Shown in pieces: positions 1 to 64,000 of a stretch of 64,000 nucleotides of DNA. The DNA comes from a virus (lineage: Duplodnaviria > Caudoviricetes), in IMG/VR virus record IMGVR_UViG_3300020704_000001, positions 1-64,000 of that record. The stretch is one strand, 5' to 3'. Position 1 is the first letter of the stretch. Each line of letters starts with the position of its first letter. Under the pieces are notes generated by a model. It was not told the origin of the DNA. It worked only from the letters and a program-made list of their open reading frames with translations, and did no database searches. The position numbers were made by a program, and so were the translations under genes.

Positions 1-147
1 ACATATGGCACTTGCTGAATATCATATCTATCTTTCGTTTTGAATATATAGTCACCTTCAGGCAATGTATCTTCCCAGATCTTTTCAGCATTATACCCAA
101 ACTCTTTATTGAGTTCATCATATATATTTCTCTTTGTATAATTGTTC

Positions 148-364
148 TAATACCGTTGAATCTTACGGTCTACTGATAATGGATTCTTTTTCTTGTCTTG
201 GGTACGTGACGCATATATTACATAGTCAGCATTATGTGAAGATGCAAGTTTTTTACTACTTTGAATAGGAGTTCATGTCCAGTAGTCGGTGGATTGAATC
301 TGCCAAAGGCAAACACCACACTTTTTGAAGGCAATTCTTTGATTAGCTGTCTGTAATTCTTCAT
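148..364 (-). pseudogene. Disrupted cytidylyltransferase-like (nucleotidyltransferase) gene
   Basis: Manual translation from ATG at 364: MKNYRQLIKELPSKSVVFAFGRFNPPTTGHELLFKVVK (GRFNPPTxGH motif). One base is missing in the T6 run at 249-254; the shifted frame gives LASSHNADYVIYASRTQDKKKNPLSVDRKIQRY then TAG at 148-150. Late promoter at 398-405. Confidence 0.7.
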
Positions 365-397
365 TTAATCCATCTATATAATATTGCGGTAATATAT

Positions 398-405
398 TAT
401 TTATA
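398..405 (-). promoter_or_regulatory. T4-type late promoter TATAAATA
   Basis: tatttata on + strand, 34 nt upstream of the ATG at 364. Confidence 0.6.
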
Positions 406-421
406 CATCATAATGACTCAA

Positions 422-1168
422 TTAACTTAATTCTTTAATTGTGAATGCAAACCATACATCTAATTTAGTAGCATTATCTACACGTCTCATACATAAAGTT
501 AACATATTTGGGCTTCCTCCACCATGTAAATCCGCTGGACCTTCATCACCACTGGTGTTTTTACCTATAATAACTCCACTATGCCGCATATATGTTCCAT
601 TTGGTACAGTAAAGGTATTACCTTGATTACTAGAGTATATATCTTGATAAACACGATATTGACTATGCACGCCAAATGTAGTCCAAGCTGGAATGGCAGC
701 ACCAGAAATAGTTAGTGGACCTTCATACCACTCATAGATAATTGTACTTTGATTGGCATTATTATTACCAATTTCATATTCAATAATTTCAATTATATCA
801 GCAGCATTTGCACTACCATTTTGAAAGCTAACCACTGGTCGCATAGTATTGTCCATTGTCCAACCACGATTAGTATTGGTAGCATGATTATTGAATGCAT
901 ATAAATCGCCAGCTGGTTCTTCAGCAATTACTGTAATGACATTAGTGATTGTAGCATTTACATTACCACTAACTGGTATTGGGTTACCTACATCATTAGT
1001 AATTTCTACCGTTCCTGATACTGGTTGAGTTGCTGGAAAGTTATCAATAGAAATATGTTCTAATGCCGATAAAGTATTAGTATCTAATGCAACTGTTCCT
1101 GATACTGGTATTGGATTACCAACATCATTCTTAATCTCACCATCATAGGGTTTAAACAAATATGTCAT
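422..1168 (-). CDS. Hypothetical protein, probably virion-associated
   Basis: Long ORF; likely start MTYLFKP (ATGA overlap with the upstream stop, GGAG SD); internal repeat EIxNDVGNPIPVSGxV twice. Confidence 0.6.
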   Translation of the reverse strand: MTYLFKPYDGEIKNDVGNPIPVSGTVALDTNTLSALEHISIDNFPATQPVSGTVEITNDVGNPIPVSGNVNATITNVITVIAEEPAGDLYAFNNHATNTNRGWTMDNTMRPVVSFQNGSANAADIIEIIEYEIGNNNANQSTIIYEWYEGPLTISGAAIPAWTTFGVHSQYRVYQDIYSSNQGNTFTVPNGTYMRHSGVIIGKNTSGDEGPADLHGGGSPNMLTLCMRRVDNATKLDVWFAFTIKELS

Positions 1169-2127
1169 ACAATTCTCCAACCATTTCTATAAATTAATTG
1201 TGTTCCACCATTATTGATTTGAATAATGAAACCGCCTGCATCATTATCTACATTGCCAACTACTGTAATAGGATTTGTTTCTGCATTACCAGATTCATCT
1301 TTGATGATTAACATTCTACCTGAACTAGGAGTAAGAGGTAATATAATTGTTACTGGACCAGCATAGTTAACACCAACATAATAATCAGAGTCATTTACTG
1401 AATATGTTGCAGTAGTAACTAATGTCGTTGTGTAAACAATATCATGTGGATTTACTTCAGCAAATTCGAATTTCTTTGATGTATTATTATATCTCATGTA
1501 GCGCATATCGTAAATACTAGAACGATCTACGTCATCTAACCATCTGAGATTTACTTCACCACCACCAGGACCTGCCATAGAAACTTTAGTTAACCAATTC
1601 TCCATATATTGAAGTTTATCGGTTATAGCTTTCATTTCAGGATTTACTTTTTGTAATTTTGGTTGATTAAATAAATCAACATTTGTTTTGAATAATTTGT
1701 CATATGTAGCAGGATTTAATAATTTATTTTGCTTCGTTGCTTCTATAATCAATAATTCTTCAGTTATTTCAGGAATAGATTCTTCTGAAACTTCTTCTAA
1801 CATAATTGGAATAATTTCGTGTTCAAAAATTGATTCAATTTCAGGAATAGATTCTTCTTCAACAATTTCTATTTTTTCTTCTTTTGATTGGAAAATAGAT
1901 AAAAATTCTTTTTCGTTTATTTTATCTATTTTCTTTTGTTTCTTTTCTTTTTCTTTTTCAGTTTTAATTTCTAATTCTAAAATAGAAAGAAATGAATCTC
2001 CTTTAAGATTATCAAAAAGAGAAGAAAATTTTGGTGGATTAAGAATGATCTCTGTTTGTTTAGTAACATTCTCTAATTCTTTTTTCCCTTCAGATACAAT
2101 TTCTAGAAAATCGTTTAAATCGTTCAT
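1165..2127 (-). CDS. Hypothetical protein (acidic N-terminus, GGGEVNLRWLDDV motif, beta-rich C-terminal domain seen in phage structural proteins)
   Basis: 320 aa ORF; CTAAATA late-type promoter near 2160-2166 on - strand. Confidence 0.6.
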   Translation of the reverse strand: MNDLNDFLEIVSEGKKELENVTKQTEIILNPPKFSSLFDNLKGDSFLSILELEIKTEKEKEKKQKKIDKINEKEFLSIFQSKEEKIEIVEEESIPEIESIFEHEIIPIMLEEVSEESIPEITEELLIIEATKQNKLLNPATYDKLFKTNVDLFNQPKLQKVNPEMKAITDKLQYMENWLTKVSMAGPGGGEVNLRWLDDVDRSSIYDMRYMRYNNTSKKFEFAEVNPHDIVYTTTLVTTATYSVNDSDYYVGVNYAGPVTIILPLTPSSGRMLIIKDESGNAETNPITVVGNVDNDAGGFIIQINNGGTQLIYRNGWRIV

Positions 2128-2228
2128 TAATATTATACCAATATTCGTGTTTATATTAATATTTAGTCATTGAAAAATTGTATTTACTAAATAGAGGGAA
2201 GTACAATGGTTTTTAATATAGGAGTAAA

Positions 2229-2444
2229 ATGATGGACGATATTGCAGGTAAAGTGTTATATATATTTCATAGACTAAGAGAACCTTCATCTCATGCTGCG
2301 ATTTGTGGGTTATTGGCATTAATAGGACAACATATCCCTGATGAAACTTGGAATGCAACTATAAATGGATTAGCTGTATTGTTTGGTATTGTTGGTGTGT
2401 TTGTAGCTGAATCGACACCTAAAACAAAGGTAGATGGATTTTAA
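2229..2444 (+). CDS. Small membrane protein, holin-like
   Basis: GGAG SD; two hydrophobic segments, RLREPSS motif, charged C-terminal tail; CTAAATA upstream (~2187). Confidence 0.5.
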   Translation: MMDDIAGKVLYIFHRLREPSSHAAICGLLALIGQHIPDETWNATINGLAVLFGIVGVFVAESTPKTKVDGF

Positions 2445-2634
2445 TAAAAATTGGCTTTGTATTATTATGTTTGGACTATTAATTGATAGTTGTACATACA
2501 GATTAGCACCAGATACAACTGTTAAATGTAAACCAGATGTACATTTAAATAAAGATTTAAACTTATTAAATTCTGATGGTACAGCAAATTTAGATACAGC
2601 ACATATCATGCCAGGATTTAACTGTATATTTTAG
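2434..2634 (+). CDS. Small secreted protein or putative lipoprotein
   Basis: Hydrophobic N-terminus ending LLIDSC (imperfect lipobox); overlaps the upstream membrane gene. Confidence 0.4.
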   Translation: MDFNKNWLCIIMFGLLIDSCTYRLAPDTTVKCKPDVHLNKDLNLLNSDGTANLDTAHIMPGFNCIF

Positions 2635-2696
2635 AAAATATATATTATGAGTAATTTGGAAGGAAACAAAATCCCAATTCTAGATTGAAAGGGAAA

Positions 2697-2843
2697 ATGG
2701 AAAGAGACAGGACTGTAGACTTTAAAAGGATGTTAAAAGAAAGTAAGAGAAAACAATATTCAAAGAAAAATAAATCACAAAATGGAATTAATATAGATTT
2801 TGATCACGAAATATTATCTTTTATTAGGTCTTTATTTAAATGA
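2697..2843 (+). CDS. Hypothetical 48 aa basic protein (not in ORF track)
   Basis: MERDRTVDFKRMLKESKRKQ...IRSLFK, purine-rich SD, ends just before a terminator. Confidence 0.4.
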   Translation: MERDRTVDFKRMLKESKRKQYSKKNKSQNGINIDFDHEILSFIRSLFK

Positions 2844-2847
2844 TAGA

Positions 2848-2876
2848 AGGGGAGCATAAAACTCCCCTCTTTTTTT
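2848..2876 (+). terminator. Rho-independent terminator between convergent genes
   Basis: AGGGGAG/CTCCCCT stem followed by T7. Confidence 0.8.
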
Positions 2877-3033
2877 ACTTAGAATTTAGATTATTAATTC
2901 TACGTTGAATTTTATCTTTATCTTTCGGTCTTGAAGATTTATCTCGAAGTTCAGATAATTGTGTTAATGTTAAAGGTTTTAATTTAATTCTATCATTTCT
3001 TGTTCTTAAAGGGTTTCTTTTTCTAATTGCCAT
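2875..3033 (-). CDS. Hypothetical basic protein
   Basis: Likely start MAIRKRNPLR with GGAG SD; Lys/Arg-rich. Confidence 0.55.
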   Translation of the reverse strand: MAIRKRNPLRTRNDRIKLKPLTLTQLSELRDKSSRPKDKDKIQRRINNLNSK

Positions 3034-3037
3034 ATTA

Positions 3038-3415
3038 TTACTCCGTTGCTTCATTAAAATCATCATCAATGTCAACATGTTCCAATAAATCCTCAAACAT
3101 ATCGTTAACAATCTTATATGAATTTTTGGTCTTTTTACATATTATACCAAAAAATCCACATTCTATTAATCCACCAATATAATGCCATGGATTTCCAATT
3201 ATCGCTTCAAACATTTCTAACTTAGAAATAGAACCATCCGACATTTCGTTATATGTTATAACATGATACTTCAATCCTAATTCATGTGTTTCAATTGGTT
3301 TTTCTTTTTTCTTATATGTAAATGGAGCTACATCTAATTCATCATTGTCATCTAATGTAAATTCAAATCCATCATGTTCTTCTTCGCTATAAACTTCTTT
3401 TAAATACCGTTTCAA
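3038..3415 (-). CDS. Hypothetical acidic protein
   Basis: 125 aa ORF, AGGAG SD. Confidence 0.6.
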   Translation of the reverse strand: MKRYLKEVYSEEEHDGFEFTLDDNDELDVAPFTYKKKEKPIETHELGLKYHVITYNEMSDGSISKLEMFEAIIGNPWHYIGGLIECGFFGIICKKTKNSYKIVNDMFEDLLEHVDIDDDFNEATE

Positions 3416-3454
3416 TATAGAACACTCCTGTGAGTATGTTTTTATTATATTTAT

Positions 3455-4306
3455 TTAAAATTCGTCAATACATTCCAACAACATATTCAATCTGTGTTTG
3501 ATAAAATATTTCATTATTGCATTTTTTGAACCAGTTTGCTCTATATCATATTCTTCAACAATTTTTGATTTGATATCTTGAGGGATCATAGTCAAATCAA
3601 TTAATAATTTATTTCTTTGAATATTTCTATAATAATCAATTCCTGGATTACTAAAATCCTCAGTTAATAATTTTTCTTTAATTTTTGCTGTTAATCGTTT
3701 TTGTCTAATATTAAGAACAAATACATCATCATTTGAAAGGCAACTAGGAATACCATCACCCTTATCTCCTGTTAAAATCTTTTCTTTTAATTCTAAGTGC
3801 GGATCAGCAGATTTAACAAATACTTTCAACATAGGATTAAATTGTTTTACATTTGGATATTGATGTAATTGTTTAAAATCACCATCAGAACTAATAATAA
3901 GAACTGGTTGATGAACAGATAATCTTGGCACCAATGTTCCAATCACATCATCAGCTTCAGCACGTTCTACTTCTATCAATTTATATGAAAAGGTTTCTTT
4001 TAGATCTGATTTAACTTCTGTCATAACTTCAAATAACAATTCCCAATCAATATCAGAATTTTCTCTGCTCTTCTTTCTTCCAGATTTGTAATAAGGAAAT
4101 ACTTCTTTCCTCCAATACTTTCTAGAATCACAAGCAATTACAATTTCGTTGTAATCTCTTTTAAATTTAAAAACAATAGCTCTAATAGAATTTAATATTA
4201 GATGACGACATAAGTCCTTATCCATCGTTTTAGTTCTTGTAGAAGCCATTGCAGATTGTATACCACCAATAACAACCTGCGAAAAATCTATAATCATCAC
4301 ACCCAT
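3455..4306 (-). CDS. rnh: T4-type RNase H (5'-3' exonuclease, FEN family)
   Basis: IIDFSQ, YWRKEVFPYYK, EADDVIG, SSDGDFKQL, GDKGDGIP motifs. Confidence 0.95.
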   Translation of the reverse strand: MGVMIIDFSQVVIGGIQSAMASTRTKTMDKDLCRHLILNSIRAIVFKFKRDYNEIVIACDSRKYWRKEVFPYYKSGRKKSRENSDIDWELLFEVMTEVKSDLKETFSYKLIEVERAEADDVIGTLVPRLSVHQPVLIISSDGDFKQLHQYPNVKQFNPMLKVFVKSADPHLELKEKILTGDKGDGIPSCLSNDDVFVLNIRQKRLTAKIKEKLLTEDFSNPGIDYYRNIQRNKLLIDLTMIPQDIKSKIVEEYDIEQTGSKNAIMKYFIKHRLNMLLECIDEF

Positions 4307-4345
4307 ACTATACCTTATTCATCAATTTTATGTTTACTTTATAAT

Positions 4346-4374
4346 ATTATACTATAGATTCATATATTAGTCAA
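4346..4374 (-). promoter_or_regulatory. sigma70-type early promoter for rnh
   Basis: TTGACT-17nt-TATAAT on - strand. Confidence 0.8.
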
Positions 4375-4380
4375 GCACAT

Positions 4381-4569
4381 TTATCCACACAAATAATTTT
4401 GTACAGATTTGACTTGTAATACTTGATTCTCATTAACATATCCATAAATCATCCTTCCACTCGAAAGTGTGTGAACAATACTTGCATTCTGTAATGTTTC
4501 GTTTACCCTAACATCATTAAATCTCAATTTTAATTCAGTAAGTTCTTGTTGTGTAAATTCAGGTATCAT
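4381..4569 (-). CDS. Hypothetical protein
   Basis: 62 aa ORF, ATGA-coupled to the gp52 stop. Confidence 0.55.
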   Translation of the reverse strand: MIPEFTQQELTELKLRFNDVRVNETLQNASIVHTLSSGRMIYGYVNENQVLQVKSVQNYLCG

Positions 4570-5876
4570 AACGACTCCAATTCTTGTGTATATAAAGTTA
4601 AGTTTGTGGTTTCTAACAATTCAGCCTTTCTTTCGGATAAATTCTTTAATGAAGTTTTTAGTTGATCAATTTTATCTTTTGTCAAATTATATATTTTTAA
4701 TTCCAACATATTAATGTTAAATGATTCTTTTTTAAAGATTTCAATTAATTCTATTTTATTAGCGTTTCTAAATAAATCTACATTATTTAAATAATAATTT
4801 ATAAATCTAATCTTTTCACTTTCAGAAATAATATCTTGTTCAACAATTTCTAATAATTTAACAATTCTATCTGTATATATTTTTAATCTGAATTCAATAA
4901 AATAATCAATTATATCTCTAACATCAGTAAACTTACGAATTTTTCCAGTCTCTAACCAACAAGTTAAATTTTCTGTTATTGTTGTTGATAATTTTAATTT
5001 ATCTAATAATGTTTCATCATCTATTGTATTTAGAATGCCTCGCTGAAAATACACATCAATATCAAAACATTCTTCTGTAGAATTATCATCATAATCTTTA
5101 ATAAATGAAGCGTCAATCAGCTTATTTAAATGCTTCTTGGCATCGTCTAAATACATTCCTATAGGTAACTCTATGATTTTAATTTGCGTAGCTGAAACAC
5201 GCTGAAATGACCCTTGTATTTGATATTTCGTATCTTCTACATGTTTAACATTTCCTTTAAAATTTCTAAAGTTTGGCAACAATTTAAATTTAGAAGTAGA
5301 TTTTCCAGACAATTTTGCCTTTATATAGTCAGCCAATTCTTTATCATTCCTAGCAAGAATATTTGAAGCGAATCCAGTACCAATACCCTGTGAAGAATTC
5401 AATAAAATCCCAGGAAGAACAGGAACAAAGAATCTAGGTTCAATTCTATCATCATCTTCATACAAATATTCTAAAATAATATCATCTTCTTTTTTAAAGA
5501 ATGTTCTAAAATTTTTTGATAACTTTGTAAAAATATACCTTGGTGATGCTGGAACAGGAGATAATCTTGAACCGAATTGACCGATTGGGTCTAACCAATT
5601 CAGATTATTTGATCCAGCAAAATCTTGAGCCATATTTGATATAACATTAGATAATCCTTGTTCGCCATGATGATACTGTGAATAATTTGCAGTCAAAGAA
5701 CCTAATTGGGCAACCTTATATTCTGATGTAATATTTTTCTCAACACAAGTATATAAAACTTTTCTTTGAGAAATTTTAAGACCATCTATCAGATTCGGAA
5801 TAGACCTCTCATTATCATAATTTGCATAAGGTCTGTATTGTGTATCAAAAAACTTATTAATTGTTAATTCTTTCAT
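4566..5876 (-). CDS. 52: DNA topoisomerase II medium subunit (gp52, GyrA-like)
   Basis: IDGLKISQRK, YHHGE, GQFGSR, ASPRYI (catalytic Tyr), GIGTGF. Confidence 0.95.
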   Translation of the reverse strand: MKELTINKFFDTQYRPYANYDNERSIPNLIDGLKISQRKVLYTCVEKNITSEYKVAQLGSLTANYSQYHHGEQGLSNVISNMAQDFAGSNNLNWLDPIGQFGSRLSPVPASPRYIFTKLSKNFRTFFKKEDDIILEYLYEDDDRIEPRFFVPVLPGILLNSSQGIGTGFASNILARNDKELADYIKAKLSGKSTSKFKLLPNFRNFKGNVKHVEDTKYQIQGSFQRVSATQIKIIELPIGMYLDDAKKHLNKLIDASFIKDYDDNSTEECFDIDVYFQRGILNTIDDETLLDKLKLSTTITENLTCWLETGKIRKFTDVRDIIDYFIEFRLKIYTDRIVKLLEIVEQDIISESEKIRFINYYLNNVDLFRNANKIELIEIFKKESFNINMLELKIYNLTKDKIDQLKTSLKNLSERKAELLETTNLTLYTQELESL

Positions 5877-7750
5877 ACATTATCACCTATTCCCAACCAT
5901 TCTTTTCTTTTATCTGTCATTCCTGAATCTTTTGAAAATTGTAAATTAAATATATCCAAATCAGATAACCCTTCAGTTGTAACAACTTCTAGATTTTGTT
6001 CTAAATTTGAAAGATAATCTTTCCACTCTGAACTAGAACTTGTTCCTAATCCTTTGAAATACTTTGATTCATATTTTTCGCCTTTATGTTCATCTTTCCA
6101 TGCTTGGAAATCATCTACAGAATAAAAACTTAGTGTTTTACCTTTCATTTTAACCTTTACAATTGGTGTATTTAAAATACAAATAACCTTTAAATCAAAA
6201 AGTTCTGGCCAGAATTTATAAAATGCATTTATTAATAATCCTCGAATACCATAACCATCAAGATCTTGATCTGAGCTTATAATAATTCTTCTAAATCGAA
6301 TATCTTCAATAGATTTTACTTTCTCAGCAAAATTTAATCCAGTAATTGTCATAATATTCTTAAATTCTTTATTTTCAAGAATATCTTTTAAATCCATTGG
6401 CGTAACATTAATTGGTTTTCCTCGAAGAGGAAAACAAGCCATAGTTTTTGGATCCCTACCTGATAATAAACCAGAAAGAGCAGAATCACCTTCTGCTAAT
6501 AATAAAATAGCTTCATTTCTCTGTTTTGTTGAAGCATCATGAAACTTCTCAACTCTTTTTGGATCAGATTTGTCAAGATTTTTATTAGCCTTTCTAAGAT
6601 CAGCCATCAATTGTGCTTTTTCTTTAGCTGAAATCCAATCCAATATTGATTGAACAATATCAGTTTTTAAAATAGCTTTAATAAATTTATCAGAAACTGT
6701 CCAAGCAGTTTTCCATTCTGATGATGGAGAAATCATATTTTCTTTTGTTTGAGAAGAAAACCTAGGACGATTTAAAGTACCAAAAATAAACACTCTAATA
6801 TGATTACGAATGTCTGACGGTTTCACATCAACTTTATGTTTCTTTTTAAAGTGCTCTCGCAATTTGGCTGTAATTTGATCCATCACATAATTCACATGAG
6901 TTCCGCCTTGATATGTTTCAACAGAATTAATGAATGAAATTTGTTCAAATCCATCAGAATTTGTAATTCCAATATTCCAATTCTCATTAGAATCTGTTAA
7001 ATATTCATCAGCATACAAAGCAACATAATCATCAAACGATTTAAATTTAATTAGATCACCATTAAAATAAAATTTAATGTTAAGGTTACATGCTGCTGCA
7101 TCTATTACCTTTTTATAGATTTTATCTGTATGATCTTGATCCATTCCAGAAATCTTAAAAAACTCATAATCAGGAGTAAATGTAATTTTAGTTCCATTTT
7201 TTGTAAAATCTTTTATTTCTGGTTCTGAACGTTCCCTCATCCCATCCCAGAAATTTTGAGTTAATTTCTTTTTACCATCACACGATTCGACTTTAAAATT
7301 TGAAGATAAAACATTTGTTAAGGTACTACCAACACCATTTGTTCCAATTAAAGATTGGTCTTCATCATCATTGAAGTTAGAACCAGCCCTTAAATTAGAG
7401 AAAACAGTTTCAGCTATATAAGTTCCTGTTTGTTCATGAATTTGGACAGGAATCCCTCTACCATTATCAGAAATAGAAATTTCATCAAATGTTATATCAA
7501 CTTTAATTTGATTTAATGTTTCCGGAGCTCGTTTTCCTTCATCAATAGCATTATCAAGAATTTCAGAAAAGATTTTAACAAATGCTGGAATATAAGAAAC
7601 TTCTTTCTTTTCCATTTTATTAATTTCTTTATTTAAAATCCATTCTATAGAAGATTGTCTAGAGACAGATCCAGCGTACATTCCAGTTCTCGCACGAATA
7701 TGTGATATTTCATCAAGAACTTTATATGTTTGTTGTATATGTTTTGTCAT
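5873..7750 (-). CDS. 39: DNA topoisomerase II large subunit (gp39+gp60 in one ORF, GyrB-like)
   Basis: GHKL motifs EILDNAID, DNGRGIP, GTNGVG; TOPRIM motifs EGDSA, PLRGK, DQDLDG; YFKGLG. Confidence 0.95.
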   Translation of the reverse strand: MTKHIQQTYKVLDEISHIRARTGMYAGSVSRQSSIEWILNKEINKMEKKEVSYIPAFVKIFSEILDNAIDEGKRAPETLNQIKVDITFDEISISDNGRGIPVQIHEQTGTYIAETVFSNLRAGSNFNDDEDQSLIGTNGVGSTLTNVLSSNFKVESCDGKKKLTQNFWDGMRERSEPEIKDFTKNGTKITFTPDYEFFKISGMDQDHTDKIYKKVIDAAACNLNIKFYFNGDLIKFKSFDDYVALYADEYLTDSNENWNIGITNSDGFEQISFINSVETYQGGTHVNYVMDQITAKLREHFKKKHKVDVKPSDIRNHIRVFIFGTLNRPRFSSQTKENMISPSSEWKTAWTVSDKFIKAILKTDIVQSILDWISAKEKAQLMADLRKANKNLDKSDPKRVEKFHDASTKQRNEAILLLAEGDSALSGLLSGRDPKTMACFPLRGKPINVTPMDLKDILENKEFKNIMTITGLNFAEKVKSIEDIRFRRIIISSDQDLDGYGIRGLLINAFYKFWPELFDLKVICILNTPIVKVKMKGKTLSFYSVDDFQAWKDEHKGEKYESKYFKGLGTSSSSEWKDYLSNLEQNLEVVTTEGLSDLDIFNLQFSKDSGMTDKRKEWLGIGDNV

Positions 7751-7760
7751 ATTTTCTAGT

Positions 7761-7787
7761 AAAGAAAAGCAGGATTTTAACCTGCTT
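7761..7787 (-). terminator. Possible intrinsic terminator or attenuator upstream of gene 39
   Basis: AAGCAGG/CCTGCTT stem followed by U-rich tract on - strand. Confidence 0.5.
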
Positions 7788-7801
7788 AATTTGAATTGAG
7801 A

Positions 7802-8077
7802 TTAGAATGTCACTAAAGTATGATTAGAATAAATTTGTTTTATTGAATCAATTCTAAATGATCTCCAACCAGCATTATCAATATCCCATACTGATAACAC
7901 ATTTGGATTATCAACTTTAGATGTTTTTTCTACAGATTCAACAACTTCTTTTTTCGAAACTGGAATAATATGTTCTTGTAAAGTACAATGTAATGTACGT
8001 TCAGTCCCATCAACTTTCGTAAAAGTAATTTCTGCAGTATCATTCTTTAAGTATTTTTTTATTTGTTCTTTGTCCAT
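7802..8077 (-). CDS. Conserved T4-like SH3/WYL-like protein
   Basis: ITFTKVDGTERTLHCTL ... VWDIDNAGWRSFRIDSI signature. Confidence 0.75.
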   Translation of the reverse strand: MDKEQIKKYLKNDTAEITFTKVDGTERTLHCTLQEHIIPVSKKEVVESVEKTSKVDNPNVLSVWDIDNAGWRSFRIDSIKQIYSNHTLVTF

Positions 8078-8108
8078 AATTATATCACCAATTTCATGTT
8101 AAAAATTT

Positions 8109-8137
8109 ATTATAATATAAACCCTAATAAATGTCAA
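8109..8137 (-). promoter_or_regulatory. sigma70-type early promoter
   Basis: Perfect TTGACA-17nt-TATAAT on - strand. Confidence 0.85.
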
Positions 8138-8144
8138 CCACCAT

Positions 8145-8441
8145 TTAAAGAAGGAAAAATGCTAATACAACAAAGATCCCAAAACCAGTAATTAATTGTA
8201 GTTTACAAAATTCTGCTTTTTGATTCTTTACAGTATCTTCTTTAATTGACCTTTTCAATTCTTCTTCTGTCTCAAAAGAAGTTTCATAAGGAACAGAAGC
8301 AAAAGGATTTTTAATTTCTAAAAGTTCATCAACGACAAGTTGATTGTTTTCGTCACTAAGTTTAGATAAAATTTCTTTTTCAACATTTTCAATATGATTT
8401 TTCAATTTTGATCTATTTTTATTTGAAACTTTTAATGCCAT
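8145..8441 (-). CDS. Hypothetical protein with C-terminal membrane anchor
   Basis: Ends LITGFGIFVVLAFFLL. Confidence 0.55.
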   Translation of the reverse strand: MALKVSNKNRSKLKNHIENVEKEILSKLSDENNQLVVDELLEIKNPFASVPYETSFETEEELKRSIKEDTVKNQKAEFCKLQLITGFGIFVVLAFFLL

Positions 8442-8443
8442 AT

Positions 8444-8602
8444 TTATTGTACCTTTGGAACTATTTGTGGATTTTTATCTAAATTCGAAATAACCTTGTC
8501 CATCAATTCTTGATCTACTGGAGAAACAAATGGTTTTGGTTCAACAGCTGGCTCTTTAGGAATTTCTTGATACGCTTTTCTAATACTATCTAAAATAGAC
8601 AT
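8444..8602 (-). CDS. Hypothetical protein
   Basis: Likely start MSILDSIRKAY. Confidence 0.5.
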   Translation of the reverse strand: MSILDSIRKAYQEIPKEPAVEPKPFVSPVDQELMDKVISNLDKNPQIVPKVQ

Positions 8603-8738
8603 CTTTTCTCTTCTTTTTTTGTTGATTATCATCAGAATCAAAAAATTGATTCTTTTTCGGTTTAGAACTTTTTATTTTATGTTTTGTTGGATGAAAATTG
8701 TTGAAATCTTCAAGTAACAGATCATTATACTTTTTCAT
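8586..8738 (-). CDS. Hypothetical 50 aa protein (not in ORF track)
   Basis: MKKYNDLLLEDFNNFHPTKHKIKSSKPKK...DVYFR; fills the gap in the operon. Confidence 0.45.
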   Translation of the reverse strand: MKKYNDLLLEDFNNFHPTKHKIKSSKPKKNQFFDSDDNQQKKKRKDVYFR

Positions 8739-8745
8739 GTTGATT

Positions 8746-9174
8746 TTAACCTAACAATCCAGGGAAAATTTCTTTAACTAATTCTTCAGTCAAACCTTCA
8801 ATTTGTAAATCTTTTTGCATCATATTGAACCAAATTTGAGCTTCTTTAGGTTCAAATGATTCAAGTAGTTGAAGTAATAGATTATGTCTTTTCTTTTCTG
8901 TTAAAGAATCAGCTGTTGGATCACCTTTAAGAAACAGATAAACTTTTCTTATTTCTGATTCAATTCCAGCAATTCTAATTCCAGGAAATGTATCTGGTTT
9001 AATATAATCATCAGGAAAAGATTCTTCAACATAGAATTGATATTTTGGATCAAATGTATATTTTAGAACTTCTTTGAAGTAAGTAAATTGATTAGAAATT
9101 AGAACTTGTTTCTTTTCTTCAATTGTAGGAGCAGATTCAAATTTAGTTAAAATCTCATAAATATTAGGAGTCAT
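8746..9174 (-). CDS. Conserved T4-like hypothetical protein (DUF6433-like)
   Basis: IYEIL...LKYTFDP...LQLLESFEPKEA...LVKEIFPGLL pattern typical of this family. Confidence 0.65.
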   Translation of the reverse strand: MTPNIYEILTKFESAPTIEEKKQVLISNQFTYFKEVLKYTFDPKYQFYVEESFPDDYIKPDTFPGIRIAGIESEIRKVYLFLKGDPTADSLTEKKRHNLLLQLLESFEPKEAQIWFNMMQKDLQIEGLTEELVKEIFPGLLG

Positions 9175-9236
9175 AATTTTCTTTAATGTAGTTAATAAAA
9201 TTTTGTTGTATAGAACTTAATTTAAATTCTACTGTT

Positions 9237-9265
9237 AGTATATATTAATTTTAATTTTTTGTCAA
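9237..9265 (-). promoter_or_regulatory. sigma70-type early promoter
   Basis: TTGACA-17nt-TATACT on - strand. Confidence 0.75.
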
Positions 9266-9279
9266 TTAAAATTTAAATA

Positions 9280-9825
9280 AGGTTTGAGCGAAGCGAGGAT
9301 TTACGAAGTAAATCAAATTAGCAACAAAACTGTTCCTACGCTTCGCTCGGAACCTCTCGCTTCGCTCGATCTTTTCTTTCTTCTTCTAAATTTTAGATAC
9401 AAAATCACTCTTCCCCGTTGATTAAGAACTATTATTAAATAATTCAGGTTTCTTAGAAACTGTTCCAGGGGGTGCTGAAGCAAAAACATGACTCCATAAT
9501 TATTATAGAGTAAAATTTGAACAATATGAATTAGACCTGCTAACTGTATCGACCACAATTGCTCATTGGCCGTCTGTCTTGCATGGATTGCTCCGCGACA
9601 GAAGTTTAGGGTATTAGATACATCATTAATACAACAACGATATCACATCAGGTTATATAAAATATCATAAAATAGTGTCATCACGACAGGGTTTATGATC
9701 TCTAATTCCAAGGGTACGATTTTTATGCTGGCCTTGATTATCTCAGCTCTCGATCCTCAATGGGAACAGAGGAAGGTTTCTGTTCTTGATTCCATTTATA
9801 GTGATGGAAACCACTTTAAAATCTA
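9280..9825 (-). ncRNA. Candidate long structured non-coding RNA or origin transcript
   Basis: No credible ORF, locally raised GC, many hairpins including a GGA-GCAA-UCC tetraloop, promoter directly upstream. Confidence 0.45.
9286..9367. repeat. Nested inverted repeats containing GCGAAGC mini-hairpins
   Basis: GAGCGAAGCGAG (9286-9297) / CTCGCTTCGCTC (9356-9367) enclosing GATTTAC-GAA-GTAAATC (9298-9314) and GTTCC..GCTTCGC..GGAAC (9332-9353). Confidence 0.85.
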
Positions 9826-9862
9826 TTTAGTATAATTATATCTTGTATATCTAAAAAGTCAA
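9824..9862 (-). promoter_or_regulatory. sigma70 promoter plus CTAAATA late-type element pointing into the non-coding region
   Basis: TTGACT (9857-9862)-16nt-TATAAT (9835-9840), then CTAAATA (9824-9830). Confidence 0.65.
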
Positions 9863-10068
9863 GCACTTTTTTGTATTTTTTCTAAATATTTTTTCTGATT
9901 TTTCATAATACGTTGATTATCCATCTTTTTTAGTTCAAGATATGCTGGCATATTTTCTGTATACCAAGATTTTTTAATATAATCCCATTTCAATCCAAAT
10001 TTTTCTGCTTTTTTTCTTTGATTTTTTGTTACTGCGTATTTCAAATAAGTTCTCATAATAAATCTCAA
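9859..10068 (-). CDS. Hypothetical basic protein (DUF5710-like WD..KKSWY motif)
   Basis: KAEKFGLKWDYIKKSWY. Confidence 0.5.
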   Translation of the reverse strand: MRFIMRTYLKYAVTKNQRKKAEKFGLKWDYIKKSWYTENMPAYLELKKMDNQRIMKNQKKYLEKIQKSA

Positions 10069-10142
10069 TAATTTTGTTAAATATAAGTAAAGGTGAACCC
10101 TTTGTTATTATATATTAAATTATTTTTAGGAGAAATATTGTT

Positions 10143-10487
10143 ATGATTAAAATTAGGTCAAAAGAAAGAGATGGTAGTGAAGTTTTAGTGAATGTGAATG
10201 CTATTAATTACATTGTTCCCTCATTAGACGGTGGTAGTGTGATACATTTTCAAACATCGTTTTTGGTTGCTCTAAATTCTATAGAAGAAATTGAATCAAA
10301 AATTAAGATATCAAGAACACACATTCAAGAATTATCTCCACAATCAACATTACTAACGGAATCAATAACTTTAGATACAGAATCAGTACTTTCTGATGGA
10401 TATCCTGAGCATCTTCCGAGACTTCCAACTGGTAATGTTGATAAACGTACAAACGCATATAAAGATTATATTGCTAGTAAAGGTTGA
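10143..10487 (+). CDS. Hypothetical protein with FlbD/SwrD-like N-terminal domain
   Basis: AGGAG SD; MIKI..DGSEVLVNVNAINYI...SVIHF...SIEEIESKI. Confidence 0.5.
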   Translation: MIKIRSKERDGSEVLVNVNAINYIVPSLDGGSVIHFQTSFLVALNSIEEIESKIKISRTHIQELSPQSTLLTESITLDTESVLSDGYPEHLPRLPTGNVDKRTNAYKDYIASKG

Positions 10488-10491
10488 TAAT

Positions 10492-10755
10492 ATGCCAATT
10501 TATCCACTAAGAAATAAGGAAACAGAAGAACTATTCGAAAAAAGTATGAAAATTTCTGAATATGAACAATATTTGCTTGACAATCCACACGTTGAAAGGT
10601 ATTATACAAGTGCAGCTTCAATTGGTGATGCAGTTAGGTTAGGCATTAAACAACCCCCAGCAGACTTTCAAAAATACATAATAGGGAGGATGAAAGACTC
10701 AATTCCTGGCAATACACTTCATGATAGAAAATATCAAATACCAAAAGAGTTTTAA
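10492..10755 (+). CDS. Conserved T4-like small protein (FmdB-like MPxY N-terminus)
   Basis: MPIYPLRNKETEELFE...YEQYLLDNPH; usual position upstream of phoH. Confidence 0.7.
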   Translation: MPIYPLRNKETEELFEKSMKISEYEQYLLDNPHVERYYTSAASIGDAVRLGIKQPPADFQKYIIGRMKDSIPGNTLHDRKYQIPKEF

Positions 10756-10784
10756 TTTTATTTTCAACAACCTAAAGGACTAAC

Positions 10785-11555
10785 ATGGCTCGAAAACCTA
10801 AAATTGTAGATACACATTTTGAAGATCTTTCTCAATATTATCCTCCAGAAAAAGAAAAAGTTACTCAAGGTGCTTCTAATAGGCTAAAGTTAAGATTAGA
10901 TGATTTAAAAACTATAAAACCATTAACTGACAATCAGAAATTATTTTTTGATTCGTATTCAGTTGGCGAATATTTTATGATGCTTTCTGGATCAGCTGGA
11001 ACTGGAAAAAGCTTTATTGCTTTATACAAAAGTATCGAAGAAGTAATGGATAAAGGCAATTCCTTTAATCAAGTTTTAATTGTTAGATCAGCAGTACAAA
11101 CAAGAGATGTTGGGTTTTTGAAGGGGTCATTAGAAGAAAAAACGTCTGTGTATGAATTGCCATATGAGCAAATTGCAGATCATTTGTTTGGGAAAAAGGG
11201 GGCTTATGGGCGACTTAAAGAGCAAGGATATGTTGAATTTATTACAACAACTGCAATAAGAGGGATTTCAATAGACAATTCTATAGTTGTTGTGGACGAA
11301 TGTCAAAATATGACTTGGGGGGAGTTATCTACAGTAATAACTCGAATCGGACATAACTCAAAAGTAATTTTTATTGGGGATACTAAACAAAATGATTTAA
11401 CTAAAAAATCAAACGAAGTGTCAGGAATGTCAGACTTTTTATCTGTAGCAAATAGTATGGATGAATTTTGTAGAATTCATTTTACTCCTGAAGATATCGT
11501 AAGGTCAAGTTTAGTTAAATCGTGGATTATTGCGTGTGAAAAATTAGGATTCTAA
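10785..11555 (+). CDS. phoH: PhoH-like ATPase
   Basis: GSAGTGKS Walker A, VGFLKGSLEEK, IRGISI, VDECQN, GDTKQ, DIVRSSLVK. Confidence 0.95.
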   Translation: MARKPKIVDTHFEDLSQYYPPEKEKVTQGASNRLKLRLDDLKTIKPLTDNQKLFFDSYSVGEYFMMLSGSAGTGKSFIALYKSIEEVMDKGNSFNQVLIVRSAVQTRDVGFLKGSLEEKTSVYELPYEQIADHLFGKKGAYGRLKEQGYVEFITTTAIRGISIDNSIVVVDECQNMTWGELSTVITRIGHNSKVIFIGDTKQNDLTKKSNEVSGMSDFLSVANSMDEFCRIHFTPEDIVRSSLVKSWIIACEKLGF

Positions 11556-12215
11556 ATGTTTAACCATTGCCCTCCAATCTCATTAACAGAATATAAAAGA
11601 GTCCAAATAAATGGAAAACGACACTATCAAGTCCCAAATGGAAATTATCCATCTATAACTTCTGTTTTAAGTTTTCAAGATAATTCTTGGTTAGATGATT
11701 GGAGGGCAAAGGTTGGAGCAGAAGAAGCTGATAAAATTTCTGCTAGATCAAAAGGCAGAGGTACTAATTTACACAAAATGTGCGAGGATTATCTCAACAA
11801 TGATCCACAGTCATGTAAAATGCCTGATGCTAAAGAAATGTTTATCTCATTAAAGCCAATTTTAAATAAGATAAATAATATACACTTTCAAGAAGCATGT
11901 TTGTATAGTGATAAATTGAAAGTAGCAGGAACTGTTGATTGTATTGCAGAATATGATGGTGTTTTAAGTATAATTGATTTTAAAAATAGTCGATATCCAA
12001 AGACTTTAGATAAAATTAATGACTATTTACTACAAGAAACATTTTATTCGTTGGCATATTACGAATTATCGGGATTGTACGCTCCTCAGATCGTCACCAT
12101 AATCGCTGTTGAGAATAACGTACCACAAGTATTCATAGAACAAATTCGCCCTTATATGAAGCCTCTCGTAAGTCTGGTGAAGGAGTTCCATTCAACATTT
12201 TATAAAACTGCTTGA
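11556..12215 (+). CDS. PD-(D/E)XK exonuclease
   Basis: YPSITSVL, RGTNLH, AGTVDC, IIDFK, YLLQ..Y motifs. Confidence 0.9.
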   Translation: MFNHCPPISLTEYKRVQINGKRHYQVPNGNYPSITSVLSFQDNSWLDDWRAKVGAEEADKISARSKGRGTNLHKMCEDYLNNDPQSCKMPDAKEMFISLKPILNKINNIHFQEACLYSDKLKVAGTVDCIAEYDGVLSIIDFKNSRYPKTLDKINDYLLQETFYSLAYYELSGLYAPQIVTIIAVENNVPQVFIEQIRPYMKPLVSLVKEFHSTFYKTA

Positions 12216-12261
12216 CTTTTTTACTTTTTTATAATATACTATTATTTTTAGAGTATAAATA
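12212..12261 (+). promoter_or_regulatory. Tandem sigma70 and late promoters upstream of the cell wall hydrolase
   Basis: TTGACT-17nt-TATACT (12212-12240); TATAAATA (12254-12261). Confidence 0.75.
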
Positions 12262-12381
12262 CTAATTACAATATGGTATTGTGATCAATTTAAATTAATT
12301 AGATAGCTTTTCAAGGCAAGAAAAAGTCCTAATTTTAACGTAAGAAATATTGATGTTGATATTTCCCAAGGAGAAAGAAAG

Positions 12382-12885
12382 ATGTATTCCCAGAAGAAAA
12401 AAGCGAATAAAGTTATTATTCCTTTAGTGATGATGTTGTTAATGTCTACAACTAGTCACGCAAAAGCCCATAATCAAACAGAAGAAGAAAAAGTCTGTTT
12501 AGCAAAAGTAATTTACCATGAAGCTCGTGGCGAGCCAGAAGTTGGTAAAAGGAGTGTTGCTAAGATTGTGATAAACCGAAAACAACATAAAAGGTTTCCA
12601 AAAACAATATGCCAAGTTGTAAATCAAATTGCATTTGTTGGAAAGAAAAAAGTATGTCAATTTTCTTGGGTATGTAATAGACCAAAACTTGATGCTTCTA
12701 GCGATTCATGGGAAGATTCTCTTGCATTATCTAATGCAATTCTCAACAATCAAGTAAAATTGCCAAACTTTGGTCCAGATGTATTGTTTTTCAGAAGTAC
12801 GTCTTCAAGACAATCTTTCGGAAAAGGATACAAATTTGTATCAAGAGTTGGAAACGCTAAATTTTATGAGAAAAAAATAATTTGA
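12382..12885 (+). CDS. SleB/CwlJ-like cell wall hydrolase (Hydrolase_2) with signal peptide
   Basis: CLAKVIYHEARGE, V..VINR, FPKTICQVV, CQFSW; hydrophobic N-terminus ending SHA. Confidence 0.9.
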   Translation: MYSQKKKANKVIIPLVMMLLMSTTSHAKAHNQTEEEKVCLAKVIYHEARGEPEVGKRSVAKIVINRKQHKRFPKTICQVVNQIAFVGKKKVCQFSWVCNRPKLDASSDSWEDSLALSNAILNNQVKLPNFGPDVLFFRSTSSRQSFGKGYKFVSRVGNAKFYEKKII

Positions 12886-12910
12886 CAATTTTTACTTTTT
12901 AAGTTATAAT
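12882..12910 (+). promoter_or_regulatory. sigma70-type promoter for gp33-gp59-gp32
   Basis: Perfect TTGACA-17nt-TATAAT. Confidence 0.85.
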
Positions 12911-12939
12911 ATTATTTCTATTTACTAATCGTGGTTGTT

Positions 12940-13164
12940 ATGGATAATTTTGAGAAAATACAAGAATTTTCCTCTATCATTTTTGATAGAGTAAATAAAG
13001 GAAAATTAGAATATATTGATGCGATTGTAAGTTATTGTGAAGAACAAGAACTAGATGTTGATTCAATAATTTGTTTAATTTCTCCTTCATTAAGACAAAA
13101 AATGGAGGAGGAAGCTTTAGAATTAAAATTGATAAAAAGTTCAACACATCAGTTGACCTTTTAA
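12940..13164 (+). CDS. 33: Late transcription coactivator gp33
   Basis: YIDAIVSYCEE...LISPSLRQKMEEEA; precedes gp59 and gp32. Confidence 0.85.
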   Translation: MDNFEKIQEFSSIIFDRVNKGKLEYIDAIVSYCEEQELDVDSIICLISPSLRQKMEEEALELKLIKSSTHQLTF

Positions 13165-13179
13165 ATATATTGAGGTAAA

Positions 13180-13782
13180 ATGATTAATATTATGAACGGT
13201 TATTCTGCTTGTTGTCTTTATCGTGCATTAAAATTGCACTTTAATACAGAATACAATTTTGTAAAATACAAAGGGAAAATAAAATATACCTCTGTTCAAT
13301 ACGAAAAAAATAAACATAAATTTGTGTATGATAAATTAGCAAAAAAGTTTTCAGATGAAGATTTGAAACAATTTTATATTGCAAATTTTATTCACAATGA
13401 ACATGTTTGGATTCAAGATTTATTAAATCAAGAAGCTCATGAAGTGTTTGTTAACTTTTCAAAAAGAAAGCAATCATTATCTTATATCTTTAAAAATGAT
13501 CTACTAAATATTTTTAGTGAAGATCATAAAACCCTATTTAAAGGTACACAAAAAGAATTCCCTGTTTTACTTACTAAACTTTTAAGAAATGAAGTTAGTA
13601 TTGAAACAGTAATAATTATGAATAAATTTTTAAAGTTTGTTCATAAGTGGGATGAAAGTATCAAGGATGATATTTGTTGGCCTCATATTAGAAATTGTTT
13701 AATTAAATATGAGCCATTTTTAGAATATGATAAAGATAAATTCAAAAATGCTTTAATCCAAAGTATTGAAGAATTTAAATAA
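13180..13782 (+). CDS. 59: Helicase loader gp59
   Basis: YRALKLHF..YNFVKYKGK, FYIANF, SLSYIFKND, KYEPFL. Confidence 0.9.
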   Translation: MINIMNGYSACCLYRALKLHFNTEYNFVKYKGKIKYTSVQYEKNKHKFVYDKLAKKFSDEDLKQFYIANFIHNEHVWIQDLLNQEAHEVFVNFSKRKQSLSYIFKNDLLNIFSEDHKTLFKGTQKEFPVLLTKLLRNEVSIETVIIMNKFLKFVHKWDESIKDDICWPHIRNCLIKYEPFLEYDKDKFKNALIQSIEEFK

Positions 13783-13834
13783 TTGTCGTTAAGTTGTGTT
13801 AAGTTGTTAATAATATTGTTAAAAGGAAAATGAA

Positions 13835-14764
13835 ATGGTAGATTTCTCAGCGTTAAAAAAATCAAAAGGTTCTAATCTTGCAAAATTATCAAAAGCTGTT
13901 GAGGCTTTAGGTTCAAATGATAGAAAAGACGATTCAAACGAATATTGGAAATGCGAATTAGACAAAAGTGCTAATGGTTATGCAGTTATTCGATTTTTAC
14001 CAACACCCCCTCAAGATGTAGATTCAGATGGTCTTCCTTGGGCAAAATATTGGGATCACGGTTTCCAAGGTCCAGGTGGTTGGTATATTGAAAAATCTTT
14101 AACAACTATCAGTCAACCTGATCCATTATCTGAATTAAATTCTCGTTTATGGGAATCTGGTGATGAAGCAGATAAAGAACAAGCTAGAAAACAAAAACGT
14201 AGATTACACTATGTGTCAAATATCTACATTGTGAAAGATCAAAAAAACCCTCAAAATGAAGGTCAAGTTTTTAAATTTGTTTTTGGTAAAAAAATATTCG
14301 AAAAATTGACTGGAGCTATGAATCCACAATTTGAAGATGATAAACCAATTGATCCATTTGATCTATGGGAAGGTGCAAACTTTAAATTAAAAATTCGTAA
14401 AGTTGATGGGTATCAAAATTATGATTTAAGCGATTTTGATAATCCAGCTCCATTATTTGAGGATGATGAAAAATTGGAAAAAATTTGGAAATCTGAATAT
14501 TCTTTGTTAGAAATTGTAGATCCAAAAAATTTCAAATCTTATGCTGATTTAGATTCAAGACTTAAACGTGTTTTGGGTCAATCTAATCAAGCAAAATTTA
14601 AGACAGCTGAAGAATATACTTCTAAAACTGTTGAAGATGTTGAAGATGAAGAATTTATCCAAAAGAAAGTTGTTGAGAAGAAAACAACAACTTCATTTAC
14701 TGCTAAGGTGGAAGATGAGGAAGACGAAGATTTAAGTTATTTTAACAGTTTGTTAGAAGATTAG
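13835..14764 (+). CDS. 32: Single-stranded DNA-binding protein gp32
   Basis: NGYAVIRFLP, HGFQGPGGWYIE, FGKKIF, PFDLWEGANFKLKI, acidic tail. Confidence 0.97.
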   Translation: MVDFSALKKSKGSNLAKLSKAVEALGSNDRKDDSNEYWKCELDKSANGYAVIRFLPTPPQDVDSDGLPWAKYWDHGFQGPGGWYIEKSLTTISQPDPLSELNSRLWESGDEADKEQARKQKRRLHYVSNIYIVKDQKNPQNEGQVFKFVFGKKIFEKLTGAMNPQFEDDKPIDPFDLWEGANFKLKIRKVDGYQNYDLSDFDNPAPLFEDDEKLEKIWKSEYSLLEIVDPKNFKSYADLDSRLKRVLGQSNQAKFKTAEEYTSKTVEDVEDEEFIQKKVVEKKTTTSFTAKVEDEEDEDLSYFNSLLED

Positions 14765-14776
14765 ATCTTAAAGATG

Positions 14777-14802
14777 AAGGGGCTGATAAAGCCCCTTTTT
14801 TT
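14777..14802 (+). terminator. Rho-independent terminator between gp32 and the convergent tail gene
   Basis: AAGGGGCT/AGCCCCTT stem plus T7. Confidence 0.85.
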
Positions 14803-17225
14803 CACACTCTAATATTTGAATATAACATACTCAACAACATTGGTTCATCGTTTCTAACGCTTAACATTGGTGCTGTTTGAGGTTTTTGTTGTACTTGTTG
14901 TGTTGGTTGTGTTGGTTGTTGTATCACAATAGGTTGTTGTGGCTTTCTTGCTTGTTCTGCTATTTGTTTTAAATTTTCTTGAACAGAGTCAGGCGCTTTT
15001 TGTATTGGTGTTTGTGCATTTTGGACATCAGCAAGGATATTTCCAGTTGTATTTTTTTCTGGTTTTTCTAAAGAAGCTGTATTCTTTTGTGCAGTTTCAA
15101 GGTTTTTGTTTATTGGTCCAACATCTATAGATCCGTCATTTTTTGCTGTTTCAAGATGGTTTAGTTGCATTGAATCCATTGTAGCATTTATATTTGCTAA
15201 TTTTTGACCGTAATTTGGATCAGTAGCATAACCCGTTTTTGCTTGTGCTGCTATAGCTTCATCAACATTTTTAGCAGCCAAAACATCCTTATATCTTTTA
15301 TTATTTTGCAGAAAATCTATATAATCTCCTGCAGAATCTTCAGGATTATCATATTTTCTAAAATTTTGGTCTTTTGTGACCATTTTCCCATTTTCAAATT
15401 CTTGTGTTGATGCAGTTACACTATCTCCACCTGCTTTAGCTTTAATCCCAAACGCATTATTTCCAACCATATGTTTTCCATAACCTGTTTCTAATGACGT
15501 TTGTGTTGCTCCCAATTTAGCAATAGCTTCAGGGTTTTCTACACCTTTATCTTTTGCTGCTTTATATAAAGAATCATACATCTTATCATAATACTCTTTT
15601 TGTTCTTCCTTTAGAGGTTTTCCCGCCTTCCCTTCTATTTTTTCATGGTATCCAGGAGGTCTTTGATCTCCAGGTTCGAAAATGTGTTTCACAGATTCTT
15701 TTACTTTTGACCATTTTTGACTTATACTTTCCCCAAGTTCCTCGAAAAACCCCTTTTTATCTTCTGCATTACTAAATAATCCAGTTCCATCAGGAAGAAT
15801 TAATTCTTCAATGTTTAATTGCTTGATAGAAACAACACCAAAATTTAAACCTTTTTCTTTTTCTATCGGAATATTAATTTCAGGATTAGATTCTACCGTA
15901 TTAAATTCATTTGTTGGTGGTTCTTCTATAATTCTTGTTTGTAAATCTGGAGCAATATTTTGTGGTATTTTCTCTTGCAATGAATTGTCAACAGGCATTT
16001 CATCTGGATTAAATTTTCCAACATTTTTTGCTAAATCATATGCAGCTTGTATTTCAGATGATAACTTATTTCCCATTTGTATGGAAACTTCAGAAACAGC
16101 CATTTGTTTTTTTGATAATGGTCTATTTGGAATGACAGGTTCTCCTGCAACAAGAATTGAATTGGTTGCAGTTTTTGTTGATGAAACATCTAAATTACTT
16201 GTTTTACCTGTAACTCCATTTTGATCGGTTGCTTCGGTTGCAATTTCTTTTCCAGAATCATCAATCTTTGGTGGGATTATTTTAGTTTTTGTTTGTTGTT
16301 GCATTGCAGGGATTCTTGTTGCAGCAATAGGTTCTTTCATTATTTGTTTAAGTGTTCCTAAATGTCCACCTTCAAATTTTCCAGAATCTATCAACATTGC
16401 AATTTGTTCTTTTGGTAATGTTTTCAAATAAGAAACATTTTCAATAGTTGGGTTTATAAACTTCCAAGAAATTACTTTTTTTGCTAAAAGAGTTTTAAAT
16501 AATTCTCTGGTCTTTGGATCTGGCATATCCAATATCATTTCGCCGATTTCTTTTGCGGCTAATACTGTAGCAACAGTTGCACCAACTGGTCCTGCTACTA
16601 ATGGTCTTGCTAATCTAAACGCAGTTGTTGCACCCCTTTTAATTCCTTTCCATGCAGTACTAGCAATTCCCCCTGCTGCTGCTCCTTCTAATGCACCTTC
16701 TGCCACACCTGCTAATGTTGAACCTAATCCACTACCTTCTTTATTTTCTTTTTTATTTTCATCACTAGAATTTTGTTGAGATGCAGTTTGTTGCAAATTT
16801 CCAGTTTCATTCATTCTCGCTACAACATTAGCATTAGATAAACTTGATTGTGTTTGATTTAAAATTGAATTCCTAGCTAATAATGCTGTATATGCTGAAA
16901 TTTTTTCAACAGTAATATTAAGTTTAATTAAATCGCCATGAATTTTATTCAATGCTTGTAGAGCAGTTTTACTGTTTCCTTCTGTCAATATAGAATTTGT
17001 TCCTGCACCAGCAAGGCTACTAATATCAACAGGTTGCCCATTACCCTTATTATTTTGAGAACCTGTTGTCTGATTTATTGGAATTGTATTAATATTAGAC
17101 TTTTTAGGAGTTAATTCCTTATCTTTTCCTTGTTTAAGAGCATTATATGCTCCATATAAAGAACTGCTTGCAGTTAAAGTTCTTGTTGACTTTATTGCTG
17201 ACCCAATACTCGAAAAAATTGACAT
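14802..17225 (-). CDS. Tape-measure/baseplate-hub-like protein (gp29 position) with C-terminal GH73 (FlgJ-type) peptidoglycan hydrolase domain
   Basis: QTSLETGYG, NNAFGIKA, TQEF, FRKY, GYATDPNY motifs; low-complexity helical N-terminus; downstream of gp26/gp51. Confidence 0.75.
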   Translation of the reverse strand: MSIFSSIGSAIKSTRTLTASSSLYGAYNALKQGKDKELTPKKSNINTIPINQTTGSQNNKGNGQPVDISSLAGAGTNSILTEGNSKTALQALNKIHGDLIKLNITVEKISAYTALLARNSILNQTQSSLSNANVVARMNETGNLQQTASQQNSSDENKKENKEGSGLGSTLAGVAEGALEGAAAGGIASTAWKGIKRGATTAFRLARPLVAGPVGATVATVLAAKEIGEMILDMPDPKTRELFKTLLAKKVISWKFINPTIENVSYLKTLPKEQIAMLIDSGKFEGGHLGTLKQIMKEPIAATRIPAMQQQTKTKIIPPKIDDSGKEIATEATDQNGVTGKTSNLDVSSTKTATNSILVAGEPVIPNRPLSKKQMAVSEVSIQMGNKLSSEIQAAYDLAKNVGKFNPDEMPVDNSLQEKIPQNIAPDLQTRIIEEPPTNEFNTVESNPEINIPIEKEKGLNFGVVSIKQLNIEELILPDGTGLFSNAEDKKGFFEELGESISQKWSKVKESVKHIFEPGDQRPPGYHEKIEGKAGKPLKEEQKEYYDKMYDSLYKAAKDKGVENPEAIAKLGATQTSLETGYGKHMVGNNAFGIKAKAGGDSVTASTQEFENGKMVTKDQNFRKYDNPEDSAGDYIDFLQNNKRYKDVLAAKNVDEAIAAQAKTGYATDPNYGQKLANINATMDSMQLNHLETAKNDGSIDVGPINKNLETAQKNTASLEKPEKNTTGNILADVQNAQTPIQKAPDSVQENLKQIAEQARKPQQPIVIQQPTQPTQQVQQKPQTAPMLSVRNDEPMLLSMLYSNIRV

Positions 17226-17246
17226 AAAGTTTCCTTAACTTTTATA

Positions 17247-17438
17247 TTACCTATTACCTTGTTTTTGTAAATCTGCTTGTTCTTTTAAATAATTTACTAA
17301 TAAACTCACATATATTTCCCGTTCCCAAGGAATCATTTCATCAAGCTCTCGCAAACTATAATTATGGTGTTGCATTAAACCAAAATTTGTTTTATAATAG
17401 TACGCAAGATCTTCACTACCAAGAATTAATCGAAAAAA
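17247..17438 (-). CDS. 51: gp51-like baseplate hub assembly protein (not in ORF track), probably expressed by -1 frameshift from gp26
   Basis: DLAYYYKTNFGLMQHHNYSLRELDEMIPWEREIYVSLL; the conserved block starts upstream of the first ATG (17375); frame open up to the slippery site at 17432-17438. Confidence 0.8.
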   Translation of the reverse strand, partial: FFRLILGSEDLAYYYKTNFGLMQHHNYSLRELDEMIPWEREIYVSLLVNYLKEQADLQKQGNR

Positions 17439-18148
17439 TCGAATATATCTTCTACATCAATGTGGTGTTCTGTTCCACATTTTTTACACTTTAAATTTAT
17501 TTGTTTATGAATTTTTGGTTCATTTGCAAAAAAATTCCCTATTTTAGAGTACTGTTCCATAGTTAAATTTCCCAACCACTCAACAAGTTCTGCTTTTGGG
17601 ATATCTTGAGCACTATGAGAAGATGTTTCATCATAAATAAATTCAATGTTTTTTGCTACTAAATTAAATTCTTCTTCAGCAGTTAAAAATTCACTTTTTT
17701 TGATTATGTTCGGTTCAAATCTTTGAAAATTTAATTTAACACCAATTTTATCTGTTATTTGTATTGTTTGTGGCAATGCTTCGGTTATTTCCAAATCTGT
17801 TAATAAATTTAATCTGTGTAGCATTATCCCACCACAAATTTCCTCATCTACAACATTTTCGCATTTATATTTTAAATCGACACTTTCTGATTGAGATCTT
17901 GCTCTAAGTTGATAAAATAAAAATTCAATATCAGTTACAGGCAATTTTCTAGCATTTATTGGTGACAATACACAATTATCAACAATTTGTGCGATTGCTT
18001 CGATTAATGCTTCTGGCTCATTTGATTCAACAGCCATCAATAAGATTTTTTGTTCTTTCACAACATAAGGTCTAAATTTAACATCCTGTTTCGATACAGG
18101 AAGCTTTACAGTATATGTTGGAGAATCAATTTTTGGTAATAGTGACAT
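17426..18148 (-). CDS. 26: Baseplate hub assembly protein gp26
   Basis: LPKIDSPTY, VKFRPYVVKEQKILL, DIEFLFYQLRARS, CxxC, ends DFFD. Confidence 0.9.
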   Translation of the reverse strand: MSLLPKIDSPTYTVKLPVSKQDVKFRPYVVKEQKILLMAVESNEPEALIEAIAQIVDNCVLSPINARKLPVTDIEFLFYQLRARSQSESVDLKYKCENVVDEEICGGIMLHRLNLLTDLEITEALPQTIQITDKIGVKLNFQRFEPNIIKKSEFLTAEEEFNLVAKNIEFIYDETSSHSAQDIPKAELVEWLGNLTMEQYSKIGNFFANEPKIHKQINLKCKKCGTEHHIDVEDIFDFFD

Positions 18149-18152
18149 AATA

Positions 18153-18914
18153 TTATCCTTGGTTCAATGATTTAAAGTTTGGGTTTAAAATATTTGATTG
18201 TTGTGTTGGTGTTCCGAAATTTGGTGTTAAGTATGAATTAAGTGTTGTATTAAACGAATTAATTCCTGTATTAATTACTTGAGTTCCTGATTGTGGAACA
18301 ATATTAAAATTATTAATAGTTTCAGTAAAGTTTTTTGAATTTTCGTAAAAATTATATTGATATTCTGTATATGCAAATGTAACATTAAACGATATTGCTT
18401 GATTTTCAGCAGACCACGCTAATGGAATTTGACTTATTGCTATTGGGAATGCGTCGGTTAGTGTGCACGAAAGAAGTTTTTCTCCAGCAGATGTATAGTG
18501 TGTGATTGTTGGTTGACACACTATCTCATCTTTATATTTCACATTATATGTTGTATCGATACCATTTCCAATAACCTCTCCTCTGCCAGTAAAAAGTGCT
18601 ATCCATGTAAGGAATGTTTGCCTTACTTCTTCAATACCAAGACCTGGAGTGTAAAATGATAATGTAATATCGTTATATGCTGACATTATTGGATACTTTT
18701 CAACTACTCCATATATTTTTTGAGAAACTGTTGCAATAGATTCTCCTGGAAGTTCTGCTGAATGACAAAGATATGATAGTGTTTTTGTGTTTACATTTGA
18801 AAAGATTTTTGCTGCAAGACCTGATGGCGCAGGTATAGTAACATCAAAATATGCACTTCTTCCTATATCATATTTTAATAATTGATCTAATGCCCCTAAA
18901 TAATTAGTAGCCAT
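18153..18914 (-). CDS. 54: Tail tube initiator gp54-like (gp19 fold)
   Basis: CHSAELPG, LTDAFPIAISQIPLAW, FNVTFAY; position. Confidence 0.7.
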   Translation of the reverse strand: MATNYLGALDQLLKYDIGRSAYFDVTIPAPSGLAAKIFSNVNTKTLSYLCHSAELPGESIATVSQKIYGVVEKYPIMSAYNDITLSFYTPGLGIEEVRQTFLTWIALFTGRGEVIGNGIDTTYNVKYKDEIVCQPTITHYTSAGEKLLSCTLTDAFPIAISQIPLAWSAENQAISFNVTFAYTEYQYNFYENSKNFTETINNFNIVPQSGTQVINTGINSFNTTLNSYLTPNFGTPTQQSNILNPNFKSLNQG

Positions 18915-18923
18915 TGTTTATCC

Positions 18924-19517
18924 TCATTGTAATGAATCCATTGATTCTTTCCATACTTGTTGTTTTGATTTTTTCTTAAAATTTTCAAATGGTAATGCAG
19001 CTGCATATCCCCAATCATAAGGAGGTATTAATTTAATTCCACCCCTTATTTGTTTATATAAATATTGTTTAAAGCAAGGTTTAAACATTTGCATTGTTGT
19101 TATATTCTTCAAAATATCATAAGAAATTCTTAGTCTCTCTAATTCGCCATCTTTATATACCGATTTATCCAATAAATTGCTCAATAATATCATCCTAATA
19201 TTTATTGGTAAATAATGTAAATTTATCCCTTGAAAACCACCTTTTATAGTTCCCATCATTAATATTAATGGAAAAGTATCATAATATGGCAAAGAAGTTT
19301 TTAATTTTGGATCATAATGAAAAAGATACATTTTACCAACTTCAAATCGTTGAGTATTTTCTTCATTAAGAATTTCTTCTTCTTTTTGTTTTAATTCTTC
19401 AATTTCTACAGCTTTAGGATTTATTAATGTCTTTATTTTCCCTTTAAACCATTTAATTGATTCAAATGCCGAACTTAATGTTATCTTTATATTAAAATCG
19501 TCTTGACTCTTTAACAT
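18924..19517 (-). CDS. 2: DNA end protector gp2
   Basis: GKMYLFHYDPK..LPYYDTFPL, GINLHYLP; TAATG coupling with gp4. Confidence 0.9.
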   Translation of the reverse strand: MLKSQDDFNIKITLSSAFESIKWFKGKIKTLINPKAVEIEELKQKEEEILNEENTQRFEVGKMYLFHYDPKLKTSLPYYDTFPLILMMGTIKGGFQGINLHYLPINIRMILLSNLLDKSVYKDGELERLRISYDILKNITTMQMFKPCFKQYLYKQIRGGIKLIPPYDWGYAAALPFENFKKKSKQQVWKESMDSLQ

Positions 19518-19960
19518 TAGAAATTTACATCCTTTTCTGTTAGTGTCATAAATTGCCAATTTCTATCAAGACAATAAGATTTCGCAGCTTTCCATTTTGC
19601 CTGATTTACTGCATAAGTACAAACTTCAGTTATATACCGTTTTGTTATTCTCGTTTTTATTTGCGGTTCAATTGTTTGTGCATATGGTTTTATTTCTATT
19701 AAATATGCTTTAATTCTTCCATCAGAACCTTTTATTCTTGCAAATACATCAGGAAAATATCTGTGATACTTATTATCAACAGGAGATTTATATGGAATAA
19801 CACATTCTTCTGAATGCCACTCAACAACATTAGGGTTATTATCCATCCAATTAAATATTTTTATTTCCCAACTTGATCTTGCAGTTATATTTTCCCAATC
19901 TCCAAGGTATTTTTCTTTATTCTTTGGAACCCACTTTTTAGGTTTAGGATATTTGCTCAT
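19517..19960 (-). CDS. 4: Head completion nuclease gp4
   Basis: PKNKEKYLGD, RSSWE, WHSEE, HRYFPD, EIKP, NQAKW. Confidence 0.95.
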   Translation of the reverse strand: MSKYPKPKKWVPKNKEKYLGDWENITARSSWEIKIFNWMDNNPNVVEWHSEECVIPYKSPVDNKYHRYFPDVFARIKGSDGRIKAYLIEIKPYAQTIEPQIKTRITKRYITEVCTYAVNQAKWKAAKSYCLDRNWQFMTLTEKDVNF

Positions 19961-19972
19961 ATTAAAGTTTGA

Positions 19973-19996
19973 TATAAATAGTTTATAATATTTATA
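19973..19996. promoter_or_regulatory. Pair of opposed late promoters between gp4 and gp48
   Basis: TATAAATA on + (19973-19980) and on - (19989-19996). Confidence 0.8.
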
Positions 19997-20021
19997 TAAA
20001 AATTAATACGGGATAAATTTA

Positions 20022-21032
20022 ATGGAAACGCTTCCAACATCGCCATTAGCAAAATTATATACAAATCCAAATATGATGACTACATTGGCATATCCTTCCG
20101 ATCTTGGTACAAGTAGAAAGGGGCATTGGATAAATTTTAATATTTCTGTTCCTACAAAATCAACATATGCAACAACATACACACCTCAAGGATCAGCTGG
20201 AATATTAAATGCAATATCAGCTTCTTCTATGACAAGTATAGTAAATGCAATTTCGCACCCAATAGATACAATATCTTCATTATTTTCTACATTAGGAGCA
20301 ACTAATTCTTCTGGTTCTGCATATAATGCCCCTATTCCCGAATTATGGACATATACAGTTACTCCTGGGTCTACAAAACTTTCAACAGTAATTAGTTTAT
20401 ATGCTCCAGACACTCTTTCTACTGTCCAACACTCTCATTATAGTGTAGAAAGTTTAGGAGAAGCTACAGGAGTTGTTGGACAACTTGCAGCAGGAACAAT
20501 TGGAATTGAAGAAGCAATAAAATCTGGTGGTGGGGATACTGCAATAAAAAATATGGCGGTTGAGGCTGCTCTTGCTACTGCAACTGGGAGTCAAGTTGTT
20601 GTTAATGCTGGACTTAAAGCTGGAGGTTCTGCCATAAACCCACAAATGGAAGTGTTTTTTAAAGATATCGATTTTAGAACCTTCCAATTTGATTTTTTGT
20701 TTACACCTCGTTCTGCTTCTGAAGCAGAAACAGTAAGGGCTATAATACAAGCATTCAAATTTCATGCTGCTCCTGAATTAGATAAAAATAATAGTGCTGG
20801 CGGAAGATATTATATTGTTCCGTCTGTTTTTGAAATTCAAATGTATAAAGATGGCCAAAAAAATGAGAATGTCGGAAAATATGGTGTCTGTGCTTGTGAA
20901 ACAGTAAATGTTGATTACGCTCCTCAGGGGTGGGTTACTCATGAAGATGGTATGCCAGTACAAACGCGTCTAACTCTCCAATTCAAAGAGATGGAAATAA
21001 TGACAAAAGAACGTATTGCACAAGGATATTAA
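20022..21032 (+). CDS. 48: Baseplate tail tube cap gp48
   Basis: LAYPSDL, INPQMEVFF, FRTFQFDFLFTPRS, LTLQFKE. Confidence 0.85.
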   Translation: METLPTSPLAKLYTNPNMMTTLAYPSDLGTSRKGHWINFNISVPTKSTYATTYTPQGSAGILNAISASSMTSIVNAISHPIDTISSLFSTLGATNSSGSAYNAPIPELWTYTVTPGSTKLSTVISLYAPDTLSTVQHSHYSVESLGEATGVVGQLAAGTIGIEEAIKSGGGDTAIKNMAVEAALATATGSQVVVNAGLKAGGSAINPQMEVFFKDIDFRTFQFDFLFTPRSASEAETVRAIIQAFKFHAAPELDKNNSAGGRYYIVPSVFEIQMYKDGQKNENVGKYGVCACETVNVDYAPQGWVTHEDGMPVQTRLTLQFKEMEIMTKERIAQGY

Positions 21033-21034
21033 TA

Positions 21035-21673
21035 ATGGCTGATTTCTTTTCAAAATATCCAAAATTAATTTATAATAATAAAATTGCTACAGATCTTATT
21101 GCAAGAGTCGCATTAAGAGAAAAATATTCAAATAAAGTGCAGTTATATTATGAATATGACTTACAAGAAGGAGATACTCCAGAGATTGTAGCATCAAAAT
21201 ATTATGGCGATCCAGAAAAAAACTGGATAATATTATTTATGAATGAAATTATAGATCCTGTTTTTGATTTTCCTTTATCACAATCGAATTTTATTGCATA
21301 TCTTGATAGCAAATATATGCTCGAAGGTTCTGCAATAAACCGTACTGGTTCTCAATATGCAACATTAACTATAAATCCTGATCCACTAGGGTATGTTGTT
21401 GATGTCATAACAACAGATCAATCTTCTGGAACAATTTCTACAAATACAATATATATTGATCAAAAAGCATATAATGGACAATATTCGAATCCGACATTTA
21501 ATTTTACAAATAGTCCTTTTTCAAATATTCAATATATTAAACGAACAGTAACAATTTATGATTATGAGAATCAAATAAATGAATCAAAAAGGACAATAAA
21601 ATTGCTACAAACACAATATGTCAGCAAATTCGAAGAAGAATTATCTTCTTTAATGAAACTTCAATATGTGTAA
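21035..21673 (+). CDS. 53: Baseplate wedge gp53
   Basis: FFSKYP, GDTPEIVASKYYGD..WIIL, YENQINESKR. Confidence 0.9.
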   Translation: MADFFSKYPKLIYNNKIATDLIARVALREKYSNKVQLYYEYDLQEGDTPEIVASKYYGDPEKNWIILFMNEIIDPVFDFPLSQSNFIAYLDSKYMLEGSAINRTGSQYATLTINPDPLGYVVDVITTDQSSGTISTNTIYIDQKAYNGQYSNPTFNFTNSPFSNIQYIKRTVTIYDYENQINESKRTIKLLQTQYVSKFEEELSSLMKLQYV

Positions 21674-21679
21674 AATAAT

Positions 21680-23032
21680 ATGAGTGACGGTATATTAACC
21701 TCCCAAGACATAGGAATAAAATCTTGTTTGATTTCCGGATCATCAGGACAACAAATTGACTTTAAAAATATAATTATAGAATTTAATTATTATGAAGATA
21801 TATTTGCTAATGGAGTTAGTGGTTCTCTGGTGGTAAATGATTCTATGGGCTACATAAATATTTTACAGTTACAGGGGTCAGAAGTTTTATCTCTTGTTAT
21901 AGACAAACCAGGATTAAATCTGCCAATTTCTGGTAATTATAGAATTTATACAATATCAAACAGAAAACAAACAAATTCAACAAATCAAAATTATATAATC
22001 AAATTTTGTTCTGAAGAATTATTTTTAAATGAACAATATAGAATTTCTAAGTCTTACACCAAAGTTAAAGTTTCTGATATTGTTATTGATATTGCATATA
22101 ACCAATTAAAAATTCCTGAACCATTATTGATTATTGATGAAACAACTGGATTAAGAGATATTGTAGTTCCCAACTTTAAACCAATTCAAGCAATAAACTG
22201 GCTGTCAACATTTGCATTAGCTGGTGGATCAAAAAATATTGGCGCTCCATTTTTCTTTTATGAAGATAGAGATGGTTGGAAATTTAAATCAATTTTAACG
22301 TTATTTAAACAACCAGTTTATAAAACATATGAATATAGCGTAAAAGGTTTAAAATCTGACAGTAATGATTTGGTAACCGATTTAAATGCTGAAATTGTTA
22401 ATGTTATACAATATGAACATGTCAAAAATTTTGATTCTGTTTCTGCTGCCAGATCAGGTGTTTTTGCAAATAAGTTGCACACTGTTGATCCGTTAAGATT
22501 AAAACTTGGAGAAACAGATTTTAATTATGCTCAATATTTAAGTAATAATCCAGCAACATTAAATCAATACAATATTCCTGATACAGCAAAAAATAGAAAA
22601 GGTGATACAATGTCTGATGCTTCTGCTGTAGTAAAATATTGTATGACAACATCAGGCCAAAATCAAAATTCTTATATAAAAAGCAAAAATATTACAGTAA
22701 ATGAAAATTTAGTTGAACAAACAGTACCATTAAGAACAGCACAAATTGCGTTATTTTGTATTAATAGAATGAAATTATTAATTCCAGGTGATGTGTATAT
22801 GACAATTGGAAGAGTTATCGAATTTAATTTACCTCAAGTATCTTATAATAAAGCATCAAGACAAAAAGGAAAGGACGAATTTTATTCTGGAAAATATTTA
22901 GTCACAGCAGTAAGACATTTATTTAATCAAGCAGGAACATATGTTACATGTATTGAAATATGTAAAGATTCTTCCCCAACCCAATATGGTTCTTTTGATA
23001 ATTCAAATCCTGAATGGAATTCTTTACGATGA
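21680..23032 (+). CDS. Baseplate hub protein (gp27-like)
   Basis: YEDIF..SG, FFFYE, IPGD, SGKYLVTAVRH; between gp53 and gp5. Confidence 0.75.
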   Translation: MSDGILTSQDIGIKSCLISGSSGQQIDFKNIIIEFNYYEDIFANGVSGSLVVNDSMGYINILQLQGSEVLSLVIDKPGLNLPISGNYRIYTISNRKQTNSTNQNYIIKFCSEELFLNEQYRISKSYTKVKVSDIVIDIAYNQLKIPEPLLIIDETTGLRDIVVPNFKPIQAINWLSTFALAGGSKNIGAPFFFYEDRDGWKFKSILTLFKQPVYKTYEYSVKGLKSDSNDLVTDLNAEIVNVIQYEHVKNFDSVSAARSGVFANKLHTVDPLRLKLGETDFNYAQYLSNNPATLNQYNIPDTAKNRKGDTMSDASAVVKYCMTTSGQNQNSYIKSKNITVNENLVEQTVPLRTAQIALFCINRMKLLIPGDVYMTIGRVIEFNLPQVSYNKASRQKGKDEFYSGKYLVTAVRHLFNQAGTYVTCIEICKDSSPTQYGSFDNSNPEWNSLR

Positions 23033-24063
23033 ACAATACATTAGATTTTAATAATACAAGAAGAGGAAATTTTCTTGGTCATGATGGGTTTATTTGGTGG
23101 ATTGGTGTTGTTGAAAATAGAAATGACCCATTAAACCTTGGGCGATGTCAAGTTAGAATTAAAGGTCTTCATTCTGCAAATTTAACAGAAATAACTACAG
23201 AATCATTACCTTGGGCACAGCCACTTTTTCCTATTAATCAATCATTTTCTACTCCTGCCACATTAACTGAGGGGGATATGGTTGTCGGGTTTTTCCTTGA
23301 TGGTGATTCTGCACAATTTCCAGTAATTTTTGGAATGTTTCATGGAATACCAGAAGATCAAACAAATCTAAATTTAGGATTTAATGATCCAAGAACTGCT
23401 GACCAATTAAAGGCAGCGCCAAGAAAACCAAAATCAATTAATTATAATACTTCTGGTAGTGGTGCATCAATAAATGATAATTCTGCTGGCAACAATTATC
23501 CTGATATACTGAATGAACCAACTACTGATAGACTAACAAGAAACGAAAGTATAGATTCTACAATCGTAAAATCAAAAAGGGATTCAGTAGTAAATGTTAC
23601 AGATGCGAAAGGCGGTTCATGGAAAGAACCTGCTACTCCATATAATGCAACATATCCATATAATCATGTTTTAGCAACTGAGTCCGGTCATTATCTTGAA
23701 TTTGATGATTCCCCTGGAGCCGAACGTGTTCATTTATACCACAGATCAGGAACTTTTTCAGAAATACATCCAGATGGCACAAAAGTTGAAAAAATTACTA
23801 AAAATAAATATACGATAGTGATGGGTGACGATGACATCTATGTTATGGGGGATTGTTCTGTTACAGTCCAAGGCAATGCAAAAGTTTATGTTCAAAAAAA
23901 TTGCGATTTAAAAGTAGATGGAACTATGAATCAAACTATTGGAAAAGATTTAAACCTTACTGTTGGTGGAAATATTACAACAATTGCGAGTGGAAATATT
24001 ACTCAAACAAGTATTGGTGATACACAAATTATTGGTGCTAGTGTTGATATTTTATACATATAA
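23029..24063 (+). CDS. 5: Baseplate central spike gp5 (OB fold + beta-helix, no lysozyme domain)
   Basis: WWIGVVENRNDPLNLGRCQVR, LPWA, VVGFFLDG, YPYNHV..TESGH..EFDDSPGAER. Confidence 0.9.
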   Translation: MNNTLDFNNTRRGNFLGHDGFIWWIGVVENRNDPLNLGRCQVRIKGLHSANLTEITTESLPWAQPLFPINQSFSTPATLTEGDMVVGFFLDGDSAQFPVIFGMFHGIPEDQTNLNLGFNDPRTADQLKAAPRKPKSINYNTSGSGASINDNSAGNNYPDILNEPTTDRLTRNESIDSTIVKSKRDSVVNVTDAKGGSWKEPATPYNATYPYNHVLATESGHYLEFDDSPGAERVHLYHRSGTFSEIHPDGTKVEKITKNKYTIVMGDDDIYVMGDCSVTVQGNAKVYVQKNCDLKVDGTMNQTIGKDLNLTVGGNITTIASGNITQTSIGDTQIIGASVDILYI

Positions 24064-24076
24064 CTCGGGGAAATAA

Positions 24077-24505
24077 ATGTCAATTCTTACAACCACAAAT
24101 GGCTTAACAAATGGTGTCGTTGATCAAAGTGGATATTCAGACCTTGATTTATCGTTTAATCCTCATCCAGTAACTGGGGATTTAATGATAACAACAGGAA
24201 ATATTGCTGTTTCTAGAGCATTAAAAAATTTAATTTTAACTAATCATTACGAAAAACCATTTAATCCAGATTATGGTTCAAATGTCCTAAAATTATTATT
24301 TGAACCAATGACACCATTTACTGCTTCAACTTTAGAATCAGAAATAAAATATACTATCAAAAATTTTGAACCTAGAATATCAATAAATTTCGTGAATGTT
24401 GTTGCAGATTATGAAAATGATGCTTACGCTGTTTCTATATCATATTACATAAATAATTTAGTTCAACCGTTTTCAGCAGATTTTTTACTAGCACGTTTGC
24501 GATAA
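24077..24505 (+). CDS. 25: Baseplate wedge gp25
   Basis: YSDLDLSF, NLILT..EKPFNPDYG, FEPRI. Confidence 0.92.
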   Translation: MSILTTTNGLTNGVVDQSGYSDLDLSFNPHPVTGDLMITTGNIAVSRALKNLILTNHYEKPFNPDYGSNVLKLLFEPMTPFTASTLESEIKYTIKNFEPRISINFVNVVADYENDAYAVSISYYINNLVQPFSADFLLARLR

Positions 24506-24538
24506 TAAATACTATAAAAGAATTATAGGGGTAGATAA

Positions 24539-26617
24539 ATGGCAACCGCCAATTCAAACATTAATATTACTAATTTAGATTTTGATTCTATAAAATCAAC
24601 TCTACAAACCTATCTTGGTAATCAATCGCAATTTACAGATTATAATTTTAATGGGTCTGTCATTTCTTCAGTTTTAGATTTATTATCTTATAACACATAT
24701 TATAATTCGTTTTATTTAAATATGGTAGCTAATGAGATGTTTCTTGATACTGCGCTAAAACGCAGTTCAGTAATTTCTCATGCAAAATTACTAAATTATA
24801 CACCAAGATCATCTATTTGTCCAAGTGCTATTGTAAATATAACAGTAACTGGTGGGTATAATTCTAATTTTTCTATTCCAAAATATACAGTGTTTCAATC
24901 AGAAGCAATAAATGGTACAAATTATCAATTTGTCACATTAGATTCTTTTTCTGTACCAGCTGTTTCGAATATTGCAACATTTAATTCGCTTAAATTATAT
25001 CAAGGCCAACCAGTTTCATATACATTTAATGTTGATCCTGTTGGAAATCCTTCTTTTATATTTAAATTGCCGGATGGAACTATAGATTTATCTACACTTA
25101 ATATTGTAGTATATCCAAATTCTCAATCCACAGCATTTTCTGTTTACAATCTAGCAACAGATTATATGTCTCTTGATGAAACTTCTAATGTATATTGGGT
25201 CCAAGAATCATTAGATGGATATTATGAAATTTATTTTGGAGATGGAATTCTTGGAAATAAATTATCAGCTTCAAATATTGTCGTTGTTGAATATTTAACT
25301 ACAAGCACAATAAACGCAAATGGAGCAAAATCGTTTACTTTAATGGATAAACTCCAATATTATTCTTCTTTTTCTATCACAACAATTCAACCAGCTACAG
25401 GCGGTCAAGCAAAAGAATCAATTGATTCAATAAAATTTCAAGCTCCAAAATCCTTTTCTGCACAAAATAGAGCGGTATCAAAAGAAGATTATATTACAGC
25501 AATACAACAAAATAAATTTGGATATTCGTTTGATTCAGTAAATGTTTGGGGTGGAGAAGAAAATGACCCTCCAATTTATGGGCAAATTTTTGTTTGTATA
25601 AAACCAACAGGCGGATATTTATTAACAGATACACAAAAACAAAGACTCATAAGTGATGTTATAACACCTATTTCTGTTATGACAGTAAGACCTATAATAA
25701 TAGATCCAGATTATACTTATGTTAAAATTTCTGTAAATGTTGTTTATGATCAAAAATTAACAGTCTTGACTCCTGCCCAGTTACAGACTGCAATTTCTGG
25801 ATTAATACAAAATTTTGGGAATTCCACATTAAATACATTTAATTCTTCATTTTTATCTAGCGAATTAAATTCTATAATTTTAAATGCTGATAGTTCTATT
25901 CTTACCAATGAGATTAGCATCCAACTCCAAAAGAAATTTTTTCCAAATACTTCAACACCAACAACATATAATTTATATTTTGGGGCTCCTCTATCAAAAG
26001 GTATTTTATTGACTGGTGTAAATAGTTCACCATCATTTAAAGTTATAGATACATCAAATTTATCAACATCTATTGATGGTGTTTTTATTGAAGAATCTCC
26101 TACTCTTACTGTTGGTATATCTTCTATCCAAATAGTTAATCCTGGGTTTGGTTATCAACAAACACCAACAATACAAATTTTAGGTGATGGAACAGGCGCA
26201 ACTGCTGTTGCTAATATGACAGTAAATGGAGCTATTAAAAATATTGTTGTTACAAATGCAGGTTCTGGTTATACTAGTGCAATAATAAAAATTGTTCCGG
26301 CAGCTAATGATACAACAGGACAAATGGGCTCTGCAACTGTTGTTTTACAAGGACAATATGGATCTTTGCGAACATCATATTATAATGATAATCAAATAAA
26401 AACAATTTTAAATGATAATGCAGGAACAATAGATTATTTAAATGGTATAATAACATTAAATTCTTTTAATCCAGTTGAAATTGATAATCCTTTAGGACAG
26501 TTTACATTAACAGCTTCTCCAACATCAACTATATTTTCTTCAACATATAATAGAATTATAACGCTGGATCCATTTGATCCAAATTCCATTACCGTAAATG
26601 TAATTGCGAAATCATAA
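24539..26617 (+). CDS. 6: Baseplate wedge gp6
   Basis: LDFDSIK, FTDYNF.GS, NEMFLDTA, YFGDG, QNRAVS..DY, VWGGE. Confidence 0.93.
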   Translation: MATANSNINITNLDFDSIKSTLQTYLGNQSQFTDYNFNGSVISSVLDLLSYNTYYNSFYLNMVANEMFLDTALKRSSVISHAKLLNYTPRSSICPSAIVNITVTGGYNSNFSIPKYTVFQSEAINGTNYQFVTLDSFSVPAVSNIATFNSLKLYQGQPVSYTFNVDPVGNPSFIFKLPDGTIDLSTLNIVVYPNSQSTAFSVYNLATDYMSLDETSNVYWVQESLDGYYEIYFGDGILGNKLSASNIVVVEYLTTSTINANGAKSFTLMDKLQYYSSFSITTIQPATGGQAKESIDSIKFQAPKSFSAQNRAVSKEDYITAIQQNKFGYSFDSVNVWGGEENDPPIYGQIFVCIKPTGGYLLTDTQKQRLISDVITPISVMTVRPIIIDPDYTYVKISVNVVYDQKLTVLTPAQLQTAISGLIQNFGNSTLNTFNSSFLSSELNSIILNADSSILTNEISIQLQKKFFPNTSTPTTYNLYFGAPLSKGILLTGVNSSPSFKVIDTSNLSTSIDGVFIEESPTLTVGISSIQIVNPGFGYQQTPTIQILGDGTGATAVANMTVNGAIKNIVVTNAGSGYTSAIIKIVPAANDTTGQMGSATVVLQGQYGSLRTSYYNDNQIKTILNDNAGTIDYLNGIITLNSFNPVEIDNPLGQFTLTASPTSTIFSSTYNRIITLDPFDPNSITVNVIAKS

Positions 26618-29600
26618 TGAATACAAGTCAAAATATATCGACATTATTACAATCTCAATTGCCTGAATATATTAGGGGCGATCCATCATATTCAAATTTT
26701 GTTTCTTTTCTCCAAGCCTACTATGAATGGATGGAACAAGATTCAGATACAAATAACACAAATGTTTTATATAATTCTAAAAATATTTTAAATTATAATG
26801 ATATTGATAATACTACAGAAAAGTTTTTAGAATATTATGTTAATGATTTTTTACAATTTTTCCCAAAAGATTCTCTTGTATCGCCACAATTAGCAATTAA
26901 AGCAGCTAAAGAATTATATAGATCGAAAGGTACTCCAGCGTCTTATAAATTTTTATTTAAAATTTTATATAATTCTGATTTTGATTTATTTTTTACTAAA
27001 GATGCAATATTAGAAGCTTCTAGTGGGGTTTGGTATATACCTAAAAGTTTAAAATTATATACTACAGATACAGCATATTTAAATATACAAAACACAAGAA
27101 TATTTGGAGAAACTTCTAAATCAATTGCAACTGTTGAAAATTCTGTTCTTGCTGGAAATAAAACTGAAGTTTTTATTTCCAATATTGAACGTTTATTTAA
27201 TTCTGGAGAAATGGTACGAATCGTTGATTCTAATAATCAAGATATATACTTTTTAAATTCCCAAATAGTCCAAAAAGATCAAAACGGAAATTACCCAGTT
27301 GGAGCTTATAATCTACGAACAAAACTTGTAGGGCAAGTAAGTCAAATAAATATTGATCCACAAAATAGAGGTTTATATTATAATCCAGGCGATCCAGTTG
27401 TGGTATATGGAGGTTTAAATCAATCTATTTCTAATCCAATTGGAGCAACAGCCCATGTTGGAACAACTACATCTGGTTCTGTAAAACAAATAATTCCCAC
27501 AACTGGCGGATTTGGATACACATCAAACACGTTAATTTCGATCTCTAATGCTCCTGGAGCTATTGCAATAGTTGGATCATTAACTGCTCAACTACCTCCT
27601 GTTCCTGTAATATCAAATCCTGGAAGTGGGTATAATGTCGGCGATATTGTTATAAAGGGAAATACTCAGTCTCATTTTGCATTTGCTGACGTTTCGCAAG
27701 TTGATGAAAATGGTTCTGTAACAAGTATTATATACAGAAATGGTTTAAATGCAAATGTTATATTGGGGATAACTGCAAATGTTTTATCTTCGAATATTTT
27801 TGCGACAAATGCTGCAATCACAATATCTACTGTTCCTGGAAACGGTGCTGCAAATGCAACATATATTGTTGCTGATACTATTGATTTAAAACTTCAAGAA
27901 CCTCATCTTGGGCATTCTAGTGGAATTCAACTTGGAAGTAGCGCAAGTCCAATTCCATATTATTTTTCAAAATTGCCTTCTGCTAATATAAATTCTAAAT
28001 TATCTGACGCATTTACTTTTGAATCTTTTTCAACATTTGCAATTTCTTCAATTTTTGTTGAAAATGGTGGTGGTGGAATTGCATCATTACCATCAATAGC
28101 TGCTGAATCCATCTATCCAACAGATGTTTATGATCCCTCTGATCCAACAAATGCACTAGGGAATAATATTACTGGGAATCTGGCAAACTTAGGAATATTA
28201 TCTCCAATCCAAATTGTTAATCCAGGGACTGGTTATCAAATTAATGATAGAATTATTTTTTCTGGAGGCTCTGGATATGGCGCGAATGCAATAGTATCTC
28301 AGGTATCTCCATCTGGCGGGATTACACAAATAGACTTTAAATATCCAAACGCTGGAAACATAGAATATCCTCTTGGTGGGATGGGATATAAACAATCTTC
28401 ATTACCTGTTGTTGTTGTAAATTCCAGCAATGTCTTAGCGAGTAATGCTGCATTATTAGTTCCTGGAATTCTTGGTTCTGGTGCTACATTTTCTGTATCT
28501 ACAGATAGGATTGGTTCTGTTACAACAATAGATTTAGTAACATATGGCGAAGATTATATATCACAACCAAACGTTTCTTTATATATTCAAGATGTTGTTG
28601 TATCAAACACTTCAACTTCAGATATAATACAATCTGGTGACATTGTCTATCAAGGAATTTCTGCAAATAACCCAAGTTATGTAGCTACTGTTGATTCTGT
28701 TTCAGAATTAACATATAATGCAATACAAGAATCATCCTTATATAATTTAAGAGTATTTAATTATAGTTCTAAAATAAATCCAGCATTACCATTAGTTGTG
28801 CAAAATAAACCAATAAATTTAAAATTGGCTAATACTGCATTCCCATTAAATACATTTTACCCTGGAAGCCCAGAATATGATGTTAATGGAATAAAGACGT
28901 ATGGAGATGGAAATGCAAAAGCTACTTCAAAATTTTTAAATGGGTTGGCGATTGGGGCTGGACAATATTTGACTTCACAAGGTCAATTAAGCAGTTTTAG
29001 TGTATTACAAAACGAAAATTATAATAATTTTACCTATCAAATTACTGTAGAGGCTGAAATATCAAAATATAGGGAAATGTTATTAAAATTGTTGCATCCA
29101 TCTGGAATGAAGATTATAGGCAGATATTCAATAAAATCTGATGTAATGAATGAAATAACTGCATCAGACACATTAGTTTTCGGCCACACATTACAATATT
29201 ATTCAAGTTCTCTTCTGACAACTGCAACCATGGTTGCAGATTTTATTAATAAGAGTAATAATATTATATCATTTTCAAATTTGTTTGGTTCTGGAATTAT
29301 TGGAATTTTCGCAAATTCAATAGTTGAAATTACCTCATCTGCTGGAGATTCAATTAAATCTGATGTTGTGTCTATAGATACAACGAAAAATACAATAACA
29401 CTAAAAACTAATACTTGGTTAACATTTTCTAATGTTGCTTATGTTTCAGCAAACGTTGGGAGTAATACTATTTCAGTATTATCATTAACTGGTTCTTATG
29501 ATATTATAAATAGTGGGAACTATACTAACTCATCATACCCATTAATGGATATTGTTAGAGCTGGTGATAAAATTTTAATTCCAAATAATACGGTAAAAAT

Positions 29601-29817
29601 TGTTTCTGGTGTAGATTATATTAATAATAATATAATATTGACTTCAAATTTAACAAATGCTGCAAACAATTCGTTATTATCGGTAAATAGAACTTTTGTT
29701 GCAACAAGCCCGTATATTAAAATATATGGTTCTACTGGAACACCAGTTTTTCTTGAAATAACAGATCAATCTGGAAACTCGATAACAACACAAGATGGTT
29801 TAATAATTACAGCTTAA
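26617..29817 (+). CDS. Baseplate wedge gp7-like
   Basis: QLPEYI, FLQAYYEWME, LYRSKGT..SYKFLFKILY, LLHPSG; follows gp6. Confidence 0.75.
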   Translation: MNTSQNISTLLQSQLPEYIRGDPSYSNFVSFLQAYYEWMEQDSDTNNTNVLYNSKNILNYNDIDNTTEKFLEYYVNDFLQFFPKDSLVSPQLAIKAAKELYRSKGTPASYKFLFKILYNSDFDLFFTKDAILEASSGVWYIPKSLKLYTTDTAYLNIQNTRIFGETSKSIATVENSVLAGNKTEVFISNIERLFNSGEMVRIVDSNNQDIYFLNSQIVQKDQNGNYPVGAYNLRTKLVGQVSQINIDPQNRGLYYNPGDPVVVYGGLNQSISNPIGATAHVGTTTSGSVKQIIPTTGGFGYTSNTLISISNAPGAIAIVGSLTAQLPPVPVISNPGSGYNVGDIVIKGNTQSHFAFADVSQVDENGSVTSIIYRNGLNANVILGITANVLSSNIFATNAAITISTVPGNGAANATYIVADTIDLKLQEPHLGHSSGIQLGSSASPIPYYFSKLPSANINSKLSDAFTFESFSTFAISSIFVENGGGGIASLPSIAAESIYPTDVYDPSDPTNALGNNITGNLANLGILSPIQIVNPGTGYQINDRIIFSGGSGYGANAIVSQVSPSGGITQIDFKYPNAGNIEYPLGGMGYKQSSLPVVVVNSSNVLASNAALLVPGILGSGATFSVSTDRIGSVTTIDLVTYGEDYISQPNVSLYIQDVVVSNTSTSDIIQSGDIVYQGISANNPSYVATVDSVSELTYNAIQESSLYNLRVFNYSSKINPALPLVVQNKPINLKLANTAFPLNTFYPGSPEYDVNGIKTYGDGNAKATSKFLNGLAIGAGQYLTSQGQLSSFSVLQNENYNNFTYQITVEAEISKYREMLLKLLHPSGMKIIGRYSIKSDVMNEITASDTLVFGHTLQYYSSSLLTTATMVADFINKSNNIISFSNLFGSGIIGIFANSIVEITSSAGDSIKSDVVSIDTTKNTITLKTNTWLTFSNVAYVSANVGSNTISVLSLTGSYDIINSGNYTNSSYPLMDIVRAGDKILIPNNTVKIVSGVDYINNNIILTSNLTNAANNSLLSVNRTFVATSPYIKIYGSTGTPVFLEITDQSGNSITTQDGLIITA

Positions 29818-29837
29818 CAATTACATTAGGTTAAAAA

Positions 29838-30935
29838 ATGGCAACGATTAAAATTTCAGATTTACCTTCAAGTGGGTTAAATTCAAGTTCAAATACTTCA
29901 AACATATATTTTGTGATTGTTGATGCTTCTACGAATACAACATACAAAGCAACAGAAACGCAATTATCTCAAAGCATTTTTAATAGTAATATATTAAATG
30001 TTGGTCAAGCTCCGATAATTTTTCCGAATATAAGTGCGCAAATTTCTGGGAATTCTTCCCCATATTTGCAAATTAATCATCAGAATTTAATGCCAAATTC
30101 TTCAGTGGATTTTATTGGGACTGCTGACGTTGGAACAAATCTCTACAATTATATTGATCTTGGTATAAATGGTTCTACATTTTCTGACGCCACATATTCT
30201 TCAATGAATGCGTTAGATGGATATTTGTATGTTCAAGGGTCATCTTTATCCCCATATTCTGGGAATTTAGTAATTGGAACTGCTTCGGCTAACGCAAATA
30301 TAGTTTTTATTGCTGGCGGAACAACATCAAGCAATGTTGTGGGAAGAATGAGTTCAAATAAAATGGATATTTTAGTTCCATCTTCAATTTCAGCAAATTC
30401 TAATACTGTTGCATTTACAATAAATCAATTAGGAAATGGAGCTTCGTTCATTATTAATGACGAGACAGTACCTGACGCAACCCCATTCTATATTGATTCA
30501 AATGGAAATGTTGGTATTGCGACGACAAATACAGCAAATAATAAATTAACTGTTGTTGGTGATAGTTATTTTACTGGTAATTTTAATGTTTCTGGAAACT
30601 TAGCTATTAAAAATACAGTGGCATATACTCCAAGAATTTTATTTGGCGCACAAACAGCAATTACTATAAATTTCTCTACAGACTCCCTCGTTAGAGCAAC
30701 AATGGCTGCGAATCTTACAATGTCATTTGCCAATTATTCTCCTGGAAGAGTTGTTGAAGTTTGGATAACAAACACTTCTGGCGCGAGTCAAAATTTAATT
30801 CATGGCCTTGTTGCAGTAAACTCAACAGCAAATAACTATTTGTTTTCTATCCCTGGAAACTCAACAATAGTTTCTAAATTTATTTCGTTTGCTTCTGATA
30901 TTGGTAATACGTTTAATTCAATAACACACATATAA
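29838..30935 (+). CDS. Virion structural protein (fibre-like)
   Basis: MATIKISDLP N-terminus, GNVGIAT motif, Ser/Thr/Asn-rich. Confidence 0.6.
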   Translation: MATIKISDLPSSGLNSSSNTSNIYFVIVDASTNTTYKATETQLSQSIFNSNILNVGQAPIIFPNISAQISGNSSPYLQINHQNLMPNSSVDFIGTADVGTNLYNYIDLGINGSTFSDATYSSMNALDGYLYVQGSSLSPYSGNLVIGTASANANIVFIAGGTTSSNVVGRMSSNKMDILVPSSISANSNTVAFTINQLGNGASFIINDETVPDATPFYIDSNGNVGIATTNTANNKLTVVGDSYFTGNFNVSGNLAIKNTVAYTPRILFGAQTAITINFSTDSLVRATMAANLTMSFANYSPGRVVEVWITNTSGASQNLIHGLVAVNSTANNYLFSIPGNSTIVSKFISFASDIGNTFNSITHI

Positions 30936-30939
30936 AATT

Positions 30940-32331
30940 ATGGCAAATAATCAAACATTACTTACAAATGCTTCAAAATTTTCAGCAGTGAAAAATATGT
31001 ATTATTCACCTGTAGCATTGGTGCAAAATGCATTATATTCACAAATGTTTTGTTTTCTTTCACATGTTGATCCTTGGCCAGACGCAAATAACCCACCAGT
31101 CCCACTACAAGATCAACGATCACTAAAACAAATTATGAAAGGTATATTTGTTGCTAAACCGATTGGCACAAATCAAATGTCTCCTGTTATTAGAAGAATT
31201 AATTGGACAAGTGGATCTATTTACGATTATTATCAAGATAATGTTGACATGTTTGAAACAAACATGGTTAATGATATGATGACAGGTACATATACCTATA
31301 CATTCTATATCAATAACAAATATGATCAAGTATTTAAATGTTTATGGAACAATAATGGTGGAGCTTCAATTGTAGAACCATATTTTGAACCAGGATCATA
31401 TAACACAAATAATATATTTAAAGGTTCTGATGGATATAAATGGAAATATATCTACACAATAGATTATGCCTCAAAAGTTGAATTTATGGATACTAATTGG
31501 ATTCCAGTACCAATTAAAGAATATTCATCTAATCCACTGAAAAATCCTTCTGTTGGTTATGGAAATATTGATGTTATAAATGTTACTAATGGCGGTTCTG
31601 GATATTCAAACTCTGCAATTACTGTAACTATTTCAGGGGACAATACTACACAAGCAACTGGGTATGCTACTACTGATAATGGGACAATTTCAGATATTAT
31701 TGTAACTAATAGCGGAGCAAATTATATAACAGCAAATGTAACAATATCATCTTCTTCTGGATATGGAGCAACAGCAATTGCCCCAGTATCTCCAATAGGA
31801 GGTCATGGACAGGACGCATTATCAGAACTTGGGTGTTGTAATATTATGATCACAACAACATTTTCTGGAATTGAACAAGATACTTCTGGAACGCAAATGA
31901 TTCCAACAGATATAACATATTATCAATTGGGAATTTTGTCAAATCCAACATCAGTCAGTACCTCCCCAGATATTGCAAACCCGATTATATATAAAACAAC
32001 AACAGATCTAATTGTTGCTGGTGGTTTTGGTGTTTTTGTTTCAGATGAAATAATATATCAAGGTTCTAGTCTTGCAGCAGCAACTTTTACTGGTACAGTT
32101 TTATCTTTTGATCCTGCTTCAAATATTTTGAAGGTACTAAATACTAGCGGAATACTGAATATTAACGCTCCAGTTTTTGGAAATTTTTCAAATACAGTAA
32201 GAACTCTATTGGCGTATAATTTGCCTGATTTAGTTACTCTTTCTGGTGATATTGTATATATTGATAATAGGACTGGAATACAAAGAAGTTATGATGGTAT
32301 TGAACAATTTAAAATAGTATTGGGTTACTAA
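30940..32331 (+). CDS. 8: Baseplate wedge gp8-like
   Basis: RRINWTSG, VFKCLWN, DGYKWKYIYTI, GGHG, YIDNR..IQRS..EQFKIVL. Confidence 0.85.
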   Translation: MANNQTLLTNASKFSAVKNMYYSPVALVQNALYSQMFCFLSHVDPWPDANNPPVPLQDQRSLKQIMKGIFVAKPIGTNQMSPVIRRINWTSGSIYDYYQDNVDMFETNMVNDMMTGTYTYTFYINNKYDQVFKCLWNNNGGASIVEPYFEPGSYNTNNIFKGSDGYKWKYIYTIDYASKVEFMDTNWIPVPIKEYSSNPLKNPSVGYGNIDVINVTNGGSGYSNSAITVTISGDNTTQATGYATTDNGTISDIIVTNSGANYITANVTISSSSGYGATAIAPVSPIGGHGQDALSELGCCNIMITTTFSGIEQDTSGTQMIPTDITYYQLGILSNPTSVSTSPDIANPIIYKTTTDLIVAGGFGVFVSDEIIYQGSSLAAATFTGTVLSFDPASNILKVLNTSGILNINAPVFGNFSNTVRTLLAYNLPDLVTLSGDIVYIDNRTGIQRSYDGIEQFKIVLGY

Positions 32332-32343
32332 AAGGAAAAATAA

Positions 32344-35300
32344 ATGGCTTTAAATTTTAATACTCAACCATATATGGATGATTTTGATCCAAGTAAAAAT
32401 TTTCATAGAATATTGTTCAAACCAGGAGTAGCGGTTCAGGCAAGGGAATTAACCCAAGCACAAACAATATTACAAAATCAAATATCAAATTTTGCTTCTA
32501 GTATTTTTTCGCAAAATACTCCAGTTTCTGGTGGAAATGTTACTACAAATTTAACTACTAATTATATTAAGTTAAATCAGACATATAACAATTCTCCAAT
32601 AAAGGCTTCAGTTTTTTTAAATAAGTTAATAACCGATTCAACTGGAACAATTTTAGCGAGAGTAATTGCAACAGAAGAAGCAACGTTTCCAGGAACTATT
32701 TCTGGCGATCCACCAACATTAATTGTTACATATATATCAGGGACAAAATTTTCTGATAATATGGGAATTTTTACAACAGATAATACAAATTTTGCTGCTT
32801 CTTCAATTGGTATTACTGGTGGCACAACATGTACTGGGTTAAGTTCTGTTGCTTCGATATCTCCAGGAGTTTTTTATGTTGTAAATGGATATAATATGTC
32901 TTCCATCGCTAATAGTGATGGATCATTTAATAAATATTCTATTGGAAATTTTGTTTCTGTATTAGAACAAACTGTCATTTTAAGCAAATATAGCAATTCT
33001 CCATCTGTTAGAGTTGGTCTAGAAATAAATGAAACAATTATTGATTATGTTAATGATTCTTCATTATTAGATCCAGCTGTTGGTGCATCAAATTTCCAAG
33101 CTCCAGGGGCTGATAGATATTCGTTATCTCTAAGTTTAACTACTTATCCTTTAGATTTAGGAAATGATGACCTTTTTATCGAATTAGTTAGAATTGATGC
33201 AGGAAATATCCTAAAGCAAGTTGATGGTACTGTATATTCTACTATTGATGATTATTTCGCAAAAAGAGATTTTGAAACAAATGGTGATTACATTGTTACC
33301 CCATTTACGTTTACTCCATCAAAAAACTCTCTTGGAGACTCAACAAAGTACGATTTAAGTATAAGTAAGGGGATTGCTTATGTTCATGGTTATCGTATCG
33401 AGAACCAATCAAATTTAGTCCTAACATCAGATAGAGCAAGAAATTATAATGCTGTAAATGTTAATGATGTATATATTGATTATGGAAGTTATTTTTTCGT
33501 TGATTCTTTAAGTGGTTTTTTTGATACAACAACCCAACCATCTATAGATTTACATTGCGTTCCATCTGCAAATATTAATTCTACGAGTGTATCTACATAT
33601 AATTCAACATTAGTTGGTGCTGGAAATATTAGAGGATTAAGCTACGTTTCAGATAATGGAAATTCAAGCACTTCTACATACATATATAAAGCATATGTTA
33701 CTGATATAACAACAAAAAATTTAATTGGCTCAGTTACGAGCGCAACATCAACTTCAATCGTAATCAATGATCCATCAAATATATTTTCAGTGACATCTAA
33801 TGCATATATTAATATGCCAATAACTATAACAAGCGGAACTGCAGCTGGAGATATAAGAAACATAACATCATACATTGTTACTGGTGGTGTAAAAACAATA
33901 TCTGTAAATGCTCCATTTACTGTAAACCCATCATCAACTTCTACCTTTACATTGTCCATGTCTAGCACTGATGTTGAATCAATTGTCCAAACAGTAGGTT
34001 CTGGGTCTTATGCATTAACTGCTAACGTGAACATTAATATCGCTTCAGGAAAAAGTGGTTCTGTAATTTCTGGAGATGCTGTTTTAGAAAATCCACAAAC
34101 TCCAGAATTAATATTTCCAATAGGGAATCCTTATGTTTCAAGTATTTCAAATTCTTCATATACATCGACAAAAAACTGGAGAAACAAGGTATTTTCTTCT
34201 GGTGGAATATTAACACTTAATATAACTTCTGGACCATTAACATTTATAGGTTCTGGAGTATTATCTGACAGCACAATTAAACAAAATTATTTTATTGTTG
34301 ATTCTACAACCAATCAACTTTTAGATATTTCTAATTCTGATGGAACTACTATTACTGTAACACCATCCAAAACACAAATAACATTTTCAAATCCATCTTT
34401 TGCAAATAAACATGTAAATATTTCAACAATAGTAAATGTCACAAGCGCTGATAGTTCTGCTGGTGGAATATTAAAAGCAAAAAATTTGATTGTTGGTAGT
34501 AATACAACAATCAGTACATCTGGACCAGATAGTGGTGGTGCTTTAAATGGAACAACTTTTGTTGATTTAACGTATGGACAAGTTTATATTCTAAACACTG
34601 GGTTATCGAGTAGTAATATCTCTTTATATGTTTCTGATGTTAAAAAAATAACAAGAATTATTGATACAAAATCTCCAACCACTTTTCCATCATTTGGGAT
34701 GCTCACATCTTCTGCATATGATGTAACTAATTTATATTCGCTTAATAATGGCCAAAAAGACTCACATTATGATCATGCAAGTATATCTTTAATTCCAGGT
34801 GCTAATTCCCCAAAAGGAAATTTATTAATCATATTTGATAGATATTCTCACTCAAGTGGTGATGGTTATTTTAGTGTTCTATCTTATTTGTCAACAACAT
34901 ATGGCGGTATTTCCACATCTCCAGAACAATATCAAAATATTCCAACATATCTATCTCAAAGCGGAAATTCTTATAGATTATCTGATTGTTTAGATTTTAG
35001 ACCAGTCAGAGCTTCTGCAAAAAGTACATTTGCTTACGAATATAATACTCCTTTGTCTTCTGATGGTGGAATATTAATACCAAATGCAACAACTCAATTC
35101 CAAAGCGCATATTCATATTATCTTCCAAGAAAAGATATATTAATTTTAAGTAAAGACAAAAGTTTTAATATTATTGAAGGTACTGCTGCAACAAATCCAA
35201 TTTTCCCACCAACACCAAATGGGGCTTTGCTTCTTGCTAAGTTATCTTTAGATGCATACACTGCGTATGTTCCAGGAGAAAACCCATCAGGAACAATTCC

Positions 35301-37674
35301 AAACCTTTCTGTTGATCCAGTACCACATAATCGTTGGGCTAAATCGGATATTACAGATCTTCAAACAAGAGTAAATAATCTTGAATATTATACTTCATTA
35401 AGCATTTTAGAACAAAACGCACAATCATTACAAGTTTCAGATGCTAATGGATTAAATAGGTTTAAAAATGGTATTTTGGTTGATGACTTTTCTTCTTATT
35501 CTACAGCAGATACAACAAATCAAGACTTTGCTGCAAATATAAACATAAGAACAAAACAATTATCTCCAATTACAGTAGTAGACAATTTTCAATTAAATAA
35601 TCCTATTGTATTAAATAGTTTGGGAACATTAACTGCTACAAATACATTTGCTGTGTCAAGTCTTGGTGGAACCAGAACAAATTTATTTACATTACCATAT
35701 ACAACTTCTAACATAATAACTCAACCATTAGCGACAAGTACAATCAGTTTAAATCCTTTTGCTGTTACAATTTATCAAGGTATTGCTTCGTTATTTCCTC
35801 CTATGGATAATTGGGTTGATACTACACAATCTCCTGCACTATTATCAAATTCTCCTGGATTGCAAATTAGTCAACAAACAAATGGAGTTAATGTTATAAA
35901 TGCTGGTGATTTTGCTATAATCCCAGGAACTATATCTTCTTCGTCTTCTTCTACCTCTACTGGTGGAATAATAAATCATGGTGCATTTAATGGTCCATTT
36001 GGATCTCAAGTCGGGTATTCTGCAACAACTACAACGACTTATACAAGCAGTTTACTTCTACAAAATATCTCAACATCTATAAATTCTTCTCCAGCATTAA
36101 ATGTTAATAATGGATATTTAAGTAATATTGCTATCTTACCATATATAAGACCTCAACAAATAGGATTTAAAGTTAAAGGTCTTTTGGTAAATACACCAGT
36201 ATCAACATGGTTTGATGGGGTTAATATTGATAAATACATTTCTTCTCCAAATACAATAGAATTAACTGGAGTAACTGGAACTTTTAATGAAGGAGATGTT
36301 GTTGGTTTTTACATCTTAAACGTATTTAATCCAACAGCAAGGGTTGAAGGAACATATGTTTATCCAGGAACATCTAATGTTAGGTTGTATGTAACAAATT
36401 TAATCGGTGCTCCTACATATACAACAACAAATGTAATTCAAAATGCAAATTTTGACGCCAATGGTAATTACTCAGGAACTACTGCCAGTGGAAGTGTAAA
36501 TTCTGGTGTTACTCCTTTATTAACTTCTGGACAAGTAACTTCGGTTGGTGGTTCTTATACACTTTCTGGTGGAGGAACTACATATATGATTTATGCTGTA
36601 CAAGACCCAAATGAATGGTGTTCTTTTATGAATCAATATGCAGTATGGCAGGATTTAAATTCTTCTGTTTCAACTTGGAATTCTCCACTATTCTATCAAA
36701 CATTATCTGCTGGTTTATATACATACACATTAGCTGTTGATAATACTGCAACAATATATTTGGATGGTTCCGCAATTACAACATATTCTGGATTTACAAC
36801 TCCAGTTACTGGGATAATGACAGTCGCAACAACTGGCAGCCATTCAATTTCTTGGAGCGCAACAAATACTGGCGGTCCAGCAGGGTTTGCACTCTCTATT
36901 AAAGACTCTTCTGGAAACGAAGTATTTAATTCTAGAACACCACCAAACGCAAGTTATAATAATGTAGCACAGGAACTGGTAATGCCACAGGGTGGTGCTT
37001 GGTTCTCTGGCGCCACAGCAATTGCATTAGATCAAAATTGTTCAAGTATTCCAAACTTTTATGTTGGAGCAACAATAAATATTACATCTACATATGTGTA
37101 TTCTTACACACTACAAACTGCAACATATGTTCCACCACCTCCTCCTCCAAGCGGTGGTGGTGGTGGCGGTGGTGGCGGTGGTTCTATAATTTGTACAAAA
37201 TTATTTGAACTTGGATTACTTGACTGGAGTATTTATGAAGCTGATGAGGCTTTTGGTAAAATGATCAAAGAAAATAATCCAGAAATTTATGAAGGATATA
37301 TTCGTTGGGCATCTATTGTTGTTGATTGGATGAACGGTTCAGGTCCAGATATTATGTTCTGGATCAAAGATGATGTTCAAAGAAAAAATAAACAAAAAGA
37401 AATGGTAACAAAATGGACACAAAGAATTGCAACTCCATGGGCTGAGCATATGGCATACAAAATGGGTGTTCTTGAAATGGATAATAAAGTTGGAAAATTT
37501 ATTATGTCTGTTGGATTCCCAATTTGTAAAATTGCAAATGTATTAATAAATAAGAATAAGAAACCAAACATAATAATTGGCTATAGTATGTGGGCTTTAT
37601 TTTCGGTTTTGTATTCAATTAGTACAATTTTCAAAAAAGAAACTAAACAATCGGTGGAAGTAAATGTCATATAA
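32344..37674 (+). CDS. Large virion structural protein (DUF4815/VrlC-like), N-terminal part, ending in a Pro/Gly linker and an IICT domain
   Basis: PYMDDFD..FHRILFKPG..VQARELTQ.Q, APGADR, RVNNLEYYTSL, RFKNGILVDDF. Confidence 0.85.
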   Translation: MALNFNTQPYMDDFDPSKNFHRILFKPGVAVQARELTQAQTILQNQISNFASSIFSQNTPVSGGNVTTNLTTNYIKLNQTYNNSPIKASVFLNKLITDSTGTILARVIATEEATFPGTISGDPPTLIVTYISGTKFSDNMGIFTTDNTNFAASSIGITGGTTCTGLSSVASISPGVFYVVNGYNMSSIANSDGSFNKYSIGNFVSVLEQTVILSKYSNSPSVRVGLEINETIIDYVNDSSLLDPAVGASNFQAPGADRYSLSLSLTTYPLDLGNDDLFIELVRIDAGNILKQVDGTVYSTIDDYFAKRDFETNGDYIVTPFTFTPSKNSLGDSTKYDLSISKGIAYVHGYRIENQSNLVLTSDRARNYNAVNVNDVYIDYGSYFFVDSLSGFFDTTTQPSIDLHCVPSANINSTSVSTYNSTLVGAGNIRGLSYVSDNGNSSTSTYIYKAYVTDITTKNLIGSVTSATSTSIVINDPSNIFSVTSNAYINMPITITSGTAAGDIRNITSYIVTGGVKTISVNAPFTVNPSSTSTFTLSMSSTDVESIVQTVGSGSYALTANVNINIASGKSGSVISGDAVLENPQTPELIFPIGNPYVSSISNSSYTSTKNWRNKVFSSGGILTLNITSGPLTFIGSGVLSDSTIKQNYFIVDSTTNQLLDISNSDGTTITVTPSKTQITFSNPSFANKHVNISTIVNVTSADSSAGGILKAKNLIVGSNTTISTSGPDSGGALNGTTFVDLTYGQVYILNTGLSSSNISLYVSDVKKITRIIDTKSPTTFPSFGMLTSSAYDVTNLYSLNNGQKDSHYDHASISLIPGANSPKGNLLIIFDRYSHSSGDGYFSVLSYLSTTYGGISTSPEQYQNIPTYLSQSGNSYRLSDCLDFRPVRASAKSTFAYEYNTPLSSDGGILIPNATTQFQSAYSYYLPRKDILILSKDKSFNIIEGTAATNPIFPPTPNGALLLAKLSLDAYTAYVPGENPSGTIPNLSVDPVPHNRWAKSDITDLQTRVNNLEYYTSLSILEQNAQSLQVSDANGLNRFKNGILVDDFSSYSTADTTNQDFAANINIRTKQLSPITVVDNFQLNNPIVLNSLGTLTATNTFAVSSLGGTRTNLFTLPYTTSNIITQPLATSTISLNPFAVTIYQGIASLFPPMDNWVDTTQSPALLSNSPGLQISQQTNGVNVINAGDFAIIPGTISSSSSSTSTGGIINHGAFNGPFGSQVGYSATTTTTYTSSLLLQNISTSINSSPALNVNNGYLSNIAILPYIRPQQIGFKVKGLLVNTPVSTWFDGVNIDKYISSPNTIELTGVTGTFNEGDVVGFYILNVFNPTARVEGTYVYPGTSNVRLYVTNLIGAPTYTTTNVIQNANFDANGNYSGTTASGSVNSGVTPLLTSGQVTSVGGSYTLSGGGTTYMIYAVQDPNEWCSFMNQYAVWQDLNSSVSTWNSPLFYQTLSAGLYTYTLAVDNTATIYLDGSAITTYSGFTTPVTGIMTVATTGSHSISWSATNTGGPAGFALSIKDSSGNEVFNSRTPPNASYNNVAQELVMPQGGAWFSGATAIALDQNCSSIPNFYVGATINITSTYVYSYTLQTATYVPPPPPPSGGGGGGGGGGSIICTKLFELGLLDWSIYEADEAFGKMIKENNPEIYEGYIRWASIVVDWMNGSGPDIMFWIKDDVQRKNKQKEMVTKWTQRIATPWAEHMAYKMGVLEMDNKVGKFIMSVGFPICKIANVLINKNKKPNIIIGYSMWALFSVLYSISTIFKKETKQSVEVNVI

Positions 37675-39835
37675 TTATAATACATCTCAGACACAAATTC
37701 TTTCAAGTATATTTACTGATACTGCAAAGATTATTTCTTATGATGCTACAAATAAAATTGCATATTTAGATACTCCTGTCCATGTTTCTTTAGGGTATAA
37801 TGCTGCAATGGGCACAATTACTTCTCATTATAATTTAATTGGTAGTATAACAAATGTTGCCCAAGCTATTTCTTCAGGAACATCTCTTCCAGCATTATCA
37901 ACAGATGAGAATGGAAATTTTGTTGGGATATTTAATGTCCCTTCATCAAAATTCCAAACTGGCACAAAAGTTTTTAGGGTTGATAATAGGACAGTAACTA
38001 CTGATCCAACAACTTCAACTTGTTATGCAGAAGCGTCTTTTACTGCTTCAGGTTTATCGGCTCAATCAAATCAAGCAAACTTTTCTCCTTCTGTTGATTC
38101 AAGTTCAATGAAGTTTACTTCAGTTGCACAAGCTTCACAAACCTTAGTGAATACACTAACAACATATACACCATATGATCCTATAGCTCAATCATTCATA
38201 ATTGATTCAACAAATTATCCTAATGGTGTGTATTTAAAATCAATAAAAGTGTTTTTCTGTACAAAACCTTCTTCTAATATCCCAGTAACTCTGTCTATTG
38301 TTCCAACAGTAAATGGAACACCAAATGGAAGCGCATTAGATTATTCTACCGTAACTTTATCTACAGCACAAGTAAATAATCCAACACCTAATCCACATTA
38401 TCTTGATCCAACAACTTATACAGAGTTTATGTTTCATGCTCCTGTATATATTCAGTCTGGTGTTTTATACGCTTTTGTATTAAAAGCTAACTCTCCAGAT
38501 TATACTGTATATTTGGCTCAACAAAATTCTACTGCAATTCCATCAACAGCTAAACCTTTACCAACAAGTGCAAATCCAACTACTCCAACAAAAGTTGGAG
38601 CTGCGCCATATGTTGGGGCTTTATTTGAATCTCAAAATTCAATTACATGGTCTGCTGATCAAACAAAAGATTTAATGTTTATAATTGATCAATGCGTTTT
38701 TGATACATCTAAAACACCACAAATTAATTTTAATGTTGTACAAGGTCTTCCATTTAGAAAATTAGGAAAAGATGACATTCAACATAAATTAGATGCAAAT
38801 AATGTTTCTAATTTAATAGGCAATTTTTCTGGCAGTTTACGTTCTGATGCGTTTAATATAACAACCACAGATTTTGTTCCAACATCAACTTCAATTGGAT
38901 ATAATTACACTGCAACACTTGCAAATGGTAATGTTCCTGATGGACCATATGGAATCTCTCCAGGAAAATTTGGGTGTCCAACACCATCAAATATCCAATT
39001 AAATGATGGTAAAGGTGAAAGAATTTTATTGGCAGCATCGAACTCATCATTCTCTCTTTCTGCTACATTAACTTCTTCTGATCCTAATGTTAGCCCAATA
39101 GTTTCTGATGATGGTATATCTTTATTTAATTTGAGATATATGATTAATAATATGGGAATACAAAATAATGTTATTGCTATTGCAAATACCGGATATGGAT
39201 ACAATGTGAATGCATTTTCTGTAACAGTAAGTTCTCCTGATATTGGATCAGATATTGCTGTTCTTTCTGCTAATCTTTCAAGTAATGGTACAATTTCTAC
39301 AATTTATTCTGTATATCCTGGTTCTGGATATTTGACAACACCAACAATCTACATTAATGGAACAAATACATATCCAGCTATTGTTACTGTTTCAGGAGAA
39401 ACAAGTCCTCATGGCGGAAATTCTTATGCAAAATATTTTACTAAAAAAGTAATCTTGACTGCTGGGAATGATTCTGGAGATTTAAGAGTATATTATACTG
39501 CATATAAACCAATAGGAACTGGTGTTTATATTTATTATAAAATATTAAGCAGTAGTGATTCTCAAACATTTGATTCTGGAAATTGGCAATTAATGACACA
39601 ATTAACAGGAACAACTTATTCTACATCACAATCTGATTTAATTGAATTTGAATGTGCTCCAGGAGTTAATGGGATAGCGTATAATTCTATTTCATACACA
39701 AATACTAGTGGAACAAATTATACATCATTCATACAATTCGCCATTAAAGTGGTTTTAGCTTCTTCAGATAACACAAATGTTCCTTTCTTATCTGATATCA
39801 GAGCATTAGCATTGCCATCTGGAACAGGAATCTAA
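37664..39835 (+). CDS. C-terminal part of the DUF4815/VrlC-like structural protein
   Basis: DPIAQSF, GALFESQN..TW..Q..DLMF, SPIV, FAIKVVL, DIRALAL. Confidence 0.8.
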   Translation: MSYNYNTSQTQILSSIFTDTAKIISYDATNKIAYLDTPVHVSLGYNAAMGTITSHYNLIGSITNVAQAISSGTSLPALSTDENGNFVGIFNVPSSKFQTGTKVFRVDNRTVTTDPTTSTCYAEASFTASGLSAQSNQANFSPSVDSSSMKFTSVAQASQTLVNTLTTYTPYDPIAQSFIIDSTNYPNGVYLKSIKVFFCTKPSSNIPVTLSIVPTVNGTPNGSALDYSTVTLSTAQVNNPTPNPHYLDPTTYTEFMFHAPVYIQSGVLYAFVLKANSPDYTVYLAQQNSTAIPSTAKPLPTSANPTTPTKVGAAPYVGALFESQNSITWSADQTKDLMFIIDQCVFDTSKTPQINFNVVQGLPFRKLGKDDIQHKLDANNVSNLIGNFSGSLRSDAFNITTTDFVPTSTSIGYNYTATLANGNVPDGPYGISPGKFGCPTPSNIQLNDGKGERILLAASNSSFSLSATLTSSDPNVSPIVSDDGISLFNLRYMINNMGIQNNVIAIANTGYGYNVNAFSVTVSSPDIGSDIAVLSANLSSNGTISTIYSVYPGSGYLTTPTIYINGTNTYPAIVTVSGETSPHGGNSYAKYFTKKVILTAGNDSGDLRVYYTAYKPIGTGVYIYYKILSSSDSQTFDSGNWQLMTQLTGTTYSTSQSDLIEFECAPGVNGIAYNSISYTNTSGTNYTSFIQFAIKVVLASSDNTNVPFLSDIRALALPSGTGI

Positions 39836-39836
39836 T

Positions 39837-40064
39837 ATGTATGTAAAAGTTACTGGAACTAATTTTGTCAGAGATATAAATTCTATGGCAATTATTAATA
39901 CAGATAATAATGAAAAGAATGAATACTATTCAAAACAAAAACTATTAAGTACCCAAAAACAAGAACTAAATAATATTAGATCTGAAATTGACGAAATGAA
40001 AAGTGATGTTTCTGACATAAAACAATTATTGCTACAATTAATGGACAAAGGTTCTCATGGCTAA
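39837..40064 (+). CDS. Conserved small coiled-coil protein
   Basis: VRDINSMAIIN...EIDEMKSDVSDIKQLL. Confidence 0.7.
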   Translation: MYVKVTGTNFVRDINSMAIINTDNNEKNEYYSKQKLLSTQKQELNNIRSEIDEMKSDVSDIKQLLLQLMDKGSHG

Positions 40065-42969
40065 TACAGTTTCTTTATTAAATTACGCTAACACATTTGG
40101 TGATTGGGTTGTTACTACAAATGCATTAGGACTAGAGAATAATACTTTAGCAATTGGTAATTATCGCAAAGCAGCAGGAACATTATATTTAGAGAATGGT
40201 TCTTTAGCTCTCCAGTCTAATGGTAATGTAATTTTTGCTCAACAATTAGCAGTCCAAGGATTTGGATCTTCTCTTTATGTTCAAAATAATGCTGCTGTTG
40301 GCGGTCAAGTATATTTTACAAATACAGCATTATCGTTAACTGCTTCTGGACAAATTTTAGCTAGTGGTCCTGGAACTGGATTGATTGTTGCAAATAATTC
40401 TATATTATCTGGAAATATTAGCATAGCGGGTACAACTGTTGCTGTAGGAAACGTTAGTTTTGCAAATAATTTAGTCGTATCAAAAACAACAAATACAAAC
40501 TTTTTAAATGTATTTACAAACGCTTTTATTGGTAATAGTGCTGCAATAACAAATGGAACATACACAAATACACTTTTAGCGGCAACAAGTGTTACTACAC
40601 CAACAGTATATTCAACAACAATTTTTGCTAATACAGTGCAAGCGTATTTAAGCGTTAATACAGCTTCTGTTAATACAATTTCTCTTTCAGCTAATTCTTC
40701 TATTCTTGGCAATATTCAAGCTAATTCTTGTATAATTAATACTATTCAAGCTAATACATCGATTAATACTGCAAGCATTACTACTTCTTCGTCAATATCA
40801 ACTCCAAGGATTTCTATAAGCTCCACTATTGATGCTAATAATGCATCAGCCTATTTTGGCTCAGTACAATCTGGCCAATTTACTGTAAATGGAAATTTTG
40901 TTATCTTGGGCGCAACAGTATACAATACTAATACTTTTACATTAAGCGCAAATGCAACTACAGCAGTTACAAGTGCTTTTATTGTGAATCGAGGAATAAC
41001 TGGACAAGCTGCAGCACTTAGATGGAATGAACCAAGTAAATATTGGGACATGTTAGATGTTTCTTCTGGTTCGTATTATAAAGTATTAACATCAAATTCC
41101 ATTTCAGATTCTATTACAAGTTCAAGCACAACAAATATTGCTTCTTCAAATGCTGTTTATGTTTTAAATAATACTGTATCATCTAATATTTCTTCATTAT
41201 TTAGTTTAGTATCTACAGTTTATTCTTCAGCAAACTCTGGTATAAAATATATAAATGGAACTTCCGGTTCAGCAATACCATCATCAGGTGTTGTATCATT
41301 TTTAAGTACAAATGGTATAACTGCTACAAGTTCTAGTAACACCATAACATTTAATACCCCTCAAGACATTAGATCTACTGCTTCTCCAACATTTAATTCT
41401 TTAGTATTAACAAATGCTCTTCCAATAGCGTATGGTGGTACTGGTGCAACAAGTTCTTCTGGTGCATTAACAAATCTTCTTCCTGCGTTCACAACTGCTG
41501 GTTATGTTTTGGCGAGTGGCGGTCCAGGAAACTATTATTGGGCAGCTGGCGGAACTGGTGGTGGTGGTAGTGGTAGTGGTACGACTCCAGGAACAACTAT
41601 AAATTCGTCAAGGTTAAGTTATACTGCAGCAAATAGTGTGACACAAGTTTGGACAACACCAGCATTTACAAATACGACACAAGTTAGATCATATATTAAT
41701 GGCGTTCGTCAATTTGAATCGGAATATTCATTAAATCAATCAGCAAATACAATAACATTTTCAGTAGCACCAACTGCTGGTGATTCTATTCTTATTGAAG
41801 TTGATGGGTATTATGTGAGTCCATACTATGCAAATAATATTGCTTTCACAGTTAATAGTTCAATTTCTCCAACAGCAAATACGATCCAATTGGCTATTGA
41901 CCAATTAGTTTCTGTTGCAGCACCAAAAATTTCTCCACAACTTATTGGTACTCCATTAGCTGTTACTGCTCCAGTTGGAGTTAGTAATACAATGATTGCA
42001 ACAACTGGATTCGTATATAATGTATTAAATAATTCAAGTACTGCATTTTTAGGGACATATTTAAATTCTCAGATGCAAGGAACTTTGGCAATAGGAAATG
42101 GTGGTACAGGAACAACTACAGGGACTGGCTCTGGAAATGTTGTATTAAGTACAAGTCCAACTCTTGTGACACCAATTTTAGGGACTCCACAATCTGGAAA
42201 CTTCTCAACTGGAACTTTTACTTGGCCCACATTCAATCAGAATACTACTGGTACTGCTTCTAATATAACATCATATCCATTAAATCAATCAGTTTCTACT
42301 ACAGGCGCTCCAACCTTTGCTAATATTAAAACATCTGACGGAACTTCAACACAATTTGGGGGTTCGGCTACAACTGGGTTTTATATGGATGCCACAAATG
42401 CAGCCATTAGAACAACCTCTGCTGGTAATATCTATATGCAAAATGCTGGTGGAACATCTACTTATGGAACGTTCAATTCGGCAGGATTTAATGGAAACTT
42501 AAATGGTACTTGGTCTCAGCTTCCAGCTGGAACAACAACAAATTTTTACCAAGCAGCTGCACCGACAGGTTGGACACAACGCACAGATTTAAATGACTTT
42601 ATGATGTATATAGTTTCAGGAGCAGGTGGTGGATCAGGTGGTGTGCATTCTCCAATTACTAATAGTGTCGTTCCTGCGCATACACACTCCTTTTCAACTG
42701 GTGCGCCTTCAAACGATCATACCCATTCTGATAATGGTCACACACATAACTACGACCATGGTATGCAACAAACAGTTAACCTTTTTAATGGAGGGTCTTA
42801 TCAAGGGTTTCCTGTAGGACCTGTTGGAACATATACTACAGCCACAGGTTATGCGTCTTTAACTGGACAATCCGCTACTCACACGCATTCAGGTTCAACA
42901 GATAATGGCTCTAGCCAGACTAATTGGTCACCAAAATATTTATCTAATATAATGTGTACCAAAAGTTAA
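40057..42969 (+). CDS. Tail fibre protein 1
   Basis: ANTFGDW N-terminus, GGTG fibre repeats, APTGW collar-like motif, HTH/HxH metal-binding tip motifs. Confidence 0.8.
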   Translation: MANTVSLLNYANTFGDWVVTTNALGLENNTLAIGNYRKAAGTLYLENGSLALQSNGNVIFAQQLAVQGFGSSLYVQNNAAVGGQVYFTNTALSLTASGQILASGPGTGLIVANNSILSGNISIAGTTVAVGNVSFANNLVVSKTTNTNFLNVFTNAFIGNSAAITNGTYTNTLLAATSVTTPTVYSTTIFANTVQAYLSVNTASVNTISLSANSSILGNIQANSCIINTIQANTSINTASITTSSSISTPRISISSTIDANNASAYFGSVQSGQFTVNGNFVILGATVYNTNTFTLSANATTAVTSAFIVNRGITGQAAALRWNEPSKYWDMLDVSSGSYYKVLTSNSISDSITSSSTTNIASSNAVYVLNNTVSSNISSLFSLVSTVYSSANSGIKYINGTSGSAIPSSGVVSFLSTNGITATSSSNTITFNTPQDIRSTASPTFNSLVLTNALPIAYGGTGATSSSGALTNLLPAFTTAGYVLASGGPGNYYWAAGGTGGGGSGSGTTPGTTINSSRLSYTAANSVTQVWTTPAFTNTTQVRSYINGVRQFESEYSLNQSANTITFSVAPTAGDSILIEVDGYYVSPYYANNIAFTVNSSISPTANTIQLAIDQLVSVAAPKISPQLIGTPLAVTAPVGVSNTMIATTGFVYNVLNNSSTAFLGTYLNSQMQGTLAIGNGGTGTTTGTGSGNVVLSTSPTLVTPILGTPQSGNFSTGTFTWPTFNQNTTGTASNITSYPLNQSVSTTGAPTFANIKTSDGTSTQFGGSATTGFYMDATNAAIRTTSAGNIYMQNAGGTSTYGTFNSAGFNGNLNGTWSQLPAGTTTNFYQAAAPTGWTQRTDLNDFMMYIVSGAGGGSGGVHSPITNSVVPAHTHSFSTGAPSNDHTHSDNGHTHNYDHGMQQTVNLFNGGSYQGFPVGPVGTYTTATGYASLTGQSATHTHSGSTDNGSSQTNWSPKYLSNIMCTKS

Positions 42970-43039
42970 TTGATTATTTTATAACATATAATAAACAGCG
43001 AATGTATTAATTATTTAAAACGCTTAATAGGATCACTTA

Positions 43040-43954
43040 ATGACAACTCAAATAAAATCGTCTGTTTTAGCAACTACTGCAGTAACCCAAGGGAGTTATG
43101 GCTCAACGACACTAATTCCATCATTTACTGTTGATGCTCAAGGAAGATTACAATCTGCTACTAACAATACCCCAAGCATTTCTGCATCTTTTATAACTGG
43201 TACGCTAGCAGTCGCTTCAGGAGGTACTGGTGTTACCACTTCTACTGGCTCTGGAAGTATTGTATTAAGTACAAGTCCAACTCTTGTGACACCAATTTTA
43301 GGAACTCCAACTAGCGGTACATTAACTAATTGTACTGGTTATACTTATGCTAATTTAACAGGCACAGTTACTACTTGGAATCAGAGTACTACGGGTAATG
43401 CTTTGACTGCCACAACTGCAGCGTCTTGCTCAGGAAATGCTAGTACAGCAACTACAGCTGCCACGGCAACTACAGCATTAAATTTAAACGGCACTTGGAC
43501 ACAAATGCCAGCTGGTACAGTAACTAACTTCTTTCAGGCAGCAGCGCCAACAGGTTGGACACAAAATAATACTTATACTAACCATATGATGCGAATAGTA
43601 TCAGGTGCAGGTGGTGGTTCAGGCGGTACAATGTCGCCTATTTTAAATAATGTTGTACCTTCACATACACACAGTTTTTCTACTGGCGGAACTTCTAATG
43701 ATCACACACATTATGATTATGGACATACGCATACATACTACCAATACCCAGGTAGTGGTGCACTAACTGGATGGTCAACTCCGGGTGGCGCAGCACAACC
43801 TCAATATAACCCAAATGGTGTTACAGCCACAGGTTATGCGTCTTTAACTGGACAATCTGTTAATCACACTCACTCAGGTTCAACTGATAATGGTTCAAGC
43901 CAAACAAACTGGACTCCACAATACATAGATAATATCTTGTGCTATAAAAACTAA
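43040..43954 (+). CDS. Tail fibre protein 2 (short; tip paralogous to fibre 1)
   Basis: TVDAQGR, STSPTLVTPILGTP, AAPTGW, several HTH motifs. Confidence 0.75.
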   Translation: MTTQIKSSVLATTAVTQGSYGSTTLIPSFTVDAQGRLQSATNNTPSISASFITGTLAVASGGTGVTTSTGSGSIVLSTSPTLVTPILGTPTSGTLTNCTGYTYANLTGTVTTWNQSTTGNALTATTAASCSGNASTATTAATATTALNLNGTWTQMPAGTVTNFFQAAAPTGWTQNNTYTNHMMRIVSGAGGGSGGTMSPILNNVVPSHTHSFSTGGTSNDHTHYDYGHTHTYYQYPGSGALTGWSTPGGAAQPQYNPNGVTATGYASLTGQSVNHTHSGSTDNGSSQTNWTPQYIDNILCYKN

Positions 43955-44082
43955 GGAATAAAAATGAAAGAATTTATTACAGGCTATCAATATGGTGATA
44001 ATATGCGCTTTTCTTGTGTATATGTATTTCCTAATAATCTAGATAAAGATGAAATACACGTACCTCCAAGAACAACTTTAAT
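43919..44082 (+). repeat. Direct repeat copy A (pairs with 46460-46630)
   Basis: Fibre 3' end + SD + first 119 nt of the chaperone gene repeated. Confidence 0.9.
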
Positions 44083-44188
44083 AGCACCGCCCGATTTATC
44101 TGAAAACCAAGATGCCTTATGGGATGGTACAATGTGGTCTGCTGTAGATAAAGAACCTGTTCCACCTAACCCATATGCACCAATATGA
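43964..44188 (+). CDS. Tail fibre assembly chaperone-like protein, copy 1
   Basis: PPRTTLIAPP...WDGTMW motif; follows a fibre gene. Confidence 0.65.
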   Translation: MKEFITGYQYGDNMRFSCVYVFPNNLDKDEIHVPPRTTLIAPPDLSENQDALWDGTMWSAVDKEPVPPNPYAPI

Positions 44189-44313
44189 GCGAAGAAATAA
44201 AAGGCAGTAATATATATCGTTATGCATGTTACACAAAACTTGCTGGAATTACTCCCAGTACAGGAGAGGTAATGGACGAATCAGGTTGTAGTATAAAGGA
44301 AACATATAAATGA
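44185..44313 (+). CDS. Truncated paralogue (42 aa) of the Cys-rich gene at 46838; possibly a pseudogene
   Basis: MSEEIKGSNIYRYACYTKLAGITPSTGEVMDESGCSIKETYK vs CEEIKDAAIHRCVWYTKLAGTNPNTGEVMDEYGC; ATGA overlaps at both ends. Confidence 0.65.
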   Translation: MSEEIKGSNIYRYACYTKLAGITPSTGEVMDESGCSIKETYK

Positions 44314-45563
44314 CGACAGAAGTAGATGCATCAGTCTTAGCACCAACTGCTGTTACCATAGGAACTTATGGTGGCACAGATAGTATCCCATCGTTTACTG
44401 TCGATGCTCAGGGGAGATTAACTTTTGCAGGAAATAATACACCGAGTATACCAACTAGTCAAATTACAGGAACTCTCGGTGTTGCATCTGGCGGTACTGG
44501 TGTTACTACTTCTACTGGCTCTGGAAGTATTGTATTAAGTACAAGTCCAACTCTTGTGACACCAATTTTAGGGACTCCGCAATCTGGAAACTTATCAAAT
44601 TGTACGTTCCCAACACTTAATCAAAATACTACTGGTACTGCTGCAGGTTTAAGTGCTACATTAGCAGTCGCTTCAGGAGGTACTGGTGTTACCACTTCTA
44701 CTGGCTCTGGAAGTATTGTATTAAGTATAAGTCCAACTCTTGTGACACCAATTTTAGGGACTCCGCAATCTGGAAACTTATCAAATTGTACGTTCCCAAC
44801 ACTTAATCAAAATACTACTGGTTCATCAGCATCTGTGACGGGAACTGTTGCCGTAGGTAACGGTGGAACTGGGTCAACAACATTGACCGTTAATAACGTG
44901 CTACTAGGTAACGGCACATCAGCATTACAAGCGGTCGCCCCAAGTACATCGGGCAACGTATTAACATCAAATGGGACAACATGGCAATCAATCGCGCCAA
45001 GTGGTGGCGGTTTCACCAGTATGGTCGTCTTCACAGCATCAGGTACATGGACTATTCCTGCTGGCATTACTAAGGCGAAAGTGACTATCCAAGGGGCTGG
45101 CGGTGGTGGTGCTTCTTCTATCTCTACTTGTCAAATGGCTGGTAATGGCGGTGGCGGCGGTGCGACTATAAAATATGTAACTGGATTGACTCCAACTGGA
45201 ACTGTTGCTTGTACGATTGGCGCTGGTGGCGCTGGTGCCATTAGTGGTGCTACTAATGGTGGTGCGGGCGGGACTACATCTTTTGGCGCTTATTGCTCTG
45301 TAACTGGCGGAGGAGGCGGGGCTTCGTCAGGCATACTTGATCCAGTTTATTTCCAATTCCCGATAGGGTCAGGAGGCGCAGGAACAGGCGGGAATTGGAA
45401 CCTTACTGGATCAAGTATGCCTGGTTATTTCTACACTTACACACCGCCCTCTTTAAACTATATTTCTAGTGGCACTAATCCACTCGGTAGCGGTGGCGCG
45501 GGCAACTATTCAATTGGTACCGGTACTGCTGGAATGTCAGGTTTTATCATGATTGAATATTAA
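44310..45563 (+). CDS. Tail fibre protein 3 with Gly-rich C-terminal domain
   Basis: N-terminus paralogous to fibre 2; FTASGTWTIPAG..GAGGGG...GFIMIEY Gly-rich domain. Confidence 0.75.
   Translation: MTTEVDASVLAPTAVTIGTYGGTDSIPSFTVDAQGRLTFAGNNTPSIPTSQITGTLGVASGGTGVTTSTGSGSIVLSTSPTLVTPILGTPQSGNLSNCTFPTLNQNTTGTAAGLSATLAVASGGTGVTTSTGSGSIVLSISPTLVTPILGTPQSGNLSNCTFPTLNQNTTGSSASVTGTVAVGNGGTGSTTLTVNNVLLGNGTSALQAVAPSTSGNVLTSNGTTWQSIAPSGGGFTSMVVFTASGTWTIPAGITKAKVTIQGAGGGGASSISTCQMAGNGGGGGATIKYVTGLTPTGTVACTIGAGGAGAISGATNGGAGGTTSFGAYCSVTGGGGGASSGILDPVYFQFPIGSGGAGTGGNWNLTGSSMPGYFYTYTPPSLNYISSGTNPLGSGGAGNYSIGTGTAGMSGFIMIEY
44493..44822 (+). repeat. Intragenic repeat, 186 nt period (62 aa)
   Basis: 44493-44636 nearly identical to 44679-44822. 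Confidence 0.9.
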
Positions 45564-45576
45564 GGAGAAAATATAA

Positions 45577-45828
45577 ATGAAAGCATTAATAAGCCCTATT
45601 GAACCTGTAAACAATTCTGACGGCACAACGGGCTATCGAGTTGCACAAGTTGAAGAAATAACTTTTGATGTAGCTGAACCATTATATTGGCTTGACTGCG
45701 ATGCCAACGTGATAGCAGATATTTACTATTTTGATACTACATCTAATAATATATTAAAAAAGCCTGTTATTGCTCATACTAATGTATCAGGCACACAACC
45801 AATATCAACTGGAACACAGGCATTCTAA
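45577..45828 (+). CDS. Hypothetical fibre-associated protein
   Basis: AAGGAG SD; MKALISP..YRVAQV..FDVAEPLYWLDC. Confidence 0.6.
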   Translation: MKALISPIEPVNNSDGTTGYRVAQVEEITFDVAEPLYWLDCDANVIADIYYFDTTSNNILKKPVIAHTNVSGTQPISTGTQAF

Positions 45829-46112
45829 TGGATATTTTGATACTGCCCCCAGCGCATAGCCTAACTTATGACGGTGCAACACTAAACATTTATCATGCCA
45901 ACAAGGGTGAGGGATTGCCGCATCATGTTCACACGTTTAGTCACGCAACCATGTGTCATTCAGGGTCAATCATTGTCCGTAAGGAGGGCAAAGAAATGAT
46001 AGTTACTAAAGAAACTCAACCTATAAATCTTACTGCTAATGAATGGCATGAAATTGAAGCATTAGAAGATAATACAGTGTTCTGTAATATGTTCTCTGAA
46101 GAAAAATATTAA
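45828..46112 (+). CDS. Cupin-fold protein
   Basis: GEGLPHHVHTFSHATMCHSG ... WHEIEALEDNTVF. Confidence 0.8.
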   Translation: MDILILPPAHSLTYDGATLNIYHANKGEGLPHHVHTFSHATMCHSGSIIVRKEGKEMIVTKETQPINLTANEWHEIEALEDNTVFCNMFSEEKY

Positions 46113-46187
46113 AACACAATCCGTACCAAAAGTAAAGAGCGAATACCATACCAATAACAACCATAACAACCACCATAGGAAAATAAA

Positions 46188-46451
46188 ATGAAATTATTAC
46201 AAAATATAGGTAAGTTCTTTAAAGACTTATTCCGTCAATCTTTACAAGCACAATTAGCAATTTTAGTTCCAATTGCTCAAGGTGTTGTTACTAAGATTGA
46301 ATCAGATCCAACTATCATTGTTGATGCTGGTAAACAAGAAACTGCGTTTTCACTTGTACTTGCTGAATTGTCTGCGAAAGAATTGCAATTTTTACCTAGA
46401 ATAATTAACTTGGCGATTGAAATTGCTGTCGTTGATTTAAAAGGAGCCTAA
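46188..46451 (+). CDS. Hypothetical protein
   Basis: 87 aa ORF, AGGA SD. Confidence 0.55.
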   Translation: MKLLQNIGKFFKDLFRQSLQAQLAILVPIAQGVVTKIESDPTIIVDAGKQETAFSLVLAELSAKELQFLPRIINLAIEIAVVDLKGA

Positions 46452-46459
46452 ATTGTTGA

Positions 46460-46630
46460 CAATATATAGATAATATCTTGTGCTATAAAAACTAAAAATC
46501 AAGGAATAAAAATGAAAGAATTTATTACAGGCTATCAATATGGTGATAATATGCGCTTTTCTTGTGTATATGTATTTCCTAATAATCTAGATAAAGATGA
46601 AATACACGTACCTCCAAGAACAACTTTAAT
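46460..46630 (+). repeat. Direct repeat copy B, including an orphan fibre 3' end (QYIDNILCYKN-stop)
   Basis: Matches 43919-44082 with one substitution and a short insertion. Confidence 0.9.
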
Positions 46631-46805
46631 TGCTCCACCAAGTAATATTGCCCCTGGAAAAGAAGCAATGTGGACAGGAGAAACTTGGGTTATTGTAGCT
46701 ACAGAACCTTTACCTGCAAATCCACATATTGTTGAAGTCCCATCTGTTGAAGTCCCATCTATTGTTGAAGAAATAGCAAATACACCAAACATTAGCGCAG
46801 TATAA
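46512..46805 (+). CDS. Tail fibre assembly chaperone-like protein, copy 2
   Basis: First 43 aa identical to the 43964 ORF. Confidence 0.65.
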   Translation: MKEFITGYQYGDNMRFSCVYVFPNNLDKDEIHVPPRTTLIAPPSNIAPGKEAMWTGETWVIVATEPLPANPHIVEVPSVEVPSIVEEIANTPNISAV

Positions 46806-46808
46806 ATA
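46801..46808 (+). promoter_or_regulatory. Late promoter TATAAATA
   Basis: Exact consensus upstream of the 46838 gene and neck operon. Confidence 0.75.
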
Positions 46809-46837
46809 CTAATTATTAATTGACTGAGGTTTATATT

Positions 46838-47149
46838 ATGGATATTAAAACAATTTTAACTTGCCCATTGGGTGCGAAATGTGAAGAAATTAAAGATGCA
46901 GCAATTCATCGCTGTGTTTGGTATACAAAACTTGCAGGAACTAACCCAAATACTGGGGAAGTAATGGACGAATATGGTTGTGCGATGACATGGATCCCTG
47001 TTTTATTGATTGAAAATTCAATGCAACAAAGAAGTACAAGTTCAGCTGTAGAATCTTTCCGTAACGAAATGGTTCAAAGTAATGAAATGAATCAACAAAT
47101 TTTATTATCTGCAGCAACGGTAAACCAGAAATTAATAAGTAATAGTTAA
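46838..47149 (+). CDS. Conserved Cys-rich phage protein found next to fibre genes
   Basis: CPLG..C...CVWY..G.NP.TG...D..GC..W.P.LLIENS...AVESFRNEMV. Confidence 0.65.
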   Translation: MDIKTILTCPLGAKCEEIKDAAIHRCVWYTKLAGTNPNTGEVMDEYGCAMTWIPVLLIENSMQQRSTSSAVESFRNEMVQSNEMNQQILLSAATVNQKLISNS

Positions 47150-47179
47150 GATGTTAAATTAATAATCTAGGAGAATAAA

Positions 47180-47401
47180 ATGTCAGACTTTTTTAGTAAA
47201 ACCGGTAATATGTTTAAATCGATTTTTTCGTTTTTCTCAAAAAACACTGCAACTTTAACTGAAGCTGCTGTTATTGTAGAAACAGTTTCTGATAATGCAG
47301 AATTAATTCCTACAACAATTGCTGTTGGTAAAGCTGTTGAGCAAGGTGCAACAGTTTTAGAAAAAATAGAAATTGCAAATACTGAAACTTCTGGATCTTA
47401 A
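47180..47401 (+). CDS. Hypothetical protein
   Basis: AGGAG SD, 73 aa. Confidence 0.55.
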   Translation: MSDFFSKTGNMFKSIFSFFSKNTATLTEAAVIVETVSDNAELIPTTIAVGKAVEQGATVLEKIEIANTETSGS

Positions 47402-47430
47402 TTTAATCCACAGCGCCAAGGAAAATTCAA

Positions 47431-48177
47431 ATGGCTGAAATAGCATCTAGAGACGATTTAAAACAATATTGCCTCAGAAGACTTGGCGCTCCAGTAATTA
47501 AAATAAATGTTGACGATGCTCAACTTGAAGATAGAATTGATGATGCTCTTCAACTATATCAAGATTATCATTATGATGCCTCTGAAGTATATTATTGGCA
47601 ACATACTATTACTCAACAAGACGTTAATCAACAATATTTTGATATAGATCCAAGCATTTTTGGGATTACTAGAATATTTCCATTAAATGATACGTTAACA
47701 CAAAATAATATGTTTGATCTTAGATATCAATTAAGATTACACGAATTATACGATTTCACATCAACTTCATATACTAATTTTAGTATAACAATGCAGCACC
47801 TACAAAACTTACAATCAATGTTCACTGGTGATATTCCAGTAAGGTTTCAAAGACACACAAATAGATTATATGTTGATTGGGCTTGGGGTTCAACAAATGC
47901 TGCTGTTGGTTTAACTGTTGTTGCTGAAGGATATCAAGCTATTGATCCAGAAACATTTGAATCCGTTTATAATGATATGTGGCTCAAAAAATATACTACA
48001 GCGTTATTCAAACGCCAATGGGGTGATAATATGAAAAAATTTGGAAATATTCAGCTTCCTGGTGGAATAACTTTAAATGGTAAAGAAACTTTTGATGAAG
48101 CTACAATTGAAATTGATAAATTGGAAGAAGAAATGCAAGAAAGATATTCATTACCAGCCCAATTTATGATTGGATAA
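47431..48177 (+). CDS. 13: Neck protein gp13
   Basis: YCLRRLGAPVIKINVDDAQ, WLKKYTTALFKRQWG, LPGGITLNG. Confidence 0.95.
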   Translation: MAEIASRDDLKQYCLRRLGAPVIKINVDDAQLEDRIDDALQLYQDYHYDASEVYYWQHTITQQDVNQQYFDIDPSIFGITRIFPLNDTLTQNNMFDLRYQLRLHELYDFTSTSYTNFSITMQHLQNLQSMFTGDIPVRFQRHTNRLYVDWAWGSTNAAVGLTVVAEGYQAIDPETFESVYNDMWLKKYTTALFKRQWGDNMKKFGNIQLPGGITLNGKETFDEATIEIDKLEEEMQERYSLPAQFMIG

Positions 48178-48179
48178 TT

Positions 48180-49037
48180 ATGACTTCTCCATATTTTCAA
48201 AATTATGGTAATGCTGTTGAATCGAAACTCATAGAAGACTTATATAATGAAGCAATAGCAATACAGGGATTTCCTGGCTATTATCTACAAAATAAAAATA
48301 CAGCTTCTAGAGATCTTATTTATGGTGATGATCCAATAAAAGCTTTTGATACTTCTTATAAATTAGATATGTATCTTGTCAACACATTCGATTATGGTGA
48401 TGAACAAGATTTCTTTTCTAAATTTGGACTTGAAGTTAGGAATCAAGTAAAAATTCAATTTACTGTCAGAGAATTTTCTAAACAAACACTAAAAACAATG
48501 GCTAGACCTCTCGAGGGAGATTTAATCTTTATTCCTTTCATGAAGGATACTGGAGAGCTATTTGAAATTAAATTCGTAAATTCTTCAAAAGATTTATATA
48601 CTCTTGGAAGATCAAAACCATATTTTTATGAATTATCTCTTGAACCGTTTAAATATAATGAAGAAAATATTGATACTGGTGTTGCAGCAATTGATAATAT
48701 TGGGTTGCTAGAGAAATTTAAAACTGATTTAGACCTTATTTCTGGTTCAGGACAATATATCATAAATGAGATGGTATATCAAGGTTCTGCAAACAATCAT
48801 ATTGCGTACGCAGAAATAATTGATTGGGATTCAGCGAATACAATTTTAACTGTTATCAATGATATTGGAGAGTTTGATCCAGCTTCTTCTCTTCCAATTG
48901 TTGGAGCCACAAGTAATGCAATCTATTATTTAACATCAACAAATAACAGTGAACAACCAAATTTCGACAATGACTTTATTCATGATGAAGGGTTAACATT
49001 TATCCAAGCGAGCGATAATCCATTTGGCAGTCTATAA
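48180..49037 (+). CDS. 14: Neck protein gp14
   Basis: FFSKFGLE, RPLEGDLIFIP, LFEIKFV, NPFG. Confidence 0.92.
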   Translation: MTSPYFQNYGNAVESKLIEDLYNEAIAIQGFPGYYLQNKNTASRDLIYGDDPIKAFDTSYKLDMYLVNTFDYGDEQDFFSKFGLEVRNQVKIQFTVREFSKQTLKTMARPLEGDLIFIPFMKDTGELFEIKFVNSSKDLYTLGRSKPYFYELSLEPFKYNEENIDTGVAAIDNIGLLEKFKTDLDLISGSGQYIINEMVYQGSANNHIAYAEIIDWDSANTILTVINDIGEFDPASSLPIVGATSNAIYYLTSTNNSEQPNFDNDFIHDEGLTFIQASDNPFGSL

Positions 49038-49046
49038 GGAAAAATT

Positions 49047-50045
49047 GTGTATCCACCAACTAATGCTCCAGTATTAAATACAAGATTACAAGCTATCAGA
49101 AAAACAACGGTAGCATTCGCATCACTTTTTAAGAATATCCCATTTATACAATACAATAATGATGGTTCAATAAAAGAAGAAATAATCGTACCTATTGTTT
49201 ATGGTGATAAAGAAAAATATGTAAAAAGATTAGAAGCTACTTCTAATCAAAATATATCAAATGAAAAAGTCCAAATAACACTACCAAGAATTGAATATGG
49301 ACTGATTAATATGTTGTATGATCCAGCGCGGAGAACAAATCAAGCAAATAAAATTGTTGGATGTAATTCTAATGGTTCAATATATGTAAACTCTCCGATG
49401 CCATATAATTTTAATTTTGAAATTGTTATCTATACAAGAAATATTGAAGATGCTAATCAAATAATGGAATATATTCTTCCATATTTTTGTCCTGATTATA
49501 ATATAAAAATAAATATGGTTCCAGAGGCTGGAATTATAAAAAATATTCCAATCACATATATGGGCGATTCTGAAGATGAAGATTCTTCAGGAACATTTGA
49601 TAGTTCTGTTCGGTCTGTATTCAGAACTCTTTCTTTTGTTGCAAGAAGTTATATCTACCAACCTCCAAAATATTATAAACCGATTCTTTTTACAGATACA
49701 AATATTAATATAATACAATCTACAAACAATATAAATGTTGTTTCTGGTAATGGAACGTTTTATGTTGGAGATACAGTATTTCAAGGAGATTCTTTTGATA
49801 GAGCAACAGCTAAAGCTACTGTAGATTATTGGGATCCAAACACAAAAACATTAAGAATATCTCCAGTTTCTGGATCATTTACTCCAAATACAGTAATACA
49901 AAATCTAGAAAAAACAGCTAAATATATCACTGCGAATGTAAACGGTTCTATTGCTTACAACACAAAAATTACCCCTGTGCCAAACACATATCCAATAGTT
50001 GGTCCATATGATTATAATATTATTACAACTGACTATACAAAATAA
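49047..50045 (+). CDS. 15: Tail terminator / sheath stabiliser gp15
   Basis: VPIVYGDKEK, TLPRI, PYNFNF, QIMEYILPYF; GTG start. Confidence 0.92.
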   Translation: MYPPTNAPVLNTRLQAIRKTTVAFASLFKNIPFIQYNNDGSIKEEIIVPIVYGDKEKYVKRLEATSNQNISNEKVQITLPRIEYGLINMLYDPARRTNQANKIVGCNSNGSIYVNSPMPYNFNFEIVIYTRNIEDANQIMEYILPYFCPDYNIKINMVPEAGIIKNIPITYMGDSEDEDSSGTFDSSVRSVFRTLSFVARSYIYQPPKYYKPILFTDTNINIIQSTNNINVVSGNGTFYVGDTVFQGDSFDRATAKATVDYWDPNTKTLRISPVSGSFTPNTVIQNLEKTAKYITANVNGSIAYNTKITPVPNTYPIVGPYDYNIITTDYTK

Positions 50046-50048
50046 ATT

Positions 50049-50495
50049 ATGACAACACAATTTAATAAAAAAATGGAGAAATTATTTGATGTTCCTTCAT
50101 CTGTTTTATATGATGATTCAGAACTCCAAGAATATCTTCCAGCTGACTCAGACCAAGAATTAACAGCCCTTTTGGATCATGATCTTAAACAGGATTACGA
50201 AAAAACTAGAAATAAACTTGATTCCTTAATAGAAAAAGGAACTGATGCTATTGATAGCATGCTTTCTATTGCTAGAGAATCAGAAAAAGCGAGAGATTTT
50301 GAAGTTGCTGGTAATATGATCAAAACCATTGTTGATGCTTCGAAAGATTTATTGGAAGTACAAAAGAAAATGAGAGAAATGACAGGAAAAAAAGATTCAG
50401 GAACTACTAATATTAAAAATGCAGTTTTTGTTGGGAGTACAACAGAACTTCTGAAGGCGATGAAAGATATTAAAAACGGAAATATAAGTGAGTGA
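50049..50495 (+). CDS. 16: Terminase small subunit gp16
   Basis: DYEKTR, ARDFEVA, VFVGSTTELLK. Confidence 0.9.
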   Translation: MTTQFNKKMEKLFDVPSSVLYDDSELQEYLPADSDQELTALLDHDLKQDYEKTRNKLDSLIEKGTDAIDSMLSIARESEKARDFEVAGNMIKTIVDASKDLLEVQKKMREMTGKKDSGTTNIKNAVFVGSTTELLKAMKDIKNGNISE

Positions 50496-52167
50496 AAAAG
50501 AATATTATAGAGACAATTTACTCTTAAAACGTCCAGGTGTTCAATATGAATTTGAACAATGGCAATTAGAAGAAATAGAAAAATGTGCTTCTGATCCAAT
50601 ATACTTCATTAGAAATTATGTAAAAATCATATCTCTAGATGAAGGCATTATATATTTTAATATGCACAAATATCAAGAAGAGATGGTTAATGCATTCCAC
50701 AATAATCGATTCTCAATAGTTCGTATTGGTAGACAGTCAGGAAAAACAACAACATCTGTAGCATATTTACTCTGGTTATCTATTTTTACCGAAAGATATA
50801 GTATTGCAATAACAGCAAATAAAAAAGCTTTAGCTGTAGATATTTTATCTAGATATCAATTAGCATACGAAAATCTTCCAATGTGGTTACAACAGGGTGT
50901 TGTTATTTGGAATAAAGGGTCTGTTGAATTAGAAAATGGATCAAAACTTTTAGCAGCATCTACAGCTGCAAGTTCTATTCGTGGTGGATCGTTCAATCTT
51001 GTAATGATGGACGAATTTGCTCACGTCCACAATAACTTAGCCGAAGAATTTTTTACTTCTACATATCCTGTAATTTCTTCTGGAACATCTACTAAAATTA
51101 TTATAGTTTCTACTCCAAGAGGCATGAATCTATATTATAGAATGTGGATGGATGCAATAAACGGAAAAAGCGATTATTTCCCTGTAGATATTCATTGGTC
51201 AAGAGTCCCTGGAAGAGATGAAGCATGGCGCGAAAAGACCATTCGTAATACTTCAGAAAGGCAATTTGCACAAGAATTCGGCTGCGAATTCCATGGATCA
51301 ACAAATACATTAATTGATGGAGGAAAACTTCAGATATTAATTGCAAAAGAACCATTGGAACTTGACGAAAAAGATGCTTTCGGAATGGAAATTTACGAAA
51401 AGCCAATAAGAGAATATTATGATGATGAAACACAAAAGATGGTTGATAAAGATCATATCTATGTTCTTTGTGCTGATGTTTCTGAAGGAAAAAATTTAGA
51501 TTATACAACATTTTCTGTTTTTGATGTTTCAACAATTCCATATAAACAGGTTGCAACATATAGAAATAATCAAATTTCTCCTATGCTATTTCCTGATATA
51601 TTAAGGTTATGTGCTGAATATTATAATAATGCTCATGTATTAATAGAAATAAATAATAACCCTCAAGTTGCAGATATTCTATATCAGGACCTAGAATATG
51701 AAAATGTGTTCAAAATATATTCTGGAAATAAACAAGCACAACAATTATCTGAGAGTGGAAAGGCAACTCAAAATGGCTTAAATATGAGCCCATTAGTGAA
51801 ACGAACTGGATGTTCTGCACTAAAAACTATAATTGAAACAAATAAACTTGAAATTTATTCTTCAGAAACAATATATGAATTAACTAGATTTATTGCTACA
51901 AATAATTCATTTGCTGCTGAAGAAGGAGCTCATGACGATTTAGCTATGACGTTAGTTATGTTTGCTTGGGTGACAACTCAAAAATTATTCATAGAATTGT
52001 CTTCTACAGATATAAGAAAAAGGTTACAAATTGAACATAATTATGCAAAAGAAGAAGATTCCGAAATACCACCAATGCCTATGTTTTCTGACGATTTAAG
52101 AGATAGGTTCATTTTAGAAGCTGGAGATCTTTGGCAAGTTGTAGAAGAAGAACAATTTTATTATTAA
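50488..52167 (+). CDS. 17: Terminase large subunit gp17
   Basis: RQSGKTT, MDEFAH, STPRG, DVSEG, HDDLAM; GTG start. Confidence 0.97.
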   Translation: MSEKEYYRDNLLLKRPGVQYEFEQWQLEEIEKCASDPIYFIRNYVKIISLDEGIIYFNMHKYQEEMVNAFHNNRFSIVRIGRQSGKTTTSVAYLLWLSIFTERYSIAITANKKALAVDILSRYQLAYENLPMWLQQGVVIWNKGSVELENGSKLLAASTAASSIRGGSFNLVMMDEFAHVHNNLAEEFFTSTYPVISSGTSTKIIIVSTPRGMNLYYRMWMDAINGKSDYFPVDIHWSRVPGRDEAWREKTIRNTSERQFAQEFGCEFHGSTNTLIDGGKLQILIAKEPLELDEKDAFGMEIYEKPIREYYDDETQKMVDKDHIYVLCADVSEGKNLDYTTFSVFDVSTIPYKQVATYRNNQISPMLFPDILRLCAEYYNNAHVLIEINNNPQVADILYQDLEYENVFKIYSGNKQAQQLSESGKATQNGLNMSPLVKRTGCSALKTIIETNKLEIYSSETIYELTRFIATNNSFAAEEGAHDDLAMTLVMFAWVTTQKLFIELSSTDIRKRLQIEHNYAKEEDSEIPPMPMFSDDLRDRFILEAGDLWQVVEEEQFYY

Positions 52168-52188
52168 GGTTACCAAAACGTTAGATAT

Positions 52189-52196
52189 TATAAATA
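52189..52196 (+). promoter_or_regulatory. Late promoter TATAAATA for gp18
   Basis: Exact consensus. Confidence 0.85.
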
Positions 52197-52232
52197 CTAT
52201 TAAAAATATTATCTTTCAACAAGGAGTAAATT

Positions 52233-54128
52233 ATGGCATTTCAAGTCAGTCCAAGTGTTACATTATCAGAATATGATAACACTAATTCTATACCAGTTTC
52301 AGGTTCTTCAGTAGGCGCTTTTGCTGGAGATTTCTCTTGGGGTCCAGGAAACAAAAGAATATCTATAGGTTCAGCGAATGAATTGGTATCAACATACACT
52401 CAACCAACCAACAATAACTACGCTTCATTCTTTTCAGCTTCAAATTTTTTAGCATATACAAACAATTTAATTGTAGTAAGAACAGTTTCTTCAAATTCAT
52501 ATAATGCAACAGCTAATGCTTCTGCAACATTTAGTATTCCAAACAAACAAAATTGGGAATTAGCTTATTCTACAAACCAATCAAATTTAAATGTTATTGG
52601 ACCATTCGCAGCAAGATATCCAGGAGCATTAGGGAACTCTTTAACTGTTTCAGTTTGTTCTAGCAATACTGCATTTAAAAGCCCTGCATTTACAGCAAAT
52701 ACAGTTGCAAACTCTACTTCTGTTTTGATAACTGGATTTACTACAGCATTTGCTGCTTCATATCCGTATTTTAGTTCTAATGATATTATTACATTAAATG
52801 GAACTTCATATACAATTGCATCAATTTCAGGTAATACAGTTACTACAACAACTCAACAACCAACAACTGCAACTAATGTTACAGCAAAACTTTCTTGGAA
52901 ATATGCTTCATCATTCTCAGCTGCTCCTGGAACTTCAGTTTATGGCGCTTCTCAAGGTGCTTCTGGAGATGAAATTTCTATTGCTGTTATTGATACAAAT
53001 GGTGCATTTACTGGTGTTAAAGGTTATGTGTTAGAAACATTTGATCGTGTATCAAAAGCTACTGATTCAATTACAGATGATGGTTCAAATAACTATTATA
53101 ATTCAGCTATCTTTGACAAATCAAAGTATATATTTAAAGCTGGAACAGTTCCTGGAGCAACAAATTGGGACCAAACTTCATTAAATACTGTATTTAACGG
53201 TGCAAATAATTATACAGTACAACTTAGCGGTGGGACTGATGTTCTATCTTCTGATTCTGATAGAATTAATGGATATCAATTGTTTGCAAACCCCGAAGAA
53301 GTAACAGTTGACTTTTTAATCGCTGGCGAATCAAGCGCTACTGTTTCAGGTGCAATATTAACTATAGCTAATCAAAGAAAAGATTGTGTTGCATTCATCT
53401 CTCCATTAAGACAAGATGCTGTAACTTCTGTAAATATTGATAATATTATTGCGTACAGAAACAGTTTAAGTCCATCTACTTCTTACTCAGTTATGGATTC
53501 AGGGTACAAATATCAATACGACAAATACAATAATGTGTATAGATATGTTCCATTAAATGCTGATATTGCTGGTTTATGTGCAAGAACTGATAAAACAAAT
53601 GCTCCATGGTATTCTCCTGCTGGATATAATCGTGGTCAAATATTAAATGCTATTAGATTGTCATATAATCCAACTCAAACAAACAGAGACGATTTATATC
53701 AAGCTGGTATTAATCCTGTATGTTCATTCCCAGGACAAGGTGTTGTTTTATTTGGCGATAAAACTATGCAAGCAAAAGCTTCTGCGTTTGATCGCATAAA
53801 CGTTCGTAGATTGTTTATTACTCTTGAAAGAGCAATTGCTGATGCTGCTAAATATTCATTGTTTGAATTTAATGACACATTCACACAATCAGCATTTATC
53901 TCGTTAGTTGATCCTTATCTTCGTTCAGTAAAATCTGGAAAAGGAATCTACGCTTACAAAGTTGTTTGTGATTCGTCTAATAACCCACCATCTGTTGTTG
54001 ATCAAAATGGTTTCGTTGGCGATATTTTTATCCAACCAGCTAAATCTATTAACTTTATACAATTAAACTTTACTGCAGTAAATAGTGGTGTTAGTTTTAC
54101 TGAAGTTGCAGGAACTTCAGTCGGTTAA
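52233..54128 (+). CDS. 18: Tail sheath protein gp18
   Basis: FSWGP, ARYPGALGN, PWYSPAGYNRG, FDRINVRRLF, SINFIQLNF. Confidence 0.97.
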   Translation: MAFQVSPSVTLSEYDNTNSIPVSGSSVGAFAGDFSWGPGNKRISIGSANELVSTYTQPTNNNYASFFSASNFLAYTNNLIVVRTVSSNSYNATANASATFSIPNKQNWELAYSTNQSNLNVIGPFAARYPGALGNSLTVSVCSSNTAFKSPAFTANTVANSTSVLITGFTTAFAASYPYFSSNDIITLNGTSYTIASISGNTVTTTTQQPTTATNVTAKLSWKYASSFSAAPGTSVYGASQGASGDEISIAVIDTNGAFTGVKGYVLETFDRVSKATDSITDDGSNNYYNSAIFDKSKYIFKAGTVPGATNWDQTSLNTVFNGANNYTVQLSGGTDVLSSDSDRINGYQLFANPEEVTVDFLIAGESSATVSGAILTIANQRKDCVAFISPLRQDAVTSVNIDNIIAYRNSLSPSTSYSVMDSGYKYQYDKYNNVYRYVPLNADIAGLCARTDKTNAPWYSPAGYNRGQILNAIRLSYNPTQTNRDDLYQAGINPVCSFPGQGVVLFGDKTMQAKASAFDRINVRRLFITLERAIADAAKYSLFEFNDTFTQSAFISLVDPYLRSVKSGKGIYAYKVVCDSSNNPPSVVDQNGFVGDIFIQPAKSINFIQLNFTAVNSGVSFTEVAGTSVG

Positions 54129-54153
54129 TTTTTGTTAATAAATAAATAAAAGG

Positions 54154-54173
54154 GAGCAGCTTTCGGGCTGCTC
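54154..54173. other. UUCG-capped hairpin between gp18 and gp19
   Basis: GAGCAGCT-TTCG-GGCTGCTC; no U tract on + strand, A-run upstream. Confidence 0.6.
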
Positions 54174-54206
54174 TAAACAAAAGATCTTATAAAGAGGAAT
54201 AAACAA

Positions 54207-54785
54207 ATGGCGTTTAATGTAGATCAATTTAGAATGGCAATGGCATTGGATGGTGCAAGACCAAACTTGTTCCAAGTAACATTATCATTTCCAAGCCTTG
54301 TCGCTTATGGTGACACAAGAGAATTATCTTTTATGGCAAATTCAACAACATTACCATCATCTATTGTTGGTGTAGCAAGACAAAGTTATTTTGGTAGAGA
54401 AGTAAAATTTCCTGGAAATAGAGTATTTCAGGATTGGTCAATTAATGTAATTAATGATGAAACATTTAATATCAGAAATGCATTTGAACAATGGTTGAAT
54501 ATAATAAACAATAATAGTGGAAATGTGAGAGATTCAGCTGCAGTGTATAGTAATGGGTATTCTGTTGATGCTCAAGTAACACAATTCAGTAAAGATGGTC
54601 AACCATTAAAACAATATAATTTTGTTGGTTTATTTCCTACCCAAGTTGATCCTATCAATTTAAGTTGGGGAAATAATGATACTATTGAAGAATTTGGCGT
54701 TACATTCTCGTATCAATATTGGGAGTCTACAAGAGATGCTGCAACACAGCCTTCTCCTAATGCAGCTTCTGCAGCTTTCCTATAA
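54207..54785 (+). CDS. 19: Tail tube protein gp19
   Basis: GARPNLF, GREVKFPGNRVF.DW, IEEFGVTFSYQYW. Confidence 0.96.
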   Translation: MAFNVDQFRMAMALDGARPNLFQVTLSFPSLVAYGDTRELSFMANSTTLPSSIVGVARQSYFGREVKFPGNRVFQDWSINVINDETFNIRNAFEQWLNIINNNSGNVRDSAAVYSNGYSVDAQVTQFSKDGQPLKQYNFVGLFPTQVDPINLSWGNNDTIEEFGVTFSYQYWESTRDAATQPSPNAASAAFL

Positions 54786-54806
54786 TATTTTTTGAGTTTT
54801 TAGATT

Positions 54807-56471
54807 ATGGCAAAAATATCATTATTCGGATTTAAACTTGGGAAAGATACTCCTGCGCAGGAAGTTTTACCCTCGTTTTCTCCACCTGTGCTAGATGATG
54901 GTGCTGTAACCATAACGGCTGCAGCACATTATGGAACAAGCATTGATTTAGATTCAAATTATAAGAATGATGTTGAGTTAATTACTCGGTATCGTGAAAT
55001 GGCAATGCAACCAGAAATTGAAACTGCTGTTGACGACATTATCAATGAAGCAGTAATTCATGACGAAGATGAATCAGTTAAAATTGTCTCAGATAATATC
55101 AAAGCCTCTCCAAAAGTAAGAGCTGCTATTGATGAAGAATTCCAAAATATCTTAACTCTTTTAAATTTCAAAAATTTAGGCCAAGATATATTCAGAAGAT
55201 ATTATGTTGATGGAAGATTATTTTATAATATCATTCTAGATAAAGAAAATCCACAAGCAGGTATTCAAGAATTACGTTATACTGATCCAAGAAAACTTAC
55301 TAAAATCAGAGAAATAAAAAAAGTAAAAGATAAAACTACTGGTTTTGATATTGTGCAAGGATTTGCTGAATATTATATTTATTCAGATTCGATTTCTACA
55401 AAATCGAATTTATCTAATTCTGGACTAAGAATTGCTCCAGATTCTATTATTTCTGTGACAAGCGGACTATTAGATTCAAAACGATCTATAATATTAAGTT
55501 ATTTACATAAAAGTATTAAACCTCTCAATCAATTAAGAATGATTGAAGATGCTACTATTATATATAAAATCTCTAGAGCTCCAGAAAGAAGAATATTTTA
55601 TATAGATGTTGGAAATTTGCCGAAAATGAAGGCAGAACAATATCTTAAAGATATTATGACAAAATACAAAAATAAAGTTGTATATGATGCAAACACTGGT
55701 GCAATTCGTGATGATAGAAGATTTCTTTCTATGCAAGAAGATTTCTGGTTACCAAGAAGAAATGGACAATCAACTGAAATTACAACATTACCATCATCAG
55801 CAGCATTTGATGATATGTCAATGATTGAATATTTTGAAAAGAAATTATATAAATCTTTAAATGTTCCATATTCAAGACTAATTCAATCTGATTCTCCTTT
55901 TGATGCAGGAAATCCGGACCAAATATCTAGAGACGAAATTAAATTTGCAAAATTTATTAATAGATTAAGATTAAAATTTACTGATTTATTTGATCAAGCA
56001 TTAAGAGTTCAATGTTACTTAAAAGGTATTTGTTCTCAAGAAGAATTTGATACATATAAACAACATATCTATTATGATTTTAAGATAGATAACCATTATG
56101 CAGAATTAATTGATGCACAACTATTGCAAAGTAGAATGGGTGTTCTTGATTCTGTTGCCCCCTATGTTGGGAAATATTATTCACAACAATGGATTCAGAA
56201 AAATATATTACAATTTTCTGATGAAGATATTAAACAAATGGCAAAAGAGATTACAGATGAAGTTAAAGATGGATGGTATCCTGACCCAAAACTTGCTGCA
56301 ACAGATCCATCTTTAGGTGGTTTACCTCCTGATGGGAGCCAAGACTCTTTGCCTGTTTCAGATAATACTGATGCTAGCAACGATCAACAAGATGAACCAC
56401 AAAATAAACCTGTAAAAAAACAAAAAGATTCTGATCAACAATCTAATAACCCATATTATACTAATGGCTAA
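54807..56471 (+). CDS. 20: Portal protein gp20
   Basis: YYVDGR, NQLRMIED, RAPERRIFYIDVGNLPK, EDFWLPRR, RDEIKF. Confidence 0.97.
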   Translation: MAKISLFGFKLGKDTPAQEVLPSFSPPVLDDGAVTITAAAHYGTSIDLDSNYKNDVELITRYREMAMQPEIETAVDDIINEAVIHDEDESVKIVSDNIKASPKVRAAIDEEFQNILTLLNFKNLGQDIFRRYYVDGRLFYNIILDKENPQAGIQELRYTDPRKLTKIREIKKVKDKTTGFDIVQGFAEYYIYSDSISTKSNLSNSGLRIAPDSIISVTSGLLDSKRSIILSYLHKSIKPLNQLRMIEDATIIYKISRAPERRIFYIDVGNLPKMKAEQYLKDIMTKYKNKVVYDANTGAIRDDRRFLSMQEDFWLPRRNGQSTEITTLPSSAAFDDMSMIEYFEKKLYKSLNVPYSRLIQSDSPFDAGNPDQISRDEIKFAKFINRLRLKFTDLFDQALRVQCYLKGICSQEEFDTYKQHIYYDFKIDNHYAELIDAQLLQSRMGVLDSVAPYVGKYYSQQWIQKNILQFSDEDIKQMAKEITDEVKDGWYPDPKLAATDPSLGGLPPDGSQDSLPVSDNTDASNDQQDEPQNKPVKKQKDSDQQSNNPYYTNG

Positions 56472-56883
56472 ACATATAAAAAAAGATTTACCACAAGTTT
56501 TGGTATTAAAACGGCAGTTTATTCAAAGATTTCCAAATGGACAAATGGTTGCATTATATCATTCTGATCATTTAAATCAATTTGTTACTGTTCCTTTAGA
56601 CAATTCACAATTTTCTTCTAATACAGTTGAAAGCGTTTTAGAAAGATTAAATTATATCTCAGAAAATGATGATGTCGAAACATTAGTATTTGAAGATCTA
56701 TCTGAATTGAATATAAATAAAGAATGTGCTGATATAATGTTAGAATTTATTGCATCTCAACCGGAATTATTAGAAGCAATTGTTGTTTCTGATAAAAAAT
56801 TCTTAGAATTATTAGAACAGGCTGTAAATTTATCATCAGATATACCGGAATCTGAATCAAATCAGGAGTTAGAAGAACAATGA
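56464..56883 (+). CDS. Prohead core protein-like (gp68 position)
   Basis: LVLKR..I..FPNGQMVALY; located between gp20 and gp21. Confidence 0.5.
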   Translation: MAKHIKKDLPQVLVLKRQFIQRFPNGQMVALYHSDHLNQFVTVPLDNSQFSSNTVESVLERLNYISENDDVETLVFEDLSELNINKECADIMLEFIASQPELLEAIVVSDKKFLELLEQAVNLSSDIPESESNQELEEQ

Positions 56884-57530
56884 AATTATTAAACGAATTT
56901 ACAGAATCGGTCTCAACTAATGTGTTGGTTGAAGAAACGACTGGCAAAAAATCTTATAAAATTAATGGTCCATTTATTCATACAGAAGAAGCAAATAGAA
57001 ATGGTCGTATTTATATAAAAGAACATATGCTTCCGGAAGTTTCTAGATATAAAAAAGATTTTGTAGATACAAGAAGAGCATTAGGAGAACTTTCTCACCC
57101 AGAAGGTCCAGCAATCAACCCTGATAAAGTTTCTCATTTAATTACAAAATTAGAATTTGTTGATAATTTGTGCATTGGCGAGGCAACAATTCTAGATACC
57201 CCGAATGGTAATATCGTTAAATCATTTATTGATGCTGGAGTAAATTTTGGCGTCTCAACTAGAGGTCTTGGTTCGATCAAAGAATCTGGCGGTTTGAAAT
57301 ATGTCCAACCAGATTTTCGCTTAGTTACAGTAGATATAGTTTTAGATCCATCTGGAAAAGCGTGTTATGTCGAAGGATTGATGGAAGGAAAAGAATGGAT
57401 GTATGTTGATGGGAAAGGTTGGGTAGAACAATACCTTGAAGAATCGCGAAAAACCTTAAAAACACTAAAAGCTAAAGATGTTGAACCAATGGCGTTACAA
57501 ATTTTTGAGAATTTTCTCGCAAAATTATAA
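56880..57530 (+). CDS. 21: Prohead protease gp21
   Basis: NRNGRIY, ALGELSHP, GVSTRGLGS, DIVLDPS. Confidence 0.95.
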   Translation: MKLLNEFTESVSTNVLVEETTGKKSYKINGPFIHTEEANRNGRIYIKEHMLPEVSRYKKDFVDTRRALGELSHPEGPAINPDKVSHLITKLEFVDNLCIGEATILDTPNGNIVKSFIDAGVNFGVSTRGLGSIKESGGLKYVQPDFRLVTVDIVLDPSGKACYVEGLMEGKEWMYVDGKGWVEQYLEESRKTLKTLKAKDVEPMALQIFENFLAKL

Positions 57531-57534
57531 CTTT

Positions 57535-57542
57535 TATAAATA
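57535..57542 (+). promoter_or_regulatory. Late promoter TATAAATA for gp22/gp23
   Basis: Exact consensus. Confidence 0.85.
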
Positions 57543-57572
57543 ATACTAAACGAAATCTAAGAGGATATATAC

Positions 57573-58664
57573 ATGTCAAAAGAAAAAAATTTGAATCTTT
57601 CTGAAGCTGCATTAGAGATTCTGAACACAAACGTAAAAACAAAAGATGCTAGCCAAGATAAATTCGGCCAAGGCGAAAAATTAAAAGATACAGTAAATAA
57701 AAGTGCTTCTGATATCGGAAGTGCAAGTTTTGCAGAATATGATTTGAAAGATGTTCCTACTGCAACTGCTCCAGGAGAAACTCCTCCTGTTGGCTCAGAA
57801 CCAATTAAAAAATTAGCTCCTCAACCAGCAGAAACTTCAACAGCTGTTGATACTAAAGTTGACCAATTACCTAAAAAGGGAAAATTTGTTAACGAAGAGG
57901 AAGAAGTTGATGAAACTGAATCTGAAGAAGAAGTTAATGAAGATATCGAAGCATTAATGGCTGGCGAAAACCTTTCTGAAGAATTTAAAAAGAAAGCTAC
58001 TGCTATCTTTGAAGCTGCTGTTAAAGCAAAAGTTTCTGAATTAGCTGAAGAATTAGAAGCACAATATGTTGCTCAATTCGAAGAAGCTTATGAAGAAATG
58101 AAAGAAGATTTCTCAACAAAAGTAGACGAATATTTAGATTACGTTGTTGAATCTTGGTTAGAAGAAAATACTCTTGCTATTGAATCAGGTCTAAGAACTG
58201 AAATAGCTGAAGGTTTTATGGAATCATTAAAAGCAGTGTTCGAAGAGCACTATATTGATATCCCTGAAGAAAAATTTGATGTAGTTGAAAGTTTAACTTC
58301 TAAAGTAGAAGTTTTAGAAAAACAAGTCAATGAAGAAATGACAAAAAACATTAACTTGAAACAAAAATTGTCAGAACAAAAGAAAGTAGAAGCTCTTCAT
58401 GCAGTTTGTGAAGGATTAACTTTATCTCAAGCAGAAAAAATTAAATCTATCGCCGAGGGTGTAGAATTTGTTTCTGATGAAGATTTCGTAAATCAAATGG
58501 AAGACATTAAAGAATCTTATTTCTCTACTGCTACTTCTGTTAAACCCGCTTCGAAAGAATCTTTGAACGATGTAGTAGAATTAATCGAAGAAAAAGAACA
58601 AAAAGTTGTTGATCCAGTTATCGCAGCTTATGCTTCTAAAATTTCTCAAACACTATTAAAATAA
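57573..58664 (+). CDS. 22: Prohead scaffold gp22
   Basis: LSEEFKKKATAIFEAAV, YLDYVVESW..EN..AIE.G, KESYF. Confidence 0.93.
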   Translation: MSKEKNLNLSEAALEILNTNVKTKDASQDKFGQGEKLKDTVNKSASDIGSASFAEYDLKDVPTATAPGETPPVGSEPIKKLAPQPAETSTAVDTKVDQLPKKGKFVNEEEEVDETESEEEVNEDIEALMAGENLSEEFKKKATAIFEAAVKAKVSELAEELEAQYVAQFEEAYEEMKEDFSTKVDEYLDYVVESWLEENTLAIESGLRTEIAEGFMESLKAVFEEHYIDIPEEKFDVVESLTSKVEVLEKQVNEEMTKNINLKQKLSEQKKVEALHAVCEGLTLSQAEKIKSIAEGVEFVSDEDFVNQMEDIKESYFSTATSVKPASKESLNDVVELIEEKEQKVVDPVIAAYASKISQTLLK

Positions 58665-58698
58665 AAATACTTTAGAAAATAAAAAGGAGTTGTAAAAA

Positions 58699-60021
58699 AT
58701 GGCATTATTAAACGAAGAATTAAACCTAAAATGGGGTCCAATTTTAGAGCACCCTGAATTAACTAGCATTTCTGATCCATATAAAAAAGCAGTTACTGCT
58801 ATTATTTTAGAAAATCAACAAAATGCAATGGATGCTGATCGTCAAACTTTGAACGAAACAACAACTAACGTTGCTGGTGGTATTTCAAATTTTGATCCAA
58901 TCTTAATCAGCTTAGTACGTCGTGCGCTTCCTAACTTAATTGCTTATGATATCGCTGGCGTTCAACCAATGACTGGCCCAACTGGTTTGATCTTTGCATT
59001 ACGTTCACGTTACGGTTCACAATCTGGCGCCGAAGCTTTCTACAATGAAGCTAATACTATCTTCTCTGGTATTATTGGTAATACTCCAGCAGGTAATACT
59101 GGTTCTACTACTGCTTCTGCTGCTTCTGCAAATAGTGCTGTTGATTCTACTGGTCCATTAGCTTTATCTAGTTTTGATACTGGTACTGGTTTAACTACTG
59201 CTTTGGGTGAAGTTTTAGGTGCATCAAACGCTTTCCCTGAAATGGGTATCTCTATCGAGAAAGTAACTGTTTCTGCTAAAACTCGTGCATTGAAAGCTGA
59301 GTACTCTTTAGAAATGGCACAAGACTTAAAAGCAATTCATGGTCTTGACGCTGAAACTGAATTGTCTAATATTCTTTCTACTGAAATTTTATCAGAAATC
59401 AACCGTGAAGTTATCCGTACTATCTACACTGTAGCTAAAGCTGGTGCTCAATTCGGTACTGTAACTCCTGGTATATTTGATTTAGATACTGACTCAAATG
59501 GTCGTTGGTCAGTTGAGCGTTTCAAAGGTTTGATTTATCATATCGAAAGAGAAGCTAACCAAATCGCGAAAACTACTCGTAGAGGAAAAGGTAACATCTT
59601 AATCGTTTCTTCTGATGTTGCTTCTGCTTTAGCAATGGCTGGTGTATTACAATATACTCCTGCTCTTTCTGCTGATCTACAAGTAGATGACACTGGAAAT
59701 ACTTTTGCTGGTTTGTTACATGGTCGTATCAAAGTTTATATCGATCCTTATTTTGGTGGTTCTGCACAAAACGTAGAATTATGTACTGTTGGTTATAAAG
59801 GTACTTCTCCTTATGATTCAGGTTTATTCTACTGCCCATACGTTCCTTTACAAATGGTTCGTGCAGTTGATCCTTCAACTTTCCAACCAAAAATTGGATT
59901 TAAGACTCGTTACGGTTTAGTTGCTAATCCTTTTGCTGAAGGTTTAAACCAAGGTTTAGGACAATTAAATGCTCGTGCAAACTTATATTACAGAATTTTT
60001 GCTATCAAAAACTTAATGTAA
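58699..60021 (+). CDS. 23: Major capsid protein gp23
   Basis: GVQPMTGPTGLIFALRSRY, RALKAEYSLEMAQDLKAIHGLDAE, FYCPYVPL, FQPKIGFKTRYG. Confidence 0.98.
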   Translation: MALLNEELNLKWGPILEHPELTSISDPYKKAVTAIILENQQNAMDADRQTLNETTTNVAGGISNFDPILISLVRRALPNLIAYDIAGVQPMTGPTGLIFALRSRYGSQSGAEAFYNEANTIFSGIIGNTPAGNTGSTTASAASANSAVDSTGPLALSSFDTGTGLTTALGEVLGASNAFPEMGISIEKVTVSAKTRALKAEYSLEMAQDLKAIHGLDAETELSNILSTEILSEINREVIRTIYTVAKAGAQFGTVTPGIFDLDTDSNGRWSVERFKGLIYHIEREANQIAKTTRRGKGNILIVSSDVASALAMAGVLQYTPALSADLQVDDTGNTFAGLLHGRIKVYIDPYFGGSAQNVELCTVGYKGTSPYDSGLFYCPYVPLQMVRAVDPSTFQPKIGFKTRYGLVANPFAEGLNQGLGQLNARANLYYRIFAIKNLM

Positions 60022-60028
60022 TAGAAAC

Positions 60029-60074
60029 TATAACTTCGGTTATATTAGGAAAGGGGCTGAAAAGCCCCTTTTTT
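60029..60074 (+). terminator. C(UUCG)G hairpin followed by a bidirectional intrinsic terminator after gp23
   Basis: TATAAC-TTCG-GTTATA (60029-60044); AAAGGGGCT/AGCCCCTTT plus T run. Confidence 0.85.
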
Positions 60075-60078
60075 ATGC

Positions 60079-61419
60079 TTAAAAGAAAGAATCAAAAGTA
60101 ACAATTTCTTCTTCAATAAAATGATCTTTCCATAATTTATCAGCAACCCTTTTTACTTCAGGATTCTCTTTTCCAACAAGGGGTTGTTCATATTCTCCGC
60201 TATTATTACCTCCAAATGCAAGATTAATGAATTGTGAAGCAATAGTTTTTCTATCAAACGATAAAAGTTTCTTTTGATTGTTTTTAATAATTTTAAGATA
60301 ATCTTTTTCATTAATATTAAAATATTGATTGATAAGATCACCAAACTCTTTTGGTGTTGCATCATGAGGAATCATTAAATAATTTTCGTTTGGTTTAAAT
60401 ACTTCACCAATACCTTTTTCGTTGTCTGAAACTCCAAAATTTCTAGCAATAGGGACAACACCATTAAGCATAGAATCAACAATTACTCTATTAAAATGTT
60501 CTCCATAATTCATAGACCAACTAGGATCTAATAAAAATTTACATGTATCAAGAATTTCGTCACGCTTATTTTCGGTAATAAATCCAATATATGAGAATTT
60601 TCCTGAATTTGCAGCATTGTCCCAAATTGGCATATTTAATCTATCACTACCAGCATTTGGATCTAATTGTTTTGTACAATGATATTCTGGCTTACACTTA
60701 TCAACGGAAGTCATATAATTCCTTTCAATCCCATCACCAGCTACAATAACATATCCATCAATATAGGGAACTGCTGCAATTAAATCATCAACCCTTTTCC
60801 ACCGCTTAAATGTTTGTAAAGATAAAATTTTATCTTCTTTTAAAGCAAAAGATGGTATTTTCTGTTTTGATAAATCTTGAGGATTTAAAATTAAATTTCT
60901 TGGAACAGTTAAAAAATTAGCTGATTTTACTGCTGATGGGTGAACACAAGCAAGACCTGAAAATTTATGTTGAAATTTATATATCCAAGAATAATTCTTA
61001 ATAAGATTTCCGTCATGAATAACAACAATTTGTTTTGCTGTTACATCTTCAATCATTGGAGTCCAATCAAGAAAGTGTTCTGTTTCTGAATTTTTAAACC
61101 CAAAAATAGATTGCCAAATAACCAAATCATGTTTATTTGCATCTTCCACAAATCTAGAAATTTCATTAGTGTTCTTTAAAGCATAATACGGACAAATCCA
61201 ACCCTTTCCTTGATGGACTGGATATCCAGTCCCCACACCAATCTCATATCCTTCTTTTAAAGAATAATCAAGATCTCCTTTCTGAGGAGTTTTTGTTGGT
61301 TTCACAAATGCAAATGTCACATCATGACCAAGTTCTTTTAATCCAGCACATAACTGCTCATTATGATTAATAATTCCACCAAAATTATTAAACACATGCA
61401 TAACTACAAATATTTTCAT
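60079..61419 (-). CDS. GT-B fold glycosyltransferase, probable DNA glycosyltransferase
   Basis: FGGIINH..L..GL..LGHDV, KRWKRVDDLI, VAGDG, EHFNRVIVDSMLNG.VPI. Confidence 0.8.
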   Translation of the reverse strand: MKIFVVMHVFNNFGGIINHNEQLCAGLKELGHDVTFAFVKPTKTPQKGDLDYSLKEGYEIGVGTGYPVHQGKGWICPYYALKNTNEISRFVEDANKHDLVIWQSIFGFKNSETEHFLDWTPMIEDVTAKQIVVIHDGNLIKNYSWIYKFQHKFSGLACVHPSAVKSANFLTVPRNLILNPQDLSKQKIPSFALKEDKILSLQTFKRWKRVDDLIAAVPYIDGYVIVAGDGIERNYMTSVDKCKPEYHCTKQLDPNAGSDRLNMPIWDNAANSGKFSYIGFITENKRDEILDTCKFLLDPSWSMNYGEHFNRVIVDSMLNGVVPIARNFGVSDNEKGIGEVFKPNENYLMIPHDATPKEFGDLINQYFNINEKDYLKIIKNNQKKLLSFDRKTIASQFINLAFGGNNSGEYEQPLVGKENPEVKRVADKLWKDHFIEEEIVTFDSFF

Positions 61420-61431
61420 TTAATTCTCGCC

Positions 61432-62850
61432 TCAGAAGAAATCTTCAATACCATTTAATTCAAATGATTTTTTTAACCATGGATGATGTTTTTCTAACCA
61501 TTCATCACCTTGATCGCCTTTGGATTTTAAATAATCATACCACTCTTTTGCTCTAGCATAATCGTGATGTTTGTCTTCAGAGTCAGCCCACATTCCTGGA
61601 CTTATTCCATTCCAACGGTTTCTTTGTTCTGGATGATCTTTGTTTAATCTTCTTGATTCAACAAATATTCTTCTTTCTTGTTCATACTCAAAAGAACCTA
61701 ATTCAGCCATAGATTCATGAGTAAATGCAATTATTGATAATCTTTCTGCATCAGGATCCTCAAGAACAATTGGTGTATTTCCATGTAAACCAACAGTATT
61801 TAAAACTAATAATAAATCTCTTGGTCTAACATTTACAGCATAACCAATTTCAGGGAATGTTAGATAACCACCAGAAAACTTATCATTATTGCTCATGACA
61901 CATAAATTTGCCATCCCTAATTCCATATTCTTGGCGTCATGATGTGCTGCAGTTCTAAAATTACGATTCACAGTTACTGTTGTAAATGGAGTTCCTGGAA
62001 CTCGAAATTTAGAATCAATTTTTTCTGCTACTTCCATTTGATTACTAAATCTCCATGGAAGTAATTCTTTAAATCCTTTAGATAAGGATTGTAAAAATGG
62101 ATATGCTAATGCAAATTCTTCTGGATTATCTCTGGTATAAGATGTTGCTCTACCATATGGAATTCTTGGATATCTTGAATACCAACCAGAAATGCCACTA
62201 TTAACAACATTAGCATAAGTTGTATCGCTAATATAATTATCTAAAATATCTTGTGCTTTCTTTTTTGCAATATCTACCTCTTCGTCACACAATGAATTTG
62301 CAAAATCATCAAATATAAAATTATTTGCTTTGATTTTTTCGGTCAACCAAACAACACCCCTACTCTCATCAGATTTTAATGTTTTATATTTCTCTCTAAT
62401 TATATTAATTTCTTTTCTTGGATTTCTTTCTCCAAAAATATCAGAAATATTATTTTTTAAAAAATGTTCAAGAATATCGAATTGCTCATCTGTAACCCAT
62501 TCTCTTCCGCCACATGTACCTGTTCTTGGTCCACCAGCAATACCTCTATTTTGAGTTTCAACTGCTGCTTCTCGTAATCCAGCATAAGCTGAATCAGCTT
62601 CTTCTTGTGTAAAGAAGTTTTTACGGAATTTAAAAACAATATTTTTTTCGTTCAACCCCTTTCCACAATGCCCACAATCCATATTTTTTTCACAATTTTC
62701 TTCAGCTGTGAAATCAGCACAATCTGGTGGTAAATATATATCACAATCTTCTTCTATCAATGTATGATAATGTGAATCATCTAACCATTGACCTATTAAA
62801 TCTGGTCTTGGTATAACTTCTTCAGGTTTTAATACAATTACTTTTGTCAT
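61432..62850 (-). CDS. TET/JBP-family 2OG-Fe(II) dioxygenase
   Basis: PFTTVTVNRNFRTAAHHD (HxD), GGYL.FPE, GLHGNTP (distal His), ERLSII (2OG-binding Arg). Confidence 0.8.
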   Translation of the reverse strand: MTKVIVLKPEEVIPRPDLIGQWLDDSHYHTLIEEDCDIYLPPDCADFTAEENCEKNMDCGHCGKGLNEKNIVFKFRKNFFTQEEADSAYAGLREAAVETQNRGIAGGPRTGTCGGREWVTDEQFDILEHFLKNNISDIFGERNPRKEINIIREKYKTLKSDESRGVVWLTEKIKANNFIFDDFANSLCDEEVDIAKKKAQDILDNYISDTTYANVVNSGISGWYSRYPRIPYGRATSYTRDNPEEFALAYPFLQSLSKGFKELLPWRFSNQMEVAEKIDSKFRVPGTPFTTVTVNRNFRTAAHHDAKNMELGMANLCVMSNNDKFSGGYLTFPEIGYAVNVRPRDLLLVLNTVGLHGNTPIVLEDPDAERLSIIAFTHESMAELGSFEYEQERRIFVESRRLNKDHPEQRNRWNGISPGMWADSEDKHHDYARAKEWYDYLKSKGDQGDEWLEKHHPWLKKSFELNGIEDFF

Positions 62851-62879
62851 TTTTTGATCCTATTAATATTAATACTCAT

Positions 62880-62908
62880 AGTTTACTATACTTTTTAAAT
62901 AAAGTAAA
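62880..62908 (-). promoter_or_regulatory. Possible sigma70-type promoter for the dioxygenase-glycosyltransferase operon
   Basis: TTTACT-17nt-TAAACT; CTAAATA also at 62920-62926 on - strand. Confidence 0.45.
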
Positions 62909-62931
62909 GCGCTTTTTGTTATTTAGAAAAA

Positions 62932-62939
62932 TATAAATA
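62932..62939 (+). promoter_or_regulatory. Late promoter TATAAATA for gp3
   Basis: Exact consensus. Confidence 0.8.
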
Positions 62940-62964
62940 TAGTAATAAAACAAAGGAACTTAAA

Positions 62965-63495
62965 ATGGCTGCACAAGACTTTTCTCCATGTGATCAAGAT
63001 ATTTTGCAATCTGCAAAATTTATCTTTACTATTCCTAGATTAACCTCTACACAATTCTTTTGTCAGGCAGCAAATATTCCTGGAATATCAACACATGCAA
63101 AATATCAAACTACTACATTTTTAGACCTAGCAATTCCAGGCGATAAAATAATTTTTGAGGATTTAAATATAGAATTTTTGTTAGATGAGGAATTGCAGTC
63201 ATGGATTGGAATAAGTGAATGGATGCGGGGTATTGCGTTTCCTGAAAATTTTGATCAATATATAAATTTAAGGCATCAATCAAAATATAGTGAACGAGTA
63301 GAATTCCCTCAATATGCTGATGCAGAATTGGTTGTTTTATCTTCATCAAATCAACCAACAGTAAAAGTATATTTTAAAGATTTATTTCCTATTTCTTTAT
63401 CTGCGATAGACTTTGATATAAGATTGAGTTCTGAAAAAGTAATGACAGCATCTGCGTCCTTTAAATATAAAAGGTATGATGTAGAAATATTGTAG
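62965..63495 (+). CDS. 3: Tail tube terminator / completion protein gp3
   Basis: FFCQAANIPGIS, PGDKI, FLLDE, FKDLFPISLS, ASFKY. Confidence 0.9.
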   Translation: MAAQDFSPCDQDILQSAKFIFTIPRLTSTQFFCQAANIPGISTHAKYQTTTFLDLAIPGDKIIFEDLNIEFLLDEELQSWIGISEWMRGIAFPENFDQYINLRHQSKYSERVEFPQYADAELVVLSSSNQPTVKVYFKDLFPISLSAIDFDIRLSSEKVMTASASFKYKRYDVEIL

Positions 63496-63528
63496 TACCT
63501 ATATAAATTTATTTGAGAATTAATTATT

Positions 63529-63969
63529 ATGCTAAAACTTGATCAAATCATTGAGGAATGGAAATCTGATTGTAAAATAGATGAAACAGACCCTCAACAC
63601 GAACTAATAAAAACCCCATTGCTCCATGCAAAATATATTGAAATATTGTCTCAACAAAGACTAGCATCACATAAAATGAAATTTAACCACTCAAAAATGA
63701 AAAAAATCAGAAGGGAATATTATTTTGGGAATTTAGACAAAGAAACCCTTGATGAATATGGGTGGGAGCAGTTTGATCTTAGGATTGGAACTAAAGGTAA
63801 TGTAGATTACTACTTAGATTCAGACGAGAATTTAATAAGACTTCTTGAAAAAAAAGCTTATTATGATGAATGTGTATCAATATGCGAATCAATTCTAAAA
63901 GAATTGTCTGCTCGTACTTGGCAACTCAGGGAATTTATGCAATATAACAAATTTTTGGCTGGTGGATAA
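63529..63969 (+). CDS. uvsY: Recombination mediator UvsY
   Basis: W..DCKID, P.LHAKY, REYY.G, R.WQL...KFLAG; gp3-uvsY-uvsW order. Confidence 0.88.
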   Translation: MLKLDQIIEEWKSDCKIDETDPQHELIKTPLLHAKYIEILSQQRLASHKMKFNHSKMKKIRREYYFGNLDKETLDEYGWEQFDLRIGTKGNVDYYLDSDENLIRLLEKKAYYDECVSICESILKELSARTWQLREFMQYNKFLAGG

Positions 63970-64000
63970 TGATAGAAGTACATAAAATAAACGAATCCTT
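63969..64000 (+). CDS. uvsW: Start of helicase UvsW (partial)
   Basis: MIEVHKINES, TAATG-coupled to uvsY; assignment rests mainly on gene order. Confidence 0.6.
   Translation, partial: MIEVHKINES

Follow-up and report, generated by a model that had tools for sequence, protein, structure and literature searches.

The window, meaning the whole stretch of 64,000 nucleotides analysed here, comes from an uncultured, AT-rich freshwater T4-like phage lineage. On its minus strand, positions 9283-9828 lack an ORF, are enriched in GC, and follow a near-consensus sigma-70 promoter, TTGACT-16-TATAAT (Table 1). The gene downstream encodes a DUF6433 protein and served as the synteny anchor across relatives; its product bears a weak likeness to a DNA ligase N-terminus. 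A co-oriented 69-aa ORF lies upstream, its stop codon overlapping the -35 element of the promoter, and an ORF resembling it by eye stands before the equivalent cassette in the relatives L170 and L171. The window also carries an RNase H gene (3458-4300), a topoisomerase II gene (5873-7750), and a gene for a WYL_2 Sm-like protein (7802-8077). Its low GC content points to a streamlined freshwater bacterium as the likely host. As the best cultured relative of this topoisomerase is <50% identical, no cultured host system is at hand.

A sequence-only reading had proposed that a sigma-70 promoter fires leftward into the largest non-coding gap of the genome, that this region is richer in GC than its flanks, that it lies near a divergent strand switch at ~10.1 kb, and that the next gene has its own promoter and so does not need the RNA as a leader. 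These points all hold. None of the other 15 sites in 8700-10500 (17 in all) scores as well as the promoters of the RNA and of the DUF6433 gene; for this stretch, shuffles give 9.9 +/- 3.9 sites at a threshold of at least 9/12. Promoter-like sequences occupy the equivalent place in L169 (TTGATA-17-TATACT, 10/12) and L087 (TTGACT-17-TACACT, 9/12), and the L087 equivalent of the DUF6433-gene promoter is TTGACG-17-TACAAT. GC content is 0.345-0.38 across 9300-9799 vs. 0.22-0.29 in the flanks. If a TTG-started frame of 81 codons (9313-9558, minus strand), the sole frame in the RNA stretch, is disregarded, 9175-9858 is the largest ORF-free stretch within the window (684 nt). The strand switch falls between ORFs at 9859-10068 (minus) and 10143-10487 (plus). 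The same reading pointed to a CTAAATA element, which is present but not enriched in the window (20 matches vs. 23.3 +/- 4.7 in shuffles); it was dropped as a late-promoter mark.

Table 1. Features at the locus, in window coordinates; pairing is given for the minus strand.
Feature	Position	Strand	Details
69-aa ORF, upstream	9859..10068	-	Co-oriented; weak DUF5710 likeness (PF18974, E = 4e-4, below Pfam's cut-off)
Sigma-70-like promoter of RNA	9835..9862	-	-35 TTGACT 9862-9857, 16-nt spacer, -10 TATAAT 9840-9835; 11/12 matches
CTAAATA motif	9824..9830	-	Present; no weight on its own
5' domain	9756..9828	-	Hairpins UUCCAU/AUGGAA (9809-9804 with 9795-9790) and CAGA/UCUG (9782-9779 with 9770-9767)
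GAACAGA/TCTGTTC stem	9764-9785	-	In sequence
GCTG/CAGC stem	9727-9747	-	In sequence; consensus fold instead pairs neighbouring AAGGCC (9737-9730) with GGCC (9571-9563)
Central conserved block	9610..9755	-	87-97% identity to L169; nested helices
Helix GGAAUUAGA/UCUAAUACC	9709-9701 with 9618-9610	-	Central block; predicted
Helix AUCAUAAA/UUUAUGAU	9699-9692 with 9671-9664	-	Central block; predicted
Stem UGUC/GACA	9688-9685 with 9679-9676	-	Central block; predicted; stem of sequence-only reading
Long irregular hairpin	9660-9626	-	Central block; predicted
Long-range helix UCAAGGCC/GGCCAAUGA	9737-9730 with 9571-9563	-	Predicted; closes central domain
Hairpin UCUG...CAGA	9573..9602	-	Inner GGA-GCAA-UCC with GNRA loop, 9594-9585; stem TCTGTC/GACAGA of sequence-only reading
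Hairpin GGUCGAUACAGUUAG/CUAAUUCAUAUUGUUC	9519..9554	-	13 pairs; one double change and one single change (G-U to G-C)
Hairpin ACUCUAUAAU/AAUUAUGGAGU	9491..9511	-	9-bp stem of sequence-only reading
3' domain	9404..9487	-	GUUUUUG, C-rich-loop stem, two hairpins, AACGGGG
Stem UUCAG/CUG(G)AA	within 9404..9487	-	3' domain; encloses C-rich loop CACCCC
Hairpin GUUUC/GAAAC	9460-9456 with 9452-9448	-	3' domain; stem of sequence-only reading
Hairpin GAAUUAUU/AAUAGUUC	9445-9438 with 9433-9426	-	3' domain; 3 pairs changed on both sides in L169
AACGGGG	9416-9413 with CCCC 9472-9469	-	3' domain; predicted pairing
Terminal long hairpin	9283..9371	-	Outer stem GAGCGAAGCGAGG (9367-9355) with CCUCGCUUCGCUC (9298-9286)
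Second GAGCGAAGCG copy	9348-9339	-	Inside terminal hairpin
DUF6433-gene promoter	9237..9265	-	TTGACA-17-TATACT, 11/12
DUF6433 gene, downstream	8746..9174	-	142 aa; PF20025, 9.3e-13; phrog_461

Predicted fold and its variation in relatives

The minus strand of 9270-9830 folds at -137.7 kcal/mol (z = -3.05) and none of 100 shuffles does as well, while the plus strand reaches z = -1.74 with 5 of 100 shuffles as good. The sequence-only reading had described the region as full of stems. All six of its stems are in the sequence and reappear in folds, with the exception that GCTG/CAGC is replaced in the consensus fold.

L169, a relative from a metagenome, contains a copy that is 77% identical over 523 nt. 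Identity in 30-nt windows rises to 87-97% at alignment columns 91-235, compared with 76% for the adjacent DUF6433 gene in DNA, and these blocks alternate with hairpins altered on both sides. In the consensus fold of the two sequences, 14 of 111 pairs are changed on both sides and kept; shuffles give 6.9 +/- 1.8, with 0 of 500 reaching 14, and slid controls give 0-2, the fold being derived from the same two sequences on which it is scored. With the window folded by itself, the pair survives in 8 of the 15 double changes found in L169 (null 3.2 +/- 1.6, maximum 8 in 500), and 31 pairs are broken there (null 39 +/- 3.8). The opposite strand folded alone does about as well, keeping 7 of 14 double changes, so covariation leaves the strand unfixed. 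As L169 is the one close homologue of the window type that was found, each compensatory change counts as a single event.

The hairpin at 9573-9602 has the counterpart CCUG...CAGG with an inner GGA-UUCG-UCC in L169. This is a compensatory pair combined with a GNRA-to-UNCG (GCAA-to-UUCG) tetraloop swap, and both tetraloops read as such only on the minus strand of the window. The tetraloops, the direction of the promoter and the energy of the consensus fold (-69.8 kcal/mol sense vs. -57.3 kcal/mol for the opposite strand) all speak for the minus strand as the sense strand.

Support differs between the domains. In the 5' domain, the UUCCAU/AUGGAA and CAGA/UCUG hairpins have 3 and 2 pairs, respectively, that are changed on both sides in L169, and the latter carries the conserved loop AAACCUUCC. 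Most pairs of the central block never vary, which leaves its helices predicted rather than proven. One of the 7 pairs of the long-range helix is changed on both sides in L169 (U-A to C-G). At the place of the 9491-9511 hairpin L169 has CUCACCUA...UAGG-C-UGAG, a match read by eye because MAFFT leaves the arms out of register. The C-rich-loop stem of the 3' domain becomes UACUG/CAGUA in L169 and AGCUG/CAGUU in a set of further relatives termed group 1, also by eye, and the modelled pairing of AACGGGG with the C-rich loop makes a pseudoknot possible. Group 1 further has a hairpin with the loop AAACCCUUAU and covarying stems (columns 83-100) that resembles the 5' domain by eye.

The terminal hairpin folds at -36.8 kcal/mol (z = -3.57). 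It is followed by no U tract, and no terminator-like minus-strand site was found here. Within the 64-kb window GAGCGAAGCG occurs three times at up to one mismatch, all at 9286-9367, compared with 0.25 in shuffles. The exact heptamer GCGAAGC likewise has three copies at 9286-9367, and CCGAAGG occurs in relatives; among the first 111 related loci examined, heptamer clusters adjoin the DUF6433 gene only. Every version of the cassette closes with a long hairpin whose arms are GAGCGAAGCGA, immediately ahead of the DUF6433-gene promoter, and the arms are the same 11-mer in L169 and in groups 1, 2, and 3. In L088 and L089 the arms are changed on both sides, to GAGCAAAGCGA/UCGCUUUGCUC. The order of stem-loop (9371-9283) then sigma-70-like promoter (9265-9237) is the same in L087. 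In L169, 39-bp inverted arms enclose an AT-rich insert of ~280 nt in which short motifs recur.

Other cassettes, known families and RNA libraries

In related phages the same slot is occupied by other cassettes that likewise lack ORFs, are promoter-driven, and covary. Covariation in syntenic relatives, which the sequence-only reading had named as a check, is seen within these other cassettes as well. Group 1 (9 sequences) has 15 of 171 pairs changed on both sides, matched by 0 of 500 shuffles and compared with 0-1 in slid controls, and group 2 (L086 vs. L085) has 11 of 74. The two strands of group 1 fold equally well (-108.0 vs. -109.5 kcal/mol). Group 1 lacks the 69-aa ORF, yet the promoter before the cassette is kept. 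The close relative L012 lacks the whole cassette and has a 136-nt gap, which marks the element as dispensable and accessory. The stem-loop borders indels and replacements between close relatives, with the slot holding four different cassettes, extra ORFs (L085, L095/L097, L169), or nothing (L012). PeSLs (promoter-early stem-loops) are described as composite terminator/promoter motifs of T4-type phages (PMC4122927, PMC2839356). The cassette is accessory and sits in a variable slot of the phage lineage with PeSL-like bounds of a stem-loop and an early promoter.

Relationships between the cassettes were searched with covariance models R1 (window type) and, in reverse, R2, both of which cover the 3' domain only. 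R1 lists 8 of 15 syntenic group-1 copies at 15-19 bits (E = 0.05-0.54). R2 places L169 at 19.9 bits. It ranks the window copy fourth, at 10.9 bits (E = 1.9), and gives a spurious match at 2528-2597 a higher score (19.3 bits). Groups 2 and 3 gave no match to R1 or R2. Homology of the window type with group 1, as judged from these matches, is only suggestive. A degenerate 3'-domain pattern found 24 loci in IMG/VR, 13 of them known group-1 contigs. L254 was the sole locus listed by R1 of the 11 others, and it was rejected as a family member given its weak, partial match (13.9 bits). A palindrome-pattern scan returned 56 loci, mostly GC-rich and unrelated, and was useful for further group-1 copies only.

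The sequence-only reading did not recognise the RNA as a tRNA, tmRNA, RNase P, or intron, and the family scans that it named as a check agree. Rfam 15, which covers GOLLD, ROOL, group I/II introns, RNase P, tmRNA, 6S, OLE, raiA, and HEARO among its families, gave no match at gathering score in the whole window or in 12 related loci. At E <= 10 only chance-level matches to unrelated families appeared, with four in 9100-10150 (two overlapping the RNA), six in L087, and four in L169. ARAGORN found no tRNA or tmRNA genes in the window or in 10 related loci. In blastn against 50,697 phage records the window region had one 66-nt chance match and group 1 had none. IMG/VR single-protein locus searches with the two flanking ORFs gave no relatives, an exact scan of IMG/VR with a window 17-mer gave no further window-type copies, and exact scans of prokaryote genomes gave none for a window 20-mer or a group-1 20-mer. 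A search of a limited literature collection found no prior description of such an RNA. Complementarity to the rest of the window, as would mark an antisense target, does not exceed 12-14 nt (E at least 0.1).

Lake RNA libraries bear on the transcript expected by the sequence-only reading. Part of the stretch is present in six lake metatranscriptomes out of 24 listed runs, holding 0.29-0.37 of the sampled words; this evidence consists of assembled, strandless contigs with no mapped ends from runs picked for holding the stretch, and DNA carry-over is possible. Contigs at least 99% identical, from four metatranscriptome runs, span 9539-9795 in three runs and 9543-9721 plus 9196-9414 in one. Strain variants may have broken the assembly at the shared contig ends (9539-9543 and 9788-9795). 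For the flanks (7000-9195 and 9796-12500), three of these four runs gave no contig and the remaining run gave PhoH pieces only, a missing cover that is not evidence.

An RNA gene weighed against other readings

The stretch 9283-9828 on the minus strand is probably the gene for a stand-alone structured ncRNA of ~550 nt, from a family not in Rfam 15. This is the central proposal of the sequence-only reading, and it gains support from the RNA's own promoter, which is kept in relatives, from the covariation and tetraloop swap relative to the 77% homologue, and from the RNA libraries. Host RNA polymerase would start at the sigma-70 promoter (9862-9835), and we infer a start near 9828. Folding of the RNA would then give three parts, namely a 5' domain of hairpins, a central domain that the long-range helix closes, and a 3' domain in which a pseudoknot is probable. 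Compensatory changes back several of the helices, while the remaining helices and the pseudoknot are predicted. The RNA would end in, or be protected by, the GC-rich long hairpin with GAGCGAAGCGA arms before the DUF6433 promoter, which is the presumed position of the 3' end. A tertiary core is presumed to form from the long invariant stretches that separate the covarying hairpins, and it would work in trans as folded RNA.

It is scarcely credible that the stretch instead represents a protein gene, either decayed or small and unrecognised, possibly with another genetic code. The 81-codon TTG frame is present, and more distant phages have a ~285-aa gene directly before the DUF6433 gene (RNase H in all three tested), so the slot could hold a remnant of that gene. 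Against this, neither the TTG frame nor other ORFs here match a PHROG, the frame is not kept in L169, and TAA, TAG, and TGA all occur in all six frames, which also counts against recoding. The indels between the window and L169 in the RNA body are 1, 1, 2, 5, 1, 1, and 5 nt; none of the seven is a multiple of three, which argues against coding, and a 1-nt indel in the central block (alignment column 119) leaves no shared reading frame. Queried with RNase H, the window yields the intact gene at 3458-4300 and no match within 9175-9900 at E <= 10; conservation runs by helix, not by codon. The coding, recoding, and RNase H-remnant readings were therefore rejected, and the conserved coding signature that the sequence-only reading named as contrary evidence was not found. 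A long structured UTR is very unlikely. The RNA would then be a 3' UTR of the 69-aa ORF mRNA, a leader or processing platform of the DUF6433 gene, or both, and the terminal hairpin would serve for processing or attenuation. This is consistent with the 69-aa ORF being co-oriented and ending within the RNA promoter, with L170 and L171 having no convincing separate promoter by eye between the similar ORF and the cassette that directly follows it, with the lack of a canonical terminator between the RNA and the DUF6433 gene, and with the single RNA-library contig (9196-9414) that crosses the 3' domain, hairpin, and DUF6433 promoter. However, the RNA and the DUF6433 gene each have an 11/12 promoter, group 1 keeps the promoter without the 69-aa ORF, and in L012 the same neighbours are expressed with no cassette present. 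Known leaders would also need far less than a core of 450 nt with invariant blocks.

The sequence-only reading had also likened the locus to R-loop-primed origins, a reading that the tests made here did not support. Here the transcript would form a persistent R-loop, as in ColE1 RNA II or T4 oriF/oriG, and the GCGAAGC-type hairpins with the AT-rich 9175-9285 would mark the start of DNA synthesis or of primosome loading. The layout of promoter, ~550-nt folded RNA, GC-rich hairpins, and AT-rich tract (GC 0.22) fits this idea, as do the surrounding replication genes for RNase H and topoisomerase II, the AT-rich insert of L169, and the heptamers, which are of the mini-hairpin type reported at priming sites (PMC13037366). 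The locus lies at a divergent transcription switch, as T4 oriE, oriF, and oriG do, oriE with an early promoter (PMC3016281). It also lies at a local minimum of cumulative GC skew (8-10 kb), a check named by the sequence-only reading, but it falls where the genes switch strand, and 42-44 kb holds a deeper minimum, so the skew does not discriminate. An origin primer is nonetheless very improbable, as GC is 0.31-0.38 over 500 nt past the promoter, above the flanks, and the AT-rich tract is ~550 nt away. The ~450 nt after the promoter are GC-enriched, 87-97% identical in blocks, and contain covarying hairpins. The whole cassette is missing from L012, and the slot also holds cassettes without recognisable likeness (groups 2 and 3). 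In L088/L089 the GCGAAGC core becomes GCAAAGC, compensated on the other arm, which keeps the long stem but loses the mini-hairpin. Should the RNA prove to be an origin primer after all, T4-like phages would have their first structured preprimer. Finally, it is extremely improbable that the locus is a DNA-level element, in which the GAGCGAAGCGA inverted repeats and promoter form a PeSL-like recombination or boundary module, or a nuclease target, with the body as passenger. In its favour, the 11-mer arms are the one feature common to all four cassette types, a stem-loop with an early promoter is the published PeSL layout (PMC4122927), the slot is variable, with differing cassettes, none in L012, and extra ORFs in L085, and homing-endonuclease-like ORFs adjoin the cassette in L095/L097 (NUMOD3) and L169 (T5orf172/MUG113). 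A passenger, however, would not hold 87-97% identity beside a neighbouring gene at 76%, nor show compensatory hairpin changes, and PeSLs are repeated genome-wide (PMC4122927) whereas GAGCGAAGCG is found at one locus in 64 kb. This reading accounts for the boundary, not the body, and is compatible with the RNA-gene explanation.

For the RNA gene, the partner and function of the proposed trans-acting role are conjectural. The RNA may, tentatively, be a decoy or scaffold binding a host or phage protein. An RNA-only assembly, by analogy with ROOL or GOLLD, is unlikely, and so is a ribozyme. A bolder and rather doubtful proposal is that it founds a new class of large, tertiary-structured, pseudoknotted, early-promoter phage RNAs that diversify in one hot slot (window type, group 1, perhaps groups 2 and 3) and act alone, as ribozymes or self-assembling RNAs, or as host-factor decoys; the adjoining homing-endonuclease genes would target its invariant sequence. 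Such a class would parallel, at the RNA level, the accessory protein genes shuffled by T4-type phages between boundaries of the PeSL kind. Large ncRNAs that fold in complex ways are rare, and every new class has been informative, as with ribozymes, riboswitch-like sensors, and RNA cages. To our knowledge, very few large structured ncRNAs are known from T4-like phages. The RNA described here is more conserved in nucleotides than the adjacent gene and is present in lake RNA libraries. That relatives hold other structured RNA cassettes or none in the slot suggests that the 'hyperplastic' regions of T4-type phages trade not only protein genes but RNA genes too. At its short length the RNA can be synthesised, probed, and imaged, making its fold and any activity directly testable.

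Comparison with known systems

The gene for the antisense RNA I overlaps the 5' part of the ColE1 RNA II preprimer, which forms a persistent RNA-DNA hybrid and is cut by RNase H at the origin. The RNA here resembles it as a promoter-driven untranslated transcript of ~550 nt with a folded body followed by an AT-rich tract. On the antisense side, the plus strand has weak promoter-like sites of 9/12 (9488-9516 and 9795-9822). T4 oriF and oriG are described as ~100 bp long with a promoter and an A+T-rich unwinding element directly downstream and no requirement for a specific sequence, and they use MotA middle promoters, while oriE uses an early promoter (PMC3016281). The locus shares with oriF and oriG a promoter firing into the element, here sigma-70-like, and with all three origins the position at a transcription and skew switch. 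Unlike oriF and oriG, it has no AT-rich unwinding element within ~100 bp of the promoter, and its transcribed part is constrained in sequence. Mini-hairpins of GCGAAGC, GCGAAAGC, and CCGAAGG are reported at phage and plasmid priming sites (PMC13037366). By analogy, the exact GCGAAGC here and CCGAAGG in relatives would be candidates for a priming role, although each heptamer here is part of a long inverted repeat with perfect pairing.

PeSLs are repeated through the genome and flank variable ORFs in T4-type phages (PMC4122927). The stem-loop here likewise stands directly before a sigma-70-like early promoter, at the edge of a cassette that is variable among close relatives. PeSLs are short with many copies per genome, whereas the GAGCGAAGCG arms occur at one locus in 64 kb and the stem is long, with arms of 13-39 bp enclosing 40-280 nt. 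The cassette closed by it is an RNA rather than the ORFs that PeSLs flank.

GOLLD and ROOL are associated with tRNA genes and form homo-oligomeric assemblies of RNA only. Unlike these, the RNA here has no tRNA genes in the 64 kb or in related loci, and it matches no Rfam model even at E <= 10. Both are characterised as large 'ornate' RNAs that are often borne by phages or prophages (bioRxiv 10.1101/2024.12.08.627333). Like them, the RNA here is several hundred nt long, phage-borne, and without an ORF, with many hairpins among invariant stretches, and it comes from lake samples.

Promoter, composition and fold of the RNA locus

The sequence-only reading had described a sigma70 promoter firing leftward into an ORF-free, stem-rich gap that is GC-richer than its flanks and ends before a gene with its own promoter. 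On re-examination of the sequence, every feature lies where it had been placed, and the listed stems are real in both the sequence and the folds. The RNA promoter is strong and kept in relatives. A long hairpin closes the locus, and the promoter of the downstream DUF6433 gene comes directly after it. GC content is 0.35-0.38 between the two promoters vs. 0.22-0.29 outside. The minus strand folds with z = -3.05 (0/100 shuffles as good) and the plus strand with z = -1.74. The CTAAATA element is present, but it is no commoner in the window than in shuffles and was therefore given no weight.

The RNA body is ORF-free and constrained at the nucleotide level, with helix-preserving changes. Its sole open frame, TTG-started and 81 codons long, has no family match and no counterpart in the window-type homologue L169, and all three stop codons (TAA, TAG and TGA) occur in each of the six frames. 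With this frame disregarded, no ORF-free stretch inside the window is longer than 9175-9858.

Features of the RNA locus and T4-type genes of the window (RNA architecture from folds)
Feature	Position	Strand	Remark
RNA promoter, TTGACT-16-TATAAT	9862-9835	-	11/12 matches
Two 5' hairpins, second with conserved loop AAACCUUCC	second at 9782-9767	-	fold
Central domain, closed by predicted long-range helix	9737-9730 with 9571-9563	-	fold
Most conserved block, inside central domain	9755-9610	-	fold
GNRA-capped hairpin, then two more hairpins	9573-9602; 9554-9519, 9511-9491	-	fold
3' domain: short stem around C-rich loop, then two hairpins	9487-9404	-	fold
Terminal long hairpin, arms with GAGCGAAGCGA	9371-9283	-	-36.8 kcal/mol, z = -3.57
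DUF6433-gene promoter, TTGACA-17-TATACT	9265-9237	-	about 570 nt beyond RNA promoter
Topoisomerase II large subunit	5873-7750		T4-type gene
RNase H	3458-4300		T4-type gene
PhoH	10785-11555		T4-type gene

The C-rich loop of the 3' domain has a possible pairing partner in a G run at 9416-9413. By eye, the stem around this loop reads UUCAG/CUG(G)AA in the window, while L169 has UACUG/CAGUA and group 1, a cassette set of relatives, has AGCUG/CAGUU; a pseudoknot is therefore likely. No U tract follows the terminal hairpin, and the scan for terminator-like sites scored none at this place. Elsewhere in the window, a clean, GC-rich hairpin precedes a T-rich run (AGAGGGGAG...CUCCCCUUCU) at a minus-strand gene end (2845-2872, minus strand), adjoining a 240-nt ORF-poor stretch (2635-2874); it looks like an intrinsic terminator.

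A variable slot in freshwater phages

The window belongs to an 80.6-kb IMG/VR virus record with an estimated completeness of 49%, and the sequencing runs containing the RNA stretch come from freshwater samples. No close cultured phage was found; the best GenBank phage match of the topoisomerase is <50% identical, and the best matches of the DUF6433 protein are ~30% identical. Direct-repeat families (units of 130-260 nt, 60-97% identical) and GGT/GGC-rich runs of 9-nt period occur at 42091-46981, where GC is higher (0.39-0.43); they probably stem from repeated modules of fibre-like structural genes.

Flanking proteins alone retrieved no relatives as IMG/VR queries. Anchoring on PhoH plus topoisomerase II gave 110 loci, and a DUF6433 protein alignment search gave 80 metagenome loci, 44 of which were examined. 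At loci with a DUF6433 protein identity of 63% or more, the gap to the divergent neighbour is again ORF-poor (550-900 nt), and blastn splits the gap sequences into mutually non-matching sets. These are the window type (window and L169), group 1 (nine distinct sequences, 84-98% alike), group 2 (L086-like sequences and L085) and group 3 (L170 and L171). The slot is variable among relatives, and the cassette is dispensable: in the relative L012 the slot is only 136 nt and contains just two divergent promoters. In all 37 examined loci of at most 57% identity, an ORF in the same direction directly adjoins the DUF6433 gene, and the three tested are T4-type RNase H; in the distant phages L180-L247 the DUF6433 gene overlaps the end of the RNase H gene by 4 nt (e.g., L190:1644-2504). 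In the window's lineage RNase H is intact ~4.4-5 kb from the DUF6433 gene, with topoisomerase II in between, and RNase H queries found no trace of a remnant in the RNA region.

Several further elements surround the slot. A small co-oriented ORF with weak DUF5710 likeness (KKxGxxWxxxxKxWY) precedes the cassette in the window (9859-10068, minus strand) and in group 3 (L170 about 487-665, L171 about 497-670), and is missing from groups 1 and 2. Two independent relatives carry homing-endonuclease-like ORFs inserted immediately before the RNA promoter (L095:646-1233, also L097; L169:641-1579), one with NUMOD3 (PF07460, 1e-5) and the other with T5orf172/MUG113 motifs (1.8e-5 and 3.1e-5); the invariant RNA gene may be their cleavage target. 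In L169, the interval from the RNA to the DUF6433 gene (2085-2441) has 39-bp perfect inverted arms, which start with the GAGCGAAGCGA motif and flank ~280 nt of AT-rich DNA with repeated short words (e.g., TAACATC/GATGTA). This insert looks iteron-like or MITE-like, and L168 carries one of similar appearance.

Covariation within cassette types and presence in RNA libraries

L169 is 77% identical to the window RNA over 523 nt, with blocks at 87-97% identity across ~150 nt, vs. 76% in the DNA of the neighbouring gene. The conserved blocks are broken by hairpins whose arms differ in matched fashion. Seven indels, none a multiple of three (1, 1, 2, 5, 1, 1 and 5 nt), separate the two sequences. Their alignment bears the signature of a folded RNA. 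All 111 pairs of the consensus fold are kept in both sequences and 14 are changed on both sides in this single homologue, compared with 6.9 +/- 1.8 when partners are shuffled (0/500 reach 14) and 0-2 when slid by 1-3 columns. As the consensus fold derives from the same two sequences on which it is scored, the window was also folded alone; 8 of 15 double changes in L169 then stay paired (null 3.2 +/- 1.6, maximum 8 in 500) and 31 pairs are broken (null 39 +/- 3.8). This signal is real but modest, which is what folding one 450-nt sequence by itself would lead one to expect.

At 9573-9602 the hairpin stem is UCUG/CAGA in the window and CCUG/CAGG in L169, and the cap changes from GGA-GCAA-UCC to GGA-UUCG-UCC; GNRA and UNCG loops are readable on no strand but the minus strand of the window. 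The strand is not fixed by covariation: on the opposite strand, 7 of 14 double changes are likewise kept. The window/L169 consensus energy is -69.8 kcal/mol on the minus strand vs. -57.3 on the opposite one, with no difference between strands in group 1. Promoter direction, tetraloops and this consensus energy favour the minus strand as sense.

In the nine-sequence group-1 alignment, 15 of 171 predicted pairs are double-changed (0/500 shuffles reach 15; slid controls 0-1), these changes stemming from only three or four lineages, and one stretch of 140 columns is invariant. Between L086 and L085 of group 2, 11 of 74 pairs are changed on both sides. A TTGAC-type promoter precedes every cassette type (groups 2 and 3 by eye) and a terminal hairpin with the same 11-mer arms closes each; L088 and L089 have both arms altered together (GAGCAAAGCGA/UCGCUUUGCUC). 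R1, a covariance model of the window-type 3' domain, found 8 of 15 group-1 copies as best non-self matches at the syntenic position (15-19 bits and E = 0.05-0.54, with noise from 11 bits). The reverse model, R2, ranked L169 first (19.9 bits, E = 0.036), with the window copy at 10.9 bits, under a spurious match. Neither model matched groups 2 and 3. By eye only, the types share short motifs in the same order: an AAACC(C)UU loop, AUCGUACC and GUUUUUG...CACCC...CAGUUU...AACGGGG.

The RNA stretch is present in lake RNA libraries. All its sampled words occur in 14 DNA runs, possibly including the source sample, and 0.29-0.37 of them in six lake metatranscriptome runs. Contigs of four of these six were compared with window 7000-12500. 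Three gave one contig each, from 9539/9540 to 9788/9795 and at least 99% identical, and the fourth gave 9543-9721, 9196-9414 and two pieces of PhoH. All are assembled contigs, and the runs were picked for containing the stretch; the contigs carry no strand, ends or level and are open to DNA carry-over.

Proposed working and likeness to known systems

The stand-alone structured RNA proposed in the sequence-only reading is supported by its own promoter kept in relatives, its constrained ORF-free body, helix-preserving changes and its presence in RNA libraries. Transcription would start near 9828 and end at the terminal hairpin, or the RNA would be trimmed back to it, and the hairpin would shield the 3' end. 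The invariant stretches may form a tertiary core acting in trans. A putative protein-binding decoy or scaffold is favoured over RNA-only assembly or a ribozyme because the cassette is accessory, is driven from an early-type promoter and varies sharply from one close relative to the next. A WYL_2 Sm-like SH3 beta-barrel protein of 91 aa is encoded 1.2 kb from the RNA (7802-8077, minus strand; PF10902, 8.7e-15) and its gene is kept in relatives; it is a possible RNA-binding partner.

It had also been suggested that the RNA primes replication from an R-loop origin, as ColE1 RNA II or the transcript at T4 oriF does. The locus does lie at a transcription and skew switch, as T4 oriE, oriF and oriG lie near such switches (PMC3016281), with replication genes in its neighbourhood and an AT-rich tract beyond the terminal hairpin. 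The cassettes also carry GCGAAGC and CCGAAGG heptamers, which a review (PMC13037366) connects with priming sites in phages and plasmids; however, a compensated GCAAAGC variant preserves the long stem and not the mini-hairpin. According to PMC3016281, T4 R-loop origins require an AT-rich unwinding element immediately after the promoter and do not depend on a specific sequence. The RNA locus shows the opposite, and L012 lacks the cassette. The position at the switch stands, but the primer reading was not borne out and is very improbable.

Rfam was scanned with the window and twelve relatives at all usable thresholds, giving no family match. Phage GenBank records hold no similar DNA, exact core 17- or 20-mers occur neither in IMG/VR nor in one genome per prokaryote species, and no antisense target was found within the window. 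GOLLD and ROOL RNAs are associated with tRNA genes; no tRNA or tmRNA was found in the window or relatives. The boundary of the cassette, a hairpin plus a promoter, has the layout described for the PeSLs of T4-type phages (PMC4122927) but lacks their genome-wide repetition.
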